Shown here one piece after another: positions 1 through 48,886 of a stretch of 48,886 nt of DNA. Positions within the stretch are counted from its first letter, which is position 1, and the number at the start of each line of letters is the position of its first letter. This DNA comes from a virus. Taxonomy: Duplodnaviria; Caudoviricetes. A model generated the notes under the pieces. The model had not been told where the DNA came from, searched no databases, and worked only from the letters and a program-made list of their open reading frames with translations. The stretch is taken from the IMG/VR virus record IMGVR_UViG_3300032261_000011, positions 1 to 48,886 of that record; one strand, 5' to 3'. Made by a program: the position numbers and the translations under genes.

Positions 1-565
1 CTCCGCTGGTAAAGGGAGTATATCCGGTAGCATCCACATTCGTTTGAGTGTCCGGAGTAAACAAGGTTAAGACATCGCCAGCCACACCGCCAACAAAGAA
101 ATTGCGTCCGTTAAGCTGAGTCATTCCTTGAACGCCAGTAATGATAATATTGTCTCCGGCTTGGTAAGCAGGAACGACAGTACCGTCCGGAAGGGTATAT
201 GGACTCCCGGCTCCAGTAGCCGTTACGGTAAGCGGATTCGTCGTTGTCGCAGCGGTTATAGGAAGAGCCTTCTCTAAGACCAAATTGCCATTGCTTACAA
301 ACCTAATATACCCATTCCCAAACTCAATAACATACGAGATTTCGAACGAAGCCTGAAATGGAATCAACCTGACCGCGAAGCCCGGAAGACCTACCTGAGC
401 AACAAATTTAGTTCCAGTCCTAGTGCTAGCACCTCCACGGTAATCGACATAAAAGTTCCGCATTGTTGCCGCGCCACGGTGGTACTTCTGAAGATCCACC
501 CTAGCGTTGAGCGCCGGTGCCCATTCGCCAGTATTAAAGGCATGTTGAATAACTGGTTGGGCCAT
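1..565 (-). CDS. Tail nozzle / tail tubular protein B-like, N-terminal part (continues across the window junction into 48886..46480)
   Basis: ATG at 565 overlaps the upstream stop (TAATG). My translation is open to base 1: MAQPVIQHAFNTGEWAPALNARVDLQKYHRGAATMRNF...GGASTRTGTKFV, a typical N-terminus of podovirus nozzle/stabilisation proteins. Missed by the ORF track. Confidence 0.85.
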   Translation of the reverse strand, partial: MAQPVIQHAFNTGEWAPALNARVDLQKYHRGAATMRNFYVDYRGGASTRTGTKFVAQVGLPGFAVRLIPFQASFEISYVIEFGNGYIRFVSNGNLVLEKALPITAATTTNPLTVTATGAGSPYTLPDGTVVPAYQAGDNIIITGVQGMTQLNGRNFFVGGVAGDVLTLFTPDTQTNVDATGYTPFTSG

Positions 566-1680
566 TAATAGCTCGCAAACATCGGTCCCCAATCAAACTG
601 GATATTCGGACTTATCTCCCAAGTTGGATAATAGATCCCACGAGTTCGGATAAAGTCCGGCGTCACATCATTAATAGTCAATCCTTCGTTTGCATCTGCT
701 TTTCTTGCCTCAGTAATCAGGTTATTGGCGAGGGCAACGCCCATATTCGCCATTGCCTTATCGCCAGTAAGCTGAATTGCCAGTCTTGCCCCAACTATTC
801 CAGCCCAAGCTTCAAGGAAGTTCTCGTCCATTACGTTTGGGTTCTGGACCTGTCGAACATAACAAAGGGTAGCGAACTCCTGATTGGTTAGAATGACCCT
901 TTGCTCCTGATTTGGAATTACCGAGCTATACGTCAAATTAAAGGTTGCGCCTGTTCCAAAGTTCGTCGAAGATGCTTGTCCAATCGGTTGCACCTGTTGG
1001 TTATGGAGATAGCTTCCTCCAAGAGCTAGTGCAGCTGTTCCAATGATCTGGGGTACAACCCCAACCGTAGCAACGCTTTGTCCAACTCCAGTCGTTAGAA
1101 CTACAAGCTGGGCCGGAGCACCGCCAGGGATAGGAATTCCTAAAGATGGAGGTGTGGCTGGCGGTGGAGCAACTAAGGTTATAACTTCGCCAACCTGATA
1201 ATTGGTTCCAGAATTAGCAACCGTTGCCGCTTGAACCATAAAGAACTGATCGACCGCGACCTTGTACTTCTGCGGTGGCCCAAGCCAAAAGGCCGGAGCT
1301 GCGCCGGTTACAGCCGTAGTAATCGGAATACCTGAAGCAAACCCGGTAGAGAATTGTGGTATGATATAGATTGGCCTCAGACAATCTACTGGATACTGAT
1401 ACTCGTATGCCCACGGTGGCGGTGGAATTCCCCTCTGCCACGTTGTCTGTGGTCCTACACTTGGATTCTCTGGCGTTCCAGGCGTTGCTGTTATCAGCAC
1501 CAGATTGTTGTAAATAGTCCCACAATTCCATGGAGCCATGCGTAACAAGGCGTCACGCAATGGCTCCAGGATTATGTTCGCCTGGATCGCTTCGTTGCTC
1601 TGCTCAGTAAGGGATGCTACTGTTGTTCGCGTTCCGATGATTTGCAGAGCACGATTGACGATATCGACCTCTACTGTCAT
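565..1680 (-). CDS. Tail adaptor / tail tubular protein A-like, with a beta-rich insertion
   Basis: MTVEVDIVNRALQIIG...WAYEYQYPVDCLR...YVRQVQNPNVMDENF...LAIQLTG pattern of gp11-like adaptors; lies directly upstream of the nozzle gene. Confidence 0.75.
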   Translation of the reverse strand: MTVEVDIVNRALQIIGTRTTVASLTEQSNEAIQANIILEPLRDALLRMAPWNCGTIYNNLVLITATPGTPENPSVGPQTTWQRGIPPPPWAYEYQYPVDCLRPIYIIPQFSTGFASGIPITTAVTGAAPAFWLGPPQKYKVAVDQFFMVQAATVANSGTNYQVGEVITLVAPPPATPPSLGIPIPGGAPAQLVVLTTGVGQSVATVGVVPQIIGTAALALGGSYLHNQQVQPIGQASSTNFGTGATFNLTYSSVIPNQEQRVILTNQEFATLCYVRQVQNPNVMDENFLEAWAGIVGARLAIQLTGDKAMANMGVALANNLITEARKADANEGLTINDVTPDFIRTRGIYYPTWEISPNIQFDWGPMFASY

Positions 1681-1940
1681 CTCTGTGAGCCATCGTTGCC
1701 CTTATTGGTTCCGTGAAGGCCAGCGCTACCGCTAGTATCGTCACGATCTACCGTTGGCCTATTCATGTTACCGCAGTCATGGCCATGCAACCCTGGACCT
1801 TTCGGATCATTGATATTCGTTGGGCCTTGCGGTGGCTTGTAGTTCATCACGTCCCTTGCTCTCATAACACCGCCAGGACGTGAAGCAGGACCAGTGCTAC
1901 GCTCGGGTCCATATTCCCCAAGGATTTCTCTCGCCATCAC
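1677..1940 (-). CDS. Hypothetical Gly/Pro-rich protein (87 aa)
   Basis: Start/stop overlaps with both neighbours; AGGAG SD. Confidence 0.65.
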   Translation of the reverse strand: MMAREILGEYGPERSTGPASRPGGVMRARDVMNYKPPQGPTNINDPKGPGLHGHDCGNMNRPTVDRDDTSGSAGLHGTNKGNDGSQR

Positions 1941-2128
1941 ATTCTCCTTTCAGGTGTCTTCGCTGCCGCCGCTGTCGGTTGTGGCTTCGGCTGATCGGCA
2001 GTAATCTCATCGCACATTTCCTGAAGCTCTTGTAAAGCCTCATCGTGCAATAGCTTCAGTTGTGGATGGCCGAAACTCTTCTCCACCACATCCAGTAGAA
2101 GGTATGCTTTGTTCCAATCGACTGACAT
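1937..2128 (-). CDS. Hypothetical protein (63 aa)
   Basis: TAATG coupling with upstream gene; GGAG SD. Confidence 0.65.
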   Translation of the reverse strand: MSVDWNKAYLLLDVVEKSFGHPQLKLLHDEALQELQEMCDEITADQPKPQPTAAAAKTPERRM

Positions 2129-2388
2129 TAGTGTCTCCCTTGACTTCCAGATTTATGCACAACTCTTCCACCACCAGGACCAGCAGCTTGTGCAGGTGGC
2201 TTTGGTCCTTCATATCCCCTCCCCATGAACAACCGTTCCGCCGAATTCCCCGGAACATGATGTCCTTCACGCATCTTATCAGCCATTGCCTGACCAAGCT
2301 GGTCTGCCCCGCCAGGGTCAACGGCTTTCGTACTTGGATGAGCGACCTTGTGAAAGGTCACTTCCTTACCTGCTCTTCCTTGCTTCAT
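2128..2388 (-). CDS. Hypothetical basic Gly-rich protein (86 aa)
   Basis: AGGAG SD; fits tightly in the operon. Confidence 0.65.
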   Translation of the reverse strand: MKQGRAGKEVTFHKVAHPSTKAVDPGGADQLGQAMADKMREGHHVPGNSAERLFMGRGYEGPKPPAQAAGPGGGRVVHKSGSQGRH

Positions 2389-2635
2389 CTATCTTCTCCT
2401 TTAATCCCGCTTCGTGATATGCCCCACCCTGATTCCGTTCTACTTCGAGATACTCATGGAGCCTCTTATTCGTTCGCTCCATCTCTTCGAGAAAGGTCTG
2501 TGGAGCTTGCTGCCCGATACTCTCCCAGTAATACTTGATATAGATCAAGTCATGGTAGTGCATCGTTAAACGCCAGATCCGTTCCGGTACGACTTCATCG
2601 GCTTCCATCTTATGGTCGCGATCCCTTACGCCCAT
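2366..2635 (-). CDS. Hypothetical protein (89 aa)
   Basis: TAATG coupling with upstream gene; GGAG SD. Confidence 0.6.
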   Translation of the reverse strand: MGVRDRDHKMEADEVVPERIWRLTMHYHDLIYIKYYWESIGQQAPQTFLEEMERTNKRLHEYLEVERNQGGAYHEAGLKEKIDEARKSR

Positions 2636-2808
2636 TAGCGTTTCTCCGCATTCGGCGCCGGTTTCTTCTTCTTCAAGATTCCCTTTCCAGCATCGGCTTG
2701 GTTGAACTCTCTTGCCACGTTCTGCGGCACTCCAACCTTCTTAGCGAACGCTGGGCTGTGGGCTGCTCCCGCCATCAGGCGAGCTTGAGCAGGGCTTTTG
2801 CTTGGCAT
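2635..2808 (-). CDS. Small conserved phage protein (57 aa, MPSKSPAQARLMAGAAHSPAFAKKVGVPQNVAREFNQAD...)
   Basis: Hand-translated (below the ORF-track cutoff); AGGAG SD; resembles a small-protein family I recognise from phage structural regions. Confidence 0.75.
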   Translation of the reverse strand: MPSKSPAQARLMAGAAHSPAFAKKVGVPQNVAREFNQADAGKGILKKKKPAPNAEKR

Positions 2809-2998
2809 CTTCTAACTCCTTTATCTTTGCCTGTAGAATCTGAACTCTAGCGTACATTACAGCCAATGTGATCTTGGTTTGACCAAGTTCAGTAGCAACG
2901 AATTGATTAGCCTGTTGAAGTTCCATCAAAGTTGGAGCTTCTTGTGCTAAAGCGCCAGAAGTAAATAGAAGAGCTACTCCCAGACTAACTGCTCTCAT
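2741..2998 (-). CDS. Signal-peptide-bearing coiled-coil protein (85 aa)
   Basis: GGAGG SD before ATG 2998; MRAVSLGVALLFTSGALA|QEAP followed by a heptad helix. Confidence 0.7.
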   Translation of the reverse strand: MRAVSLGVALLFTSGALAQEAPTLMELQQANQFVATELGQTKITLAVMYARVQILQAKIKELEDAKQKPCSSSPDGGSSPQPSVR

Positions 2999-5252
2999 AT
3001 ACACCTCCAACGACAAGAATGGAGGAATTGTTAGCAGGAAAAGTCCCATCATACTTCCTAATGATAACTTGGGTTGAACCAGGGCCACATACCACAGAGA
3101 GAGTATATGCGTTCCCAGCATCGGCCCCGGCCCCACAGAATTGATCCGAAGAAGTCTGAGTAGTCGCTGGCAAAGTCGCTTCCATAGAGGTGGCACAAGT
3201 GCCAATATTAGTGACCGGAATAACAATGTTATAGTATACAGTCTTACCAACCACCATTTCCCGAGCAACCACAGTCCCAAGCGTCGGTGGGCCACCAGAC
3301 TGACAAGTTACCGTCGATGTGTAGGTAACCCAGGAACCACCTTGTCCAAGCGAGGCCCAAGCACCACCAGTGTAAACCCAAAGTACCTTCGAGAATGAAT
3401 CGAACGCAAGTGGTGCCCTTCCAGTAATTGCCGTTGGTGTTCCCGTTGGAGAACCAACCATCGTATTGGTATAGATGAATCCACTTGTTGCACTTTGAGC
3501 CAACGCTCCAGAGCCCATTACAAGATTGCCTGGAGAAACAGTCGCAGCATTTGCAGTTACCGTGCCGGCAGCGGTAATATTGCCGCTGCTATCCAAAGTA
3601 GCATTAGCACTCCCTCCAAATGCTCCAGCATTGTTAAACTGAATAGATGCACTTGGTCCTCCTGGAGTTCCGCCACCTCCGGCCACAGTGGCCCAAGAGG
3701 TTATTCCCGTTCCATCCGTCTGAAGAACTTGACCCGAGGTTCCAGCGGAGTTTGGTAAGCGAAAAGTCCAAGTACCTGCCGCAGCCTGCGGTTGAACTGT
3801 CACAGTCCCACTAGTATTCCCAGAAAGATTTATCCTTCCCAACGTAGTTCCAGCCGTACCAATGCCAAGTAAGCCGATTCCATCAAACTGAAACGCAGGG
3901 ACACCGCCAAAGGCCCCAGAATTATTAAACTGGACTGCTCCGTTAGCCCCACCAGGAGTGCCTCCACCGCCGCCAGTAACTGTTGTCCAAGACGTAACGC
4001 CAGCCCCATTCGTCTGTAAGACTTGCCCGCTCGTTCCAGCGTTAGCCGGAAGCTGGAATGTCCAAGTACCTGCAACAGCCTGTGCTTGGAAGGTCACAAC
4101 TCCACTAGTTGCTCCGGAAAGATTTATCCTTCCTGTAGAAGTTCCAGAAGTGCCTATGCCAAGAAGGCCGACTCCATCGAACTCAAGATTAGCAGAGCCA
4201 GTAAAGCCGGTTCCACTATTAAGCTGAACTGAGCTTGCTGGCCCTCCCGGAGTCCCACCTCCACCGCCAGTAACCAGAGAGCCATTAACATAAAACCCGC
4301 CGGGTACATTGATTGTTCCAGGCCCTATATAACCACCAGTCGGAAGGGCGTTGCCAGCGCCATACAAGATCATTCCGTTGGAAAGGCCAATTTCTACTTG
4401 AGAAGCCCCATTGTACACATTCGTAAGGAAGAGAGAAGTTCTTCGAGTAGCAAAGGCAGCATCATTAACGCCACCGTTAATCTGACTACAGATCTGTGCA
4501 TCAATAGATGAAACAGCATTGATGGTTTGCCCAACAAGCTGAATGCAGACGCTCGCATCGCCAGGAGCAGCAGCATATCCAGGGATATATCGACCGAAGT
4601 TTATCGTGATGAAATCTATCGCCCGTATCAGTGTTGGAACAGTAATAGATGCAGGAGGAGTCGAAACGTCCGTTACCATCAGGTCGGTATATCGAGCGTC
4701 CCATTGAACGTTCATCGTTCCGCCACCAGTAACCGGATCGCAGATTACTGGCAAGCTCTGAGCATTGAACAATGTCGGGTTAGCTCGAATGTTAGCACAA
4801 AGCCCGTTTGCGCTATCAACGTTATTAGTGCTGGTATCTTGAAAGCTAATGGTTATCGGAGATCCAGTCAGTGAAGCCGAGGTGAACCGAAGTGCATGAA
4901 CCCGACCAACGGCAGAATTGAGAACATGTACGTTAGTCCCTTGAACATACGGATTCTGACCGAGAACCCCGAAAGGATAAACATTGTTTCCACCAAAGAC
5001 CACGTTCTGATCGAGCGTGGTCATTACATGGCCGGTAAAGCCGGGAGAGGTAATCCCGGATATCAATGGATACTGCCAAAGAGGAAAGCTACAGCCAATA
5101 GGCGGGTCAGCGACTTGCGGGCTACAAGGATAAGCATTCGGTTGCGTTGAAATGATTGGAACACCAGCCGTTGACTGACCCGGGGGCGACCCAATAACTT
5201 GAGCCTGGGCAGAAGTGGAAAGCAGCAGTGCAAGAAGAGCTAGCTTCTTCAT
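2985..5252 (-). CDS. Tail fibre-like protein with N-terminal Sec-type signal peptide (755 aa)
   Basis: GGAG SD before ATG 5252; MKKLALLALLLSTSAQA|QVIG; Gly/Thr-rich fibre repeats (TPGG..VQFNNSGAFGG, LP..AGTSGQVLQTNGAGVTSW); C-terminal beta receptor-binding-like domain. Confidence 0.75.
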   Translation of the reverse strand: MKKLALLALLLSTSAQAQVIGSPPGQSTAGVPIISTQPNAYPCSPQVADPPIGCSFPLWQYPLISGITSPGFTGHVMTTLDQNVVFGGNNVYPFGVLGQNPYVQGTNVHVLNSAVGRVHALRFTSASLTGSPITISFQDTSTNNVDSANGLCANIRANPTLFNAQSLPVICDPVTGGGTMNVQWDARYTDLMVTDVSTPPASITVPTLIRAIDFITINFGRYIPGYAAAPGDASVCIQLVGQTINAVSSIDAQICSQINGGVNDAAFATRRTSLFLTNVYNGASQVEIGLSNGMILYGAGNALPTGGYIGPGTINVPGGFYVNGSLVTGGGGGTPGGPASSVQLNSGTGFTGSANLEFDGVGLLGIGTSGTSTGRINLSGATSGVVTFQAQAVAGTWTFQLPANAGTSGQVLQTNGAGVTSWTTVTGGGGGTPGGANGAVQFNNSGAFGGVPAFQFDGIGLLGIGTAGTTLGRINLSGNTSGTVTVQPQAAAGTWTFRLPNSAGTSGQVLQTDGTGITSWATVAGGGGTPGGPSASIQFNNAGAFGGSANATLDSSGNITAAGTVTANAATVSPGNLVMGSGALAQSATSGFIYTNTMVGSPTGTPTAITGRAPLAFDSFSKVLWVYTGGAWASLGQGGSWVTYTSTVTCQSGGPPTLGTVVAREMVVGKTVYYNIVIPVTNIGTCATSMEATLPATTQTSSDQFCGAGADAGNAYTLSVVCGPGSTQVIIRKYDGTFPANNSSILVVGGVYESS
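3590..4275 (-). repeat. ~100-aa intragenic tandem repeat (about 2.3 copies) in the fibre gene
   Basis: The unit GGGGGTPGG-x-VQ(L/F)N...GLLGIGT...GRINLSG...AGTWTF.LP..AGTSGQVLQT.G.G.TSW occurs twice, plus a partial third copy. Confidence 0.85.
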
Positions 5253-5605
5253 ATATTGCTCTCCATAATGGTCAACGGATTCCCGCCTGGACCAGCAAGG
5301 GTAAAGCCAAACCAAGATCCTTGGCATTCTCCAGTGATTAGCAAGTACCCGTTAACCGAAGGTACCCTAAGACAACCGCCAAGTGCTGTTGGAGTCGCAG
5401 CTATCGGATTCCCTTGCCAGTCGGCCCCAGGGTAGATCATCACATCAACCTGCCCCGGATTATGGAAGGTGATGCTTACCCTTTGCGGATTCCCTCCGAC
5501 AAGTTGCTGCGGTGTCGGACTCAAGTTGTTGTTAGCATGTATCTTCCCACCGGAGGTTGGGCCAACCGCACCAGAGCCTCCAGCCAGAAATGCTATCTGA
5601 GGCAT
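5249..5605 (-). CDS. Hypothetical beta-rich virion-associated protein (118 aa)
   Basis: AGGAGG SD, coupled overlaps, predicted beta-sandwich pattern. Confidence 0.65.
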   Translation of the reverse strand: MPQIAFLAGGSGAVGPTSGGKIHANNNLSPTPQQLVGGNPQRVSITFHNPGQVDVMIYPGADWQGNPIAATPTALGGCLRVPSVNGYLLITGECQGSWFGFTLAGPGGNPLTIMESNI

Positions 5606-6153
5606 CAGATCCTCCTAGTACCTCGCTCCATCAGTTTCTTTTGAAGCTGAGCGTTCGCTTCCATCAAAGCTTGAACCTGTTCTTGAAGCTTTGCGAACTC
5701 ACTTGGATCAATCCCCTTGAGCGACCTTGGTGGCTGGTTTATCGGCGTCACATTCATTCCAGCTACCGCTAGGTCTGCGACTTGTCGCTGAAGATCATTA
5801 AGTATGGACTGGCTATAGGATACTGGCAGATCCTCAATGGGATGCTTCCAGAACTCCTTCCTCGACGCTGAGATGACCTTTGCCTCATCGTCAATAGGTT
5901 CCATATCCGGTGTTGGATCACCTGCGAAGACGTAATCGTTGGGCTGTCCTCTTCCTTCGTAGCAGACTGTGTATCCTCCTGCTCCGTCATTTGGCCTCTC
6001 CTGTGAATTCCCAGGTTGATTCGGATCGAGAAGTGCCGGGACGGCATACATCTTTCTCATCTGCCTTCCAGTTTGAAGGTCAGTCTCGATGTATTGCCAC
6101 TCACTACCTTGAATCAGGATGTAGTGAGGAGCTTTCAGCTTCCATCTGGCCAT
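5605..6153 (-). CDS. Hypothetical protein with C-terminal coiled coil (182 aa)
   Basis: Tight operon packing; GAGG SD. Confidence 0.7.
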   Translation of the reverse strand: MARWKLKAPHYILIQGSEWQYIETDLQTGRQMRKMYAVPALLDPNQPGNSQERPNDGAGGYTVCYEGRGQPNDYVFAGDPTPDMEPIDDEAKVISASRKEFWKHPIEDLPVSYSQSILNDLQRQVADLAVAGMNVTPINQPPRSLKGIDPSEFAKLQEQVQALMEANAQLQKKLMERGTRRI

Positions 6154-6154
6154 G

Positions 6155-6400
6155 TTATCCCTCTACACTTGTAACGCCATCCGGCCTTGGAGCAGGAGTA
6201 TTAGCGAAGCGAGAGGCGTTCATCATCGTCGTCGCAGAAGCGTCAAGGGCGATCATGTATGGTGCCCAAGTCGCGGCGCTAAGGCTCGTCCAGACGATGT
6301 CTCCCGCTTGGGCATTCCCGGGTGTGTCAGCAACGGTCTGCCCGACCTTTCGCTTGATATGATCGAGAACAGCAGCTTGTTGTAGGCGCATTCTAGCCAT
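6155..6400 (-). CDS. Hypothetical protein (81 aa)
   Basis: AGGAG SD; operon packing. Confidence 0.65.
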   Translation of the reverse strand: MARMRLQQAAVLDHIKRKVGQTVADTPGNAQAGDIVWTSLSAATWAPYMIALDASATTMMNASRFANTPAPRPDGVTSVEG

Positions 6401-6409
6401 GGGATTCTC

Positions 6410-6721
6410 CTATGGTCGCGTTGGAGGTGGTGGAAGTAGATGCTCGATATCAGAGTAAGAATTCAGCTTCTTGACTTCTTGATCGGTCAGTCCGTGCGTG
6501 GTGCCATCGTCAAGCGTGTGGCTCTCATCGAACGGTCCCGAGCCGGTCGGCTGGATCACCACGGCACCTTGGCCGTCGGTCAGCTCGATGGTTTCCCACC
6601 AATAGCTGCCGATCGTGTCGTGGTCGGCGTGGCGCCAGTTGAGGCCGGTTGCTGCTTCCGCAGAGCGGGCCTTTGCGTCATCGATATTCTTGAACAGAAG
6701 GAAGCGGTCATTTGGTGTCAT
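6410..6721 (-). CDS. Hypothetical protein, possible receptor-binding accessory (103 aa)
   Basis: Directly follows the lectin-like gene; visibly GC-richer codon usage. Confidence 0.6.
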   Translation of the reverse strand: MTPNDRFLLFKNIDDAKARSAEAATGLNWRHADHDTIGSYWWETIELTDGQGAVVIQPTGSGPFDESHTLDDGTTHGLTDQEVKKLNSYSDIEHLLPPPPTRP

Positions 6722-6722
6722 G

Positions 6723-7556
6723 TTAGAAGCCCCAATAGCTGTGCTGGTTGGTGCTCATGTTTGCCGCTTGCGTCGCGCTGAAACCTATCGGCCAGAGGCC
6801 GCCCTCGGTTTGATCGCCGTTCAAAATATAGCTGCCGCCAACAAAACCCATAAATCCCCAAGTGGTGCCAGCGCTGCCCCAATTGTTAGTTCCGGCATTA
6901 CCACTGTTGGCCGTACCATCCACATAAAGAACACTGGATGCGCCATTATAAACGGCATTAAGCGACCGCCATACGTTGTCGTTCGCGGAAACATTGATGT
7001 CGGTCCCGGCAAAGAAATGTAGCGTATTGGCGACGCTCTGGAATCCAAGTTGTACGAACGGCGATTGCGAGGTAAGGCACATGCCGCTAGAGGTGAAAGA
7101 GCCCGTTCTGATCGCAACCGCTGACGCGGTGAACGGCTGAGTATCAACGGTCGATGTGGTAACAAACATAAATTGACTGCCCGTCGATTGCATGATCGGC
7201 AGGCTTCCCAGGCCGGAAAGAATCAATTGCGGCTGATTAGCCGCGTTCCCCTGTGTCAAATTATTGGTGCCGGACTGATCGTAGAGGGTGGTAACAAAAC
7301 CGTTGCCGCCGCCAATGAATGAAGAAATCGAAGCAACATCTAGATTGCCATTAGATAAAATGACAAAATCCTGCGTAGTGTTGTCAGACGAACGACGCAC
7401 ATTCACGCTTTTAGTGCTGCCATTACTGACGGCAGCATTATATCCGCGCAGGCCCCACCAGGCGGTAGCGCCACTCACCACATCGCCCGGCCCGCTATAA
7501 GCACCACCAGCGGCCGGTTGTGGCATAAATGCAGTTGGTACAAATTGCGGAATCAT
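6723..7556 (-). CDS. ConA/LamG-fold (arabinofuranosidase-B-like) putative receptor-binding protein
   Basis: AWWGLR...VNVRRSSDNTTQDF...FVTTLYDQSG...QPQL...LYVDG motifs typical of this phage lectin-like family. Confidence 0.6.
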   Translation of the reverse strand: MIPQFVPTAFMPQPAAGGAYSGPGDVVSGATAWWGLRGYNAAVSNGSTKSVNVRRSSDNTTQDFVILSNGNLDVASISSFIGGGNGFVTTLYDQSGTNNLTQGNAANQPQLILSGLGSLPIMQSTGSQFMFVTTSTVDTQPFTASAVAIRTGSFTSSGMCLTSQSPFVQLGFQSVANTLHFFAGTDINVSANDNVWRSLNAVYNGASSVLYVDGTANSGNAGTNNWGSAGTTWGFMGFVGGSYILNGDQTEGGLWPIGFSATQAANMSTNQHSYWGF

Positions 7557-8377
7557 GGAACGCCTACGGCCGTCATGTAAGTACGAAGGCGGTTGTAAAA
7601 GTTAGTAGCATCACCCGCGGTTAGACTTCCTCCTGCACTAACCGCTGCAAGGATACCAGTGCTTCCATTCTCCGACACATGTCCAGCACTATGATCGTCG
7701 ATACAAGTAACTGACCAAGTCCAACTAACGTTAGTAATCGAGCCACTTGTGCTACTTGCCGTACCGACAGAAGCGCCGTTGTGATATAGCTGGAGTGCTG
7801 TTGAGCTAGTGCGGCAACCCACGAAGTGTCCAAGGTTCTGTCCCGCCGTATAGGTGAAGTTGGGCCCATTGCCGGTTGAATCCGTACAGTCAATATGAAT
7901 CAGCGTTCCATTATCAAGGATCGAACTCGTCGTATCCGCTGCGTGGCCGATCTGCCCCACCATATAACCGCCAGCACAAGTCGTAACGGCCCAAGCACCA
8001 ATATGACAATCGTTCAGCTTAAACGCTACGCCAGCCTGCTCCCTAAAGCCACTATCTATGTAAGCGGTCGGATAAGCGGTAAGCTGCCCTGCAAAGCCTC
8101 GATCCACAGTAAATGGTGGTCCACCAATAGCTGTCGCTTTAGCTAAAAGAGCCATGTCGGTCAAAGCGGCCCCTTGATTCTCTGCCGCATAAATCCATAG
8201 CCGATCAAGCTTTGGCCAAACCCCATCACTCTTTAAGCCTACTATAAGATCATCAACAAGGTTCCGTCGTTGATTACTAACTGTTCCGCCAGCAATCGCA
8301 ACTGCATTGATCCACGCCGCCACCGATGGGTCATGGACCCCAGGCATAAAGTTCGGTGGATGAAGTGGTTTAATCAT
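7553..8377 (-). CDS. LamG/ConA-like tail-associated protein
   Basis: AAWINAV..AGGTVS...LKSDGVWPKLDRLW...LYHNGASVGT...FYNRLRTYMTAVGV pattern of phage tail lectin-like proteins. Confidence 0.55.
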   Translation of the reverse strand: MIKPLHPPNFMPGVHDPSVAAWINAVAIAGGTVSNQRRNLVDDLIVGLKSDGVWPKLDRLWIYAAENQGAALTDMALLAKATAIGGPPFTVDRGFAGQLTAYPTAYIDSGFREQAGVAFKLNDCHIGAWAVTTCAGGYMVGQIGHAADTTSSILDNGTLIHIDCTDSTGNGPNFTYTAGQNLGHFVGCRTSSTALQLYHNGASVGTASSTSGSITNVSWTWSVTCIDDHSAGHVSENGSTGILAAVSAGGSLTAGDATNFYNRLRTYMTAVGVP

Positions 8378-8862
8378 TGATGAGCCGCTACGCGGTACCC
8401 TGAGATTGCGTTGATTCGCCAGATACTCAAAGTGAACTTAGCATTGGCAGCGTTAGTGATAGTATCACCAGTATTACTGCCAACACTAAAGCCTGAGAAA
8501 GTCGGCACCACGCCAGAAGCAGCAGGCATAGTGATAAGAAGCATACAACTTCCATCATTAGCCGGAGCCGTGATGGTCCAAGCGGCAGTATTGGCCGTGA
8601 TAAACTGAAGTGGCCTTGCTCCACAGTCAATCGTGATATTGCCAGTGGTAAGAGAAAGCGAGGTAACGTTGCTTCCACCAGTTGTCGTCTGATCTGCTGT
8701 ATCCAGTCGGGCAATAGGCGAGGCAAGATTACCCTGCATGAAGGTTTGAAGCTGAGTAATCGTTTGCTTCGTGCTCGTCCCAACCGGATTCTCCATCTCA
8801 TAGATGGCAGCGGCAATTACCGCAGGACCAGCCGTCAGGTCTTGGATTCGGACGTTTGCCAT
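8374..8862 (-). CDS. Fibre anchor/connector-like virion protein (162 aa)
   Basis: MANVRIQDLT...KQTITQL N-terminus resembles fibre attachment motifs; beta-rich C-terminal domain. Confidence 0.55.
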   Translation of the reverse strand: MANVRIQDLTAGPAVIAAAIYEMENPVGTSTKQTITQLQTFMQGNLASPIARLDTADQTTTGGSNVTSLSLTTGNITIDCGARPLQFITANTAAWTITAPANDGSCMLLITMPAASGVVPTFSGFSVGSNTGDTITNAANAKFTLSIWRINAISGYRVAAHQ

Positions 8863-9071
8863 TAGTTGGTCACCCTTATATCGACGAGGTTAGTGACTTC
8901 CCGATTATTCGCTAAAGTCGTATCGACCCTTGTCGCTCCAACTGGAGGGCCACCTCCACCTCCAACCGTAGCCTTACCGAGGATCCTTCTGATTATGATT
9001 CCAGCCTCCGCACTTGTCGCTACAAAGGCTGAAGCACTAATCAAGAAGGTACGTCGCGCAAAACTGTACAT
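8862..9071 (-). CDS. Small protein with twin-arginine (Tat-like) signal peptide (69 aa)
   Basis: MYSFARRTFLISASAFVATSAEA|G: RRxFL, hydrophobic stretch, AxA site; stop coupled TAATG to the next gene. Confidence 0.6.
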   Translation of the reverse strand: MYSFARRTFLISASAFVATSAEAGIIIRRILGKATVGGGGGPPVGATRVDTTLANNREVTNLVDIRVTN

Positions 9072-9588
9072 CTGTCGTCGTCCCGAAGGTTGGAGTTCCA
9101 GCGGTGACCATTACGAAGTAGTCGCTTTGCCCTGCCGTTCCAACGTGAGCCCTACCAAGGCCATCGACGCCCCAAACTGTCATTGTTCCGAGCTTCGATG
9201 AGCCAGTGGCCATTGCGATCATCGGAAGGACTTTGGTAACGTCAAGGGCGTTGATTGCTGGATTGGTCTTGTCAGTGAAGGTTGTGTTCGTTGGGTTCGC
9301 GTTGAACTGAAAGACGTCCATTTCACCAGCAATCACTGACTTCGAAGTGATTCGGATTGACTGCATGATGCCACCGTTATCTGGGGCACCTTGAGCCGAA
9401 GATCTGAAGGCGGTAAGTGTGATCAGGCCGCCGACAACGTTACCAGCGACATAGGCACTTGCTGCCGTTACCGTTGGCGTTGCACAGACTTCCCTTGTTA
9501 ATGCTCCAGCAGAGACGATTGGAGCAATCTGGGCCTGCGCCGCCGTAGACGCAAGCAACAGGCCCAGAAGCGCCGCGAAGCATCTCAT
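9037..9588 (-). CDS. Signal-peptide-bearing beta-sandwich protein, possible capsid decoration (183 aa)
   Basis: ATGA overlap with upstream stop; MRCFAALLGLLLASTAAQA|QIAP; TPTVTAASAYVAGNVVGGLITL motif. Confidence 0.7.
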   Translation of the reverse strand: MRCFAALLGLLLASTAAQAQIAPIVSAGALTREVCATPTVTAASAYVAGNVVGGLITLTAFRSSAQGAPDNGGIMQSIRITSKSVIAGEMDVFQFNANPTNTTFTDKTNPAINALDVTKVLPMIAMATGSSKLGTMTVWGVDGLGRAHVGTAGQSDYFVMVTAGTPTFGTTTDVQFCATYLLD

Positions 9589-10067
9589 CTTAGTCGGTAC
9601 CAAGTGTTGTTGCTAAGCGAATACTGGAACTCAACGCTGGCTCCAGCAGCAAGGGTAGTGATAGTGACGTTGCCACCGACCAAGGTCTGACCTGTGTTCG
9701 GTTGGATCGTCACCGCGTTGGTCACGAAGGCTGCGGCCGTCCCATTGATGACTTCGATCATCGATCCATCAAAGACTGGCGAAACCGGCAGAAGAATCGT
9801 AGCTACAGCCGGTTGGGCCGTGATGATGAAGCGATTGGTGTTGTTCGGAATCGTCAAGCTGGCCGTAACGGCATTCAAGATGTAGCCAGTAGAGTTCCGA
9901 AGCTGAGCAACCGAAACGAAGGTGCTTGGACCGCCCGGGCCACCAATAGCAAACGTAGCAACTTCGTTACCAGTCAGTGTCGTTGGGACAAGTTGTTGTC
10001 CGTAGACAATGGCGGCAGTAAGGGCAGCAACAGCCGCCCCCACTCCCCATGAGGACCATCTCTTCAT
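9585..10067 (-). CDS. Signal-peptide-bearing beta-rich protein, possible capsid decoration (160 aa)
   Basis: GAGG SD; MKRWSSWGVGAAVAALTAAIVYG|QQ; ends VEFQYSLSNNTWYRLR; follows the cement gene. Confidence 0.7.
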   Translation of the reverse strand: MKRWSSWGVGAAVAALTAAIVYGQQLVPTTLTGNEVATFAIGGPGGPSTFVSVAQLRNSTGYILNAVTASLTIPNNTNRFIITAQPAVATILLPVSPVFDGSMIEVINGTAAAFVTNAVTIQPNTGQTLVGGNVTITTLAAGASVEFQYSLSNNTWYRLR

Positions 10068-10075
10068 GATCCACC

Positions 10076-10660
10076 TCAGTTGGCGATAACAATGCCCGGA
10101 GGATATCCGCCGAGGATTGCGTTGTTCGTCGCATTGTAGAACTGATCGTGGCGATCAAGGACGATGAAAGCACGAATGGTTCCACCAGCCGAAGCGGCAA
10201 CGGCGCCGACAATAGTGTAGTTAAGCTGGAGGAACCTCGGTTCGGAGACTCCGTCGGGAGGACGAGGCATATCCATATCCATCAGCCTTGCCCCTTGAGT
10301 AAGGGTAGCAAGAGCGTAGGCTGGACTGATCCACCACGTCACGAAGGTGCCTGGAGCACCAGAGCCATTGTCTGGAGCACCTTGAAGGGCGACAGAAAGC
10401 GAAGTGATAGTCGTGAAAGGAGTCACGACCTCCACAAGCAGCTTCATCGCCGGATCATCACCGATGCCAATGTCCCTTGCTCCCTGACCCGCGGCGAGAA
10501 GTGGGATGCCTGAGCCAGTAGCAAGGTGAAGGTCGATGATGTTAGTGCTCGGGCCAGTTGCGGTGATACCGCCAGTAGCGAAGCTGTCGCCAGGAAGAAC
10601 CGCTCCAGCGGCGGTAACAACTGCTGGATTGGTGAATTGAAGGAAGTTGTCGAGAATCAT
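10076..10660 (-). CDS. Capsid cement protein (BPP-1 Bbp16-like)
   Basis: MILDNFLQF...STNIIDL...ARDIGIGD...RFLQLNYTI; immediately after the MCP gene. Confidence 0.75.
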   Translation of the reverse strand: MILDNFLQFTNPAVVTAAGAVLPGDSFATGGITATGPSTNIIDLHLATGSGIPLLAAGQGARDIGIGDDPAMKLLVEVVTPFTTITSLSVALQGAPDNGSGAPGTFVTWWISPAYALATLTQGARLMDMDMPRPPDGVSEPRFLQLNYTIVGAVAASAGGTIRAFIVLDRHDQFYNATNNAILGGYPPGIVIAN

Positions 10661-10661
10661 G

Positions 10662-11705
10662 TTAGACCACCCTATTCTCGTTGTTGAGGATCGCATCACA
10701 GGTCCGGATCGGGATTCCACGGAAGGTTGTGATGGGTTTGCCATCGAACTCCTCAATCCGAAGGAGAACGTTGGTTTTGTTCATCGCTTGAAGGTCGAGG
10801 TAAGTCCGGATAACGCGGTTGGCGTAAATAACCGTCCTTCCCATGTTGGCTCGAACCTCAGGTGTATCAGACGTCTGGACTGTGGTTGCACTAACCGGAG
10901 CCGTTGGGAGTCGATATAATCCACGAACCAACAGGTTGATGAGGTTAGCTGCCGATACTCCAGTAAGCTGAGTGACGTCGATGTTGCTGATTCTGACGAC
11001 ATAACGCCAATCCCTCAAGACCAGACCGATTTCCCACTTGAAGTGGTCACGGTAGGCTTGAAATGTGTTATTCGAAGCATCCAACACCGGCCACTCACCC
11101 ATGTCCCTATGCTGCAAGCCAGTGATCTTGCCCTTCGGGAAAGTGGCGTGGCAAGTGTCGGAACCCCAAACAACGATCCACATGGAAGTGTTCGTCGTAC
11201 TGGTGCCGCCACCATCGAGAACGTTTGCTGCCGTTTGGGAGTTCGCTGCCGTCACTGTGGAGTAACGGGGAGCAAAGCCTGTAAAGCGTTCCGGGTTAGC
11301 GAACTGGTTGCCGTAGATCAGCGTCGCGGCAACCTGCTGAGACATGCCCTCAAGAAACGATTTAACTTCAGAAAGGCGAAAGTCAGCAGTGTTACCGTTA
11401 AGATCAGCAACGTCCTTGTCGATGACAGCGTAGGTTTCCAGATTCCCGCAGGTATCCACGATCTGCGCTGTCGTACTCTTAGCATTGGGAACGCCCAAGT
11501 TCAAGAGTCGCCACGTTGCTTGTGGCAAGCCGGTTCTGACGGTAGTCTTGTGACCAGTTGGGAGATTGCCCTCGATGACGAGCATGTCATCAAGGATCTC
11601 GTTGGTCTGGGACAGAAGCTCGATGATTGTGGCTACTCGATAGCCGTCGTCAAGTCGCTTCGCCCAATCCGCATAGGTTAATGCGGTAGCGCCGATAATG
11701 GCCAA
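10662..11705 (-). CDS. Major capsid protein (BPP-1 Bbp17/epsilon15 gp7-like)
   Basis: LTYADWAKR..IIELLSQTNEILDDM..TTVRTGLP..DWRYVVRISNID..FRGIPIRTCDAIL; AGGAGG SD with TTG start. Confidence 0.95.
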   Translation of the reverse strand: MAIIGATALTYADWAKRLDDGYRVATIIELLSQTNEILDDMLVIEGNLPTGHKTTVRTGLPQATWRLLNLGVPNAKSTTAQIVDTCGNLETYAVIDKDVADLNGNTADFRLSEVKSFLEGMSQQVAATLIYGNQFANPERFTGFAPRYSTVTAANSQTAANVLDGGGTSTTNTSMWIVVWGSDTCHATFPKGKITGLQHRDMGEWPVLDASNNTFQAYRDHFKWEIGLVLRDWRYVVRISNIDVTQLTGVSAANLINLLVRGLYRLPTAPVSATTVQTSDTPEVRANMGRTVIYANRVIRTYLDLQAMNKTNVLLRIEEFDGKPITTFRGIPIRTCDAILNNENRVV

Positions 11706-11786
11706 AGTGGCCTCCTAGGTTTAGATCCAAGCTCCTTTCTGTCGCATCAGTTCATCGGCCATCGACCACGCCTCGCGGGCCTCCGG

Positions 11787-12494
11787 TCACGGAAGGTTCG
11801 GATACAACGAATGGGCTGCGTCTGTCCGCTGCCCCGGTTGTTGCATCCCGAATCGACTTGGGCCTCTCGCTGCAACATGACCGCCTTCGGTCAACATTTG
11901 TGCAAGAGCGTAGAAGGCCCGAATGAAGGCTGGGTGATCCCCAACGCCAGTAAAGTCCATTGCCTGACGAAACTCGTTCGCCAACTTTGGACCAAGCATA
12001 TCAATCGCTCGCCCAACGGTTGGCTTAACTTCTGAATCGAGCTTGAAACCAATCTGTGGATCGGCCTTAATCTCCTTACGCCAATCATCTCGCATCTGGT
12101 TCATCATGTTCACAGATTCTTCATGCTGCCGCTGAGAAGTCTCTGCATAGAACGAAACCAACTTCTGTGCTTGATCCTGCGTCAGGTTCAGATCCTTAAA
12201 GATCGGTGTCGCCTTGTTTAGAATCTCCCCATCGAGTTCCCAACCGTTCTTCTCCCAACTTTCCGGAGCCTTGAACTCATACTTCTCCGGAGCCCTAACC
12301 TCGGCTGGCTTTACCCCTTCATTCAGTAGAGTCTTCGGTTCTTCCGGGGACGATTCTGAGGTTGGCGGGGCCGGGGCTGGTGTACTCGTAGGGGTCGATG
12401 TCGGCTTCTGCTCCGTCACCTGTGGAATCGGTGCTATCTCCCCCGTCGGTGTCCTCGTTACTCCTTCGGGCGATGTTTGTGTTGTCTCGTTCAT
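11787..12494 (-). CDS. Capsid scaffolding protein
   Basis: Pro/Thr-rich N-terminus; APEKYEFKAP..LNLTQDQAQKLV..GDHPAFIRAF..LYP; directly upstream of MCP. Confidence 0.8.
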   Translation of the reverse strand: MNETTQTSPEGVTRTPTGEIAPIPQVTEQKPTSTPTSTPAPAPPTSESSPEEPKTLLNEGVKPAEVRAPEKYEFKAPESWEKNGWELDGEILNKATPIFKDLNLTQDQAQKLVSFYAETSQRQHEESVNMMNQMRDDWRKEIKADPQIGFKLDSEVKPTVGRAIDMLGPKLANEFRQAMDFTGVGDHPAFIRAFYALAQMLTEGGHVAARGPSRFGMQQPGQRTDAAHSLYPNLP

Positions 12495-12786
12495 TTCTTT
12501 CCCTCATCATCTGAACGTACTGATCTGGGCAAGCCTTCATGATGTCTCCAAGAAGTCGAAGCCCGATACTTCGTTGGCCTTCATTGAATGCAGTAGCCTT
12601 AGTGTTGATAGTAAAGCTGGAAGCAAAGATGTGACAAGCTTCAAGTATGTCAAGCATCCAGCTACGGCCGGGAGGAAGAGACATGATGCCTTGCATGATC
12701 TCTTCCCGCTGTCTATCGGCAAGTCTAGCCTGCTTAGCTGCTTGCTTAACATCTCGTCGTTCTGATGCATTGTATTGGTCACTCAT
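12319..12786 (-). CDS. Bbp19-like protein
   Basis: IMSLPPGRSWMLDIL...TAFNEGQRSIGL motif; between portal and scaffold. Confidence 0.75.
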   Translation of the reverse strand: MSDQYNASERRDVKQAAKQARLADRQREEIMQGIMSLPPGRSWMLDILEACHIFASSFTINTKATAFNEGQRSIGLRLLGDIMKACPDQYVQMMRERNERDNTNIARRSNEDTDGGDSTDSTGDGAEADIDPYEYTSPGPANLRIVPGRTEDSTE

Positions 12787-13019
12787 GCTAAGCCTGGAAA
12801 GAAGACACAGTTAACCGAACCAAGAGACTTGCTGACGCAAATGTGACAGTCATTATCTTGTGACGTACGAATGCGAGACTTTGGAATCATCCAGCCGTGA
12901 TAGGCAACGGTACCATCGTCAAACGAAACGAACTGCTTGCAGTCGATTGGATGGCAGTCCCGATCTGCACAGCAGTCTAATGGATACCAAGAATGAACGA
13001 GCAGAAGGAACACAATCAT
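12783..13019 (-). CDS. Small Cys-rich protein (HSWYPxxCC family, 78 aa)
   Basis: ATGA couplings on both sides; 7 Cys; short hydrophobic N-terminus. Confidence 0.7.
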   Translation of the reverse strand: MIVFLLLVHSWYPLDCCADRDCHPIDCKQFVSFDDGTVAYHGWMIPKSRIRTSQDNDCHICVSKSLGSVNCVFFPGLA

Positions 13020-14752
13020 GGCCTTGCTCCAATCATTTGCTGGAGCGCATTCTGACCACCTCCAACGCTAGTTTCAGATAATGTCTTCGCACCCGCCGCC
13101 ATCTTCTCGGCCATCTCGGCCTGTTGCGCCTGTTGCTGTTGCTGTGCTCTTTGCTGCCGAATCTGTTGTAATGCTTGGGATGACCGAATCATTCTTGGGT
13201 CATTGTTCATCAAGCTGGAATACTTATCGAGGGTAAAGTCGATATCAATGTTGTCCATTACAGCAGGGTCAACCCCGGCAAGACTTCCTGCAAGTTGGAG
13301 GACACGTTCAATGCCTGTTGTACTAGCGGCAGCTTGGGCGAGGGAGAGCATACTGACGTATTCGATGTTGATGTTGGTTCCTTGGATTTCTGGGGGCGCA
13401 GGAGGCAGAACTCCTCGCCGAGACATAATTGCAAAGATCCGGTCGATTGCAGGAGACAGCAGCTCATCTTGAATCCTCTCCAACACGGGGCCAAGCATTA
13501 CTAAGGCTTCAGACTTTCGCATGTCCCACTCAACCGCGGTAACATTGGAGCGAGTTTCGTATTGGCTCGCAACCTGGAAAAGATCGTTAAAGAAGATCCG
13601 CTTGATTCGTTCCCGAATCTCTGCAAGGTCTTGAGTCATCGCGGCAACATCTGGCTTCCACGTTCCGTAAGCAGGACTAAAGCCAGCGTTACCATGTGTC
13701 ATCATTCCACTGACGTAAGTGACGCCACCAGGAAGAAGCGAGGCAGGTTGGTTCTTTAACTGAATGTCTGCTACCATTGGGGGGTTAACGTGCTTGTCTA
13801 TGGCTTGGGCTTTTCTTCGGACTTCTTGTTGGAGCTGCTTAACGTCACCAAGAGCGTCCATTGCTGGGCTTCGTCCATAAGCATCATTTGACACAAGGTC
13901 CCATCTGACAATAATGTGTGGCGCTTCATTGAAGCCACGTAGTGAGAGAAAGCCAGGCGCAAAGCTGCTCCCGCCCTGCGGACTAGCGGAGCCTCCCCAT
14001 TCCCAATAGCATTCCCGATACTTAAAGTGATCTGGAAATTCGTACTTGTATGCGTCATTGTTTGGCTCTATTGCGTGGGCGACAACCAATTCGCGGGTTA
14101 GCTGTGCTCCAGCTTTTTGACCAGTTTCGTATTGTCGTTGCATGGCTGGAGAAACATTGTCGAATCCGAAACAGTCGACCAACTGATCAATAGTGAGGGT
14201 GAATTCTCGGTAAAATATGAGGGGGCGGAACATGCCGTCATTATCGACGTAGAACTCCCCAAAGCATGGAGTGAAACAGCGAATAACATCGGTTGGATCC
14301 TCATAGATCAGAATACAAGCGGTACCAAAGATAACGAGATCGAAGTAGACGACGGCCATCGCTTGGTAGAAGTTCGACTCTTGCATCACCAGCATCATCA
14401 GCCGTTCGCATTCTGCGAGCCATAAAGAAATGGGAGATGTCTGCGTAGAATCGATATGGCCGATTTTCAATTTGAACCATTGGCGTGTTGGTGAAGAAAC
14501 CCCAGACATCATCCCAGACGAGAGGTTCCGTGCAGCAAGTGTGCCAGTTGAGTCCAACATATGTTGGTTGATTGGAGAGCCTCTGCTCATCATATTGGGT
14601 GTGATTAGGAATTTGTACCTCCTAGGCAGGAAGTAGTCTGCCAGTTCTCTCGCGTGAACCCACCAAGAGTAACGGTTGACCCGCAAGCCAATGAGTCTGC
14701 CTTCGACATGGCGTCGAAGCTCAAGTCGGCCTGGGGTCAGCGGGATGGGCAT
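13016..14752 (-). CDS. Portal (head-tail connector) protein
   Basis: DSTGTLAARNLSSGMMSG..YFDLVIFGT..YGRSPAMDALGDVKQLQ..TAVEW..LGPVLERIQDELL; alternative start at 14767. Confidence 0.93.
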   Translation of the reverse strand: MPIPLTPGRLELRRHVEGRLIGLRVNRYSWWVHARELADYFLPRRYKFLITPNMMSRGSPINQHMLDSTGTLAARNLSSGMMSGVSSPTRQWFKLKIGHIDSTQTSPISLWLAECERLMMLVMQESNFYQAMAVVYFDLVIFGTACILIYEDPTDVIRCFTPCFGEFYVDNDGMFRPLIFYREFTLTIDQLVDCFGFDNVSPAMQRQYETGQKAGAQLTRELVVAHAIEPNNDAYKYEFPDHFKYRECYWEWGGSASPQGGSSFAPGFLSLRGFNEAPHIIVRWDLVSNDAYGRSPAMDALGDVKQLQQEVRRKAQAIDKHVNPPMVADIQLKNQPASLLPGGVTYVSGMMTHGNAGFSPAYGTWKPDVAAMTQDLAEIRERIKRIFFNDLFQVASQYETRSNVTAVEWDMRKSEALVMLGPVLERIQDELLSPAIDRIFAIMSRRGVLPPAPPEIQGTNINIEYVSMLSLAQAAASTTGIERVLQLAGSLAGVDPAVMDNIDIDFTLDKYSSLMNNDPRMIRSSQALQQIRQQRAQQQQQAQQAEMAEKMAAGAKTLSETSVGGGQNALQQMIGARP

Positions 14753-14754
14753 TA

Positions 14755-15033
14755 TCAAAGCATCCATTCAAGGACGAAAAGACCAGAGTTGTGCGTCGGC
14801 ACCTTGGCAACTGCCAATTCCGCCCTCAGCCGCTCGATCTCGATGAGCAGTTTAGCTTCATTCTTGGTGACAACGGCGCGGTACTGGTCGACTTCTTTAG
14901 TCAGCCGCTCGATCTCGGCCACCTGTTCCCAATAAACCTTGGCCTGCTGCTCAATTTCTGCGCGCAGTCGCTGCACGATGTCGGTCTGCGGCTCTGCCCA
15001 GTATTTGCGGTCTTTTCGGAGTTCACAACTCAT
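14755..15033 (-). CDS. Hypothetical coiled-coil protein (DIVQRLR...EIERLR)
   Basis: AGGA SD before ATG 15033; repeated EIERL. Confidence 0.6.
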   Translation of the reverse strand: MSCELRKDRKYWAEPQTDIVQRLRAEIEQQAKVYWEQVAEIERLTKEVDQYRAVVTKNEAKLLIEIERLRAELAVAKVPTHNSGLFVLEWML

Positions 15034-15046
15034 CTTGCGTCCTATG

Positions 15047-15133
15047 TCACGCCGGGAAAGAACACGCAGCTGCACCGATAATGATTCCAAGCAGCATCCC
15101 GCCGAAGAACTCAACGTCAAAGCGAAGCATCAT
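15047..15133 (-). CDS. Small membrane peptide (28 aa)
   Basis: Hand-translated MMLRFDVEFFGGMLLGIIIGAAACSFPA; ATGA overlap with upstream stop; fills the gap. Confidence 0.4.
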   Translation of the reverse strand: MMLRFDVEFFGGMLLGIIIGAAACSFPA

Positions 15134-15384
15134 CGAACCATCCCCCTAATTGAGCTTCGTCGAGCACCACGGTTAGGTCGTTTGATTCCGGTTGCTCCAA
15201 CCTTCGATGCCCCCGCTTCACGTTCCTGTTGTCGTCGATCAGCCATGTCCGAAGCGGCCATGAGGATGTTGGTTAATGATGGCCCTTGCCGTTGACCACC
15301 GAGTTGACCGGCTCCATAAGGCCCAAAGCCACCAACCTGTTGGGAGGTGTCTGGTCCGAGTTTAGCACCGTTTCCGTTTGGCAT
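15130..15384 (-). CDS. Hypothetical protein (84 aa)
   Basis: TAATG coupling. Confidence 0.6.
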   Translation of the reverse strand: MPNGNGAKLGPDTSQQVGGFGPYGAGQLGGQRQGPSLTNILMAASDMADRRQQEREAGASKVGATGIKRPNRGARRSSIRGMVR

Positions 15385-16268
15385 TAGCGTGGTCCCATTG
15401 GATGTTTCTTAGCAATGTAGTCAGCGGCAGCCTTCTCCAAAGCATTGATCTGACTTTTGGAAATCTTCTGCTCAGCTTCCGTTATGTCGGGGTATCGAAC
15501 GCCACCAGATCCGACAGCCTCAATGTCCTTGAAATGATGAAGCATTAAAGCTCGAACCATCAATTCATCCTGATGATAGGTTAGCTTCTCAGGAAGCAAA
15601 CCCTCTTTCCGGAGCATCTCAATACCACGGTGCATCGACTCGTGGACTACAGCTGACGGATTGCCTACGTCGAACCATATCTGATCCGCTGGTTTTCCTT
15701 TGGCAGTCTGGGAGGTATATAGGCCAGCTACGTTTAATCTCTGCGTCGGGTCGTCGGTCATTGAGGTGTGCGTCGGGGAGAAGCCAAGCTGGGCAACGGA
15801 GCTTCTTCGAGAAGCAAGCCAGCCTTTCTGAAGTGCTTCCTCTTGCTTCCCCGTTGCTGGCACAGGATGACCGGCCGGAGCCTCGGGAGTCTTCTTCTTT
15901 AGCATCTCCTCGAAGGTCACTAAGCTTACCTTGCCCTTTCCTTCCATATACGCTTCCATCGGAGTGCCGTAGGCAAGGCCGGTTTTCTTAGCTCTGGTGA
16001 CCTCAGATGGACCTGGGTATTCTGCGGTGTATTGGCCCATCTTCAGTTGAGGATCCTCTGCCGTTGTACCAAGGGCACGTTCTGCTGTCCTTGATGGCAT
16101 TGGTGGTCCGTAAGCAACCGGCGATGGCTCTGGCTCCTTTGCTTTGCCGAATAGACTTGGGAAGATCTGATCTAACCAAGCAAGCTGCTGCCGTCCTTGG
16201 GCAACGTCGAGTTCAGGATCGCGTTGCGGAACCGTTGGCACCTCGCCTCCTAGAAACGTGGTTGGCAC
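15384..16268 (-). CDS. Hypothetical protein with HExxH zincin motif (294 aa)
   Basis: VAGLY...IWFD...VVHESMHRGI...DELMVR; GGAGG SD with GTG start. Confidence 0.7.
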   Translation of the reverse strand: MPTTFLGGEVPTVPQRDPELDVAQGRQQLAWLDQIFPSLFGKAKEPEPSPVAYGPPMPSRTAERALGTTAEDPQLKMGQYTAEYPGPSEVTRAKKTGLAYGTPMEAYMEGKGKVSLVTFEEMLKKKTPEAPAGHPVPATGKQEEALQKGWLASRRSSVAQLGFSPTHTSMTDDPTQRLNVAGLYTSQTAKGKPADQIWFDVGNPSAVVHESMHRGIEMLRKEGLLPEKLTYHQDELMVRALMLHHFKDIEAVGSGGVRYPDITEAEQKISKSQINALEKAAADYIAKKHPMGPR

Positions 16269-16463
16269 TTAAGCGCCTCCAAGGGTTGTTCCTGGCCCTC
16301 TCGTTGGAGCCATTGCAGTACCAAGGAAGGTCGGAACGGTTGACCTCCTTGTTGGTTTACTCGTCGCTTCCGGTTGGGTTCCAAAGGCTGGAGGTGGAGA
16401 TGGAGCGGCTGGAATCACTGGTGGTGGAGGTGCTGGAGGTGGAGAAGGGCTGAAGAAGCTCAT
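16269..16463 (-). CDS. Small Pro-rich virion/assembly protein (64 aa)
   Basis: AGGAGG SD; MSFFSPSPPPAPPPP...TTLGGA is typical of small genes between terminase and portal. Confidence 0.7.
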   Translation of the reverse strand: MSFFSPSPPPAPPPPVIPAAPSPPPAFGTQPEATSKPTRRSTVPTFLGTAMAPTRGPGTTLGGA

Positions 16464-17956
16464 GCTGCCTCCTTCATGTGCTTTTCGTCGAATGGGTTGT
16501 ACTCGGACTCGACAAGCGGCTTTTGCGGATGCTCTCCACCCGCGTTTGCATGTGAAGCGACTGGGAGGGCGAACGTTAAGGCGAGAGCATCCGCAAGGTC
16601 CGGAGATTCCAGACCACGTTTCGTCATATCTTCTTTCTTCTCCAACACAATTTCTTGTCGGAGGTTGAAGGTGTATGTGGGGCCAACAAGCTGGGCACGC
16701 AGGTCGTCCATGGCTGGGATTGAACCACCCTTGAGCCATGCTCGCATTGAACCCCACATCTCCGCTCGTTTGTTGGCGTACCGCTCCCCATCAGAGCCGG
16801 TAGCCCAACCAACCGCATCGGGCTTGGAGCCAAACTGAATGTCAAAGCAGTGAAGATGCAAAGCTCTAACGGCATCGACGACGCCACCACCAACGCCACC
16901 ACCGTCCACAAAGATTGCATCTGTTCGGTATTGATGGTAGACCTCACTGATACGGCCAGCAAGGTCTACCGTCGAAAGGCCGCGATACCGAAGTGGAGGT
17001 ATGCTTCGGGCATCCCGACCTTTACGGAAGAATATGACGGATTCGTTTGAACCATATCGAGCGACGTCAACCCCAATTACTAGGGCATCATTGGGGAGAC
17101 TCAGCGCTTCGCGACGAGCAGCTTCCTCAACATCGGTGGCTGAGATAAACTCCATTTCGCCCGTTCGGGGAAACACACCCCGAACACGTATCCTGACGAA
17201 ATCCGAGTCCTCGCCGTATGCGTCAATCCACGAACGAATCTGTTCCTTATTCGTGAGGCTAACCTCACGCGAGTCGACCTGTTTAGTCTTCCATACCGAG
17301 GCAAACCGTTGACCTGGAAAGCACTCTCTAAAGCGCCCTGTGTTTCGAGTAGGATTCCCAAAGACGCACCAAACAATCTCAGTCTCACTATCGGTAAGTG
17401 CACCTTCGGTAGTTTCCCAGATAACATCAGGGATGGCCGACGCTTCGTCGAAGATAACCAGTATCCTTCGGCCTTTGTTATGCAATCCAGCGAACGCCTC
17501 AGTGTTCCGTTCTGACCACGGAACCATGTCGATTCGCCACGTTCTTTCATGTGCTTGATCAATGCTAAAGATTGCGGTTGCGGTTAAGGTGAAGTATTCT
17601 TTTCCGATGAATCTGTGATACCACTTTCCGAGTTCTGCCCAGGTCTTGGTTCGGAGTTGGGTTTCCGTGTTAGCCGTGACAACTCCTCTAGTATCTGGCT
17701 TGGTCGAGATTGCCCACAGTATGAGCCAAGAGACAAGAGCAGTCTTGCCAACTCCATGGCCTGAGGCTGTGGCCATTTGTATTGCTTTGTCAACCGACAA
17801 ACCATCTCGTACCAACCGCAGGATGTCGGCTTGCCAAGGTTCTGGTCCATCATAAGGCTCCAGCGTTCCCGGTTCTCGCCAAGGGAATGCACCGTAGACG
17901 AAAGCGAGGGGATCGGTTGACGTTGAGCCTAGCCAGTCAAGAAGCTTGTCTTCCAA
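16460..17956 (-). CDS. terL: Terminase large subunit
   Basis: Walker A SGHGVGKT, Walker B IFDEAS, FGNPTRNTGRF, nuclease GVDVARYG..., SPDLADALALTF. Confidence 0.96.
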   Translation of the reverse strand: MEDKLLDWLGSTSTDPLAFVYGAFPWREPGTLEPYDGPEPWQADILRLVRDGLSVDKAIQMATASGHGVGKTALVSWLILWAISTKPDTRGVVTANTETQLRTKTWAELGKWYHRFIGKEYFTLTATAIFSIDQAHERTWRIDMVPWSERNTEAFAGLHNKGRRILVIFDEASAIPDVIWETTEGALTDSETEIVWCVFGNPTRNTGRFRECFPGQRFASVWKTKQVDSREVSLTNKEQIRSWIDAYGEDSDFVRIRVRGVFPRTGEMEFISATDVEEAARREALSLPNDALVIGVDVARYGSNESVIFFRKGRDARSIPPLRYRGLSTVDLAGRISEVYHQYRTDAIFVDGGGVGGGVVDAVRALHLHCFDIQFGSKPDAVGWATGSDGERYANKRAEMWGSMRAWLKGGSIPAMDDLRAQLVGPTYTFNLRQEIVLEKKEDMTKRGLESPDLADALALTFALPVASHANAGGEHPQKPLVESEYNPFDEKHMKEAA

Positions 17957-17972
17957 TGCCTACACGGAGAAT

Positions 17973-18064
17973 CGTGTGGGGCAAGGCGGTCAAGGCGAAA
18001 AGAGCACCTCCACCCCACACGCAGCACTCAAGGCAATCAGTCGTGGTAGACGCTGCCTGAGCGC
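17973..18064 (-). other. Two tandem stem-loops between terS and terL
   Basis: Minus strand GCGCTCAGGCAG/TTGCCTTGAGTGC and CGTGTGGGG...CCCCACACG. Confidence 0.5.
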
Positions 18065-18068
18065 ACCT

Positions 18069-18701
18069 CTAGATCCGCCTCCTGAATCCGTCTGGCTCGG
18101 TTGGTTTGGATGGTCCGGGATCAGGCACGATATTAAGCACGGGCCCGGACTTTAGGTTGCTCGACTCTATGACCTTGAGCCGTTGCACCTTAGAACGTTC
18201 AACCGCCTTGTCCAGACGTGCCGCAAAGTCCAGGTTGACATTGACGGCAATCTGCCTCTTAGGATAGCCAGTTCGGTCGGCAGCGTCGGAGTGGATCATT
18301 ACCAGTTCGCGGAATGAAATGTCGTCAGGTTCGCAATCCCCGAGTTTATCGTTGATTAGTCGAGCAGACATTATTCGCGTAGCCGCAACCGTTTCGTAGT
18401 ATTCATCTCGTTCTTGGATAAACTCGGTTGTGTCGAGGCTACGGTAGTAAGCAATTAAGTCTTTCATCATTGGGCTTCGACTCAACGTTGAGATGCGAGT
18501 CACGGAATAGCCCGTTCGAAGGGCAACTTCTGAAACGCGAAGGCCCATCGCGAGAAGCTTTGCAATCATATGGTGGGAGTCTCGAATCTTTGCAATGTTC
18601 GAGACATTACCCTTCGTCGGAAGCGAAGCAGCCTCTTCCTCGGTTAATTCCTTAACCTCGGTTATTTCGATTTGCTTCGGTGGCCTTCCCCGCCCAATCA
18701 T
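18069..18701 (-). CDS. Putative terminase small subunit (HTH)
   Basis: HTH-like HHMIAKLLAMGLRVSEVALRTGYSVTRISTL; first gene of the late operon, upstream of terL. Confidence 0.65.
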   Translation of the reverse strand: MIGRGRPPKQIEITEVKELTEEEAASLPTKGNVSNIAKIRDSHHMIAKLLAMGLRVSEVALRTGYSVTRISTLSRSPMMKDLIAYYRSLDTTEFIQERDEYYETVAATRIMSARLINDKLGDCEPDDISFRELVMIHSDAADRTGYPKRQIAVNVNLDFAARLDKAVERSKVQRLKVIESSNLKSGPVLNIVPDPGPSKPTEPDGFRRRI

Positions 18702-18735
18702 GCGTCACCATTGGATACACTCCTCCCATTGTGCC

Positions 18736-18764
18736 AGGGTATCATAGGTCCGATTAAAAGTCAA
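18736..18764 (-). promoter_or_regulatory. Sigma70-type promoter for the late operon
   Basis: TTGACT-17 bp-TACCCT with extended TG. Confidence 0.75.
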
Positions 18765-18827
18765 GCGAAATCTTTTCTTAAATAGGTTCATGAGGCGATT
18801 AAGCTAGAGGGAAGATGAAAATTCTTT

Positions 18828-18856
18828 TTGACTTTTCTTCAAAAGTATGCTACAGT
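18828..18856 (+). promoter_or_regulatory. Sigma70-type promoter for the HNH gene
   Basis: TTGACT-17 bp-TACAGT with extended TG; followed by palindrome GGCCAATTTAATTGGCC. Confidence 0.65.
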
Positions 18857-18896
18857 ATAATGAGGCCAATTTAATTGGCCGAAATGGGAGATTCTA

Positions 18897-19361
18897 ATGA
18901 GTCATGGAACATTCAAAAAGAAATCAGGTAAGAACCGGGTTGAGTTCGTAATAGCAATCCAACTTCCTGACTTTACCTATGCAAACACCATGAGAAGCAG
19001 AGCGGTTGCCATGTTCGCCATGAAAGGAAGACTTTCCCAAGGTGTGCAAGTACATCATATTGATGGGAACAGTTTAAATGACATGCCATCGAATTTGGTT
19101 ATATGCAATCAGGAACAACATAGAATCCTAGATGCTTATTCTCTACTAAGGAGAGAAGGCTTTTCCGTTTCTGGCCCGTTATCACACCCCAAGTTATTGA
19201 ATGTCACTTACATTGGCAAACTCCTTTCCGACTCTGGAGACGTAGTTCACAAAGCTGTTACTTGGTGGAAAGAAGCGGCTTGGTATTGGTGGTTTGAAGA
19301 CAATGCAGTTGCGCACTCTTCTCTTCTATTATCCTTACCCAAGATTACACGACGCATCTAG
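18897..19361 (+). CDS. HNH endonuclease
   Basis: VHHIDGNSLNDMPSNLVICNQEQH; GGAG SD. Confidence 0.85.
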   Translation: MSHGTFKKKSGKNRVEFVIAIQLPDFTYANTMRSRAVAMFAMKGRLSQGVQVHHIDGNSLNDMPSNLVICNQEQHRILDAYSLLRREGFSVSGPLSHPKLLNVTYIGKLLSDSGDVVHKAVTWWKEAAWYWWFEDNAVAHSSLLLSLPKITRRI

Positions 19362-19465
19362 GATATGGGTGTTGGTTTTATTAAAAAATTTGCGCGTGGC
19401 CTCTCTGGCCGCCTGAAGTGGTAAATTTTGGGGGCGGGTGGGTCAAGTGGCAGAAATGTTACAGT

Positions 19466-19491
19466 GAACAGGACCGGAACGAACAACGAAC
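19466..19491 (+). promoter_or_regulatory. Tandem alphaproteobacterial LexA-like boxes
   Basis: GAAC at 19466, 19477 and 19488 (GAAC-N7-GAAC twice). Confidence 0.55.
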
Positions 19492-19650
19492 AAACCACGA
19501 CCGATATGCGAATCGTGCATGGTAGGAATGCGAACAAACATGGCTCACGCCTTATTTTCGCCACAATCGAGGTGCTTCCTTGGCGTCACGTTCGGCATGG
19601 TAGCCGGACGGGCTACCTTGCATTGAACGGTCCTGACGATGGAGTTTGTC

Positions 19651-19965
19651 ATGGCTGAACAATTCAAGGCTAAGTGGCAAGAGATCGACCCCAAGACATT
19701 GAACCAAGCGGGGAAAGATGCTTGGTTCGGCTGGCAGGCGGCCCTTGATCGGGCAAAGAAGGACAAGCAGACGCTTACCGATGTCCTTCGTGCTCAGCAT
19801 GCCAGCGAAATCCCGGCCGACATGGAGTTAATCGTGTCGGGTGGAAAGTGGAATAACCGCTTGTCCGTTGCGGTCGTTCCAAAGGAGGGTGCAAGCGGCA
19901 GCCGCAAGGCAACGTCGCTGGTGGCTTTCCTGGCGGAGTGCAATGCAAACGGACACGCCGCTTAG
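19651..19965 (+). CDS. Early hypothetical protein (104 aa)
   Basis: GGAG SD; preceded by hairpin GGTAGCC/GGCTACC. Confidence 0.7.
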   Translation: MAEQFKAKWQEIDPKTLNQAGKDAWFGWQAALDRAKKDKQTLTDVLRAQHASEIPADMELIVSGGKWNNRLSVAVVPKEGASGSRKATSLVAFLAECNANGHAA

Positions 19966-19967
19966 TC

Positions 19968-19982
19968 GTTCCCCGTTCGTTC
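19968..19982 (+). promoter_or_regulatory. LexA-like box (GTTC-N7-GTTC)
   Basis: GTTCCCCGTTCGTTC. Confidence 0.4.
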
Positions 19983-20017
19983 CGAAACCCGCTGCGGACC
20001 CCCGTGGCGGGTTTCGG
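19982..20017 (+). other. Strong 16-bp stem-loop (processing or termination site)
   Basis: CCGAAACCCGCTGCGG-ACCC-CCGTGGCGGGTTTCGG; no clean U-tract. Confidence 0.6.
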
Positions 20018-20126
20018 GCTTCTCCAGGGGGAGCGGTAAGGGGCGAGCACCGAAAACGAACCAGCGGGCTCTCCAACGCGAATGCGGGGCTATCGGTTGC
20101 GAACGGTCGGTCGAATTCGCGGCGGT

Positions 20127-20395
20127 CTAGTGTCGCCTAATATGCCCTAGTGTTTTCTGATTATCCCTACAATAGCTCTACAATAGCTCTCATATGTTCT
20201 GATTGCCTAGTCCTGGGGGTAGGCTATGGGTGTGGGTAGTTGTGCTTTGGTTGGGTTCTTATATACTTTTTTTTTTTTTAAAGACAAGAAAACAAGTCAC
20301 CGAACCCTATTGCTACCCCCCCTGCGTCCTAGGCAATGAGGACATATGAGGGCTACACTAGGGCAACTGTAGAGCAAATCAGGGAACACTAGGCA
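20127..20395. repeat. Long imperfect palindrome of 10-11 bp repeats around a T13 tract; candidate replication origin
   Basis: Left arm units CTAGTGTTTT/CTGATTATCC/CTACAATAGCT x2/CTCATATGTT mirrored by right arm ACATATGAGGG/.../AATCAGGGAACACTAGG; T13 at 20267-20279; non-coding. Confidence 0.75.
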
Positions 20396-20405
20396 AAGAT
20401 TGTGC

Positions 20406-20434
20406 TTGACTTTGACTTGAAACTGTGCTACCCT
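20406..20434 (+). promoter_or_regulatory. Sigma70-type early promoter
   Basis: TTGACT-17 bp-TACCCT with extended TG. Confidence 0.75.
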
Positions 20435-20515
20435 AAGACAATGGGCGAACTCTAACCGCGAAAGGAGCATCTACCAAAGCGGCATTACTCAACTGAAACA
20501 GAAAGGCTGACGGCA

Positions 20516-20713
20516 ATGAATGATCTGCAAGACAAGCGTAGAGCAATGGCCCACGAATGGGCAATATATGCCAAATCGAAGGAAGGACCCGGCAGCTCGA
20601 TCGTCGCGCCCTTCGCGTCCTATGACGCGGCGTTAGCCTGGGCCAAGGCCAATTGGTCTCAGCATATCGAGTGGAGCGTCGCGACTCTCTACAGACCGGA
20701 GGACTACCGATGA
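20516..20713 (+). CDS. Early hypothetical protein (65 aa)
   Basis: AAAGG SD; first ORF after the promoter. Confidence 0.6.
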   Translation: MNDLQDKRRAMAHEWAIYAKSKEGPGSSIVAPFASYDAALAWAKANWSQHIEWSVATLYRPEDYR

Positions 20714-20812
20714 AAACCCTACGCCAACTGAGCAACAAGATGTACTACAAGTACAACAAAGAGGAGGAAAAATGGATAAAGTAAAATGGGCTCAACGAAA
20801 GGAGCAATAACT

Positions 20813-21022
20813 ATGTACACTGAACGCAACTTCAAGACCAAGAAAGCCCTCAAAGCCGCAGTCGAATCTGGCGAAAAGGTCCATTACTATCAACCCGGAC
20901 CCTTTGGCGGTCAAGAGCCACGCGACGGAACGATCTATGTCGAAGGGCCACACTACCCTGAACCGCACCGTTGGTATGCTTCATGCACGGTTGCCAACGG
21001 CGTCATCACCAAAGTCAAGTAA
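20813..21022 (+). CDS. Conserved small phage protein (MYTERNFKTKKALKAAV...EGPHYPEPHRWYA)
   Basis: AAAGGAG SD before ATG 20813. Confidence 0.75.
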   Translation: MYTERNFKTKKALKAAVESGEKVHYYQPGPFGGQEPRDGTIYVEGPHYPEPHRWYASCTVANGVITKVK

Positions 21023-21071
21023 AGTTGCAATCGAAGCCCTTAGGTCAGAGATAAGGGCTTCAGTGGCAACT
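21023..21071 (+). other. Long intergenic hairpin before an SD (possible RNase III site)
   Basis: AGTTGC..GAAGCCCTTA-loop-TAAGGGCTTC..GCAACT followed by AAAGGAG. Confidence 0.55.
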
Positions 21072-21088
21072 CAGAAAGGAGTCAAGGC

Positions 21089-21316
21089 ATGGTAACACCT
21101 GAAGCATGGCGCGAACGCCAACCAAAGAAGAACCCACGCAAACCTTGCTGTTGGGTTTGTGGCGAATCCACTGGAGCAATCTTTGGATTCACCAATGCTC
21201 TTCGTAGGGCAGGCTATCGCTTACGTTCAAACGAAATTGGATATGCACATACTCGTTGCTTAGTCAAGGCTAACCGAGAGCATCAGCAACACAAAGCCCG
21301 GAGCTTCAATCTATGA
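21089..21316 (+). CDS. Small Zn-binding-like protein (CxxC...HxxC)
   Basis: AAAGGAG SD; CWVC and HTRC. Confidence 0.6.
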   Translation: MVTPEAWRERQPKKNPRKPCCWVCGESTGAIFGFTNALRRAGYRLRSNEIGYAHTRCLVKANREHQQHKARSFNL

Positions 21317-21729
21317 CCAACGAATTCTCTGTCTATTGGTGGGACCAAACTGGAGGTCAATATGAAGAACTCCGTTTCGTTTCCGCCGAAGAAGCAACGA
21401 AAGCAGCACAACGCCTAACCAAAGGCCCTGCTTCACGCTTAGGTATCGTTGATCGTGTAATCATCACCGATGGTGGCGATTGCATTTGCTTTGAATGGAA
21501 TGCCAGACAAGGCTTAATCTTCCCCATGGCCGGGAGCAAGCGAAAGCCGCCTGAAGCAAAGGTAAGGCTGCTCAGAAACCTGAACGGAGACGACATACAA
21601 GTGTCTCTTGAAGGCGGTCTGGTTTACATTGAAATAGACACTCATTCAAGTGAGGGTTTGACACTCGTGGAACTCTCACGCGAGGAAGCCTCACAACTTG
21701 CAAAAGCTCTAGAGTGGGTAATAACATGA
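21313..21729 (+). CDS. Hypothetical protein (138 aa)
   Basis: ATGA coupling; EFSVYWW...RVIITDGGDC.CFEW. Confidence 0.7.
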   Translation: MTNEFSVYWWDQTGGQYEELRFVSAEEATKAAQRLTKGPASRLGIVDRVIITDGGDCICFEWNARQGLIFPMAGSKRKPPEAKVRLLRNLNGDDIQVSLEGGLVYIEIDTHSSEGLTLVELSREEASQLAKALEWVIT

Positions 21730-21782
21730 TACCAGTACAAGCCCAAGGGCGGCTATTGGACAACTGTAATAGGGGATAGCCA

Positions 21783-22010
21783 ATGAAGATCTACCACATT
21801 CGTATTCCCGCTCGAAACAAAGCCTCCGATCTAAAGGAGGTTAAGCTAAAGCCCAAGCCCAGGTATCAGGCAGTAAACCCATCTGAACCGCCTGAACCTG
21901 TGCTTGGCAAATCTCGCAAGGCCAAAGTCTACGATGCTAAAATCGAATCGCCAACGCCAACGGACATTCTTCTTCGTGCCCTTGGCCTAAAACAGAAAGG
22001 AAAGCCATGA
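21783..22010 (+). CDS. Hypothetical basic protein (75 aa)
   Basis: GGGG SD; operon packing. Confidence 0.55.
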   Translation: MKIYHIRIPARNKASDLKEVKLKPKPRYQAVNPSEPPEPVLGKSRKAKVYDAKIESPTPTDILLRALGLKQKGKP

Positions 22011-22087
22011 GCATCTATGGGCAAGTAACCGTGCTGCTTATGGCTATCGCTCTCGCAATCTTTATCCTTGGAATCTTCATGGAGTAA
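22007..22087 (+). CDS. Small membrane peptide (26 aa)
   Basis: Hand-translated MSIYGQVTVLLMAIALAIFILGIFME; AAAGGA SD; ATGA overlap. Confidence 0.5.
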   Translation: MSIYGQVTVLLMAIALAIFILGIFME

Positions 22088-22090
22088 AGT

Positions 22091-22351
22091 ATGAAACCAC
22101 CTCACATGACTCCAATGCACTTCGAGTATATCGCTCATATCATCAACCATTGCATTCACAACGAATGCCAGAAAGGAGAAATCGCACTTATCTTTCGCAA
22201 CTATCTCAAAGCCACGAATCCAAAGTTCAACTCGGATTTGTTCCTTCGCGCCTGTCTCAAAGGAGATCTCACATTGATTCAAAGCTACGATCTTAGTGAG
22301 ACTTCTCCTGAACAATTGCATCGAATCATCAAAGATGCCATTGAAGAATGA
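22091..22351 (+). CDS. Hypothetical protein (86 aa)
   Basis: GGAG SD; HFEYIA...TNPKFNSDLFLRAC pattern seen in phage early proteins. Confidence 0.7.
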   Translation: MKPPHMTPMHFEYIAHIINHCIHNECQKGEIALIFRNYLKATNPKFNSDLFLRACLKGDLTLIQSYDLSETSPEQLHRIIKDAIEE

Positions 22352-22354
22352 GGG

Positions 22355-22369
22355 GAACGAAACGGGAAC
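22355..22369 (+). promoter_or_regulatory. Alphaproteobacterial LexA-like box
   Basis: GAACGAAACGGGAAC, intergenic, ~47 bp upstream of a -35 element. Confidence 0.55.
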
Positions 22370-22415
22370 AAATTGAGGCATGAAAATCTGCATACCAGCC
22401 ATGCAAAGAAACATG

Positions 22416-22444
22416 TTGACACGGCTGTCCACATGTGCTACCGT
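22416..22444 (+). promoter_or_regulatory. Sigma70-type promoter followed by a 15-bp hairpin (22446-22485)
   Basis: TTGACA-17 bp-TACCGT with extended TG; GGGGAACGGTGGGAA/TTCTCACCGTTCCCC. Confidence 0.7.
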
Positions 22445-22526
22445 GGGGGAACGGTGGGAAAGGTATTGCGTTCTCACCGTTCCCCTCTGTCTAACGCAAC
22501 GCCTAGGCCGCAGAAAGGTCAAGGCG

Positions 22527-22748
22527 ATGAAAGAAATAAAGGAAGCTATGAACGCGATGGAACAAGGCTTGTTCGCATTCGCTCCTGAAGCCAAAGTCAA
22601 TGCTGTAGCTTGTGCTGCTGTTAGCTTGCTCGCCAATCTAATCAAGATTATCGAGCAAGAGCCGCAGTTCCGGTCACAGATGGTTGACGAAGTAACGTTG
22701 TGGATACGCGAAGATGTCTTTGCTCCAAAAGCAAAGCTCGATGCGTAG
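22527..22748 (+). CDS. Hypothetical protein (73 aa)
   Basis: Start moved to ATG 22527 (AAGG SD) because the upstream part of the ORF is promoter DNA. Confidence 0.55.
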   Translation: MKEIKEAMNAMEQGLFAFAPEAKVNAVACAAVSLLANLIKIIEQEPQFRSQMVDEVTLWIREDVFAPKAKLDA

Positions 22749-22908
22749 TCGGTTCTTCTACTGTCGGTGTGGCTGTGCATTCTCTACCAAACGTTGGCTC
22801 AACAATCATCTAAAGTTCTGTGCTGAACCTGACAAACATGATCGAGTTGGCCAAGCTGAATGGTGGTCGAGGCGCATGGCTCAATACCGTTCTCTCAGAG
22901 AAGGCTAA
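22741..22908 (+). CDS. Small zinc-finger-like protein
   Basis: YCRCGCAFSTKRWLNNHLKFC resembles a C2H2/C2HC finger. Confidence 0.55.
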   Translation: MRSRFFYCRCGCAFSTKRWLNNHLKFCAEPDKHDRVGQAEWWSRRMAQYRSLREG

Positions 22909-22996
22909 CCTCAGGAATAGCGGCCTAGACGCTGCGTTGGATATCGTAGTGGAGATCGAATGCAGAATACGACTGACCATCAAACAAAGGAGTTAT

Positions 22997-23608
22997 ATGA
23001 TGGCCGATAACCAAGACGTTCTCGAGCTCTACGTTGCCAAAGCTGGCAAGTCCTTCGACATCAATACCCAAGAGATTCCGCTTGAAGTCTACACCGAAGC
23101 ACTTCGCATCGGTCTAGTCCAAATGGCATCTCGCGGCCTTACCAAAGTCGCAAACAAAGGACTCGAAGGTGAAGCTCTCGAAGCTGCTCAAGCTGCGGCA
23201 GAAGCGATCGTTGTCAAAAACATCCAGTCAATCAAGGAAGGCACCGTTCGCATTGCCAGTAAGAAAGATGAGAAGGTGGCAGGCGGCGAACGTTCTGTCA
23301 TGGCTCTCGCTCGCAAAGACGCTCTCAACATCGTCAAGCAAATGATGAGAGCACAGAAGATCCGACAGAAAGACGTCGGAAAGAAGGCAATGGCTCAAGC
23401 TGCCGAAGCCTACTTGCTCTCCGATTCTGGCAAGAAAGTCATCGAACGTGCCAGGGTCAAGATCACGGAGACAACGGCCGAAGCAGCCAAGGCAACCCAA
23501 GACTCCACTCTCCTTGACTTGCTCAAGGATATGCCCCGTACAACCACTGTTACGAAAGGAGGGCCGATCAGCGCAATTCAAGCCAGACAGCCCAGGCCCA
23601 GGGCTTAA
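22997..23608 (+). CDS. Hypothetical Ala/Lys-rich helical protein (203 aa)
   Basis: AAAGGAG SD before ATG 22997. Confidence 0.75.
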   Translation: MMADNQDVLELYVAKAGKSFDINTQEIPLEVYTEALRIGLVQMASRGLTKVANKGLEGEALEAAQAAAEAIVVKNIQSIKEGTVRIASKKDEKVAGGERSVMALARKDALNIVKQMMRAQKIRQKDVGKKAMAQAAEAYLLSDSGKKVIERARVKITETTAEAAKATQDSTLLDLLKDMPRTTTVTKGGPISAIQARQPRPRA

Positions 23609-23657
23609 TGGGCAACGTACCGAACCCAAAGGCGAAACCGTACAAAGGAGCATCTAA

Positions 23658-24266
23658 ATGGATGGCTTCCAACCAGTAACGGAGGGTGAAGTGAAAGAGT
23701 TCTTCTCCCGTGTCGTTGACTCCATTGCCTCATACTCCACGCAAGTCAGGGAGCTTGAGCAACTGAAGTCTGACTTCCAAGCTCTTCGAACGGATCTGCA
23801 AGAGGTCCGCAACCGCAATGAGGAACTCTCTCGTGAACTCAGCAAGGCAAAGGACGATTACACCTCTGTCCAAGCTGAGAGGGACGAAGCAAGACGGAAC
23901 GAAGAGGATCAACGGGACCGAATCCAATTGCAGGAGGATCTTATCCTTCGGCGTGACGTTCGGGTCAAAGAACTGGAGGACCAAGTTGCCAATCTCGAAG
24001 GTGAACTTGGCAAAGCCAGAGCAGACCTGCGTTGGACTCAAAGCGATCTTGAGTCCGCTCGCCGTGACCGAGACACAGCTAGACAAAAGCTGTCGGCGTT
24101 CCAGGGTTCCTTTAAGGCCCTTATGCAGGATATCCAGAACTCCACGGCTCCTGTGGTTCACGAGGCCCCGGAGCCTGTGCCAGACTATCCAAAGCCTGAG
24201 CTTGAGGCTGAATCCAACCCGGAGGTATCCTACAATATCCCCGGACTCAAGGCTGTAAACGACTAA
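23658..24266 (+). CDS. Long coiled-coil protein (202 aa)
   Basis: AAAGGAG SD; ~130 aa of heptads. Confidence 0.8.
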   Translation: MDGFQPVTEGEVKEFFSRVVDSIASYSTQVRELEQLKSDFQALRTDLQEVRNRNEELSRELSKAKDDYTSVQAERDEARRNEEDQRDRIQLQEDLILRRDVRVKELEDQVANLEGELGKARADLRWTQSDLESARRDRDTARQKLSAFQGSFKALMQDIQNSTAPVVHEAPEPVPDYPKPELEAESNPEVSYNIPGLKAVND

Positions 24267-24287
24267 ACCTTCAGCCGTGACTAACTT

Positions 24288-24320
24288 GGCCCCTGAGAAA
24301 CCACTCGGGGCCTTTTTATT
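24288..24320 (+). terminator. Rho-independent terminator
   Basis: GGCCCC(T)GAG-loop-CTCGGGGCC followed by TTTTTATT. Confidence 0.8.
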
Positions 24321-24330
24321 AGGAGAGCAT

Positions 24331-24364
24331 AAATCAGGAAACACCAGGGAACACTAGGGAAGAT
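24331..24364 (+). repeat. Three 10-bp direct repeats matching the palindrome unit
   Basis: CAGGAAACAC CAGGGAACAC TAGGGAAGAT versus CAGGGAACACTAGG at 20380-20393. Confidence 0.7.
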
Positions 24365-24375
24365 CAAGATTTCGC

Positions 24376-24404
24376 TTGACTTTTCTTTTTACTTGTGGTA
24401 ACGT
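24376..24404 (+). promoter_or_regulatory. Sigma70-type promoter for the replication operon
   Basis: TTGACT-17 bp-TAACGT with extended TG. Confidence 0.75.
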
Positions 24405-24421
24405 GGGACAATGGGCTTCCT

Positions 24422-25126
24422 ATGAACTGGCGTGACTACATAACTCAATGTGTCATTTGCGGCAACCCTCTCCGCGAAGGGAGAATATTAACTTGTTCAA
24501 CAGAATGCCATCATATTCGAAGGGGATGGGCAATCTATGACCGCGACAAGAATGAAAAGCTAAAAAAGGGACTTTTTAAAAGAAGTTGGGATAATGGCTT
24601 TAGTGACAAGTGTGTGACCGAAAAAGATAGGAGGAATGCTTTGCCTCCAATGAAGCGAGCAGAACTGGACAAACTTGTTACCGATTACTTGAGCAAAGGA
24701 GGAACAATCACACGAGCTACCGGAAGAAAAACTTGGATACAATATACCTTAAAGGATGTGGAAACTATCAACAGAATCTTCGAACAAATGGGAATCAAAC
24801 CAATGACAAATCCTGGCCCATATCTGATTCTTCACAAAGTCCGTGGCGAACCTGAGTTCGATATCGCCATTCCCTTGCAAATAGGCAACGAAGAAGGTTG
24901 GATCATTCCTACCTCCGGCCATCGTGCTTATCCTGCAAAGGCATGGCGGTTGGCTGAACTCAATGTCCCTCCCTTCGAAGCCTTCACAACCGGCACGAAT
25001 TGGGACCAGCTCCCCGACCATTACCAAGTCAATGGTGGTGATGCTCCAGCTATGTCAATGGAGCAATTCTTCACCCAACTCGGCGTCGAGAAACCAAAGC
25101 ATCAAACCGTTACAAGGAGAGTCTAA
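24422..25126 (+). CDS. Hypothetical protein with N-terminal Zn ribbon
   Basis: CVICG...TCSTEC; appears to be a multi-module fusion. Confidence 0.65.
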   Translation: MNWRDYITQCVICGNPLREGRILTCSTECHHIRRGWAIYDRDKNEKLKKGLFKRSWDNGFSDKCVTEKDRRNALPPMKRAELDKLVTDYLSKGGTITRATGRKTWIQYTLKDVETINRIFEQMGIKPMTNPGPYLILHKVRGEPEFDIAIPLQIGNEEGWIIPTSGHRAYPAKAWRLAELNVPPFEAFTTGTNWDQLPDHYQVNGGDAPAMSMEQFFTQLGVEKPKHQTVTRRV

Positions 25127-25272
25127 TGGGTCAGTTCCGAACTCTTGCTCGCAAGATTGACCATCAAAAGCTAAGTCAACTCATTGTTCAGGGTAAATTC
25201 GTTAAAGGCCGCAATGGTCTTCTCCACCGGTACGAGAAGCCAAAGCCCAAGACTTTAACTCGGAGGGTCTAA
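25126..25272 (+). CDS. Small basic protein (48 aa)
   Basis: Hand-translated MGQFRTLARKIDH...TLTRRV; TAATG couplings on both sides; AGGAG SD. Confidence 0.6.
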   Translation: MGQFRTLARKIDHQKLSQLIVQGKFVKGRNGLLHRYEKPKPKTLTRRV

Positions 25273-25472
25273 TGTCCGTTCCCACCGTTGGTGAATGCTA
25301 TACTCAACTTGGCTATCATCTTGTCATGGCTCAAGAGAAAGCTGCTATGCTGGCGCATTTATTCAATGCTGAAGGCCGAACGCAGATGGGCATTATGTGG
25401 CTTGGAGTAGCTGAGAACTTCAAGAAGACTCAATATCAGCTTTCCAAACTCATTGAGGGAAGGCTCCAATGA
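25272..25472 (+). CDS. Hypothetical protein (66 aa)
   Basis: GGAGG SD; TAATG coupling. Confidence 0.65.
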   Translation: MSVPTVGECYTQLGYHLVMAQEKAAMLAHLFNAEGRTQMGIMWLGVAENFKKTQYQLSKLIEGRLQ

Positions 25473-25485
25473 AGTGGTTCCAAGA

Positions 25486-25677
25486 ATGACCCAATGGGTT
25501 ATGATCGTCTTCATCACCGCTGAGCTTTGGATACCAATCGAGGCCTTCAACTCAGAAGATGAATGCTATGCCTACTTGAATAAATGGGAGCTATTCGAGA
25601 ACGTCAAGGCAACTTGCTTGCCAGCAACTGTAGAGGAAGAGCATGTCAGCCGGCGACATAGACGACGTAGTAGGTGA
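25486..25677 (+). CDS. Small protein with hydrophobic N-terminus
   Basis: WVMIVFIT...FNSEDEC...ATCLP. Confidence 0.5.
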   Translation: MTQWVMIVFITAELWIPIEAFNSEDECYAYLNKWELFENVKATCLPATVEEEHVSRRHRRRSR

Positions 25678-26218
25678 CGAAGAATACTTGGAGCAACTGC
25701 GGAAGGACAATATTCCTTTCCATCTTTACTTGCTCAAGGCATTCTTCTTTAAGCCCATTCGGACATTCTTCATTCCGTTTGGTGCAGGAATCTCTGAAGA
25801 TGGTCAACGTGTCTATATCAGCCGTGACCTTCAAACCAATATTCAAGGAGTGGAGTGTGAAAGTGCGCTCGTCAGACATGAAACGACCGAATGGGGATTG
25901 CGGTTTTTCTGCCAAATCGGCGAAGACTATCTCACCGACCCAACAGGTCATCGGTTGGCTAATCGTGCTGAGCACGATCGGATCGTTCAGCTTCTTGATA
26001 CTCCTGACGCTTGGTTTACTTACACGACTATTATAGACAACCAAATCATCAGGGAGGAAAGGACAGACCTAAAGGACAAGCCACTTCCAAGGGACTTAGC
26101 TCGTTACCCTTACGAAGACGCTGAATGGGACAAGATCGAGGAAGCAATGTACAACGAGTATTCGATTGAAGAATGGGACAGGTTAGGAGTATCAAATGCA
26201 CAAGAAAATCCTATCTAA
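25643..26218 (+). CDS. Putative metal-binding (HExxE...H) protein (191 aa)
   Basis: LVRHETTEW...GHRLANRAEH; GAGG SD. Confidence 0.65.
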   Translation: MSAGDIDDVVGDEEYLEQLRKDNIPFHLYLLKAFFFKPIRTFFIPFGAGISEDGQRVYISRDLQTNIQGVECESALVRHETTEWGLRFFCQIGEDYLTDPTGHRLANRAEHDRIVQLLDTPDAWFTYTTIIDNQIIREERTDLKDKPLPRDLARYPYEDAEWDKIEEAMYNEYSIEEWDRLGVSNAQENPI

Positions 26219-26681
26219 GAAAGAAGTCTTTGAGGCAGGCAAGTTCGTTGAAACCATCTGTCGCTTGGATGGAGATGGCTTTGCCGCTTATGACGATGGC
26301 TGGAGCGATCAGAAGGTAGCCGACAAGTTCGGTGTTACCCTCACCAACATCCAAGACCTTCGCAGGCAGATCATTGGCAATGCTCGTTTCAAAGGGTCAG
26401 GTGGCATCCCTAAGACCGACCAATTATCAAATGCGGTTGGGCTTCTGGAAGCGAGAATCGTTAGCATGGATGAAAGGTTAAGCAATATTCTGTTGGACCT
26501 TGAAGTTCGAGTTAATCGTCTTGAACGGTGTGAGAATGACCAATCGCTCAAGGCAATCCACGGCCGACTCAATGGCATCATTCCCAGAATTGTTAAGATG
26601 GAGAAATGGATCGAAGAGGAAGAAAGAGCAGACATGGAACCGTATCTAACGAAAGGTCAAGGCAATGCTGAACGAACCTAA
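26196..26681 (+). CDS. Putative HTH plus coiled-coil protein
   Basis: WSDQKVADKFGVTLTNIQDLRR then heptads; AGGAG SD. Confidence 0.65.
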   Translation: MHKKILSKKEVFEAGKFVETICRLDGDGFAAYDDGWSDQKVADKFGVTLTNIQDLRRQIIGNARFKGSGGIPKTDQLSNAVGLLEARIVSMDERLSNILLDLEVRVNRLERCENDQSLKAIHGRLNGIIPRIVKMEKWIEEEERADMEPYLTKGQGNAERT

Positions 26682-28197
26682 ATTAGAAGCGACTGACGAG
26701 CAAGTCAGAATCAAGGAGATAATCGACAACACAAACGACAACCTCCTTATCAACGCTTATGCCGGTTCAGGCAAGACCACCACGTTGAAGATGGCTATGC
26801 CTGACGAGCCATCCCTCTATCTTGCCTTTAATAAGCGCATTGTTGAAGATGCTGAGTTAGAGCGGAAGGAAGTTGCCAAAACCGGCGAAGGCACCTGCTT
26901 TGCTAAGAACGTTGACATTCGGACTCTCAATTCTCTTGGACATCGTGTTTGGGGTACTACCGTTGGCAAGGCTATAATCCTCAGCAGAAACGGCAGACCT
27001 TGCAAAATGCAGGACATCTTCAGTGCTACTGTCAATCAACTTGAAGGAGATGATAAGAAAGAAGCAAGAGATTCCTACTTTGAAGTTATGGATGCTATCT
27101 CAAAGGCCAAGGCACTAGGTTATATTCCAGAAGGAAAATACGAAAATGGCGATCACACGCTTATCGACAAGGAAACGTTCCACAAGAGGCTCGATGAAAA
27201 GCCAACGGCGTTTATCTCATGGCTCGTCGATGATATCCTCTGCACATCAATCAAAGTTGCTTATGAAGGGGGGCTTGATTTTAACGATCAAGTATACATG
27301 CCCGGTCTGTTCGGGGGTGCATTTCCTCGATATCCCTTTATCGGTGTCGATGAAGCCCAAGATCTTAACCCCGTTAACCATGCGCTGCTCCACCGACTCG
27401 TCACCGATAGGGTCAGTGCTGTTGGGGACCGTTGGCAAAGCATTTACGCTTTTCGGGGTGCTGTCACCGACGGTATGGACAGGCTCAGAGACAAGTTCTC
27501 GATGGTCGAGGCCGACCTCTCTGTCTCTTTCAGATGCCCTAGGGCCATCGTTGAGGCCGCTCGATTCAGAGCACCAAAGCTAAAGTGGGTGAAAGATGGT
27601 GGAGAAATCCAAGTTCTGCGGAGCCTGTCACCGAGAGATTTCTTGGACGGAGTTGACGATAAAGGAAAGCAGCTTTCAGCAATCATCTGTCGAAATAACG
27701 CTCCCTTATTTCGGCTCGCTTTCTCCTTGCTTCGGGAAGGCAGATCAGTGTCGGTTGCTGGAAGTGATCTTGGACCACGAATCCTCAACATCCTTAAAAA
27801 GATGGGTGACGACGACATGCCTAAAGCTAGTGTCATCGCCGCTATCGAAGACTGGCGCGACAATAAGCTCTCCACGTCCCAAGCGCCGCAGTCGATAAAC
27901 GACATGGCCGATTGCATGAGGATCTTTGCTGAACAAGGCAGCAAACTTTGTCACGCCGTCGCTTACGTTCAACATCTCTTCTCGCAGAAGGGCACTCTCT
28001 ACTTGACCACAGGACATAAGGCGAAAGGTCTTGAGTGGGACTATGTTTACCATCTCGATCCTAACCTCATTGGTGAGCAAGAAGAGCAAGAGCTAAACCT
28101 GCGTTACGTCATCATCACCAGAGCGAAGAAGTCGCTCTTTGAAATCTCTTCAAAGGAGTTGTCATGGATCAGAAAGGACGATGACTCATGGGCATAA
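26665..28197 (+). CDS. UvrD/Rep-like superfamily 1 helicase
   Basis: AYAGSGKTT, VDEAQD, VGDRWQSIYAFRG, SFRCP, TGHKAKGLEW, YVIITRAK. Confidence 0.93.
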   Translation: MLNEPKLEATDEQVRIKEIIDNTNDNLLINAYAGSGKTTTLKMAMPDEPSLYLAFNKRIVEDAELERKEVAKTGEGTCFAKNVDIRTLNSLGHRVWGTTVGKAIILSRNGRPCKMQDIFSATVNQLEGDDKKEARDSYFEVMDAISKAKALGYIPEGKYENGDHTLIDKETFHKRLDEKPTAFISWLVDDILCTSIKVAYEGGLDFNDQVYMPGLFGGAFPRYPFIGVDEAQDLNPVNHALLHRLVTDRVSAVGDRWQSIYAFRGAVTDGMDRLRDKFSMVEADLSVSFRCPRAIVEAARFRAPKLKWVKDGGEIQVLRSLSPRDFLDGVDDKGKQLSAIICRNNAPLFRLAFSLLREGRSVSVAGSDLGPRILNILKKMGDDDMPKASVIAAIEDWRDNKLSTSQAPQSINDMADCMRIFAEQGSKLCHAVAYVQHLFSQKGTLYLTTGHKAKGLEWDYVYHLDPNLIGEQEEQELNLRYVIITRAKKSLFEISSKELSWIRKDDDSWA

Positions 28198-28598
28198 GCA
28201 CTTCTCGACTAGCCTTCCACGATTGCTATGATCTTCTCGATCAAGCAATTGCGGATGATCGAGGGATTCGCGTCAAGCTGGAGAGTCAAGGTTCAGCCAC
28301 GCAATTCAGAATGCGCCTTAATCAAGCCCGACGACTGGACCGTCAGGACAATAAGGAAGCTCTGCCCGAAGATCATCCAATGCACGGAAGGTCCGAATAC
28401 GACAAGCTAACCATTAGGCTTTTCACCGACGACGAAGGCTCCTGGATTCACATTGAGCGGTTGGACACTCGTACCTCTGAGGTTGAGAGTTTGGCCGCTT
28501 GGGAAGCTGCCAAGCGTAAGGAGGCAGTTGCTGACAGTGAACCGACTCCAGGGCTTCGTTCTCAAAGTGGAGTTAGCCTTATTAGAAGGAGGGTCTAA
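28188..28598 (+). CDS. Hypothetical protein (136 aa)
   Basis: Operon packing. Confidence 0.7.
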   Translation: MGISTSRLAFHDCYDLLDQAIADDRGIRVKLESQGSATQFRMRLNQARRLDRQDNKEALPEDHPMHGRSEYDKLTIRLFTDDEGSWIHIERLDTRTSEVESLAAWEAAKRKEAVADSEPTPGLRSQSGVSLIRRRV

Positions 28599-28759
28599 TG
28601 CCAACCGATGATCCTTTGACCGCAATCATGGAGCGTCTTAAGGAGAAAGCTAAAAAGAATCGGGAGGAACGCGGTGAAGAAGATAAACGCCCTGCCAAAC
28701 CTAAGCCTCGTAAAGCTGTGGCTAAAAGCAAAAGAGAGCCCAAACGGACTGTCCATTAA
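28598..28759 (+). CDS. Small basic protein (53 aa)
   Basis: Hand-translated MPTDDPLTAIMERLKEK...; AGGAGG SD; TAATG coupling. Confidence 0.5.
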   Translation: MPTDDPLTAIMERLKEKAKKNREERGEEDKRPAKPKPRKAVAKSKREPKRTVH

Positions 28760-28898
28760 ATCCGCTGACCCACATTATCTTAGGGCGAAGCTTTATGACG
28801 CAAGACCACTTGACATGGAGGATATGGTTCTCAGCGTCCTTGAAGGGAGAGTGTTAATCAGACATGCCAGACGAGCCGTTGACCAAGGTCACTCTTAA
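28674..28898 (+). CDS. Hypothetical protein (74 aa)
   Basis: GGAGG SD before GTG. Confidence 0.55.
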   Translation: MKKINALPNLSLVKLWLKAKESPNGLSIKSADPHYLRAKLYDARPLDMEDMVLSVLEGRVLIRHARRAVDQGHS

Positions 28899-29028
28899 CC
28901 TCTACACCAAAGATGTAGAGTTTCTATCCCGTCGCTTTGAGTATGGTTGGTCAGTTGCAATTCGAGATGAGGTACGCAAGATGTGCAATCGGTTAAGGAA
29001 AGGCGAAACGAATGAGCACAATGGATGA
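28864..29028 (+). CDS. Ribbon-helix-helix-like small protein (54 aa)
   Basis: Hand-translated MPDEPLTKVTLNLYTKDVEFL...WSVAIRDEVRK: alternating strand followed by two helices. Confidence 0.5.
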   Translation: MPDEPLTKVTLNLYTKDVEFLSRRFEYGWSVAIRDEVRKMCNRLRKGETNEHNG

Positions 29029-29257
29029 ACTGCTCCAACGAATGAAAGAAGACGCAACTCTGTTTGTGTCTCTTCCATCCAATGTTGACGCCCTTATCGC
29101 TGGCATTCGGGCAGAAAGGGAGAAAGGAAAGCCATCCAAAGTTACTGAATCCTCTCCCATTGGACTTGAAGAATTGAAGGCAAGGCTTTTCGGTTCTCTC
29201 CCAACTGTCGAGAAGCCAGAGCCACCAAAGACTCCAGGACTACGGAGGCGAGTATGA
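29012..29257 (+). CDS. Hypothetical protein (81 aa)
   Basis: AAAGG SD; operon packing. Confidence 0.65.
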   Translation: MSTMDELLQRMKEDATLFVSLPSNVDALIAGIRAEREKGKPSKVTESSPIGLEELKARLFGSLPTVEKPEPPKTPGLRRRV

Positions 29258-29592
29258 CAAACGACCGTCAACTTCCAGCAATAGATGAAGATGCATTCAG
29301 TAGGGCCATTGCTGACATTGCCAATACGGTTAAGCCCCAGAGATCATCGAGGCCGCCAGAGCTATTCGTTAGCATTGGAAAGAAGCTAGGGGAAACCCTC
29401 ATTCACTCGGCTGAAGAGCAAGTCAAGACCGCGCAAGAAAACCTTGTACGAGTCAAAGACTTTGCTGAACGATTGGAAAAGGAGATAGATCGCCGCGACC
29501 AAGAGCATTCTAACTTTATGGACCGTCTTGTCAACTTTGGCAGATCAATCCTAGACGCAAACCAAAAGTTCTATGATGGGAGTACGAAATGA
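29254..29592 (+). CDS. Hypothetical coiled-coil protein (112 aa)
   Basis: ATGA couplings; GGAGG SD. Confidence 0.7.
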   Translation: MTNDRQLPAIDEDAFSRAIADIANTVKPQRSSRPPELFVSIGKKLGETLIHSAEEQVKTAQENLVRVKDFAERLEKEIDRRDQEHSNFMDRLVNFGRSILDANQKFYDGSTK

Positions 29593-30578
29593 CTCCAAAC
29601 CTTCGAGTTGTCCATGCTGAAGAAGTTGAGCCAGATATCCCAAGTCCGTTCATTCCAGGCACCAACATTCAATTCGCCTGGGATTCAACCAGCCTGGACT
29701 GGCTCAAACGCTGTCCCAGGCTTTATCAACTCAATAACGAAGGGTGGGTTCCTGAAGAAGAATCCATCCACCTTCGCTTTGGCATTGAGTATCATCAATC
29801 CCTTCACGATTACGATATCGCGAAGGCGGCAGGCATCAAGCACGAGGACGCTATCTATGACGTGATCCGAGAGCTTATCCTTCGAACTGATGACTTTAAT
29901 CCGGACCATAAACAGAAGAATCGTTACAATCTAATCAGAACGGTTCTAGGATATCTGGATAAGTTCAATCCAGATCCGGCTGTAACTGTTATCAGATCGG
30001 ATGGAACTCCTGCGGTTGAGGTTAGCTTCCAGTTCAACTTGGACTTTGGTATCGAAATCACCCAGACCAACCCTAAGACTGGAGAGGACGAACCTGCCTA
30101 TCACCCATATGTCCTTTGCGGTCATCTCGATCGGATTGTTGAGTTCAATGGCGATATGTACGTGATGGATCGTAAGACAACCAGTAGCACTCCCGGTCCA
30201 TTCTATTTCAACCAATTTGAACCCAACAACCAAATGTCCCTGTATACTATCGCCTCGCAGATAACAATGGACTCTCCGGTTAAGGGCGTCATCATTGATG
30301 CAGCATCGGTTAAGGTCAATGAATCTGACTATGTTCGCGGCTTCACCTACCGAAGCCAAGAGCAACTGGACGAATGGCTTAAAGATCTTCGGTATTGGTT
30401 CGCCAAAGCGGAGGACTACGCGGCTGAAGGTTATTGGCCAATGAACGATACAGCCTGCGATAAGTATGGTGGTTGTAAGTTCCGAGAAATCTGTTCCAAG
30501 TCCCCACAAGTTCGGGACTCTTGGCTCAAAGCCAAATTCAAGAAAGGAGAACAATGGAACCCCTTAAAGACCAGATGA
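29589..30578 (+). CDS. PD-(D/E)XK nuclease (Cas4/RecB-like)
   Basis: CPRLY, FGIEYH, GHLDRIV, MDRKTT, QMSLY, C-terminal C..YGGC.FREIC. Confidence 0.88.
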   Translation: MTPNLRVVHAEEVEPDIPSPFIPGTNIQFAWDSTSLDWLKRCPRLYQLNNEGWVPEEESIHLRFGIEYHQSLHDYDIAKAAGIKHEDAIYDVIRELILRTDDFNPDHKQKNRYNLIRTVLGYLDKFNPDPAVTVIRSDGTPAVEVSFQFNLDFGIEITQTNPKTGEDEPAYHPYVLCGHLDRIVEFNGDMYVMDRKTTSSTPGPFYFNQFEPNNQMSLYTIASQITMDSPVKGVIIDAASVKVNESDYVRGFTYRSQEQLDEWLKDLRYWFAKAEDYAAEGYWPMNDTACDKYGGCKFREICSKSPQVRDSWLKAKFKKGEQWNPLKTR

Positions 30579-30769
30579 GAGCAATTCTTCCCTTGCTCAA
30601 GGCGAGGGTTGTAGAGAAAACGCCAGATCACTTCAAGATCGCTATTGGAGGAAGCACGACTATAACTGTTCCCATGCCAATCGGAAGATATGATATCCGA
30701 GATGGCGACATCTTAACACTTTACACGGAGGTGCTCCTTGCCGCTCCTAAGCCAACATCAATCCAATGA
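30575..30769 (+). CDS. Hypothetical protein (64 aa)
   Basis: ATGA overlap with the nuclease stop. Confidence 0.55.
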   Translation: MRAILPLLKARVVEKTPDHFKIAIGGSTTITVPMPIGRYDIRDGDILTLYTEVLLAAPKPTSIQ

Positions 30770-31592
30770 ATACACCAAGATGTTGATTATGGGTGATTCC
30801 GGTTCAGGCAAAACTGGAGGGCTCACATCCTTGGTCAAGGCAGGATACAAGTTGAGGATATCTGATTATGATAACGGCCTTGAGCCGTTAAAGCAGTTTA
30901 TCCTCAAAGAATGCCCGGAGAGAATAGATGATGTCGAATACAGAACTCTCAGAGATAAGAGAAAGGCTACTCCGCTTGGTCCCCTTGTTGATGGGCAACC
31001 TACAGCGTTCGTGGAAGGACGCAGAATGCTCGACAAGTGGGCCTATAATCTCCCCGACGGAACTAAAGTTGACTATGGAGTACCGTCTGAATGGGGACCA
31101 GATGTTATATTCGTGCTCGATTCTCTTACCTTCTTCGCAACTGCTGCCTACGATTGGGCTTTGCCCCTCGTCCCTCGTAGCAGGTCAACAGGAGAGTATG
31201 ATAAGCGAGCCGTCTATTGGAATGCTCAAGGCGCTGTCGAAGATGCTATTTCGTTCGTCACATCAGAGTCATTCCGAACCAACGTAATCATCATTGCTCA
31301 CATTCGATACGTTGAGAATGATGATAGAACTCGCAAGGGCTACCCCAATACAATCGGAGCGGCCCTTTCGCCATTGATTCCACGGTACTTCAATTCCGTG
31401 GCATTATGTCAAACCAGAACAGGAGGAAACCGAACAATCCAAACACTTTCCACTTCCATGATCGACCTGAAGAATCCAAAGCCCTTTGCAATGGCCCCAA
31501 GCTATGATCTTTCTACTGGCCTTGCTGAGTTCTTCTCGGTTCTTCGGGAACCGCCTGCAAAGATCAAACCCACCATAGTGAGAAAGGTGTAA
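30738..31592 (+). CDS. AAA_24/Sak4-like ATPase (putative recombinase)
   Basis: GDSGSGKT, DYDNG, VLDSLT, IIIAH; lies between the nuclease and SSB-like genes. Confidence 0.82.
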   Translation: MPLLSQHQSNEYTKMLIMGDSGSGKTGGLTSLVKAGYKLRISDYDNGLEPLKQFILKECPERIDDVEYRTLRDKRKATPLGPLVDGQPTAFVEGRRMLDKWAYNLPDGTKVDYGVPSEWGPDVIFVLDSLTFFATAAYDWALPLVPRSRSTGEYDKRAVYWNAQGAVEDAISFVTSESFRTNVIIIAHIRYVENDDRTRKGYPNTIGAALSPLIPRYFNSVALCQTRTGGNRTIQTLSTSMIDLKNPKPFAMAPSYDLSTGLAEFFSVLREPPAKIKPTIVRKV

Positions 31593-31593
31593 C

Positions 31594-32109
31594 ATGGCAA
31601 TTCAACCACGCAGACCACAAACAGAACCTCAGTACGACGAGAACCTCGAAGAAGAAATGCCAGAGTTCTCTGCACTTCTCGATGTACCGCTTAAGGACAT
31701 CGAGAGGCCAAAGCCAATTCCTGTTGGCACCTATACCGTTATAATGACAGAAATGCCGAAGCAAGGCAAATACAGCACGGGGACTCCTTTCCTTCGATTT
31801 GTTCTCCATGTTGTCGCCGCTGGTCCTGATGTCCATGAACAATCTCTTCTTAATAGCCTAACAAAGCCATCAGGCGAAACCGTCCCTCTTTCTTCCAAGG
31901 TCATCTATCAGAACTTTGGACTGACAGAAGATGCTATGCCGTTCCTGAAGGATTTCTTGGTTGGAACTGGAATCAAAGGTAAATCGTCCAACGAAATCAT
32001 CGGGAACCTTCTCAACCAAGAGTTCAAGGTTTACGTCATCCACGACGTACCGAGAACCGGCGGTAGCGATCGAATCTTCCCTAAAGTCCAACGGTCAATG
32101 CCTGCCTAA
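31594..32109 (+). CDS. DUF669-like single-stranded DNA-binding protein
   Basis: PKPIPVGTYTV...FLRFVL...FLKDFL pattern; follows the Sak4-like ATPase. Confidence 0.65.
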   Translation: MAIQPRRPQTEPQYDENLEEEMPEFSALLDVPLKDIERPKPIPVGTYTVIMTEMPKQGKYSTGTPFLRFVLHVVAAGPDVHEQSLLNSLTKPSGETVPLSSKVIYQNFGLTEDAMPFLKDFLVGTGIKGKSSNEIIGNLLNQEFKVYVIHDVPRTGGSDRIFPKVQRSMPA

Positions 32110-32114
32110 CGCCT

Positions 32115-32197
32115 TTCCTTGACGGAGGGAACTGCAGAATCCCCTCTCCGCTACCGTCAAGGGAACGTCCTGGGCAAGACGTTAAACTGCCCTGGAG
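32115..32197 (+). other. Two intergenic stem-loops upstream of the UDG-exonuclease gene
   Basis: TTCCTTGACGG...CCGTCAAGGGAA and TGGGCA-AGACGTTAAAC-TGCCTG, the second abutting the GGAGG SD. Confidence 0.55.
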
Positions 32198-32202
32198 GGT
32201 CT

Positions 32203-33219
32203 ATGAATAAGATAATGCTTCTTGGTGAAGCATGGGGAGAGCATGAAGAACGGGAGAGAACAGCTTTCGTTGGCCCAACCGGCCACTTGCTTAACGAGAT
32301 GCTCCTTGAAGTAGGCATCCACCCGTCTGAATGCTACAAGACCAATGTGTTTAATCGTCGACCGCCCCGAAACCTTATCTCCGCGTTCTGTGGGGATAAG
32401 GCTTCTGGGATTGATGGCTACCCTGCGCTTCAATCTGGAAAGTATGTCCGAAACGAATTCGAGCCAGAATTTGTCCGACTCACTAAGGAACTCAATGCGG
32501 TTGCTCCAAACGTTATCGTTGCGTTTGGGAACACTGCGACATGGGCTTTGCTTGGCAAACCGAACATAGGGGCAATGCGTGGCTTCACCTATCATTCAAC
32601 GCACCTTGTCGTTGGCCTTAAGGTTCTGCCCACTTATCATCCCGCCGCCATCCTTCGGTTGTGGGAATACCGCCCTACCGTTCTAGCCGATCTGCATAAG
32701 GCTAAACGGGAATCCAAGTATCCAGATATCAAGCGTCCAAAGCGGGAAGTCTGGATTGAGCCAACCCTTGAAGATCTGGAGACTTTCTATGAGCGATATA
32801 TCGTCGGATGCTCACTCCTTTCTGTGGATATTGAGACAGCTGGAAGCCAAGTTACCTGCATTGGGTTCGCGCCGGGAGCCAGCGTTTCCCTCGTTATTCC
32901 ATTCTATGACTCACGAGCAAAAACTCGAAGCTATTGGCCTAATGAGCACTCTGAATCACAGGCTTGGCATTTTGTGCAACGAGTTCTTGCTACTGATGTC
33001 CCAAAGCTCTTCCAGAACGGACTCTACGACATAACCTTCCTGCTTAGATCTATGGGCATCAAGGTTCGCAATGCAAAGGAGGACACCATGCTTTTACACC
33101 ATGCTCTTCAGCCAGAATCGCTGAAGGGCTTGGGCTATCTTGGCTCGATCTATACCAACGAGCATAATTGGAAAATTATGCGGGATAGGGTTACCAAAAC
33201 TATCAAACGTGACGACTAG
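32203..33219 (+). CDS. Family-4 uracil-DNA glycosylase domain fused to the N-terminal part of a PolA 3'-5' exonuclease domain
   Basis: UDG: LLGEAWG..E....FVGPTG, TNVF..RPP, AFGNTA, TYHPAAILR. Exo I: SVDIET. Exo II: QNGLYD, then DTMLLHHAL. No Exo III motif. Confidence 0.9.
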   Translation: MNKIMLLGEAWGEHEERERTAFVGPTGHLLNEMLLEVGIHPSECYKTNVFNRRPPRNLISAFCGDKASGIDGYPALQSGKYVRNEFEPEFVRLTKELNAVAPNVIVAFGNTATWALLGKPNIGAMRGFTYHSTHLVVGLKVLPTYHPAAILRLWEYRPTVLADLHKAKRESKYPDIKRPKREVWIEPTLEDLETFYERYIVGCSLLSVDIETAGSQVTCIGFAPGASVSLVIPFYDSRAKTRSYWPNEHSESQAWHFVQRVLATDVPKLFQNGLYDITFLLRSMGIKVRNAKEDTMLLHHALQPESLKGLGYLGSIYTNEHNWKIMRDRVTKTIKRDD

Positions 33220-33232
33220 AAAGGCGAAAACC

Positions 33233-33517
33233 ATGCTTATGCAAAATCGGAAGACAGATCTGTTCCTCGCATTGATGGCCCATGTTAGTAATCCAGACGG
33301 CTTGACCGATTACGAACTGGCCGAAATATGCAAGCGTCAACTCAATAGCATCAATCGGCGACGAAGCGAACTTCGGGACTTAGGCTTTGTCCAAGAAACC
33401 AATCGGAAGGGAACCTCTCCCAATGGATCTCCACTCACCATTTGGAAAGTCACCAAACGCGGAGTGAAAGAGTTCCTCAAGCTTGATACACCCAATGGTG
33501 TCACGAGGCGTCGATGA
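33233..33517 (+). CDS. Winged-helix DNA-binding protein (94 aa)
   Basis: GLTDYELAE...SINRRRSELRDLGFV...SPNG...IW. Confidence 0.75.
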   Translation: MLMQNRKTDLFLALMAHVSNPDGLTDYELAEICKRQLNSINRRRSELRDLGFVQETNRKGTSPNGSPLTIWKVTKRGVKEFLKLDTPNGVTRRR

Positions 33518-34026
33518 ATCAAGTAATCAGAACTCTTGAAGTAATAACAACCGAAGCAAAAGTAGTCTACAATCGTCTTGATTGGAGGGATTACTACAAA
33601 TTTGGAGAACTTTTATTGGAAGCGCGACCCTTAGTTCCAAAAGGACAGTGGCTCAAGTATCTTGGAAAGAACTTTCCAGACTTTAGTCGACCTCAAGCCT
33701 ATCGCTATATGGAGCTAGCAAAAGACGAAACAAAAACCATGTCCCAGATAAACCATCCAAAACCCAAAGTATCGTTTCTCGCTGCGAGAAATATACTTAA
33801 TCCCAAAAAGGAGGCGCAGACTTTTAAAAGAGAAATCAATGTTCTTAAAAGAGAAAATGAGTCTCTATTTGAGAATCAAGCTAAATTTATTTTGAGTCGA
33901 ATATCTGCTCAAGCATATTTACACCCAAGCAAAGTTAACGAAAAGAAACGTTACTCATCTTGGTTACTAGCATTGGCTAATGCTTGGCTCAGGAAACACG
34001 ATAAATTCGTGGAAGCAGCAGAATGA
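33514..34026 (+). CDS. DUF3102-like protein
   Basis: GELLLEARPLVPKGQWLKYL..NF..SRPQAYRYMELA. Confidence 0.65.
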   Translation: MNQVIRTLEVITTEAKVVYNRLDWRDYYKFGELLLEARPLVPKGQWLKYLGKNFPDFSRPQAYRYMELAKDETKTMSQINHPKPKVSFLAARNILNPKKEAQTFKREINVLKRENESLFENQAKFILSRISAQAYLHPSKVNEKKRYSSWLLALANAWLRKHDKFVEAAE

Positions 34027-35507
34027 GGATTGTTGACACATCAAGGTTCAAGTCGAATGAACTCCGGCCCTCTGAGAGAGAGTGGGTTTATAACGGGCTT
34101 GACTGCATGGTCACGGCTGAAGTGTTCCAAGTGCTCGAACGACAGTTGGATTCTATCACGTCACAGGTGTACTCGTTTTCAAAAGCTCTACAAGGCCCGG
34201 TGCTCGACATGCGGCTTCGAGGCATTCTGGTCGATAAGGTTCGTCGTAGCGAAGTCATCGAAGCCTATGAAGACAAAATCGACACCCTTGAAAGCGCCCT
34301 CTACCGAATAACCACCGAAGCCTATGGCGTGTATAGCTTCAACTGGCGTTCGTTCCAAGATCTAAGGAGTCTATTCTATGGAACCCTCAAAATCCCTCCC
34401 ATCAGAAACATGGGAGTCATCACCACGGATCGAGATGCTTTGGAGCGACTTGAATCCTACCGAGTTGCAGCGCCTGCTATCGTTCTTATCAAAGCACTTC
34501 GAGATTTGGGAAAGAGAATCTCCTTCCTTAAAACTGAGGTTGACTCTGATGGTCGAATGAGAACAAGCTATAACATCGCAGGGACGGAGACAGGTCGTTT
34601 TTCATCAAGCCTTAGTGAATTTGGGACTGGTACCAACCTCCAAAACGTTGAAGACCTTTTGCGGTCCATCTTCATTGCAGACGAAGGAATGAAGTTGGCT
34701 TACTTTGATGCCAAACAAGGAGAATCCCGCTGTGTCGGAGCAATCGAGTGGAACCAATTTCGAGATGGGCAATACCTTGAAGCTTGTGAAGGAGGGGACT
34801 TGCACACCTCAGTGGCTAAGATCTGTTGGCCTGAACTTCCTTGGACAGGAGATCTTGCGGTTGACACAAAACTGGCAGAGCAACCGTATTATCGTCACCA
34901 TTCGCGAAGGTACATGGCAAAACGACTCGGTCACGGTACTAATTATGGGGGAAAAGTTCGTACCATGTCCGAACAAACCAAAATCCCAATCGACGCCGTT
35001 GAAGACTTCCAAGCCGCTTACGAGAAAGCGTTCCCGACACATCAAAAGTGGCGAGAAGCGGTAGATCGTCAACTCAAGACTTACGGTTATCTTGTCTCTC
35101 TAACCGGCCGGAGAAGGCATTTCTTTGGTCGGCGTGACGCTGGCGAAACGTTGCGCGAAGCGATTGCCTTTGATCCCCAAGGCAGTCTTGCGGACATTGT
35201 TAATAAGGGGATGCTCCAAGTGTGGAAACAGAATAACTGCCAACTGCTACTCCAGAATCATGACGCAATAGTCATACAATTCGAACAGGAGCGAGAAGAT
35301 GAAATCATCCCGTTGGTTATCAAGCAACTTGAAGTCCCCATTCAACTCAAATACGGACGGACCTTCACTATCCCTTACGGTGCCAAGACGGGTTGGAATT
35401 GGGGCGAGCTAACCAAAGATAACCCGGATGGCCTCAAGGAGTTCAACCCCGGCGATAAACGGGCCAGGACACCGCCGGTGCCGCTCTTGGATCGAATCTT
35501 TCGTTGA
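34023..35507 (+). CDS. polA: Family A DNA polymerase (Exo III motif plus polymerase domain)
   Basis: YNGLDC (Exo III), TETGRFSS, NLQN, motif A FDAKQGESR, GDLH, motif B RYMAKRLGHGTNYG, PQG, motif C NHDA. Confidence 0.95.
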   Translation: MRIVDTSRFKSNELRPSEREWVYNGLDCMVTAEVFQVLERQLDSITSQVYSFSKALQGPVLDMRLRGILVDKVRRSEVIEAYEDKIDTLESALYRITTEAYGVYSFNWRSFQDLRSLFYGTLKIPPIRNMGVITTDRDALERLESYRVAAPAIVLIKALRDLGKRISFLKTEVDSDGRMRTSYNIAGTETGRFSSSLSEFGTGTNLQNVEDLLRSIFIADEGMKLAYFDAKQGESRCVGAIEWNQFRDGQYLEACEGGDLHTSVAKICWPELPWTGDLAVDTKLAEQPYYRHHSRRYMAKRLGHGTNYGGKVRTMSEQTKIPIDAVEDFQAAYEKAFPTHQKWREAVDRQLKTYGYLVSLTGRRRHFFGRRDAGETLREAIAFDPQGSLADIVNKGMLQVWKQNNCQLLLQNHDAIVIQFEQEREDEIIPLVIKQLEVPIQLKYGRTFTIPYGAKTGWNWGELTKDNPDGLKEFNPGDKRARTPPVPLLDRIFR

Positions 35508-36627
35508 GCATACAGCCAACCTTGAAGCCGCCCCATTGTATCGTAAGTGGGCAGCAATCAGTCTTCTCGCTGCAACTCTCGAACAGAAGGTATCCATAGA
35601 CACTGGTTCCCTGCTCTACCCTAACCTATACGTCTTTCTCGTTGGACGTCCAGGCATAGGGAAGAGTAGAACAATCACGGCTGCTCTCTCGGTTTTCAGG
35701 GAACTACCCGACCCCAAGGTTGGAGCAACCTCAATGACAATGGCCGCATTGGTGGATCACCTCCACGAATCAAAACGGGTAATCATCCGTCAAGGCGAGC
35801 CTACCATCGATTATAACACCATGCTCATTGCGGCTGACGAACTCTCCGCATTCATGGACACCTTCGAGACTGGCCTTATTGCCGGTCTAACCACATTCTA
35901 TGATTGCGTGCCATATTCCCAAGGCCGCCGCGTTAAGGACATTCGCATTAAGATCGCCGCGCCGCAACTGAACATCCTATCGGGTACTACCCCCTCTAAT
36001 CTAATGCGGTTCATTCCCGATTACGCCTGGGAGCAAGGATTCACGTCCCGCGTCATTATGGTGTACGCTGAGGATCAACCACTCATTGACATCTTCAACA
36101 CCCCAAAGCCAGAGAAAGCTGTCGATCTAATCCACGACCTTAAAGTGATTAACGCATTAAGTGGAATCTGCGGTTGGAACGATGAATACGCCAACGCTAT
36201 GAACAACTGGAAGACTCTCGGTTGTCCACCAAAGCCTGAGCATCCTAAGCTAGAACATTACTGTTCCCGCCGGTTCAGTCACCTCTTAAAGCTAACCATG
36301 ATTGCTAACGTTGATCGCGTTGGTGACCTTTACCTGACCAAAGAAGACTTCAATAAGGCTATGGGTTGGTTACTCGAAGTGGAACTGGCAATGCCGAACG
36401 TCTTTACTCAAGGCTTTATTATCGCGGATGCTAAGGTTATGGACGAGATACATCATCACCTTAAAGGCTTTCCTGATGGCCTTGATGAAATGAGGTTACT
36501 CCGGTTCGCCAAGAATCTAATTCCCCTCCAAACCATAACCAAAGTATTCGCGATTATGGAGCAGAGTGGAATGATTAAGGCCGTCAATATCACCAAAGAA
36601 GGTTTGCGAACCTACAAGGCTCAATGA
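35428..36627 (+). CDS. DUF3987-like P-loop ATPase (putative replicative helicase)
   Basis: YPNLYVFLVGRPGIGKS, ADELSAF, LTTFYD, LSGTTP, GFTSRVI; C-terminal winged-helix-like region. Confidence 0.8.
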   Translation: MASRSSTPAINGPGHRRCRSWIESFVEHTANLEAAPLYRKWAAISLLAATLEQKVSIDTGSLLYPNLYVFLVGRPGIGKSRTITAALSVFRELPDPKVGATSMTMAALVDHLHESKRVIIRQGEPTIDYNTMLIAADELSAFMDTFETGLIAGLTTFYDCVPYSQGRRVKDIRIKIAAPQLNILSGTTPSNLMRFIPDYAWEQGFTSRVIMVYAEDQPLIDIFNTPKPEKAVDLIHDLKVINALSGICGWNDEYANAMNNWKTLGCPPKPEHPKLEHYCSRRFSHLLKLTMIANVDRVGDLYLTKEDFNKAMGWLLEVELAMPNVFTQGFIIADAKVMDEIHHHLKGFPDGLDEMRLLRFAKNLIPLQTITKVFAIMEQSGMIKAVNITKEGLRTYKAQ

Positions 36628-36660
36628 AAAAGAAGGGAAGGCCGAGCCAACAACCTTCCC
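36627..36660 (-). terminator. Terminator between the convergent arms
   Basis: GGGAAGG...CCTTCCC stem followed by TTCTTTTT on the minus strand. Confidence 0.65.
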
Positions 36661-36664
36661 AAGT

Positions 36665-37630
36665 TTAGGCGTTCGGGTAGATTACCTCAACCTCGTCATC
36701 AGTGTTGAGTCCCAGGGCCTCCATAAGTCCAGGACTCAGGTCCGCCACTCTCCCAGTATTCTCGTTTGGTCCCCAATCGGCAGGCCAAGCTAGAAACTCC
36801 TTACCATTAGCCCGAACGATTGCTTGGTAAGACGGATCAAGCAATGCTGTCTTTGGCGTTATCTCATAGTCCCATCTGCAAGCGACGTAGAAGATTCCCG
36901 GATTCAATCTTCTAGCCAATCCAGTTGTTCCTTCTGGTTGCGTAGGAAGAAACAAGTGTGGTGCGTCATCATATTCATAGATAAACGCTAATCCTTCATC
37001 TAACGTCACGCCAGTATCTTCAGGACCACCAAAGTGGCTGCATCTACCTGAGGTGTGGAACATCCATTCTTCTGGCGGTTGGATTGTCGGTGTTGTCTCT
37101 TTGGCTTCTTCACCTGATAGAGCCTCCGAGATGGCTCGACAGATTGCATCAAAGTGCTCTCCGTAAAGAGTAGCGTCGGCCGAAGAATCAACGAAGCAAA
37201 CTTCAATCAAGATTGCTGTCTCTTCCGTATGGTTCAGGAAGAACAAGCCAGTTGTATGCTTTGGCCCTCGATCAGTGAAATGACCCGCTGCTGCAAGAGG
37301 TGGGGATACCTTCTTGGCCCACGCTTTTCCCGAATCCGAAGCGTACCAAGTCTCGGTTCCTCTTGGCTCATGAGTTGTCTCAAAGGCATTGAAGTGGACA
37401 CTAACGTCAAGATCTCTTGCTTGATTGTTATGGAAGTCAACGATCCTATTGAGGTTCTCGTCCACGTCGTTGCTAACGTCATCATGGAAGACATCGACGC
37501 TAACGCCAGCATCTCCAAGATAGTCTGCAACGTGCTCAACGACTCGCCTTGCTTCATCGACTTCATTGAGATAACCTGAAGCGCCTTGAACGTACTTGCC
37601 GTGTCCACTTGATATGACTATTCTCATCAT
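36665..37630 (-). CDS. Endolysin: N-acetylmuramoyl-L-alanine amidase (Amidase_3) plus C-terminal DPBB-like domain
   Basis: ISSGHG..E, VSVHFNA, ILIEVCFVDS; C-terminal CSHFGG..ACRW..ADWGP..RVADLS. Confidence 0.88.
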   Translation of the reverse strand: MMRIVISSGHGKYVQGASGYLNEVDEARRVVEHVADYLGDAGVSVDVFHDDVSNDVDENLNRIVDFHNNQARDLDVSVHFNAFETTHEPRGTETWYASDSGKAWAKKVSPPLAAAGHFTDRGPKHTTGLFFLNHTEETAILIEVCFVDSSADATLYGEHFDAICRAISEALSGEEAKETTPTIQPPEEWMFHTSGRCSHFGGPEDTGVTLDEGLAFIYEYDDAPHLFLPTQPEGTTGLARRLNPGIFYVACRWDYEITPKTALLDPSYQAIVRANGKEFLAWPADWGPNENTGRVADLSPGLMEALGLNTDDEVEVIYPNA

Positions 37631-37938
37631 CGCCTCTCCTGCTCTCGCTTCGCAATTTGTTCAGCAGCCATTTCGTAGCCTTTTCGCGTATTCTGTAGGC
37701 CCCTACGGAAGTTTGACGCATCATTGATTCCGTGAGTCAACCAAACTCCAAATAGCTTAACTATCTGATCATGATAGGCGTCATCAAGTGCCCGTTTATC
37801 CAGTTCAAGCAGCTTGGCATTGAATGGAACGCCTGCATAAAGTTGTGGTTCTCCTTCACCTTGCGTTTCGATCCGTGTGTATAAACCCGCAAGTATCAAT
37901 AGAAGAATGACTATTAAAATAACGATTATTGGCCTCAA
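37627..37938 (-). CDS. Single-pass membrane protein upstream of the endolysin (lysis accessory candidate)
   Basis: GGAGG SD before TTG 37938; IIVILIVILLLILAGLY transmembrane segment followed by a helical soluble domain. Confidence 0.6.
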   Translation of the reverse strand: MRPIIVILIVILLLILAGLYTRIETQGEGEPQLYAGVPFNAKLLELDKRALDDAYHDQIVKLFGVWLTHGINDASNFRRGLQNTRKGYEMAAEQIAKREQERR

Positions 37939-40900
37939 CGGTGCCTCCGTCGCAGAGGCTTTGGCTTTCCGGTTCCCTCCTTCAATCCATGCAACCAATC
38001 TCCAACACCTGATGGATGCTCCATGTTATGATAGTACCGATACAGATATTGCGCTGCCTTGGCTTCCGTTTGATTCGTTAGTCCCGTTAGTACGCCGAAT
38101 GTGATAATGAAGTTCTTTAACGCCTTTGCTGACCGTTCTCCAGTCCAAGGTTTCCCTTGTGCCCAATCAACAATGTCCTTTACAGATTCAAGGACGAGCT
38201 TCTCGCTCGTATCGAATATGCTCTGTTGCCCTTCTCTCCCCCAAAAGAAATCACGCATAAACGATCGAACGGCAATCCATGAACTTGTCATGCTGAATGC
38301 GGTTGCAGCTAGTCCACGAGCAGCTTTTTCTCCCCAAGACTTTGATTCATCATCCCACAATGGGGTAACCAACTCTTCAACGGCAGCGACACCAGCAATA
38401 TACGAAAGAAACATAAATGGAAGCGGTTTCACCAACTGCTTCGCATCCTGAACATCGCCCTTCTTCCATTCGTAACGAGCGTCCTTTGCTCTCCATGCCA
38501 TCTCGTATTGCTTCTGTCCAATGTGACTAAAGAAATTATACAATGAACCGTATGACTTGATGATTGGATTCCGACTGGATGCTACCTTTGGCCAGTTCGT
38601 TACAGCCGAAGATCCATGCGCTTGCCTAACGCTGGTATCTGCAATGTACTTTGCATCCTCAACGGTTTCCCCTGCGCGAAGGGCTTTTCGGTATGCAGCA
38701 TTCCAAGTCGGAACCGCCGTTGCCAAATCGAAGAATCCAACCATCTGACCGCCCAAAGCCAACATTGCCTGCCGCGGTGACGACCGCAGCAAGTGCATTG
38801 GAGCTTGACCTTGACTGTATTCGGTCCAAGTCTTGGTTCGTCGATCCAGTTCTCCACTATTGTCCATTGCAAAGCGCCAGTTCGTCTTCCCAACCTCGTC
38901 GCTCTTTCCCCATATGTGGGCTACTTCTCGAAGGAAATTTAAGGGACCAACCTGTTGCAATGAATTGATCCCGGCTGTCAAAGAATGCTTCGCTACGACA
39001 TTCAGGTTGAATCCAATCAATGTTCCAATCGTGTTCTGGCGAATGCCCTCTATCACCCTTCCGAACAGTCCTAGGTTAACTTGATTGTTAGCGTTGGCAA
39101 CGTCCCGTACCCATTCTTTCATCCAATTGACTTCCTCCCTACCGAGATGCTTTAACATGGCTTTCTGAAGATCTTCTCTCCATAGGATCTTTTGGGCTTG
39201 AAGAATGGCTGGCCTGAAGTTGATGTCATGGATCATCTCCTTCATTCGTTGTGGAATGATATCAAGGTCCAGTTCTTGATCCCCAACGAAAGTAGTCCGT
39301 TCTTTGGTCCATCCCCGATTCGTCGTAATCGGTTTGAATCCCGGTTGGTTGACTGTATTCGCCAGTATCTTCTCTTCGGTTATTGGTTCTCTATCTGGCC
39401 CGAACTTCTGGTAGTCTATGGGGTGATGCCAACCGCGGTAAGTACCATAAGGCGTTGTAAGCGGCTCAATAGGGTTCTTCTTGATTGGAACGCCCCCTGT
39501 CTCATAGGACATTCTATCGCCCTTACGAAACAGTTCTTCCAATAGATCGCCAATCTTTTGCTGCCGATCTAAGTCCTCCTTCGTTATTCCCCGTTTTGGA
39601 TCGAATAACCATGCTGCCAGCGATTGTTCTGTCATCCCTGGTTGGGACTTTATGAACTTATCCCTTGCTACTGGATCACCATAGATTGACAGAATCCCTA
39701 AAACCTGCCGCTTACGCAAGGGAAGGTTCTCATCACTAAAGATTCCCTCCTTAATGAGTCCATTCTTGATCTTCTTGTTTGCTCCAGGAATCTTGCCAAC
39801 CGCCGCTCTTAACTTCGCCTGATACTCACGAAGCATCAAATGTTCGTTGTCAGCGGCTTGAGCCATTGGCCTGACGACAAATTGATTGAAGTCACCCCTA
39901 ATGTTGCCCCGATCCAACCGATTCATTATGCTTTCGGCCGTCAAGTGGGCAACCCTAACCTGATTCCAAAGCGCAACCGCCCTTTCTGATGTAGCAGCTA
40001 CGCCTTTGGGAAGGAACTTAGATGGAAAATGTTTCGGTTGCATCGGCGGAAGAACGTCCTCAATCTTCTCCACCATCCGCTCAATGGTTTCATCAAGGTC
40101 GACCACTTGTTGGCCTTTGAAGATCTTCCCATCCATTCGGGCATTCCATTCCAAGGACTTCAGCGAATCATGAATATCCCTAAAATCCTCAACGGTCATT
40201 TCATCAATGTTTCGCATCTCCTTGGAGTCAAGGAGCCAATCGGGAATTTGGATGTTCCTTCGGTTAGCCAGCTTATGGTCGATAAAATCGTTCAGTGTCT
40301 TAAACTTGGTTAGCTCCATATTCTTCTGAAGGTTCACTGGATCAATGTCGATCTTACCTTCAAGCCGCATAACGATTTCTTGCATGAACGGAACGTACTC
40401 TTGGGATACTCCAGGCACGGCAGTCTTGCTGAACCGCTTCATTATCCTTTCGACATTATTACGCATCTTCTCCAACTTCATCGTTTCTTTAGCTTGGAGA
40501 GCCGCAATTTGCCGTCGTTGTGCCCATTCATACGCGCTGTCCCATTTCTGTTTGAGCATCTCCTTTTCAATCTCTCGCCCCGCTTTCCCACTCTCGCGCA
40601 AGGATTTTTCGGTTGAGATATCCTTCATCAGCTTGTCATTGAGGGCAGCATCGGCCATCCGCTGAAAGTCTTCCTTCATGAATGGTTGAGCAACGCCAGC
40701 CTTCTGACCAAAGAGATACGTTTCTTCAGCCAACCTATCCAATTCGCTAGGATGGAGAATGTCCTGTCTTAATCCATCGAGAATGTCTTTGGCCGGAACC
40801 CCGAACTCATTAGCCATTCGAGAGGCAACCTGCTCATCAACCAGACTTTGAATGTAGTTTCTGAACGGAATCCTCCCCTGCCGTTGAGAAACCGCGATTA

Positions 40901-43667
40901 GGTTCTGAACGAACTCGTCGCCCGTTTCGAACCCAAACATCCCCGCCATCTCGTCTGGGTCCATTCCTCCTTTCTTCATGAAGGTATCAGGAAGGCCACC
41001 TTGTTGATCCTTACTGAGAGCATCGCGGTTCAACTTTGGTGGCGCTCCAATCTTCTTACCCAAGTAGACACCATTACGCATGAAGTCCATTGCAGCGATT
41101 TCAGGTCGCTGCATCAGTAAGTCACGTTCTTCAGCCTCAACAACCGGGAGGTTATCCCTCCACTCTTTGCTCATCCGCCGCATCTCCAGCTTATGAGCCC
41201 GCTCTAGTATCTTCTGGCTCTTCCTGAGTTCCCCGGCCTTGACCAGCTTCTCCCAACGAGCCAGCATGTCCTTTGTTACACCGACGGCCTTGGCCTCTTG
41301 CACCCCCAGTTTTGGTGGTGCCTTCCGTTCTGGTACTGCCTTTGGAGCTTCTATTCCCCTTGGACCAAACATGTTCTTTTGGTCTTCAGTTATTCGATCA
41401 AAGGCCATCAATGCTACTTCAAGTGCGTTCGTATCTTCTTCTGGTAATCCCAGGACTCTACGAATGAACTCAACAGCGGCCTGCCACATAGTTTTGCCGC
41501 GCCATTCCTTCATATTAAGACGTTCGGCAATCCTTGCATTCAATGGTGTATCTATCAATGCCTGCTGAAAATCTCTATCAAAGATCCCCGCTATAAATTC
41601 GTGTTCATCTTCCATAAAGTAAGCGAACTTCTTTATCAATTCTGGATTCGCTTCAGCAACCAGATCCCTTACTCCCTTTGCCAAGGCACCGCTACTAGGA
41701 TTCCTGTAAATAGCCCTGGTTGTTATTGCATGGATGGACTCGTGGAGCATAATCCAACGCAAGCCTCTTGGATCTCCACCCATGTAATCATATTCGGAGA
41801 TAACTACATGATTACGAATTGAGTCATAATAAGCTCCTTGTTCAAGTCTTAAACTAGTTTTGTACCATTCTTCGTTACTGACAATGTGAACTGGAACTTC
41901 CCCAGATATCTCCTTGATCCTTTTTGCCAGCGCCTTATATAGATTGGATATAGAATCCTGCACCTTATTGATTTGAATCTCATTGAGGGCTCTCTCCAAT
42001 GTAGTCGAACCTAAAGGTCTAGTTCTTTCAAGCATCCCTTCCTTTGTTATACCAGGAAGTGCAATATCTTCCGTTGCAGGTTCAACTCCAAAAATTCCTT
42101 TTGGTCCCTTCTCAAAGTATTCTCTTGGGGTCAATAGAATACCTGGAATTGGCTTTAGACCTGCCGCCCGTTGAACGGTATCGTATGGATCTTCTGCTTC
42201 TGGAGGCTTCGGCGTTGGTGGTTCTTTTCCTATCCTTCGAGCATACTCATCGCGTTCTGCTTTGGCTTCTTGCCAATCTTGATAAGCCTGATCCTTTTCA
42301 GCCTCTCTAGCCGGATCAAAGACAGTCTTGTCAAATTCCTTCCGACGAAATTCAGCAAGATCATCCAAATTCTCTAAATGCTTATCCTGAAGCTCAGCGG
42401 TTTCTTTCTTGCTCTCAACTTCGGCCTTAGTTAACCCGGACGACCGAACCCTGCGGTCATCTGCAAGGGCCTTTCTAATCTCTTTGTCAACCCATGTGAC
42501 CCAATCATGGACCGGTATCTCAACATCTCCGCCAGTTGATGCGGCCGAGCGGATCTTCTGAAGAATATCCGGTACCCGTCCAAGTAAATTGTCCTCAGGG
42601 GAAGGTTCCTTGTCGCCATAAATTCTACGAATTGCGTCGTAGGGTATCCCAATCTTTGCATCCTTGGCGATGATCCTCGGGAGATTCTGAAATATCTCCG
42701 GCGAGATTTCGCGCGTCTCAGAACGGTCAGCGGCCGATTCGATATCGTCAAAGTGTTGGGCATCTAGTTGTGCCTCTCTCGCCTTCCCCTCATCAATCAA
42801 TGGATCAACACCAACCGGAACGTTCTCTTCAGCTTTAACGAATGGCTCAACCTTGTCCGCTACTTGTCCAACTTTAGCGGGGTCAGCCTTTGCAAGATCT
42901 CTCGCGCCCTTGACTCCTGCCAGTGCCAACAGCACCATCGCGTAGCCTTCAACCGTATCAATAGGAACACCAAGGTACTCAGCAAGAGGCCTCGTGACGG
43001 CTGTTCTACCTGCTCCTAGAATTGGTGAAATCGCGATTTGCGCTGGTGCAAACAACGCTTGAACCATCTCGCCTCGACCAAGTTGCTTCCTTAATAGGTC
43101 AGCTTGCCGCTCGATAACTTTCGGATCTATTCCCTGCTCCTGCCATTTCTTTATGGTCGTTTGAACAATTTCTTCTGTCTCTGGAGTAATCCCTGGCTTT
43201 GCAGCTTCAACAAGTTGACGGAATCCCGACTTAGCAATGTCCCAAGTATCCGAAAAGACCTGTTTCGGATCGGATAACATTCTCCCGCCTGGAGTGCTCT
43301 TTAGCACCTCTAGTCCAGGACCATAAGCTTTCTTCATAAAGTCGGAGAAGTCAGAAAGATTATGCCAATCGTTCTGGCTAACGCTGGCAGCGAGGGGATG
43401 CGATTCAAGGTACGATTGAAGGTTCGGATCGAAATGGATGATATTATGGGTTAGATTCTGCTTATGCGCCTTGGCAACTTCATCGAGATTCCTAGCAGCA
43501 TCTATCGGATCAATGCCGGTATCCTCAGCAATTCCCGCCGCTTTGGCTGCTTTGTCAGCCTCAAAGTCTGGAGCCCGTTGAATACGCCATTGGTTCTGTT
43601 GCTCATAATCTCTATTGATGCTTTCAGCGATTTCTTGGTCGCTTCTTGGGTCAAGAGCCGTTGGCAT
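37935..43667 (-). CDS. Large internal virion (ejection) protein with HExxH domain (1910 aa)
   Basis: Size and position as the last core gene; helical; GAYYD...VVIS...MLHESIHA...HEFIA. Confidence 0.8.
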   Translation of the reverse strand: MPTALDPRSDQEIAESINRDYEQQNQWRIQRAPDFEADKAAKAAGIAEDTGIDPIDAARNLDEVAKAHKQNLTHNIIHFDPNLQSYLESHPLAASVSQNDWHNLSDFSDFMKKAYGPGLEVLKSTPGGRMLSDPKQVFSDTWDIAKSGFRQLVEAAKPGITPETEEIVQTTIKKWQEQGIDPKVIERQADLLRKQLGRGEMVQALFAPAQIAISPILGAGRTAVTRPLAEYLGVPIDTVEGYAMVLLALAGVKGARDLAKADPAKVGQVADKVEPFVKAEENVPVGVDPLIDEGKAREAQLDAQHFDDIESAADRSETREISPEIFQNLPRIIAKDAKIGIPYDAIRRIYGDKEPSPEDNLLGRVPDILQKIRSAASTGGDVEIPVHDWVTWVDKEIRKALADDRRVRSSGLTKAEVESKKETAELQDKHLENLDDLAEFRRKEFDKTVFDPAREAEKDQAYQDWQEAKAERDEYARRIGKEPPTPKPPEAEDPYDTVQRAAGLKPIPGILLTPREYFEKGPKGIFGVEPATEDIALPGITKEGMLERTRPLGSTTLERALNEIQINKVQDSISNLYKALAKRIKEISGEVPVHIVSNEEWYKTSLRLEQGAYYDSIRNHVVISEYDYMGGDPRGLRWIMLHESIHAITTRAIYRNPSSGALAKGVRDLVAEANPELIKKFAYFMEDEHEFIAGIFDRDFQQALIDTPLNARIAERLNMKEWRGKTMWQAAVEFIRRVLGLPEEDTNALEVALMAFDRITEDQKNMFGPRGIEAPKAVPERKAPPKLGVQEAKAVGVTKDMLARWEKLVKAGELRKSQKILERAHKLEMRRMSKEWRDNLPVVEAEERDLLMQRPEIAAMDFMRNGVYLGKKIGAPPKLNRDALSKDQQGGLPDTFMKKGGMDPDEMAGMFGFETGDEFVQNLIAVSQRQGRIPFRNYIQSLVDEQVASRMANEFGVPAKDILDGLRQDILHPSELDRLAEETYLFGQKAGVAQPFMKEDFQRMADAALNDKLMKDISTEKSLRESGKAGREIEKEMLKQKWDSAYEWAQRRQIAALQAKETMKLEKMRNNVERIMKRFSKTAVPGVSQEYVPFMQEIVMRLEGKIDIDPVNLQKNMELTKFKTLNDFIDHKLANRRNIQIPDWLLDSKEMRNIDEMTVEDFRDIHDSLKSLEWNARMDGKIFKGQQVVDLDETIERMVEKIEDVLPPMQPKHFPSKFLPKGVAATSERAVALWNQVRVAHLTAESIMNRLDRGNIRGDFNQFVVRPMAQAADNEHLMLREYQAKLRAAVGKIPGANKKIKNGLIKEGIFSDENLPLRKRQVLGILSIYGDPVARDKFIKSQPGMTEQSLAAWLFDPKRGITKEDLDRQQKIGDLLEELFRKGDRMSYETGGVPIKKNPIEPLTTPYGTYRGWHHPIDYQKFGPDREPITEEKILANTVNQPGFKPITTNRGWTKERTTFVGDQELDLDIIPQRMKEMIHDINFRPAILQAQKILWREDLQKAMLKHLGREEVNWMKEWVRDVANANNQVNLGLFGRVIEGIRQNTIGTLIGFNLNVVAKHSLTAGINSLQQVGPLNFLREVAHIWGKSDEVGKTNWRFAMDNSGELDRRTKTWTEYSQGQAPMHLLRSSPRQAMLALGGQMVGFFDLATAVPTWNAAYRKALRAGETVEDAKYIADTSVRQAHGSSAVTNWPKVASSRNPIIKSYGSLYNFFSHIGQKQYEMAWRAKDARYEWKKGDVQDAKQLVKPLPFMFLSYIAGVAAVEELVTPLWDDESKSWGEKAARGLAATAFSMTSSWIAVRSFMRDFFWGREGQQSIFDTSEKLVLESVKDIVDWAQGKPWTGERSAKALKNFIITFGVLTGLTNQTEAKAAQYLYRYYHNMEHPSGVGDWLHGLKEGTGKPKPLRRRHR

Positions 43668-45517
43668 TATCGTACAACCTTTATTGGGCCTTTCGGAGTT
43701 TTAGTCTCCAGTTGCTTCTTGTATTGCATCTTAATCAAGTTCGCGATGTATTGTTCCTGAATCTTGTCATCATTCCAATCCGGATGGTCCCGACGGATTA
43801 TATCGGCTGCTCCCTCAGGAACTCCTTCTTTCTGAATGTTCTGCCACAGATTCTGGTAATAAGGGTCATTCTTTCCCAAGCCAAAAGTTAGCCAGCTAGC
43901 AGTGCCCGGAACCTCAGCCGTTAAAGCTTTACCCAACGTTCGAATCTCTTCGTCACTTGGAGGCTTTAATGCCTCGCCAGTCATAGCCTTTATTTCAAGC
44001 TGTAAGGAACCGGTCAGCCAATGATACGCGGTTGGATCAGTTGCTTCAGTCAGGTTCTGTGGCCAGATTCCAGCATCCTTCATTATCCTGACGGCCCTAG
44101 AAACGTTCGGATCTTTCTCTGGAGCCAGCTTCTTCTTGTCTTGAAGATCGAATAGCTTATCCCGTTGACTTCTGGTTAGTTTGTCGTACTTCTCGTCCCA
44201 GAGATTAACAGCAACGAATTGATCTGGATGCTCGTCTGCCAATCCGTGCAATCCCCTATACATCATGTCCCCTTCTTTCGTTGGGGCAACATCCTTCCTT
44301 GCATTATGCTCAGCCGCTCTCATAAGGCTGGCATAAAGGCTAGGAGACTGTTCTCGAAGGGCATCCAATGCTAAGCTGACTTTCGTTCCCTTAGCTCTAA
44401 TCTCGTCCTCGCTTATCGGCAATGCCCCTGGCTGACCATTCTGGTCATAACCGTTTAGTGCATTCTTAACAACGTCAAAGTTCCGCTTGTTAATGTCCAC
44501 AACGTCCTTCTCATATTTACCATAACCAGCCCGAACGTTGTTAAGCAATTTCTCCGTTACCATTTCCTTTAGGCCTTCAGGGTAATTCTGCTCGTCAATC
44601 CACTTCAATGCCTCATTCGTTCTTTCACCTAATGTTTTCTCTGGCTTATGCGTTGCTACGTCCTTATCGTACAGATCCCCATTGATTTCCTTTTCTTTGT
44701 TCCTTCCAATCGCTCCAGCATACCGATTCCAAATGTACGCTTGCACCCTTGCAGCTTCATCCCCTTCAATAACTCCGGCATCAATGGATTTCTCAAAGTC
44801 ATCGAGGGCCTTTATTGGCTTAATGTCGGCCATTCCCTTAAGATAATTGCTTATTCCCTTCAGTTTCTTGTCGTGTTTCCACTTCTCGATTATCGGATCA
44901 TCGTCAGGAACGCCCTTTAATCCCGCCTTTGTCTTAGCATCCTCCTCAATCTTCGCGTAATATGCATCCAACTTGTCAGCATCGGGACTTCTGTACAGGT
45001 CAGCGGCAGCATTATCGGCAATCGCTTCAACCGTTTGATCGTGGTATGCTCTGTCTTGCCTCGCTGCATGGCCAATAGAGGTCTTAACGTTTGAACGAGA
45101 ATGAGCGAACATATATGTGTCATAATGACGCTTTGCACTCTCATTCGTTAACTGACCACGGTATTGATCCTCAATGCCTCGCATATTCCCCAAATGCGAT
45201 TGTAATGTGTCCCTTGCGTCCTTTCCTTCCGTTGCCAAATATTGTTCTTGAGGCGTTGCTCCTGCATCAATCGCTTGACTGGCTTTCTCTCTGGCATCAC
45301 TTTCGTTCTGAAGCTCTTGAAGCGCATTTGCCCTTTGGAATAACTCTTGCCCAGTCTTGCTAACCTCCCCACCAAGGCCAGCCATAGCACGGCCAATATT
45401 AACGCCAAACGCCTCTTCAAATGGCGCTTGGATATGGAGCGGCCGTGGCCCTTCCGTAGTCGGTTGAGCCGTTGAGTACGGTCGGTATTCTGCCGCTGCT
45501 GTCGGTACCCTAGGCAT
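43667..45517 (-). CDS. Internal virion (ejection) protein (616 aa)
   Basis: MPRVPT N-terminus; helical; lies between gp14-like and gp16-like genes. Confidence 0.75.
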   Translation of the reverse strand: MPRVPTAAAEYRPYSTAQPTTEGPRPLHIQAPFEEAFGVNIGRAMAGLGGEVSKTGQELFQRANALQELQNESDAREKASQAIDAGATPQEQYLATEGKDARDTLQSHLGNMRGIEDQYRGQLTNESAKRHYDTYMFAHSRSNVKTSIGHAARQDRAYHDQTVEAIADNAAADLYRSPDADKLDAYYAKIEEDAKTKAGLKGVPDDDPIIEKWKHDKKLKGISNYLKGMADIKPIKALDDFEKSIDAGVIEGDEAARVQAYIWNRYAGAIGRNKEKEINGDLYDKDVATHKPEKTLGERTNEALKWIDEQNYPEGLKEMVTEKLLNNVRAGYGKYEKDVVDINKRNFDVVKNALNGYDQNGQPGALPISEDEIRAKGTKVSLALDALREQSPSLYASLMRAAEHNARKDVAPTKEGDMMYRGLHGLADEHPDQFVAVNLWDEKYDKLTRSQRDKLFDLQDKKKLAPEKDPNVSRAVRIMKDAGIWPQNLTEATDPTAYHWLTGSLQLEIKAMTGEALKPPSDEEIRTLGKALTAEVPGTASWLTFGLGKNDPYYQNLWQNIQKEGVPEGAADIIRRDHPDWNDDKIQEQYIANLIKMQYKKQLETKTPKGPIKVVR

Positions 45518-46059
45518 TATCCAAATGTCTTCTTGTAGCTCATATAGTCGGAACTAACTCCACCAGCCGCTCCGAGAATCGAAGCAACCGCAGAATACTT
45601 ACTTGCCGTTACTGCTCGATCTGCTGCCATCATGTCAAGACTTCCTTCAGCTTCATACTTAACGGCTTCAACCTGATGTCCATAAGCCCGCCTAGCGGCA
45701 TTGGCTCGAATGATTCCCTGCTGCTGCGCTCCAACGTCAAGTTCGGCGGTAATGACGTTCTGCGAGGTTCCTCGACCCATATCAAGCCCACTCGCCGATT
45801 GTGCTGCCCTTGTTTGACCAACTTCAAAACGTGTCTTCATTCCCGATTGTTGAGCCTCAACATCGCCAACTTTGTACTCGTATTCGGCATTCTGAAGTTC
45901 GATCTGCCTATTCAATCGCGCAACGCCAGCTTGATACTGATACATTTGCGCTTGGGCTTGGCCGGAATAAAGCTGACCCATGCCCTGAACGATGCCGCCA
46001 GCGGCCCTTGCAGCCATCCCGCCAACAGCAATCACCCCTAAAGAGACAGGATCAGCCAT
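45517..46059 (-). CDS. Internal virion protein B-like (gp14-like)
   Basis: Hydrophobic Gly/Ala N-terminus; GQTRAAQSASGLDM..GT motif. Confidence 0.8.
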   Translation of the reverse strand: MADPVSLGVIAVGGMAARAAGGIVQGMGQLYSGQAQAQMYQYQAGVARLNRQIELQNAEYEYKVGDVEAQQSGMKTRFEVGQTRAAQSASGLDMGRGTSQNVITAELDVGAQQQGIIRANAARRAYGHQVEAVKYEAEGSLDMMAADRAVTASKYSAVASILGAAGGVSSDYMSYKKTFG

Positions 46060-46483
46060 TCTTCTTCCTTATCTGAAACGGAATCCATTCTCCATTTGGC
46101 TCTCCAAGCCTTGCTCCAAGCCACTTTAACCAACGAATGCTCTTTGGCTGTCTAATGTTGCAGTTCCCGACCAATATCTCATAATCCTGCAACATCATAT
46201 CGACCATTAACTGAGAATGCCTCACGAACAGAAATTGATGATTATCCACCTTGTCCGTTGTTAGCAACCAAAGATACGCATTGTTCGACATCACTGTTGG
46301 CGGAACTAATCCCCAAACGCATACAACTTCGTTGTCGACCCTTCCAACCCAAGAAACTTCACTTATCCTCAAAGCCATCATTAACTTTTTATCTGCGCCG
46401 ACAATGCCCGCCACTGGAGAATGACTGATTATCTCCTGAATATTGAGGCTATCTCGAATGCGATCAATAGCGACTACTGTCAC
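46052..46483 (-). CDS. Internal virion protein A-like / GNAT-fold protein (gp13-like)
   Basis: VVCVWG..WLLTT..SIRWLKWLG; GTG start overlapping the nozzle stop. Confidence 0.75.
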   Translation of the reverse strand: MTVVAIDRIRDSLNIQEIISHSPVAGIVGADKKLMMALRISEVSWVGRVDNEVVCVWGLVPPTVMSNNAYLWLLTTDKVDNHQFLFVRHSQLMVDMMLQDYEILVGNCNIRQPKSIRWLKWLGARLGEPNGEWIPFQIRKKNG

Positions 46484-48886
46484 TTTGGCGTGTCCCCAAG
46501 ATCCACTTCCGGCATGACTCCAAGAACCGTTGCAGGAAGCGGTTGACTCTGTTGAATGCAATACTGTCCCGGCACATCAAAAGAAGGATCAAGAACCGTT
46601 CTAGCGTCACCAGTAACAAGATCAGTCACAACTCCATTGGACATTGTTCCAACGTTCCCAACAACAAGATCTTTCATTGAAACCTGTGAGCCAGCAGAAA
46701 AAGTCTTTCCAATCGTCAATCCAAGTGCATCCTCAACTCGAACCGTTACGGCCGGAATCTTCTTTCGCTTGCTTTGAATCGTCGGATCACCAGTATCAAG
46801 ACGAAGCGTCTGAAGTTGACAAGTATAACCAAGCCCAAGGACCACAACCGAAGCGGGCGTGCTTAACGTTATCGTCCCTTGAGCCGAAACCACCTGTGGC
46901 GGAATCACTTTTCCGTCTGCAAGTCCGGTTACAGTCTGTCCAACCAAGTGCCAAAGTCCAGTAATCGTTGTAGCTGGATTCCCAGTATATTGAAGAGCAC
47001 AGTCCACAGCCCATGTATTCACAGCTGCTCCAAGGATAAACCGATCAGCAATCCTTTCAATGAATTGATTCCACATTCCATTGATGAAACGTTGGACAAC
47101 CACATAAGTAGCATCAACGTCTACAGTCCCCATCGTTGGACCAGCATTCGCCGCTTCTGTCACCGAGCAAACCGACATGTAATTTCCATTGGTATCATGC
47201 CTTGCCCAACCAACAACCTCCTGTTCCTTAAGAAAAGTCAGTGAAAGCATGATCCCATCGGTTCTAACGGCCCAAGCAACCTTATATGGTTCTTCTGCCC
47301 AAGCCCACTCCTTGATTTGCTTGCCGAAGAACAGATGACTTGAAAGAACCGAGATGTCGGTTCCAGTATAGATCTGAGTGTAGAAGTTGAAGGTTAAATC
47401 ACGGACGATAGATCCCTTAGATTGAACGTAGAGGATATCGTAGTTAACCAGTAACGGCGGAATGTCCGAAACACCATTGTATGCTTCAGAATGGGCAACG
47501 GCATCAATCGGCGTAACAGGCGATCCAGCCGATCCACCATCCAGAAGAAAAGCTTGGCGGTCACAGAGCATCATCAAGCCGGTTGGCATTGCAGCCATAG
47601 ACCGAATCGTGTTCAAGGTGTTAGACACAATCGAGCCTTCAATAGCATCGTCAGCTTGAATTGGATTGCTAACATTAAAGTTGAAGAAGCTTCCCGGTTG
47701 ACTCCCAAAGAATGTTTGAACTCCCTGCGGCGGTGCAGCTAGATAGAGCCGTTGCTGAAAGAAAGTTGGGACAGTTGGATTGCCAAGGCTAAGTGGATCG
47801 ACACCGCCAGAAGTCCCACCAGAAACAACCGCAGTCGCCGTTGCTCCAGCAGGAGTGAAGGTAACGGCTGGAGGAGCCCCAACAACATAGCCCGAGCCAG
47901 CAACCGTTATGTTCGCTCCACCAACGCCCCAAACAACGTTAGCATAGGCAAATTGATTGGAGAAGCCAGCATGACCTTGAATTGGATTCGGAGGTGGATT
48001 AGCAAACGTTTGACCAGCAGAGGCACCTGGATAATTAACGGCGTTCCAAGCGGTAACATAACTAATCCCACCAATCACAACCGCCGAAGCAACAACCAAA
48101 GTTACCGGAATAGTAGAACCAGGAATAGGAAAGTTAACGGCTTGTCCAACGACATAACCACCGTTGACGCTTCCACCAGCACCACCCGCGACAGTTGGTG
48201 CCCCTGCTGCAAGGGAAATTGATAACCAAGGTTGAAATACCGCTTGCGTTCCCGATGCTGGCGGTGGCACGGTCATCGTTGGTACTACTGTATATGAGCC
48301 GGGAGCGGTAATGTTGACCAAAGAAATGCTACCGGCCGCAGTAGCAATGACAGGAGGGCTAAGCTCGAAGTTCGGTGGAGTCCCTGAGTCTATGAACGTT
48401 GTGCTAGTAGCATTCCCAATAAAACCAAACTGACTTCCTAATGGCACCGCCCCTGCATAAGATTCATTAGCTTTATAGACATTATAGCTCACTGGAACGC
48501 CCGGAAAAGCCGAGGTCTGCACAGGAGGCGTCCAAGTGACCGTGTTGGTTAGTTGCGTAGTGTGCATATCGGCCGCGGACACCGTTGCATAAGGCGAGCT
48601 AGGAGAGCTTTCTTGACCATTAGAATCGACAGAAGTCACTACATACGCATAATGAACTGTTCCAGCACTCGTCGTTGCAACCGCTACTCCCGTTGGTACT
48701 CCTACAGTCGATCCGAATGTTATACCAGTAAGTGTCCACTTCGTCGCCAAGATAAGAGTCAGCATCATAGGCGGATGGTTCGGGTGACAAAGTATAAGCT
48801 GATTAACAATTTGAGCATACTTGATTAACGCCAATTCACTCGACAAGTATGGAGAGGCGAGCTTATAGATCCGCTGTGTGGTTCCT
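46480..48886 (-). CDS. Tail nozzle / tail tubular protein B-like, C-terminal part
   Basis: PTVPTFFQQRL, GTDISVLSSHLF, EQEVVGWARH, VDCALQY, GLWHLVGQTV..LADG; frame open to the window end. Confidence 0.88.
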   Translation of the reverse strand, partial: GTTQRIYKLASPYLSSELALIKYAQIVNQLILCHPNHPPMMLTLILATKWTLTGITFGSTVGVPTGVAVATTSAGTVHYAYVVTSVDSNGQESSPSSPYATVSAADMHTTQLTNTVTWTPPVQTSAFPGVPVSYNVYKANESYAGAVPLGSQFGFIGNATSTTFIDSGTPPNFELSPPVIATAAGSISLVNITAPGSYTVVPTMTVPPPASGTQAVFQPWLSISLAAGAPTVAGGAGGSVNGGYVVGQAVNFPIPGSTIPVTLVVASAVVIGGISYVTAWNAVNYPGASAGQTFANPPPNPIQGHAGFSNQFAYANVVWGVGGANITVAGSGYVVGAPPAVTFTPAGATATAVVSGGTSGGVDPLSLGNPTVPTFFQQRLYLAAPPQGVQTFFGSQPGSFFNFNVSNPIQADDAIEGSIVSNTLNTIRSMAAMPTGLMMLCDRQAFLLDGGSAGSPVTPIDAVAHSEAYNGVSDIPPLLVNYDILYVQSKGSIVRDLTFNFYTQIYTGTDISVLSSHLFFGKQIKEWAWAEEPYKVAWAVRTDGIMLSLTFLKEQEVVGWARHDTNGNYMSVCSVTEAANAGPTMGTVDVDATYVVVQRFINGMWNQFIERIADRFILGAAVNTWAVDCALQYTGNPATTITGLWHLVGQTVTGLADGKVIPPQVVSAQGTITLSTPASVVVLGLGYTCQLQTLRLDTGDPTIQSKRKKIPAVTVRVEDALGLTIGKTFSAGSQVSMKDLVVGNVGTMSNGVVTDLVTGDARTVLDPSFDVPGQYCIQQSQPLPATVLGVMPEVDLGDTPK

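Follow-up and report, generated by a model that had tools for sequence, protein, structure and literature searches.

Predicted export leaders on putative virion accessory proteins of a soil podophage clade

Tailed-phage particles are held to be completed in the cytoplasm. Here we describe a podophage and its close relatives that encode, among leaderless partners in the late operon, a cassette of spike-, knob- and fibre-like proteins that bear predicted Sec leaders and cysteine pairs. The leader-bearing proteins are probably virion accessories that fold in the periplasm and dock on the leaderless partners at lysis. Leaders, gene coupling and cysteine covariation were read from sequence and the folds were predicted; from these we infer export, cleavage, pairing and timing. 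In the openly accessible literature we found no description of an exported spike or fibre route in tailed phages. Such a two-compartment route would be new for them if attachment is confirmed, while its domains are already known.

The phage and the cement-to-adaptor cassette

The window, meaning the whole stretch of DNA analyzed (48,886 nucleotides, a single IMG/VR virus record), is a complete podophage genome, circular and 48,884 bp long. Three independent contigs join its ends through a 2-nt overlap, and the junction crosses the gene for a 989-aa nozzle protein. Since we found the PF20911 capsid, Bbp16 cement, PF12236 portal, Bbp19, adaptor, nozzle and ejection genes, we place the phage with the epsilon15/BPP-1-like podophages. 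Core gene order and families are the same as in epsilon15, phiV10 and BPP-1-like phages, and capsid protein identity to cultured relatives is below 60%. The cultured epsilon15/BPP-1-like members differ in having a short cement-adaptor interval; that of Caulobacter phage Jess A is one leaderless gene. A DNA polymerase, a helicase and a primase are encoded by the phage itself, and we saw no integrase in the window genes that were scanned.

All 24 sequencing runs among the matches listed are soil metagenomes, 13 of them marked as possible sources of the record. Contigs of four soil runs (one possibly the source) show no differing letters or indels where they cover positions 2600-11800. The lineage is a common one: by the estimate of the capsid scan, about 4,000 stored stretches carry this protein family. 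In the capsid tree, the nearest labelled rows are mostly proteobacterial prophages; five replication genes are common to the window phage and Caulobacter phage Kuura, and one small gene has weak matches in Rhizobiales plasmids only. The host may be a diderm, perhaps alphaproteobacterial or, less clearly, one of the Acidobacteria.

The cassette and its borders, all on the minus strand, are as follows.

10662..11705, minus: major capsid protein, leaderless (PF20911, E 4.5e-131; phrog_212)
10076..10660, minus: Bbp16-type cement protein, leaderless (PF21190)
9585..10067, minus: g160 (160 aa), predicted Sec leader (residues 1-23), short conserved N-terminal segment, XD domain
9037..9588, minus: g183, predicted Sec leader (1-19) and C-terminal knob-like domain, Cys35-Cys177 pair
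8862..9071, minus: g69, possible Tat-like leader (ARRTFL), Gly/Pro linker, short tail
8374..8862, minus: g162, leaderless, weak likeness to the XD region of g160
7553..8377, minus: g274, leaderless, putative lectin-type host-binding protein
6723..7556, minus: g277, leaderless, ConA-like, one Cys (PF09206 and PF13385, weak)
5605..6153, minus: g182, conserved leaderless clade marker (leader in 0/35)
5249..5605, minus: g118, leaderless, predicted jelly-roll
2985..5252, minus: 755-aa fibre-like protein, predicted Sec leader (1-17)
2741..2998, minus: g85, predicted Sec leader (1-18) and short coiled-coil-like segment
565..1680, minus: tail adaptor, leaderless, downstream border of the cassette (phrog_394)

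The leader genes, which lie in the late operon between cement and adaptor, are translationally coupled. A preliminary description of this DNA had reported five open reading frames with export signals, and we recovered all five, with their N-termini, at these positions. It was right to set them between cement and adaptor; there they are interleaved with seven leaderless genes. This mixture of exported and leaderless parts had been missed, as had a Wzy_C-like gene of the relatives. Among the leaderless genes, g182 shares an N-terminal motif with g81 (6155-6400), and homologues of g274 are found in Rhizobium and Flavobacterium phages and, within this same interval, in Reyranella prophages. The two homologues of g277 in relatives have leaders, with 9 and 12 Cys.

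Leaders in the window and across relatives

We scored leaders by our own von Heijne-type rule, at starts set by our own gene caller, which is blind to amino-acid content. As false-positive controls, the rule passed 18 of 2,182 internal pseudo-starts and 217 of 2,520 shuffled N-termini. Three of the five window leaders (g183, the 755-aa protein and g85) pass the threshold; the only other pass among the 73 called genes is a lysis-region membrane gene (37627-37938). The blind caller agrees with the previously described start in four of the five. The leaders have a net charge of +1 or +2, a best 7-residue hydropathy of 1.9-3.2 and small residues at -3/-1, and Gln follows the predicted cut in four, as already described. 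The full Sec/SPI pattern (basic n-region, uncharged hydrophobic h-region, small -3/-1 residues) is found in g160, g183, the 755-aa protein and g85.

The g160 score, 2.26, is below threshold. We accepted this leader since 116 of the 120 homologues listed (of 294 found) pass, a count favored by a search profile that contained the leader. In the alignment of g160 homologues the leader sequence varies freely and the Ala-Gln boundary is kept, so that the leader is preserved as a feature rather than as a sequence. By contrast, g69 fails the rule, with a hydropathy of 1.93 and the motif ARRTFL against the S/T-R-R-x-F-L pattern. Read from its ATG, the gene shares 35 nt with the previous one, and the Shine-Dalgarno match is only 3 nt long, which is why the blind caller chose a downstream TTG, and no homologue occurs among the fetched loci. 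Thus, four of the five proposed signal peptides (9585-10067, 9037-9588, 2985-5252 and 2741-2998) are convincing as predictions, and that of g69 is weak, the least secure of the set. Tat export in the window comes down to g69. Two long Tat-like genes do occur in relatives L032 and L073.

We fetched 86 viral loci, left out six identical to the window phage (with L007 as stand-in), and analyzed the 76 in which a capsid gene was called. Close relatives were defined as the 49 loci whose capsid is at least 79% identical and that have at least one interval gene. The leaders recur in these relatives: 126 of 358 genes between cement and adaptor pass the rule, compared with 1 of 379 core virion genes. 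At least one leader gene is present in 44 of the 49 loci and in 18 of 19 complete intervals, with up to eight per locus, and 88 of the 126 products have Gln just after the predicted cut. In Bacteroidetes, N-terminal Gln left by signal cleavage is cyclised (PMC5837995); the accessible part of that source gives no baseline for Proteobacteria or Acidobacteria.

Outside the close relatives, 6 of 34 interval genes pass in more distant viral loci. In distant cellular-genome loci the figure is 14 of 259 genes in 61 complete intervals, 54 of which have no leader gene; ten of the 14 passes are in deltaproteobacterial prophages, and several are lipoprotein-like. In a capsid tree computed quickly with IQ-TREE for the 90 loci whose intervals are complete, 17 of the 18 rows of one branch (SH-aLRT, 100) are leader-bearing; the other, L027, is nested in the branch and has no leader gene. 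Leaderless orthologues of leader genes were found in the same slots. All 28 T7-type tail-anchored fibres that we found lack a leader. This fibre type is present in 5 of the 19 complete clade intervals, and a profile built from relatives' anchors finds nothing in the six frames of the window, in agreement with the earlier statement that the 755-aa protein has no N-terminal tail anchor.

Cysteines and predicted folds

Among close-relative proteins with any Cys, the count is even in 106 of 114 leader-bearing proteins versus 67 of 150 others (70/76 versus 34/80 after collapse at 50% identity). The strongest test searched with the mature part of g183 alone, which kept the leader from biasing the matches. 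Of the best 150 of 1,574 representatives, 44 pass the leader rule and the rest are mostly leaderless forms. Of the 44, 21 have both Cys35 and Cys177 and none has just one of them; both also occur in 3 of the 106 others, and these three have leader-like starts that the rule missed. Judged from the sequences, leader and Cys pairs are gained and lost together inside single families, the pattern expected if selection favors oxidative folding once a protein is exported. In the window, the 755-aa protein has 10 Cys (43/54, 152/171, 236/255, 650/686 and 706/722), mostly in local pairs as the preliminary description noted. That pairing does not extend to mature g160, which has no Cys (most of its homologues have a pair), or to mature g85, which has one. 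Because predicted leaders, usually with paired Cys, are found clade-wide, these parts likely fold outside the cytoplasm. The earlier proposal of periplasmic folding and oxidation is well supported by the clade-wide leaders and their covariation with Cys, and fits less well the two of five window proteins without pairs.

The predicted fold of g160 matches XD (T4 gp10/CBA120 TSP4-like), a domain on which tailspikes dock in known virions, over the whole domain length, and the model makes it a likely spike or branching adaptor. CBA120 TSP4 and the KP1 T4 gp10-like baseplate protein, both XD relatives, are assembled in the cytoplasm. The structures concerned are 7REJ (TSP4), 9F4A (KP1) and 9NY6, the capsid spike gp52 of Pa223, which was modelled from residue 2 and hence has no cleaved leader. 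In comparison, g160 has a minimal 137-residue mature form plus a leader. The likeness of g162 to the g160 XD region is weak (hmmsearch E 2e-4 among 13 proteins; hhalign E 0.093). The C-terminal domain of g183 is widespread in viruses (the 1,574 representatives; Atlas clusters 88-100% viral), and its homologue in Caulobacter phage Seuss, gp47, is leaderless and Cys-free.

The 755-aa protein consists of a Cys-paired N-terminal region, three Gly-linked repeats and a Cys-paired C-terminal domain. Its repeat is common to the fibre-like proteins of relatives, including that of leaderless L027. The preliminary description called it the main fibre. We regard it as a candidate main fibre: it has no PHROG, Pfam or PDB match, the window has no T7-type tail-anchored fibre, and leaderless g162, g274 and g277 could supply host binding. 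Six other loci have a small leader-bearing gene similar to g85 after the long protein, and g85 is possibly a co-exported assembly chaperone of the 755-aa protein. Upstream, g118 is translationally coupled to the 755-aa protein and is a candidate cytoplasmic base for it. We also compared g118 with the single jelly-rolls PM2 P1, STIV A223 and YomS, as capsid vertex or spike base. A loop insertion in the cement protein, seen in an alignment in 27 clade sequences and not in 5 more distant ones, is a candidate docking site.

Proposed assembly and its alternatives

Late in infection, the leader-bearing proteins would be exported to the periplasm. There the leader would be cleaved and disulfides formed, with pyroglutamate at the new N-terminus. 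Lysis would then mix the two compartments, and the exported parts would dock on finished particles: g160 and g183 on cement or capsid, and the 755-aa protein on g118, with g85 as its chaperone.

That these proteins are virion accessories is supported by fold, by leaderless homologues in the same slot and by the MS/MS annotation of a cultured tailed phage. In Cellulophaga phage phi10:1 (KC821618), consecutive late genes gp091-gp094 likewise have Sec-like leaders and Gln at +1, and all four leader-bearing products are annotated "structural protein" from MS/MS. However, phi10:1 is an unrelated Bacteroidota phage, its four proteins have 0-2 Cys each, and we found no sequence match between them and the window cassette. 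Inovirus virion proteins such as M13 pIII and pVIII also carry leaders; unlike the route proposed for a lytic tailed phage, inoviruses assemble at the membrane without lysis. In Agrobacterium phage Milano, which is tailed, the virion has many disulfides (PMC10811340), and in the accessible text of that paper the word "periplasm" is absent and no passage deals with signal peptides.

If attachment at lysis is correct, tailed phages would have an extra assembly step, and their outer parts would gain host disulfide formation, N-terminal cyclisation and glycosylation. Both host recognition and the stability of particles in soil would be affected, and it would be clear why so many of these genes lack annotation or pass for host-surface genes.

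A multi-membrane gene lies amid the leader genes in seven loci (six of the 49 close loci and L087) and is absent from the window. Four of six members tested match PF04932 (Wzy_C), with a best score of 26.5 bits, below the 31.7 cut-off, and the alignment has invariant Arg positions. Wzy_C clan enzymes act on the periplasmic face. The Ser plus Thr content of the leader-bearing proteins is 22.6% versus 14.9%. The gene could glycosylate the exported proteins or alter host LPS.

More tentatively, this abundant soil clade may build a two-compartment particle. The cytoplasm would yield core head and tail, and the periplasm a modular set of spikes, knobs and fibres. Disulfides and pyroglutamate caps would come from host enzymes there, and some members would also attach host glycans by means of a phage-encoded O-oligosaccharyltransferase. 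Leader cleavage would expose a docking N-terminus, and attachment to the cytoplasmic jelly-roll bases and cement loop would take place only at lysis.

The main alternative, possible if doubtful, is that these are former virion accessories that now serve in the envelope or as soluble proteins, in receptor masking or superinfection exclusion, as decoys, or as matrix-degrading enzymes freed at lysis. Bacteria do export phage-fibre-like proteins: Bdellovibrio MAT fibres have a signal peptide followed by a phage-fibre-like trimeric adhesin, and in the part of the source available they are chromosomal surface proteins with a shared N-terminal domain, outside any phage late operon (PMC10769870). The XD fold also occurs in StcE, pectate-lyase-like or GDSL domains are present in the long proteins of some relatives, the Wzy_C-like gene could act on LPS instead, and tail-anchored fibres remain leaderless. 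However, the leader genes are translationally coupled within the late operon, leaderless orthologues take the same slots (one nested in the clade), no membrane anchor or lipobox is apparent on reading the mature window proteins, and the phi10:1 proteins were annotated from virion MS/MS.

It is improbable that particles enter the periplasm well before burst, by delayed outer-membrane rupture or vesicle exit, and are decorated there in a distinct maturation stage. No o-spanin candidate close to the lysis genes came out of a crude, local lipobox scan, and as many as eight leader genes at one locus may suggest an ordered process; but the phage has a conventional amidase endolysin, with a single-membrane-segment gene next to it, and nothing points to a special exit route. 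Least probable of all is that the leaders are uncleaved anchors, hydrophobic structural segments or start-choice artefacts on cytoplasmic proteins: the rule is our own and passes some shuffled N-termini, and the g69 start is doubtful, but the kept Ala-Gln boundary behind a freely varying leader, the frequency of Gln at +1, the agreement of blind starts and the Cys pairs that track the leader all argue against it.

Insertions in the nozzle, adaptor and cement

Compared with the PHROG profiles, both the nozzle and the tail adaptor carry long insertions rich in Thr, Gly, and Pro.

46480-48886 joined to 1-565, minus strand, nozzle, 989 aa
565-1680, minus strand, adaptor, 371 aa

It is possible that these insertions are docking domains for the proposed exported spike-, knob-, and fibre-like accessories. 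The cement protein (10076-10660) has a loop insertion specific to the clade of close relatives, where its median length is 184 aa versus 158 aa in distant relatives.

Small genes near the portal and adaptor

A conserved row of five or six small, charged, leaderless genes (1677-2808, minus strand) precedes the adaptor gene. The product of 2635-2808 (minus strand) matches PHROG virion structural families, and this gene overlaps g85, a small gene with a predicted Sec leader, by 68 nt. Another small gene follows the portal gene.

12783-13019, minus strand, small gene with 8 Cys

Its product, whose hydrophobic start is very short, may be a further envelope protein with a truncated leader; its weak matches are restricted to plasmids of Rhizobium, Mesorhizobium, and Sinorhizobium.

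Cassette-type genes in relatives

An O-antigen-ligase-like (Wzy_C) membrane gene, absent from the window, sits amid the leader-bearing genes in seven relatives' loci.

L037:8449-9345
L047:2513-3406
L048:12966-13997
L049:10049-11110
L050:12559-13650
L072:2176-3222
L087:12249-13127

Leader-bearing genes of the cassette type also adjoin the terminase genes of some relatives.

L022:3092-5082
L056:3662-4117

Lysis and replication genes

No o-spanin candidate with a lipobox was found in 36300-38300, around the amidase endolysin and a membrane gene (37627-37938). Among the cultured phages checked, Caulobacter phage Kuura is nearest in five replication genes (29589-36627, plus strand); its virion module is unrelated.

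Follow-up and report, generated by a model that had tools for sequence, protein, structure and literature searches.

Family A DNA polymerases that are encoded in more than one piece have been described before. In the S-SBP1-like cyanophages (clade B), a T7-like PolA is split into two genes, the products of which are predicted to reassemble (Czernecki et al., 2023, PMC10201439). S-SBP1 gp15 ends after Exo III (YCIQD), as do LUZ24 gp25 (YCLQD) and phiEco32 gp74 (YCEQD). The same report describes CCPol-MP of mobile elements, where all that the polymerase retains of its exonuclease domain is the last helices, the predicted docking site of a second protein. A split inside the polymerase domain, at a site other than between Exo II and Exo III, has also been reported (PMC10580990). 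Single-chain PolAs fused to a UDG domain are found in SPO1, in SP15-like phages (phiLo, YerA41; Missoury et al., 2026, PMC13697223) and in N4-like cluster 17. A comparable case in another enzyme is the nrdA gene of phage Aeh1, split into nrdA-a and nrdA-b by the HNH gene mobE (Crona et al., PMC3045599; PMC2988022). Our literature search did not find a cut of PolA between Exo II and Exo III described, and the accessible parts of PMC7824862, PMC4889955 and PMC5418858 contain nothing on such a split.

In the soil phage analyzed here the family A DNA polymerase is encoded by two separate genes, and the cut lies between Exo II and Exo III (Table 1; "the window" denotes the whole stretch of DNA analyzed, 48,886 nucleotides). 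As in S-SBP1, LUZ24 and phiEco32, an exonuclease-bearing and a polymerase-bearing product originate from two genes, but in those phages the exonuclease subunit contains the whole exonuclease domain, whereas here Exo III is located on the polymerase subunit. Furthermore, unlike the S-SBP1-like enzyme, the small subunit carries a UDG domain and the lineage is not T7-like. The single-chain UDG-PolAs likewise have a family-4-like UDG in front of the exonuclease and polymerase domains, with motifs GE and HP kept; the SP15-like ones are single chains of more than 1000 aa with large inserts and come from T-modified genomes, in contrast to the proteins of 338 and 494 aa found here. No thymine-modification gene was recognized among the 50 ORFs scanned in the window. 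In CCPol-MP, MP is an unrelated beta-barrel that does not restore a proofreading site; here the second protein supplies the missing half of the exonuclease.

Table 1. Features of the split polymerase locus, in positions of the window.
Feature	Position	Strand	Remarks
Small-subunit ORF (UDG + Exo I/II)	32203..33219	+	338 aa; ATG 32203, TAG 33219
UDG motif A variant GEAWG (E9)	32224..32238	+	
UDG YHPA (H146)	32635-32646	+	
Exo I DIET (D209, E211)	32827..32838	+	
Exo II QNGLYD (D276)	33013..33030	+	
C-terminal tail TIKRDD + stop	33199..33219	+	conserved (tail 327-338); not confidently placed in modelled interface
Passenger gene 1	33233..33517	+	94 aa; PHROG 1123; predicted winged helix-turn-helix
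Passenger gene 2	33514..34026	+	170 aa; DUF3102-like (E 5.6e-6)
Large-subunit ORF (Exo III + PolA)	34023..35507	+	494 aa; MRIVDT head, Exo III helix, thumb/palm/fingers
N-terminal head MRIVDT	34023..34040	+	conserved (consensus M[KR]I[IV]xT); residues 1-8 in modelled interface
Exo III YNGLD (Y23, D27)	34089..34103	+	residues 23-27
Polymerase motif A	34701-34724	+	
Polymerase motif B	34905..34949	+	His304 at Taq F667 / E. coli F762 position
Polymerase motif C	35253-35264	+	

The original prediction had assigned DIET and QNGLYD to the upstream ORF and YNGLD to a polymerase ORF about 800 bp further on, and all were found at the same positions. The ATG of the small subunit is preceded by GGAGG; a longer TTG start at 32119 offered by the ORF finder is absent from relatives and was rejected. 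The distance from the small-subunit stop to the large-subunit ORF is 803 nt, so the two ORFs lie in different frames. The genes in between had been predicted to be a winged-helix and a DUF3102-like gene, in agreement with our results: the first, which is without a Pfam match, has a predicted MarR/ArsR-like winged-helix fold (TM 0.71-0.80, predicted model against predicted model), and the second matches DUF3102. ATGA overlaps at 33514 and 34023 chain both passengers and the large subunit, the stop of passenger 2 overlapping the large-subunit start. A homing-type nuclease gene was not present within the window's own gap, and a promoter and terminator scan gave counts at chance level (4 versus 3.2; 6 versus 4.7).

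In the small subunit, Pfam detects UDG (residues 3-155, E 1.2e-18) and DNA_pol_A_exo1 (residues 203-314, E 1.5e-5); the top fold match is phiLo 9QHS. A BFVD fold search returned generic PolAs only. Alignment to 1L9G, 1UI0 and 4ZBX showed that two Glu, Phe, Asn and His-Pro are present at the uracil pocket; E9, E15, F22, N48 and H146 are thus what we take to be the family 4 UDG uracil-pocket residues. Among 136 split members, E15 is conserved in 132 (D in the other 4), F22 in 135, and N48 and H146 in all. The proline of motif A GE(A/G)PG is found in none of the 136 split members, which have W, Y, R, Q or K at this position, versus 39 of 43 fused relatives; its loss makes glycosylase activity less sure. 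Family 4 UDGs have the N-terminal cysteines of a 4Fe-4S cluster; these are absent here, where the small subunit begins at the motif A strand and about 33 residues of 1UI0 are missing. D209 and E211 of Exo I as well as D276 of Exo II are kept in all 136 full split N-halves.

The large subunit matches DNA_pol_A (PF00476, E 6.7e-35). D229, K300/Y308 and H413-D414 line up with Klentaq, and the family A motifs A, B and C are present; literature searches for a His at position 762 of PolA turned up no relevant description. Tyr and Asp of Exo III are kept in 156 of 156 main-clade junctions, a count that, like the one for G8/E9 of the UDG, is partly fixed by the selection patterns used; the Exo III pattern missed 8 further split loci that read YC[GA][LM]D. 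The DEDD-Y motif set (Exo I DxE, Exo II D, Exo III YxxxD) is complete only across both ORFs.

To compare the split point among relatives, as had been proposed with the original prediction, 309 entries were classified: 208 are split, 73 have Exo II and Exo III in one ORF, and 28 are incomplete or too distant. Three distant fused sequences (L062-L064), which failed the profile filter of the classification, served as outgroup. After removal of copies 158 distinct junctions remained, and the 156 in the main clade have the same cut. Every locus more than 40% identical to the window with both halves present is split, and each of the 64 longer homologues is at most 39% identical. The cut is common to main-clade relatives down to 38-40% identity, the level of the cultured, plaque-forming Caulobacter phage Kuura; the nearest relatives of the window polymerase are of the Kuura and Mel-JY34 types. 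Plasmids yielded distant PolAs only, at most 27% identical among the matches listed, and 12 close matches in genome bins with unrelated taxon labels are probably mis-binned phage contigs. The junction gaps range from -4 to 1221 nt (at most 6 nt in 39 of 158) and fall into all three frames (46/46/66). The passengers are unrelated, 170 ORFs forming 125 clusters; as judged from these sequences, the two genes between the halves are interchangeable passengers. In 129 of 156 junctions the start codon of the large subunit overlaps a preceding stop, and in 24 it neither overlaps nor abuts one. Compared with the fused linker of 17 residues, the junction adds about 18 (13 + 22), a comparison from which a further 12 rows were thinned.

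The complex of both subunits was modelled and scored 0.93, while the best of three controls reached 0.31. The runs share at least 93% of the contacts, with a partner pLDDT of at least 90. Of 157 solved complexes 116 attain the pass mark, as do 2 of 215 mismatched pairs; the mark is roughly valid for the PolA pair, with its own alignments and Mg riding along. A resemblance to single-chain polymerases of known structure (Klenow; phiLo 9QHS) may be all that the pass reflects. In the models, 230-255 residue contacts make up the interface, which crosses the core of the exonuclease fold and includes large-subunit residues 1-8 and 15-39. The Exo III helix is placed against Exo I, with C28 of the large subunit touching D209. 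When the halves were modelled alone, residues 291-338 of the N-half were poor (block pLDDT 34-69) and residues 25-29 of the C-half had a pLDDT below 50. The conserved TIKRDD tail is absent from the residues confidently assigned to the interface, an observation that counts against the explanation preferred below.

PolA is encoded by two genes, and we consider it highly probable that its proteins, which the model predicts to lock together, form one enzyme, the large-subunit Exo III helix likely completing the proofreading site of the small subunit. D209, E211 and D276 of the small and Y23 and D27 of the large subunit would then constitute one two-metal DEDD-Y site, and the new MRIVDT head strand would help to clasp the halves. 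A single operon with coupled translation probably yields both proteins, and the UDG domain is likely to search the template strand for uracil, as it would in the single-chain UDG-PolAs. A two-subunit PolA with a proofreading site formed in trans, as originally predicted, is thus supported by the conserved split, the kept DEDD-Y residues and the complex model passing its controls. The accompanying idea of a detachable module did not fare as well: because the interface crosses the exonuclease core and the interface-forming ends are poorly modelled alone, an obligate heterodimer fits the models better.

The same models make it unlikely that the small subunit acts as a UDG/exonuclease factor that binds loosely and exchanges, although separate genes permit separate expression, the 24 large-subunit starts that neither overlap nor abut a stop are in line with this, and the exonuclease and polymerase subunits of LUZ24 and phiEco32 are encoded several genes apart. 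The variant in which the pair assembles around a merely structural proofreading site shares this low probability; since the metal ligands are all invariant, a dead site is not expected. That the two frames yield one chain by RNA splicing, ribosome bypassing or frameshifting, or protein trans-splicing is very improbable. Phage replication genes with introns, split inteins or bypassing have been described (PMC2677866, PMC2988022), and a frameshift would be possible at the 29 of 158 junctions that overlap by 4 or 1 nt. However, the variable gaps, three frames and unrelated passengers argue strongly against splicing, recoding and decay, and the stop and start positions are conserved, each with its own terminal motif. 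The earlier statement that intron and intein hallmarks are missing was confirmed, with no Rfam match at gathering score anywhere within the window and no intein domain in either polymerase ORF. A group I/II intron was rejected on this Rfam result and on the junctions with gaps of at most 6 nt. A split-intein fractured gene (Dassa et al., 2009) was likewise rejected: no intein was matched, and the roughly 18 added residues are too few. Although the window is metagenome-derived and known from DNA alone, a decaying gene or an assembly error is hardly credible, because contig 15 of run X19, which is not marked as a possible source, matches 32928-34300 with zero differences and independent contigs thus span the junction unchanged, 156 distinct relatives share the cut with intact catalytic residues, Kuura forms plaques, and a scan of 50 ORFs revealed no second DNA polymerase.

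The sister lineage, which is mostly fused (Microcystis phage Mel-JY34, PP438425; Manatee Spring, MW202489; 30-39% identity), has the same domain order, the same neighboring genes, with a DUF3987-like gene downstream, and the motif B His, as in the window. Unlike there, a 17-residue WKDEGK[ED]W linker joins Exo II and Exo III, except in five phages that are cut in the same loop. In two of these five (L273, L295), a free-standing HNH gene lies in the gap. The L273 polymerase part is 97% identical to that of the unsplit L272, its HNH gene overlaps both halves, and the L295 HNH is 45% identical. A single split clade was rejected (AU p 1.07e-5; tree without the long branch L300). The L273 tail scored -2.2 against the main-clade tail, where the leave-one-out minimum is -2.4 and the 5th percentile 16.1; this score exceeds that of nearly all random 13-mers, and fused linkers reach -1.1. 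A second junction type (QWKP[DE]xxxWKxG[GD]-stop / HETxE[DE]xW) occurs here and there among the unsplit relatives, in one case together with the HNH and in three without it. In the main clade, 15 of 117 gaps of at least 30 nt contain an HNH_3 or endonuclease VII gene; since nucleases also invade ordinary intergenic spots, this does not prove cutting. The L273 and L295 HNHs match main-clade passengers weakly (best E about 1e-4).

In Aeh1 nrdA as in the split PolA of the window, an essential enzyme is translated as two independent pieces with no intron or intein involved; each piece carries active-site residues, and new terminal tails are present. The two cases differ in the enzyme, in the cut being fixed across a large clade with the nuclease mostly absent and one loop re-broken, and in tails that are not simply oppositely charged; the free-standing HNH at the break is found in Aeh1 itself, but here only in relatives such as L273 and L295. 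By analogy, we slightly favor an origin in which a free-standing HNH homing nuclease landed in the Exo II-Exo III surface loop; its later loss or replacement would have left a passenger slot. More tentatively, and with somewhat less than even chances, the loop may be a recurrent break point and the split a mobile allele, with the HNH cutting unsplit genes and copying in a ready-made stop-start junction. If so, single-chain polymerases would become functional enzymes of two subunits that share a composite proofreading site, after which the nuclease would be lost and the junction become a cargo slot.

If the two-gene enzyme forms as proposed, this would be a family A polymerase with its proofreading active site divided between two gene products, and the split would be fixed in a very large, mostly unrecognized phage lineage from soil and freshwater (two collections are estimated to contain about 1000 and 2200 matching stretches, numbers that may include fused relatives). 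Annotations miss the split; the Kuura small subunit is labelled hypothetical. The locus would offer a natural split site for switchable proofreading and uracil scanning by a polymerase. Given one member in culture and the near-identical split/unsplit pair L273/L272, a selfish-nuclease cut through the active site of an essential enzyme becomes testable, as does how such a cut spreads and turns permanent.

The window, which is contained in soil metagenomes, carries tailed-phage genes (terminase, portal-like adaptor, major head, internal virion and tail), and the two polymerase ORFs lie within its replication module together with genes for a helicase, a PD-(D/E)XK nuclease, a Sak4-like ATPase and a DUF3987 protein. 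Exo I (D209, E211) and Exo II (D276) are located in the first ORF (small subunit), and Exo III (Y23, D27) is found at the start of the second (large subunit). The 803 nt between them contain a predicted winged-helix gene and a DUF3102-like gene; ATGA overlaps join the former to the latter and the latter to the polymerase ORF. ORFs, domains and motifs were verified and a contig from a separate sequencing run matched the region without change, showing that the layout of the original prediction, a UDG-fused Exo I/II ORF, two intervening genes and Exo III opening the polymerase ORF, is real. Elsewhere in the window, a LHESIHA stretch in the probable internal virion protein has the HExxH form and perhaps marks a metallopeptidase domain.

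Positions of features in the window and in related polymerase loci (L-numbers)
Feature	Position	Strand	Length	Matches or content
Small-subunit ORF	32203-33219		338 aa	UDG (E 1.2e-18); DNA_pol_A_exo1 (E 1.5e-5)
Large-subunit ORF	34023-35507		494 aa	DNA_pol_A (E 6.7e-35)
Match to separate contig	32928-34300			
Motif B	34905-34949			
Endolysin	36665-37630	-		Amidase_3 at residues 4-171; C-terminal domain of ~130 aa without assignment
Probable internal virion protein	37935-43667	-	1910 aa	PHROG 9880 (unknown function)
Second DUF3102 gene, equivalent gap of a different phage	L176:4910-5422			
Very recent-looking fission	L273:3477-3951			HNH insertion with new tails
Junction of L295 type	L360:2454-2550			no HNH gene
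Polymerase pieces of Vibrio phage vB_VspS_VS-ABTNL-3	L068:3962-7096			184-aa gene in between

Relatives were collected with queries derived from the window and from fused and distant relatives. Of the 309 entries sorted, 208 are split, Exo II and Exo III share a single ORF in 73, and the other 28 are either fragmentary or too remote; these proportions are a property of the chosen queries and not of nature. The Exo III pattern was passed by 200 of the 208 split entries, giving 158 distinct junctions; the remaining eight have YC[GA][LM]D. Gaps range from -4 to 1221 nt (6 nt or less in 39/158) in frames distributed 46/46/66, and their 170 passenger ORFs form 125 clusters. DUF7768 (four loci) and DUF1937 (three loci) recur among them. 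Small subunits end 11-16 residues past an invariant WK with the tail consensus TIK[RK][DE][DEA] (146/156 fit a loose pattern), large subunits begin with M[KR]I[IV]xT (148/156), and the large-subunit start overlaps the upstream stop in 129/156. The same cut with two other passengers is present in the plaque-forming Caulobacter podophage Kuura, whose small subunit is annotated as hypothetical; the accessible portions of the Kuura paper do not mention the cut (PMC9959647). All 64 longer homologues are at most 39% identical, and in a tree of a subset of them none fell inside the split clade. Conservation of the split point, proposed as a check in the original prediction, was found at 156 distinct junctions of the main split clade, including that of Kuura.

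Judged from the sequences, the cut is not explained by splicing, recoding or decay. Gaps of all frames and their contents fit no single RNA or ribosome mechanism, and Rfam searches gave no matches. The distance from WK to Exo III is 17 residues in fused relatives and ~13 + 22 in split ones and therefore leaves no room for inteins, in line with the lack of intron or intein hallmarks noted in the original prediction. D209, E211 and D276 are kept in 136/136 full small subunits, and the Exo III Y and D in 156/156, a count set in part by the selection pattern.

When the small subunit was modelled alone, its last 48 residues were poor (block pLDDT 69, 54, 63, 60, 34), as were residues 25-29 of the large subunit alone. 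A joint model of both subunits, built from 40-row alignments with two Mg included, had 230-255 contacts, at least 93% agreement between runs and partner pLDDT values of 90 or more. The modelled interface takes in large-subunit residues 1-8 and 15-39, with C28 contacting D209; the small-subunit tail 327-338 is not named in it. The score was 0.93 versus 0.31 for the best control, which means that the sequences do not prevent the usual fold rather than that binding is shown, because the halves of a split gene often score well through their resemblance to single-chain proteins of solved structure. The score mark was reached by 116/157 solved complexes and 2/215 mismatched pairs, counts only roughly valid for the present model. 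Taken together, the cut is real and conserved, and its product is very probably a UDG-PolA of two subunits that jointly form the proofreading site.

Split PolAs are known, according to the accessible text of the respective papers, in S-SBP1-like phages (PMC10201439) and cyanophage clade B (PMC12695635), and that of MEP401 is cut within the polymerase domain (PMC10580990). The window polymerase falls outside the S-SBP1-like class because it lacks a feature that defines it. In S-SBP1, LUZ24 and phiEco32, Exo III stays in the exonuclease gene, whereas in the window it is in the polymerase ORF. A split polymerase has reportedly also been found in a chimallivirus (PMC13648687). Our literature search, which covered few subscription journals, turned up no paper describing a PolA in which the cut falls between Exo II and Exo III; relevant material may be present in the supplements of PMC10201439 and PMC9959647.

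Polymerase-domain trees (45 rows, LG+G4) supported the main split clade (100/95) with a mostly fused lineage as sister, and fused outgroups placed the fused state as ancestral. Two split loci, L273 and L295, are nested within the sister lineage, and one single split clade was rejected (AU p 1.07e-5). L273 is 97% identical to the unsplit L272 in the polymerase part; ~43 nt of L272 are replaced in L273 by ~473 nt, which include an HNH gene overlapping the two halves. The L295 HNH is 45% identical to that of L273. A further 119 loci contributed 18 split rows, seven of them from five sister-lineage phages. A second junction type, located in the main-clade loop, is scattered among unsplit relatives: L360, L363 and L407/L408 have the L295-type junction without HNH, L387 (=L295) has it with HNH, and in quick trees of either half the former do not group with L295. 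This suggests that the junction moves between genomes by homing, or that re-fusion occurred repeatedly. A second break site was observed where sister-lineage first ORFs end at ~560-595 aa, within the polymerase domain (L068, L256-L259, L261-L265, L298-L299). An annotated DNA methyltransferase lies directly upstream of the polymerase in three fused-lineage phages (L066, L067, L068); the window has none there.

Among 81 passenger ORFs of at least 70 aa, 12 match HNH_3 and three endonuclease VII, and 15/117 main-clade gaps of at least 30 nt hold a nuclease gene. In Aeh1, mobE divides nrdA into two pieces that share a composite active site and whose new tails are essential, as the accessible parts of the reports describe (PMC3045599; PMC2988022; PMC2677866). 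By analogy, the window polymerase would work like this fractured enzyme, and a nuclease insertion of the same type is a slightly favoured origin of the main-clade split.

The Taq F667 / E. coli F762 position of motif B is usually F, Y or L. It is His in the window, in 112/112 matching split members (44/156 truncated or unmatched) and in 49/49 matching fused relatives (10/59 unmatched).

An N-terminal iron-sulphur segment is a feature of family 4 UDGs. The UDG domain matches this family (best E 6.8e-24); the segment is missing, and the motif A proline is lost in split members. E15, F22, N48 and H146 are present in 132-136 of 136 split members, stricter than in fused relatives (H146: 29/43). The top fold match of the UDG-bearing subunit is the phiLo UDG-PolA (9QHS). 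The UDG-PolA fusion known from SPO1 is indeed described, and the polymerases of phiLo and YerA41 remove uracil from the template, as far as the accessible text of these papers goes (PMC3201878; PMC13697223). Uracil excision by the UDG domain of the split polymerase is likely.
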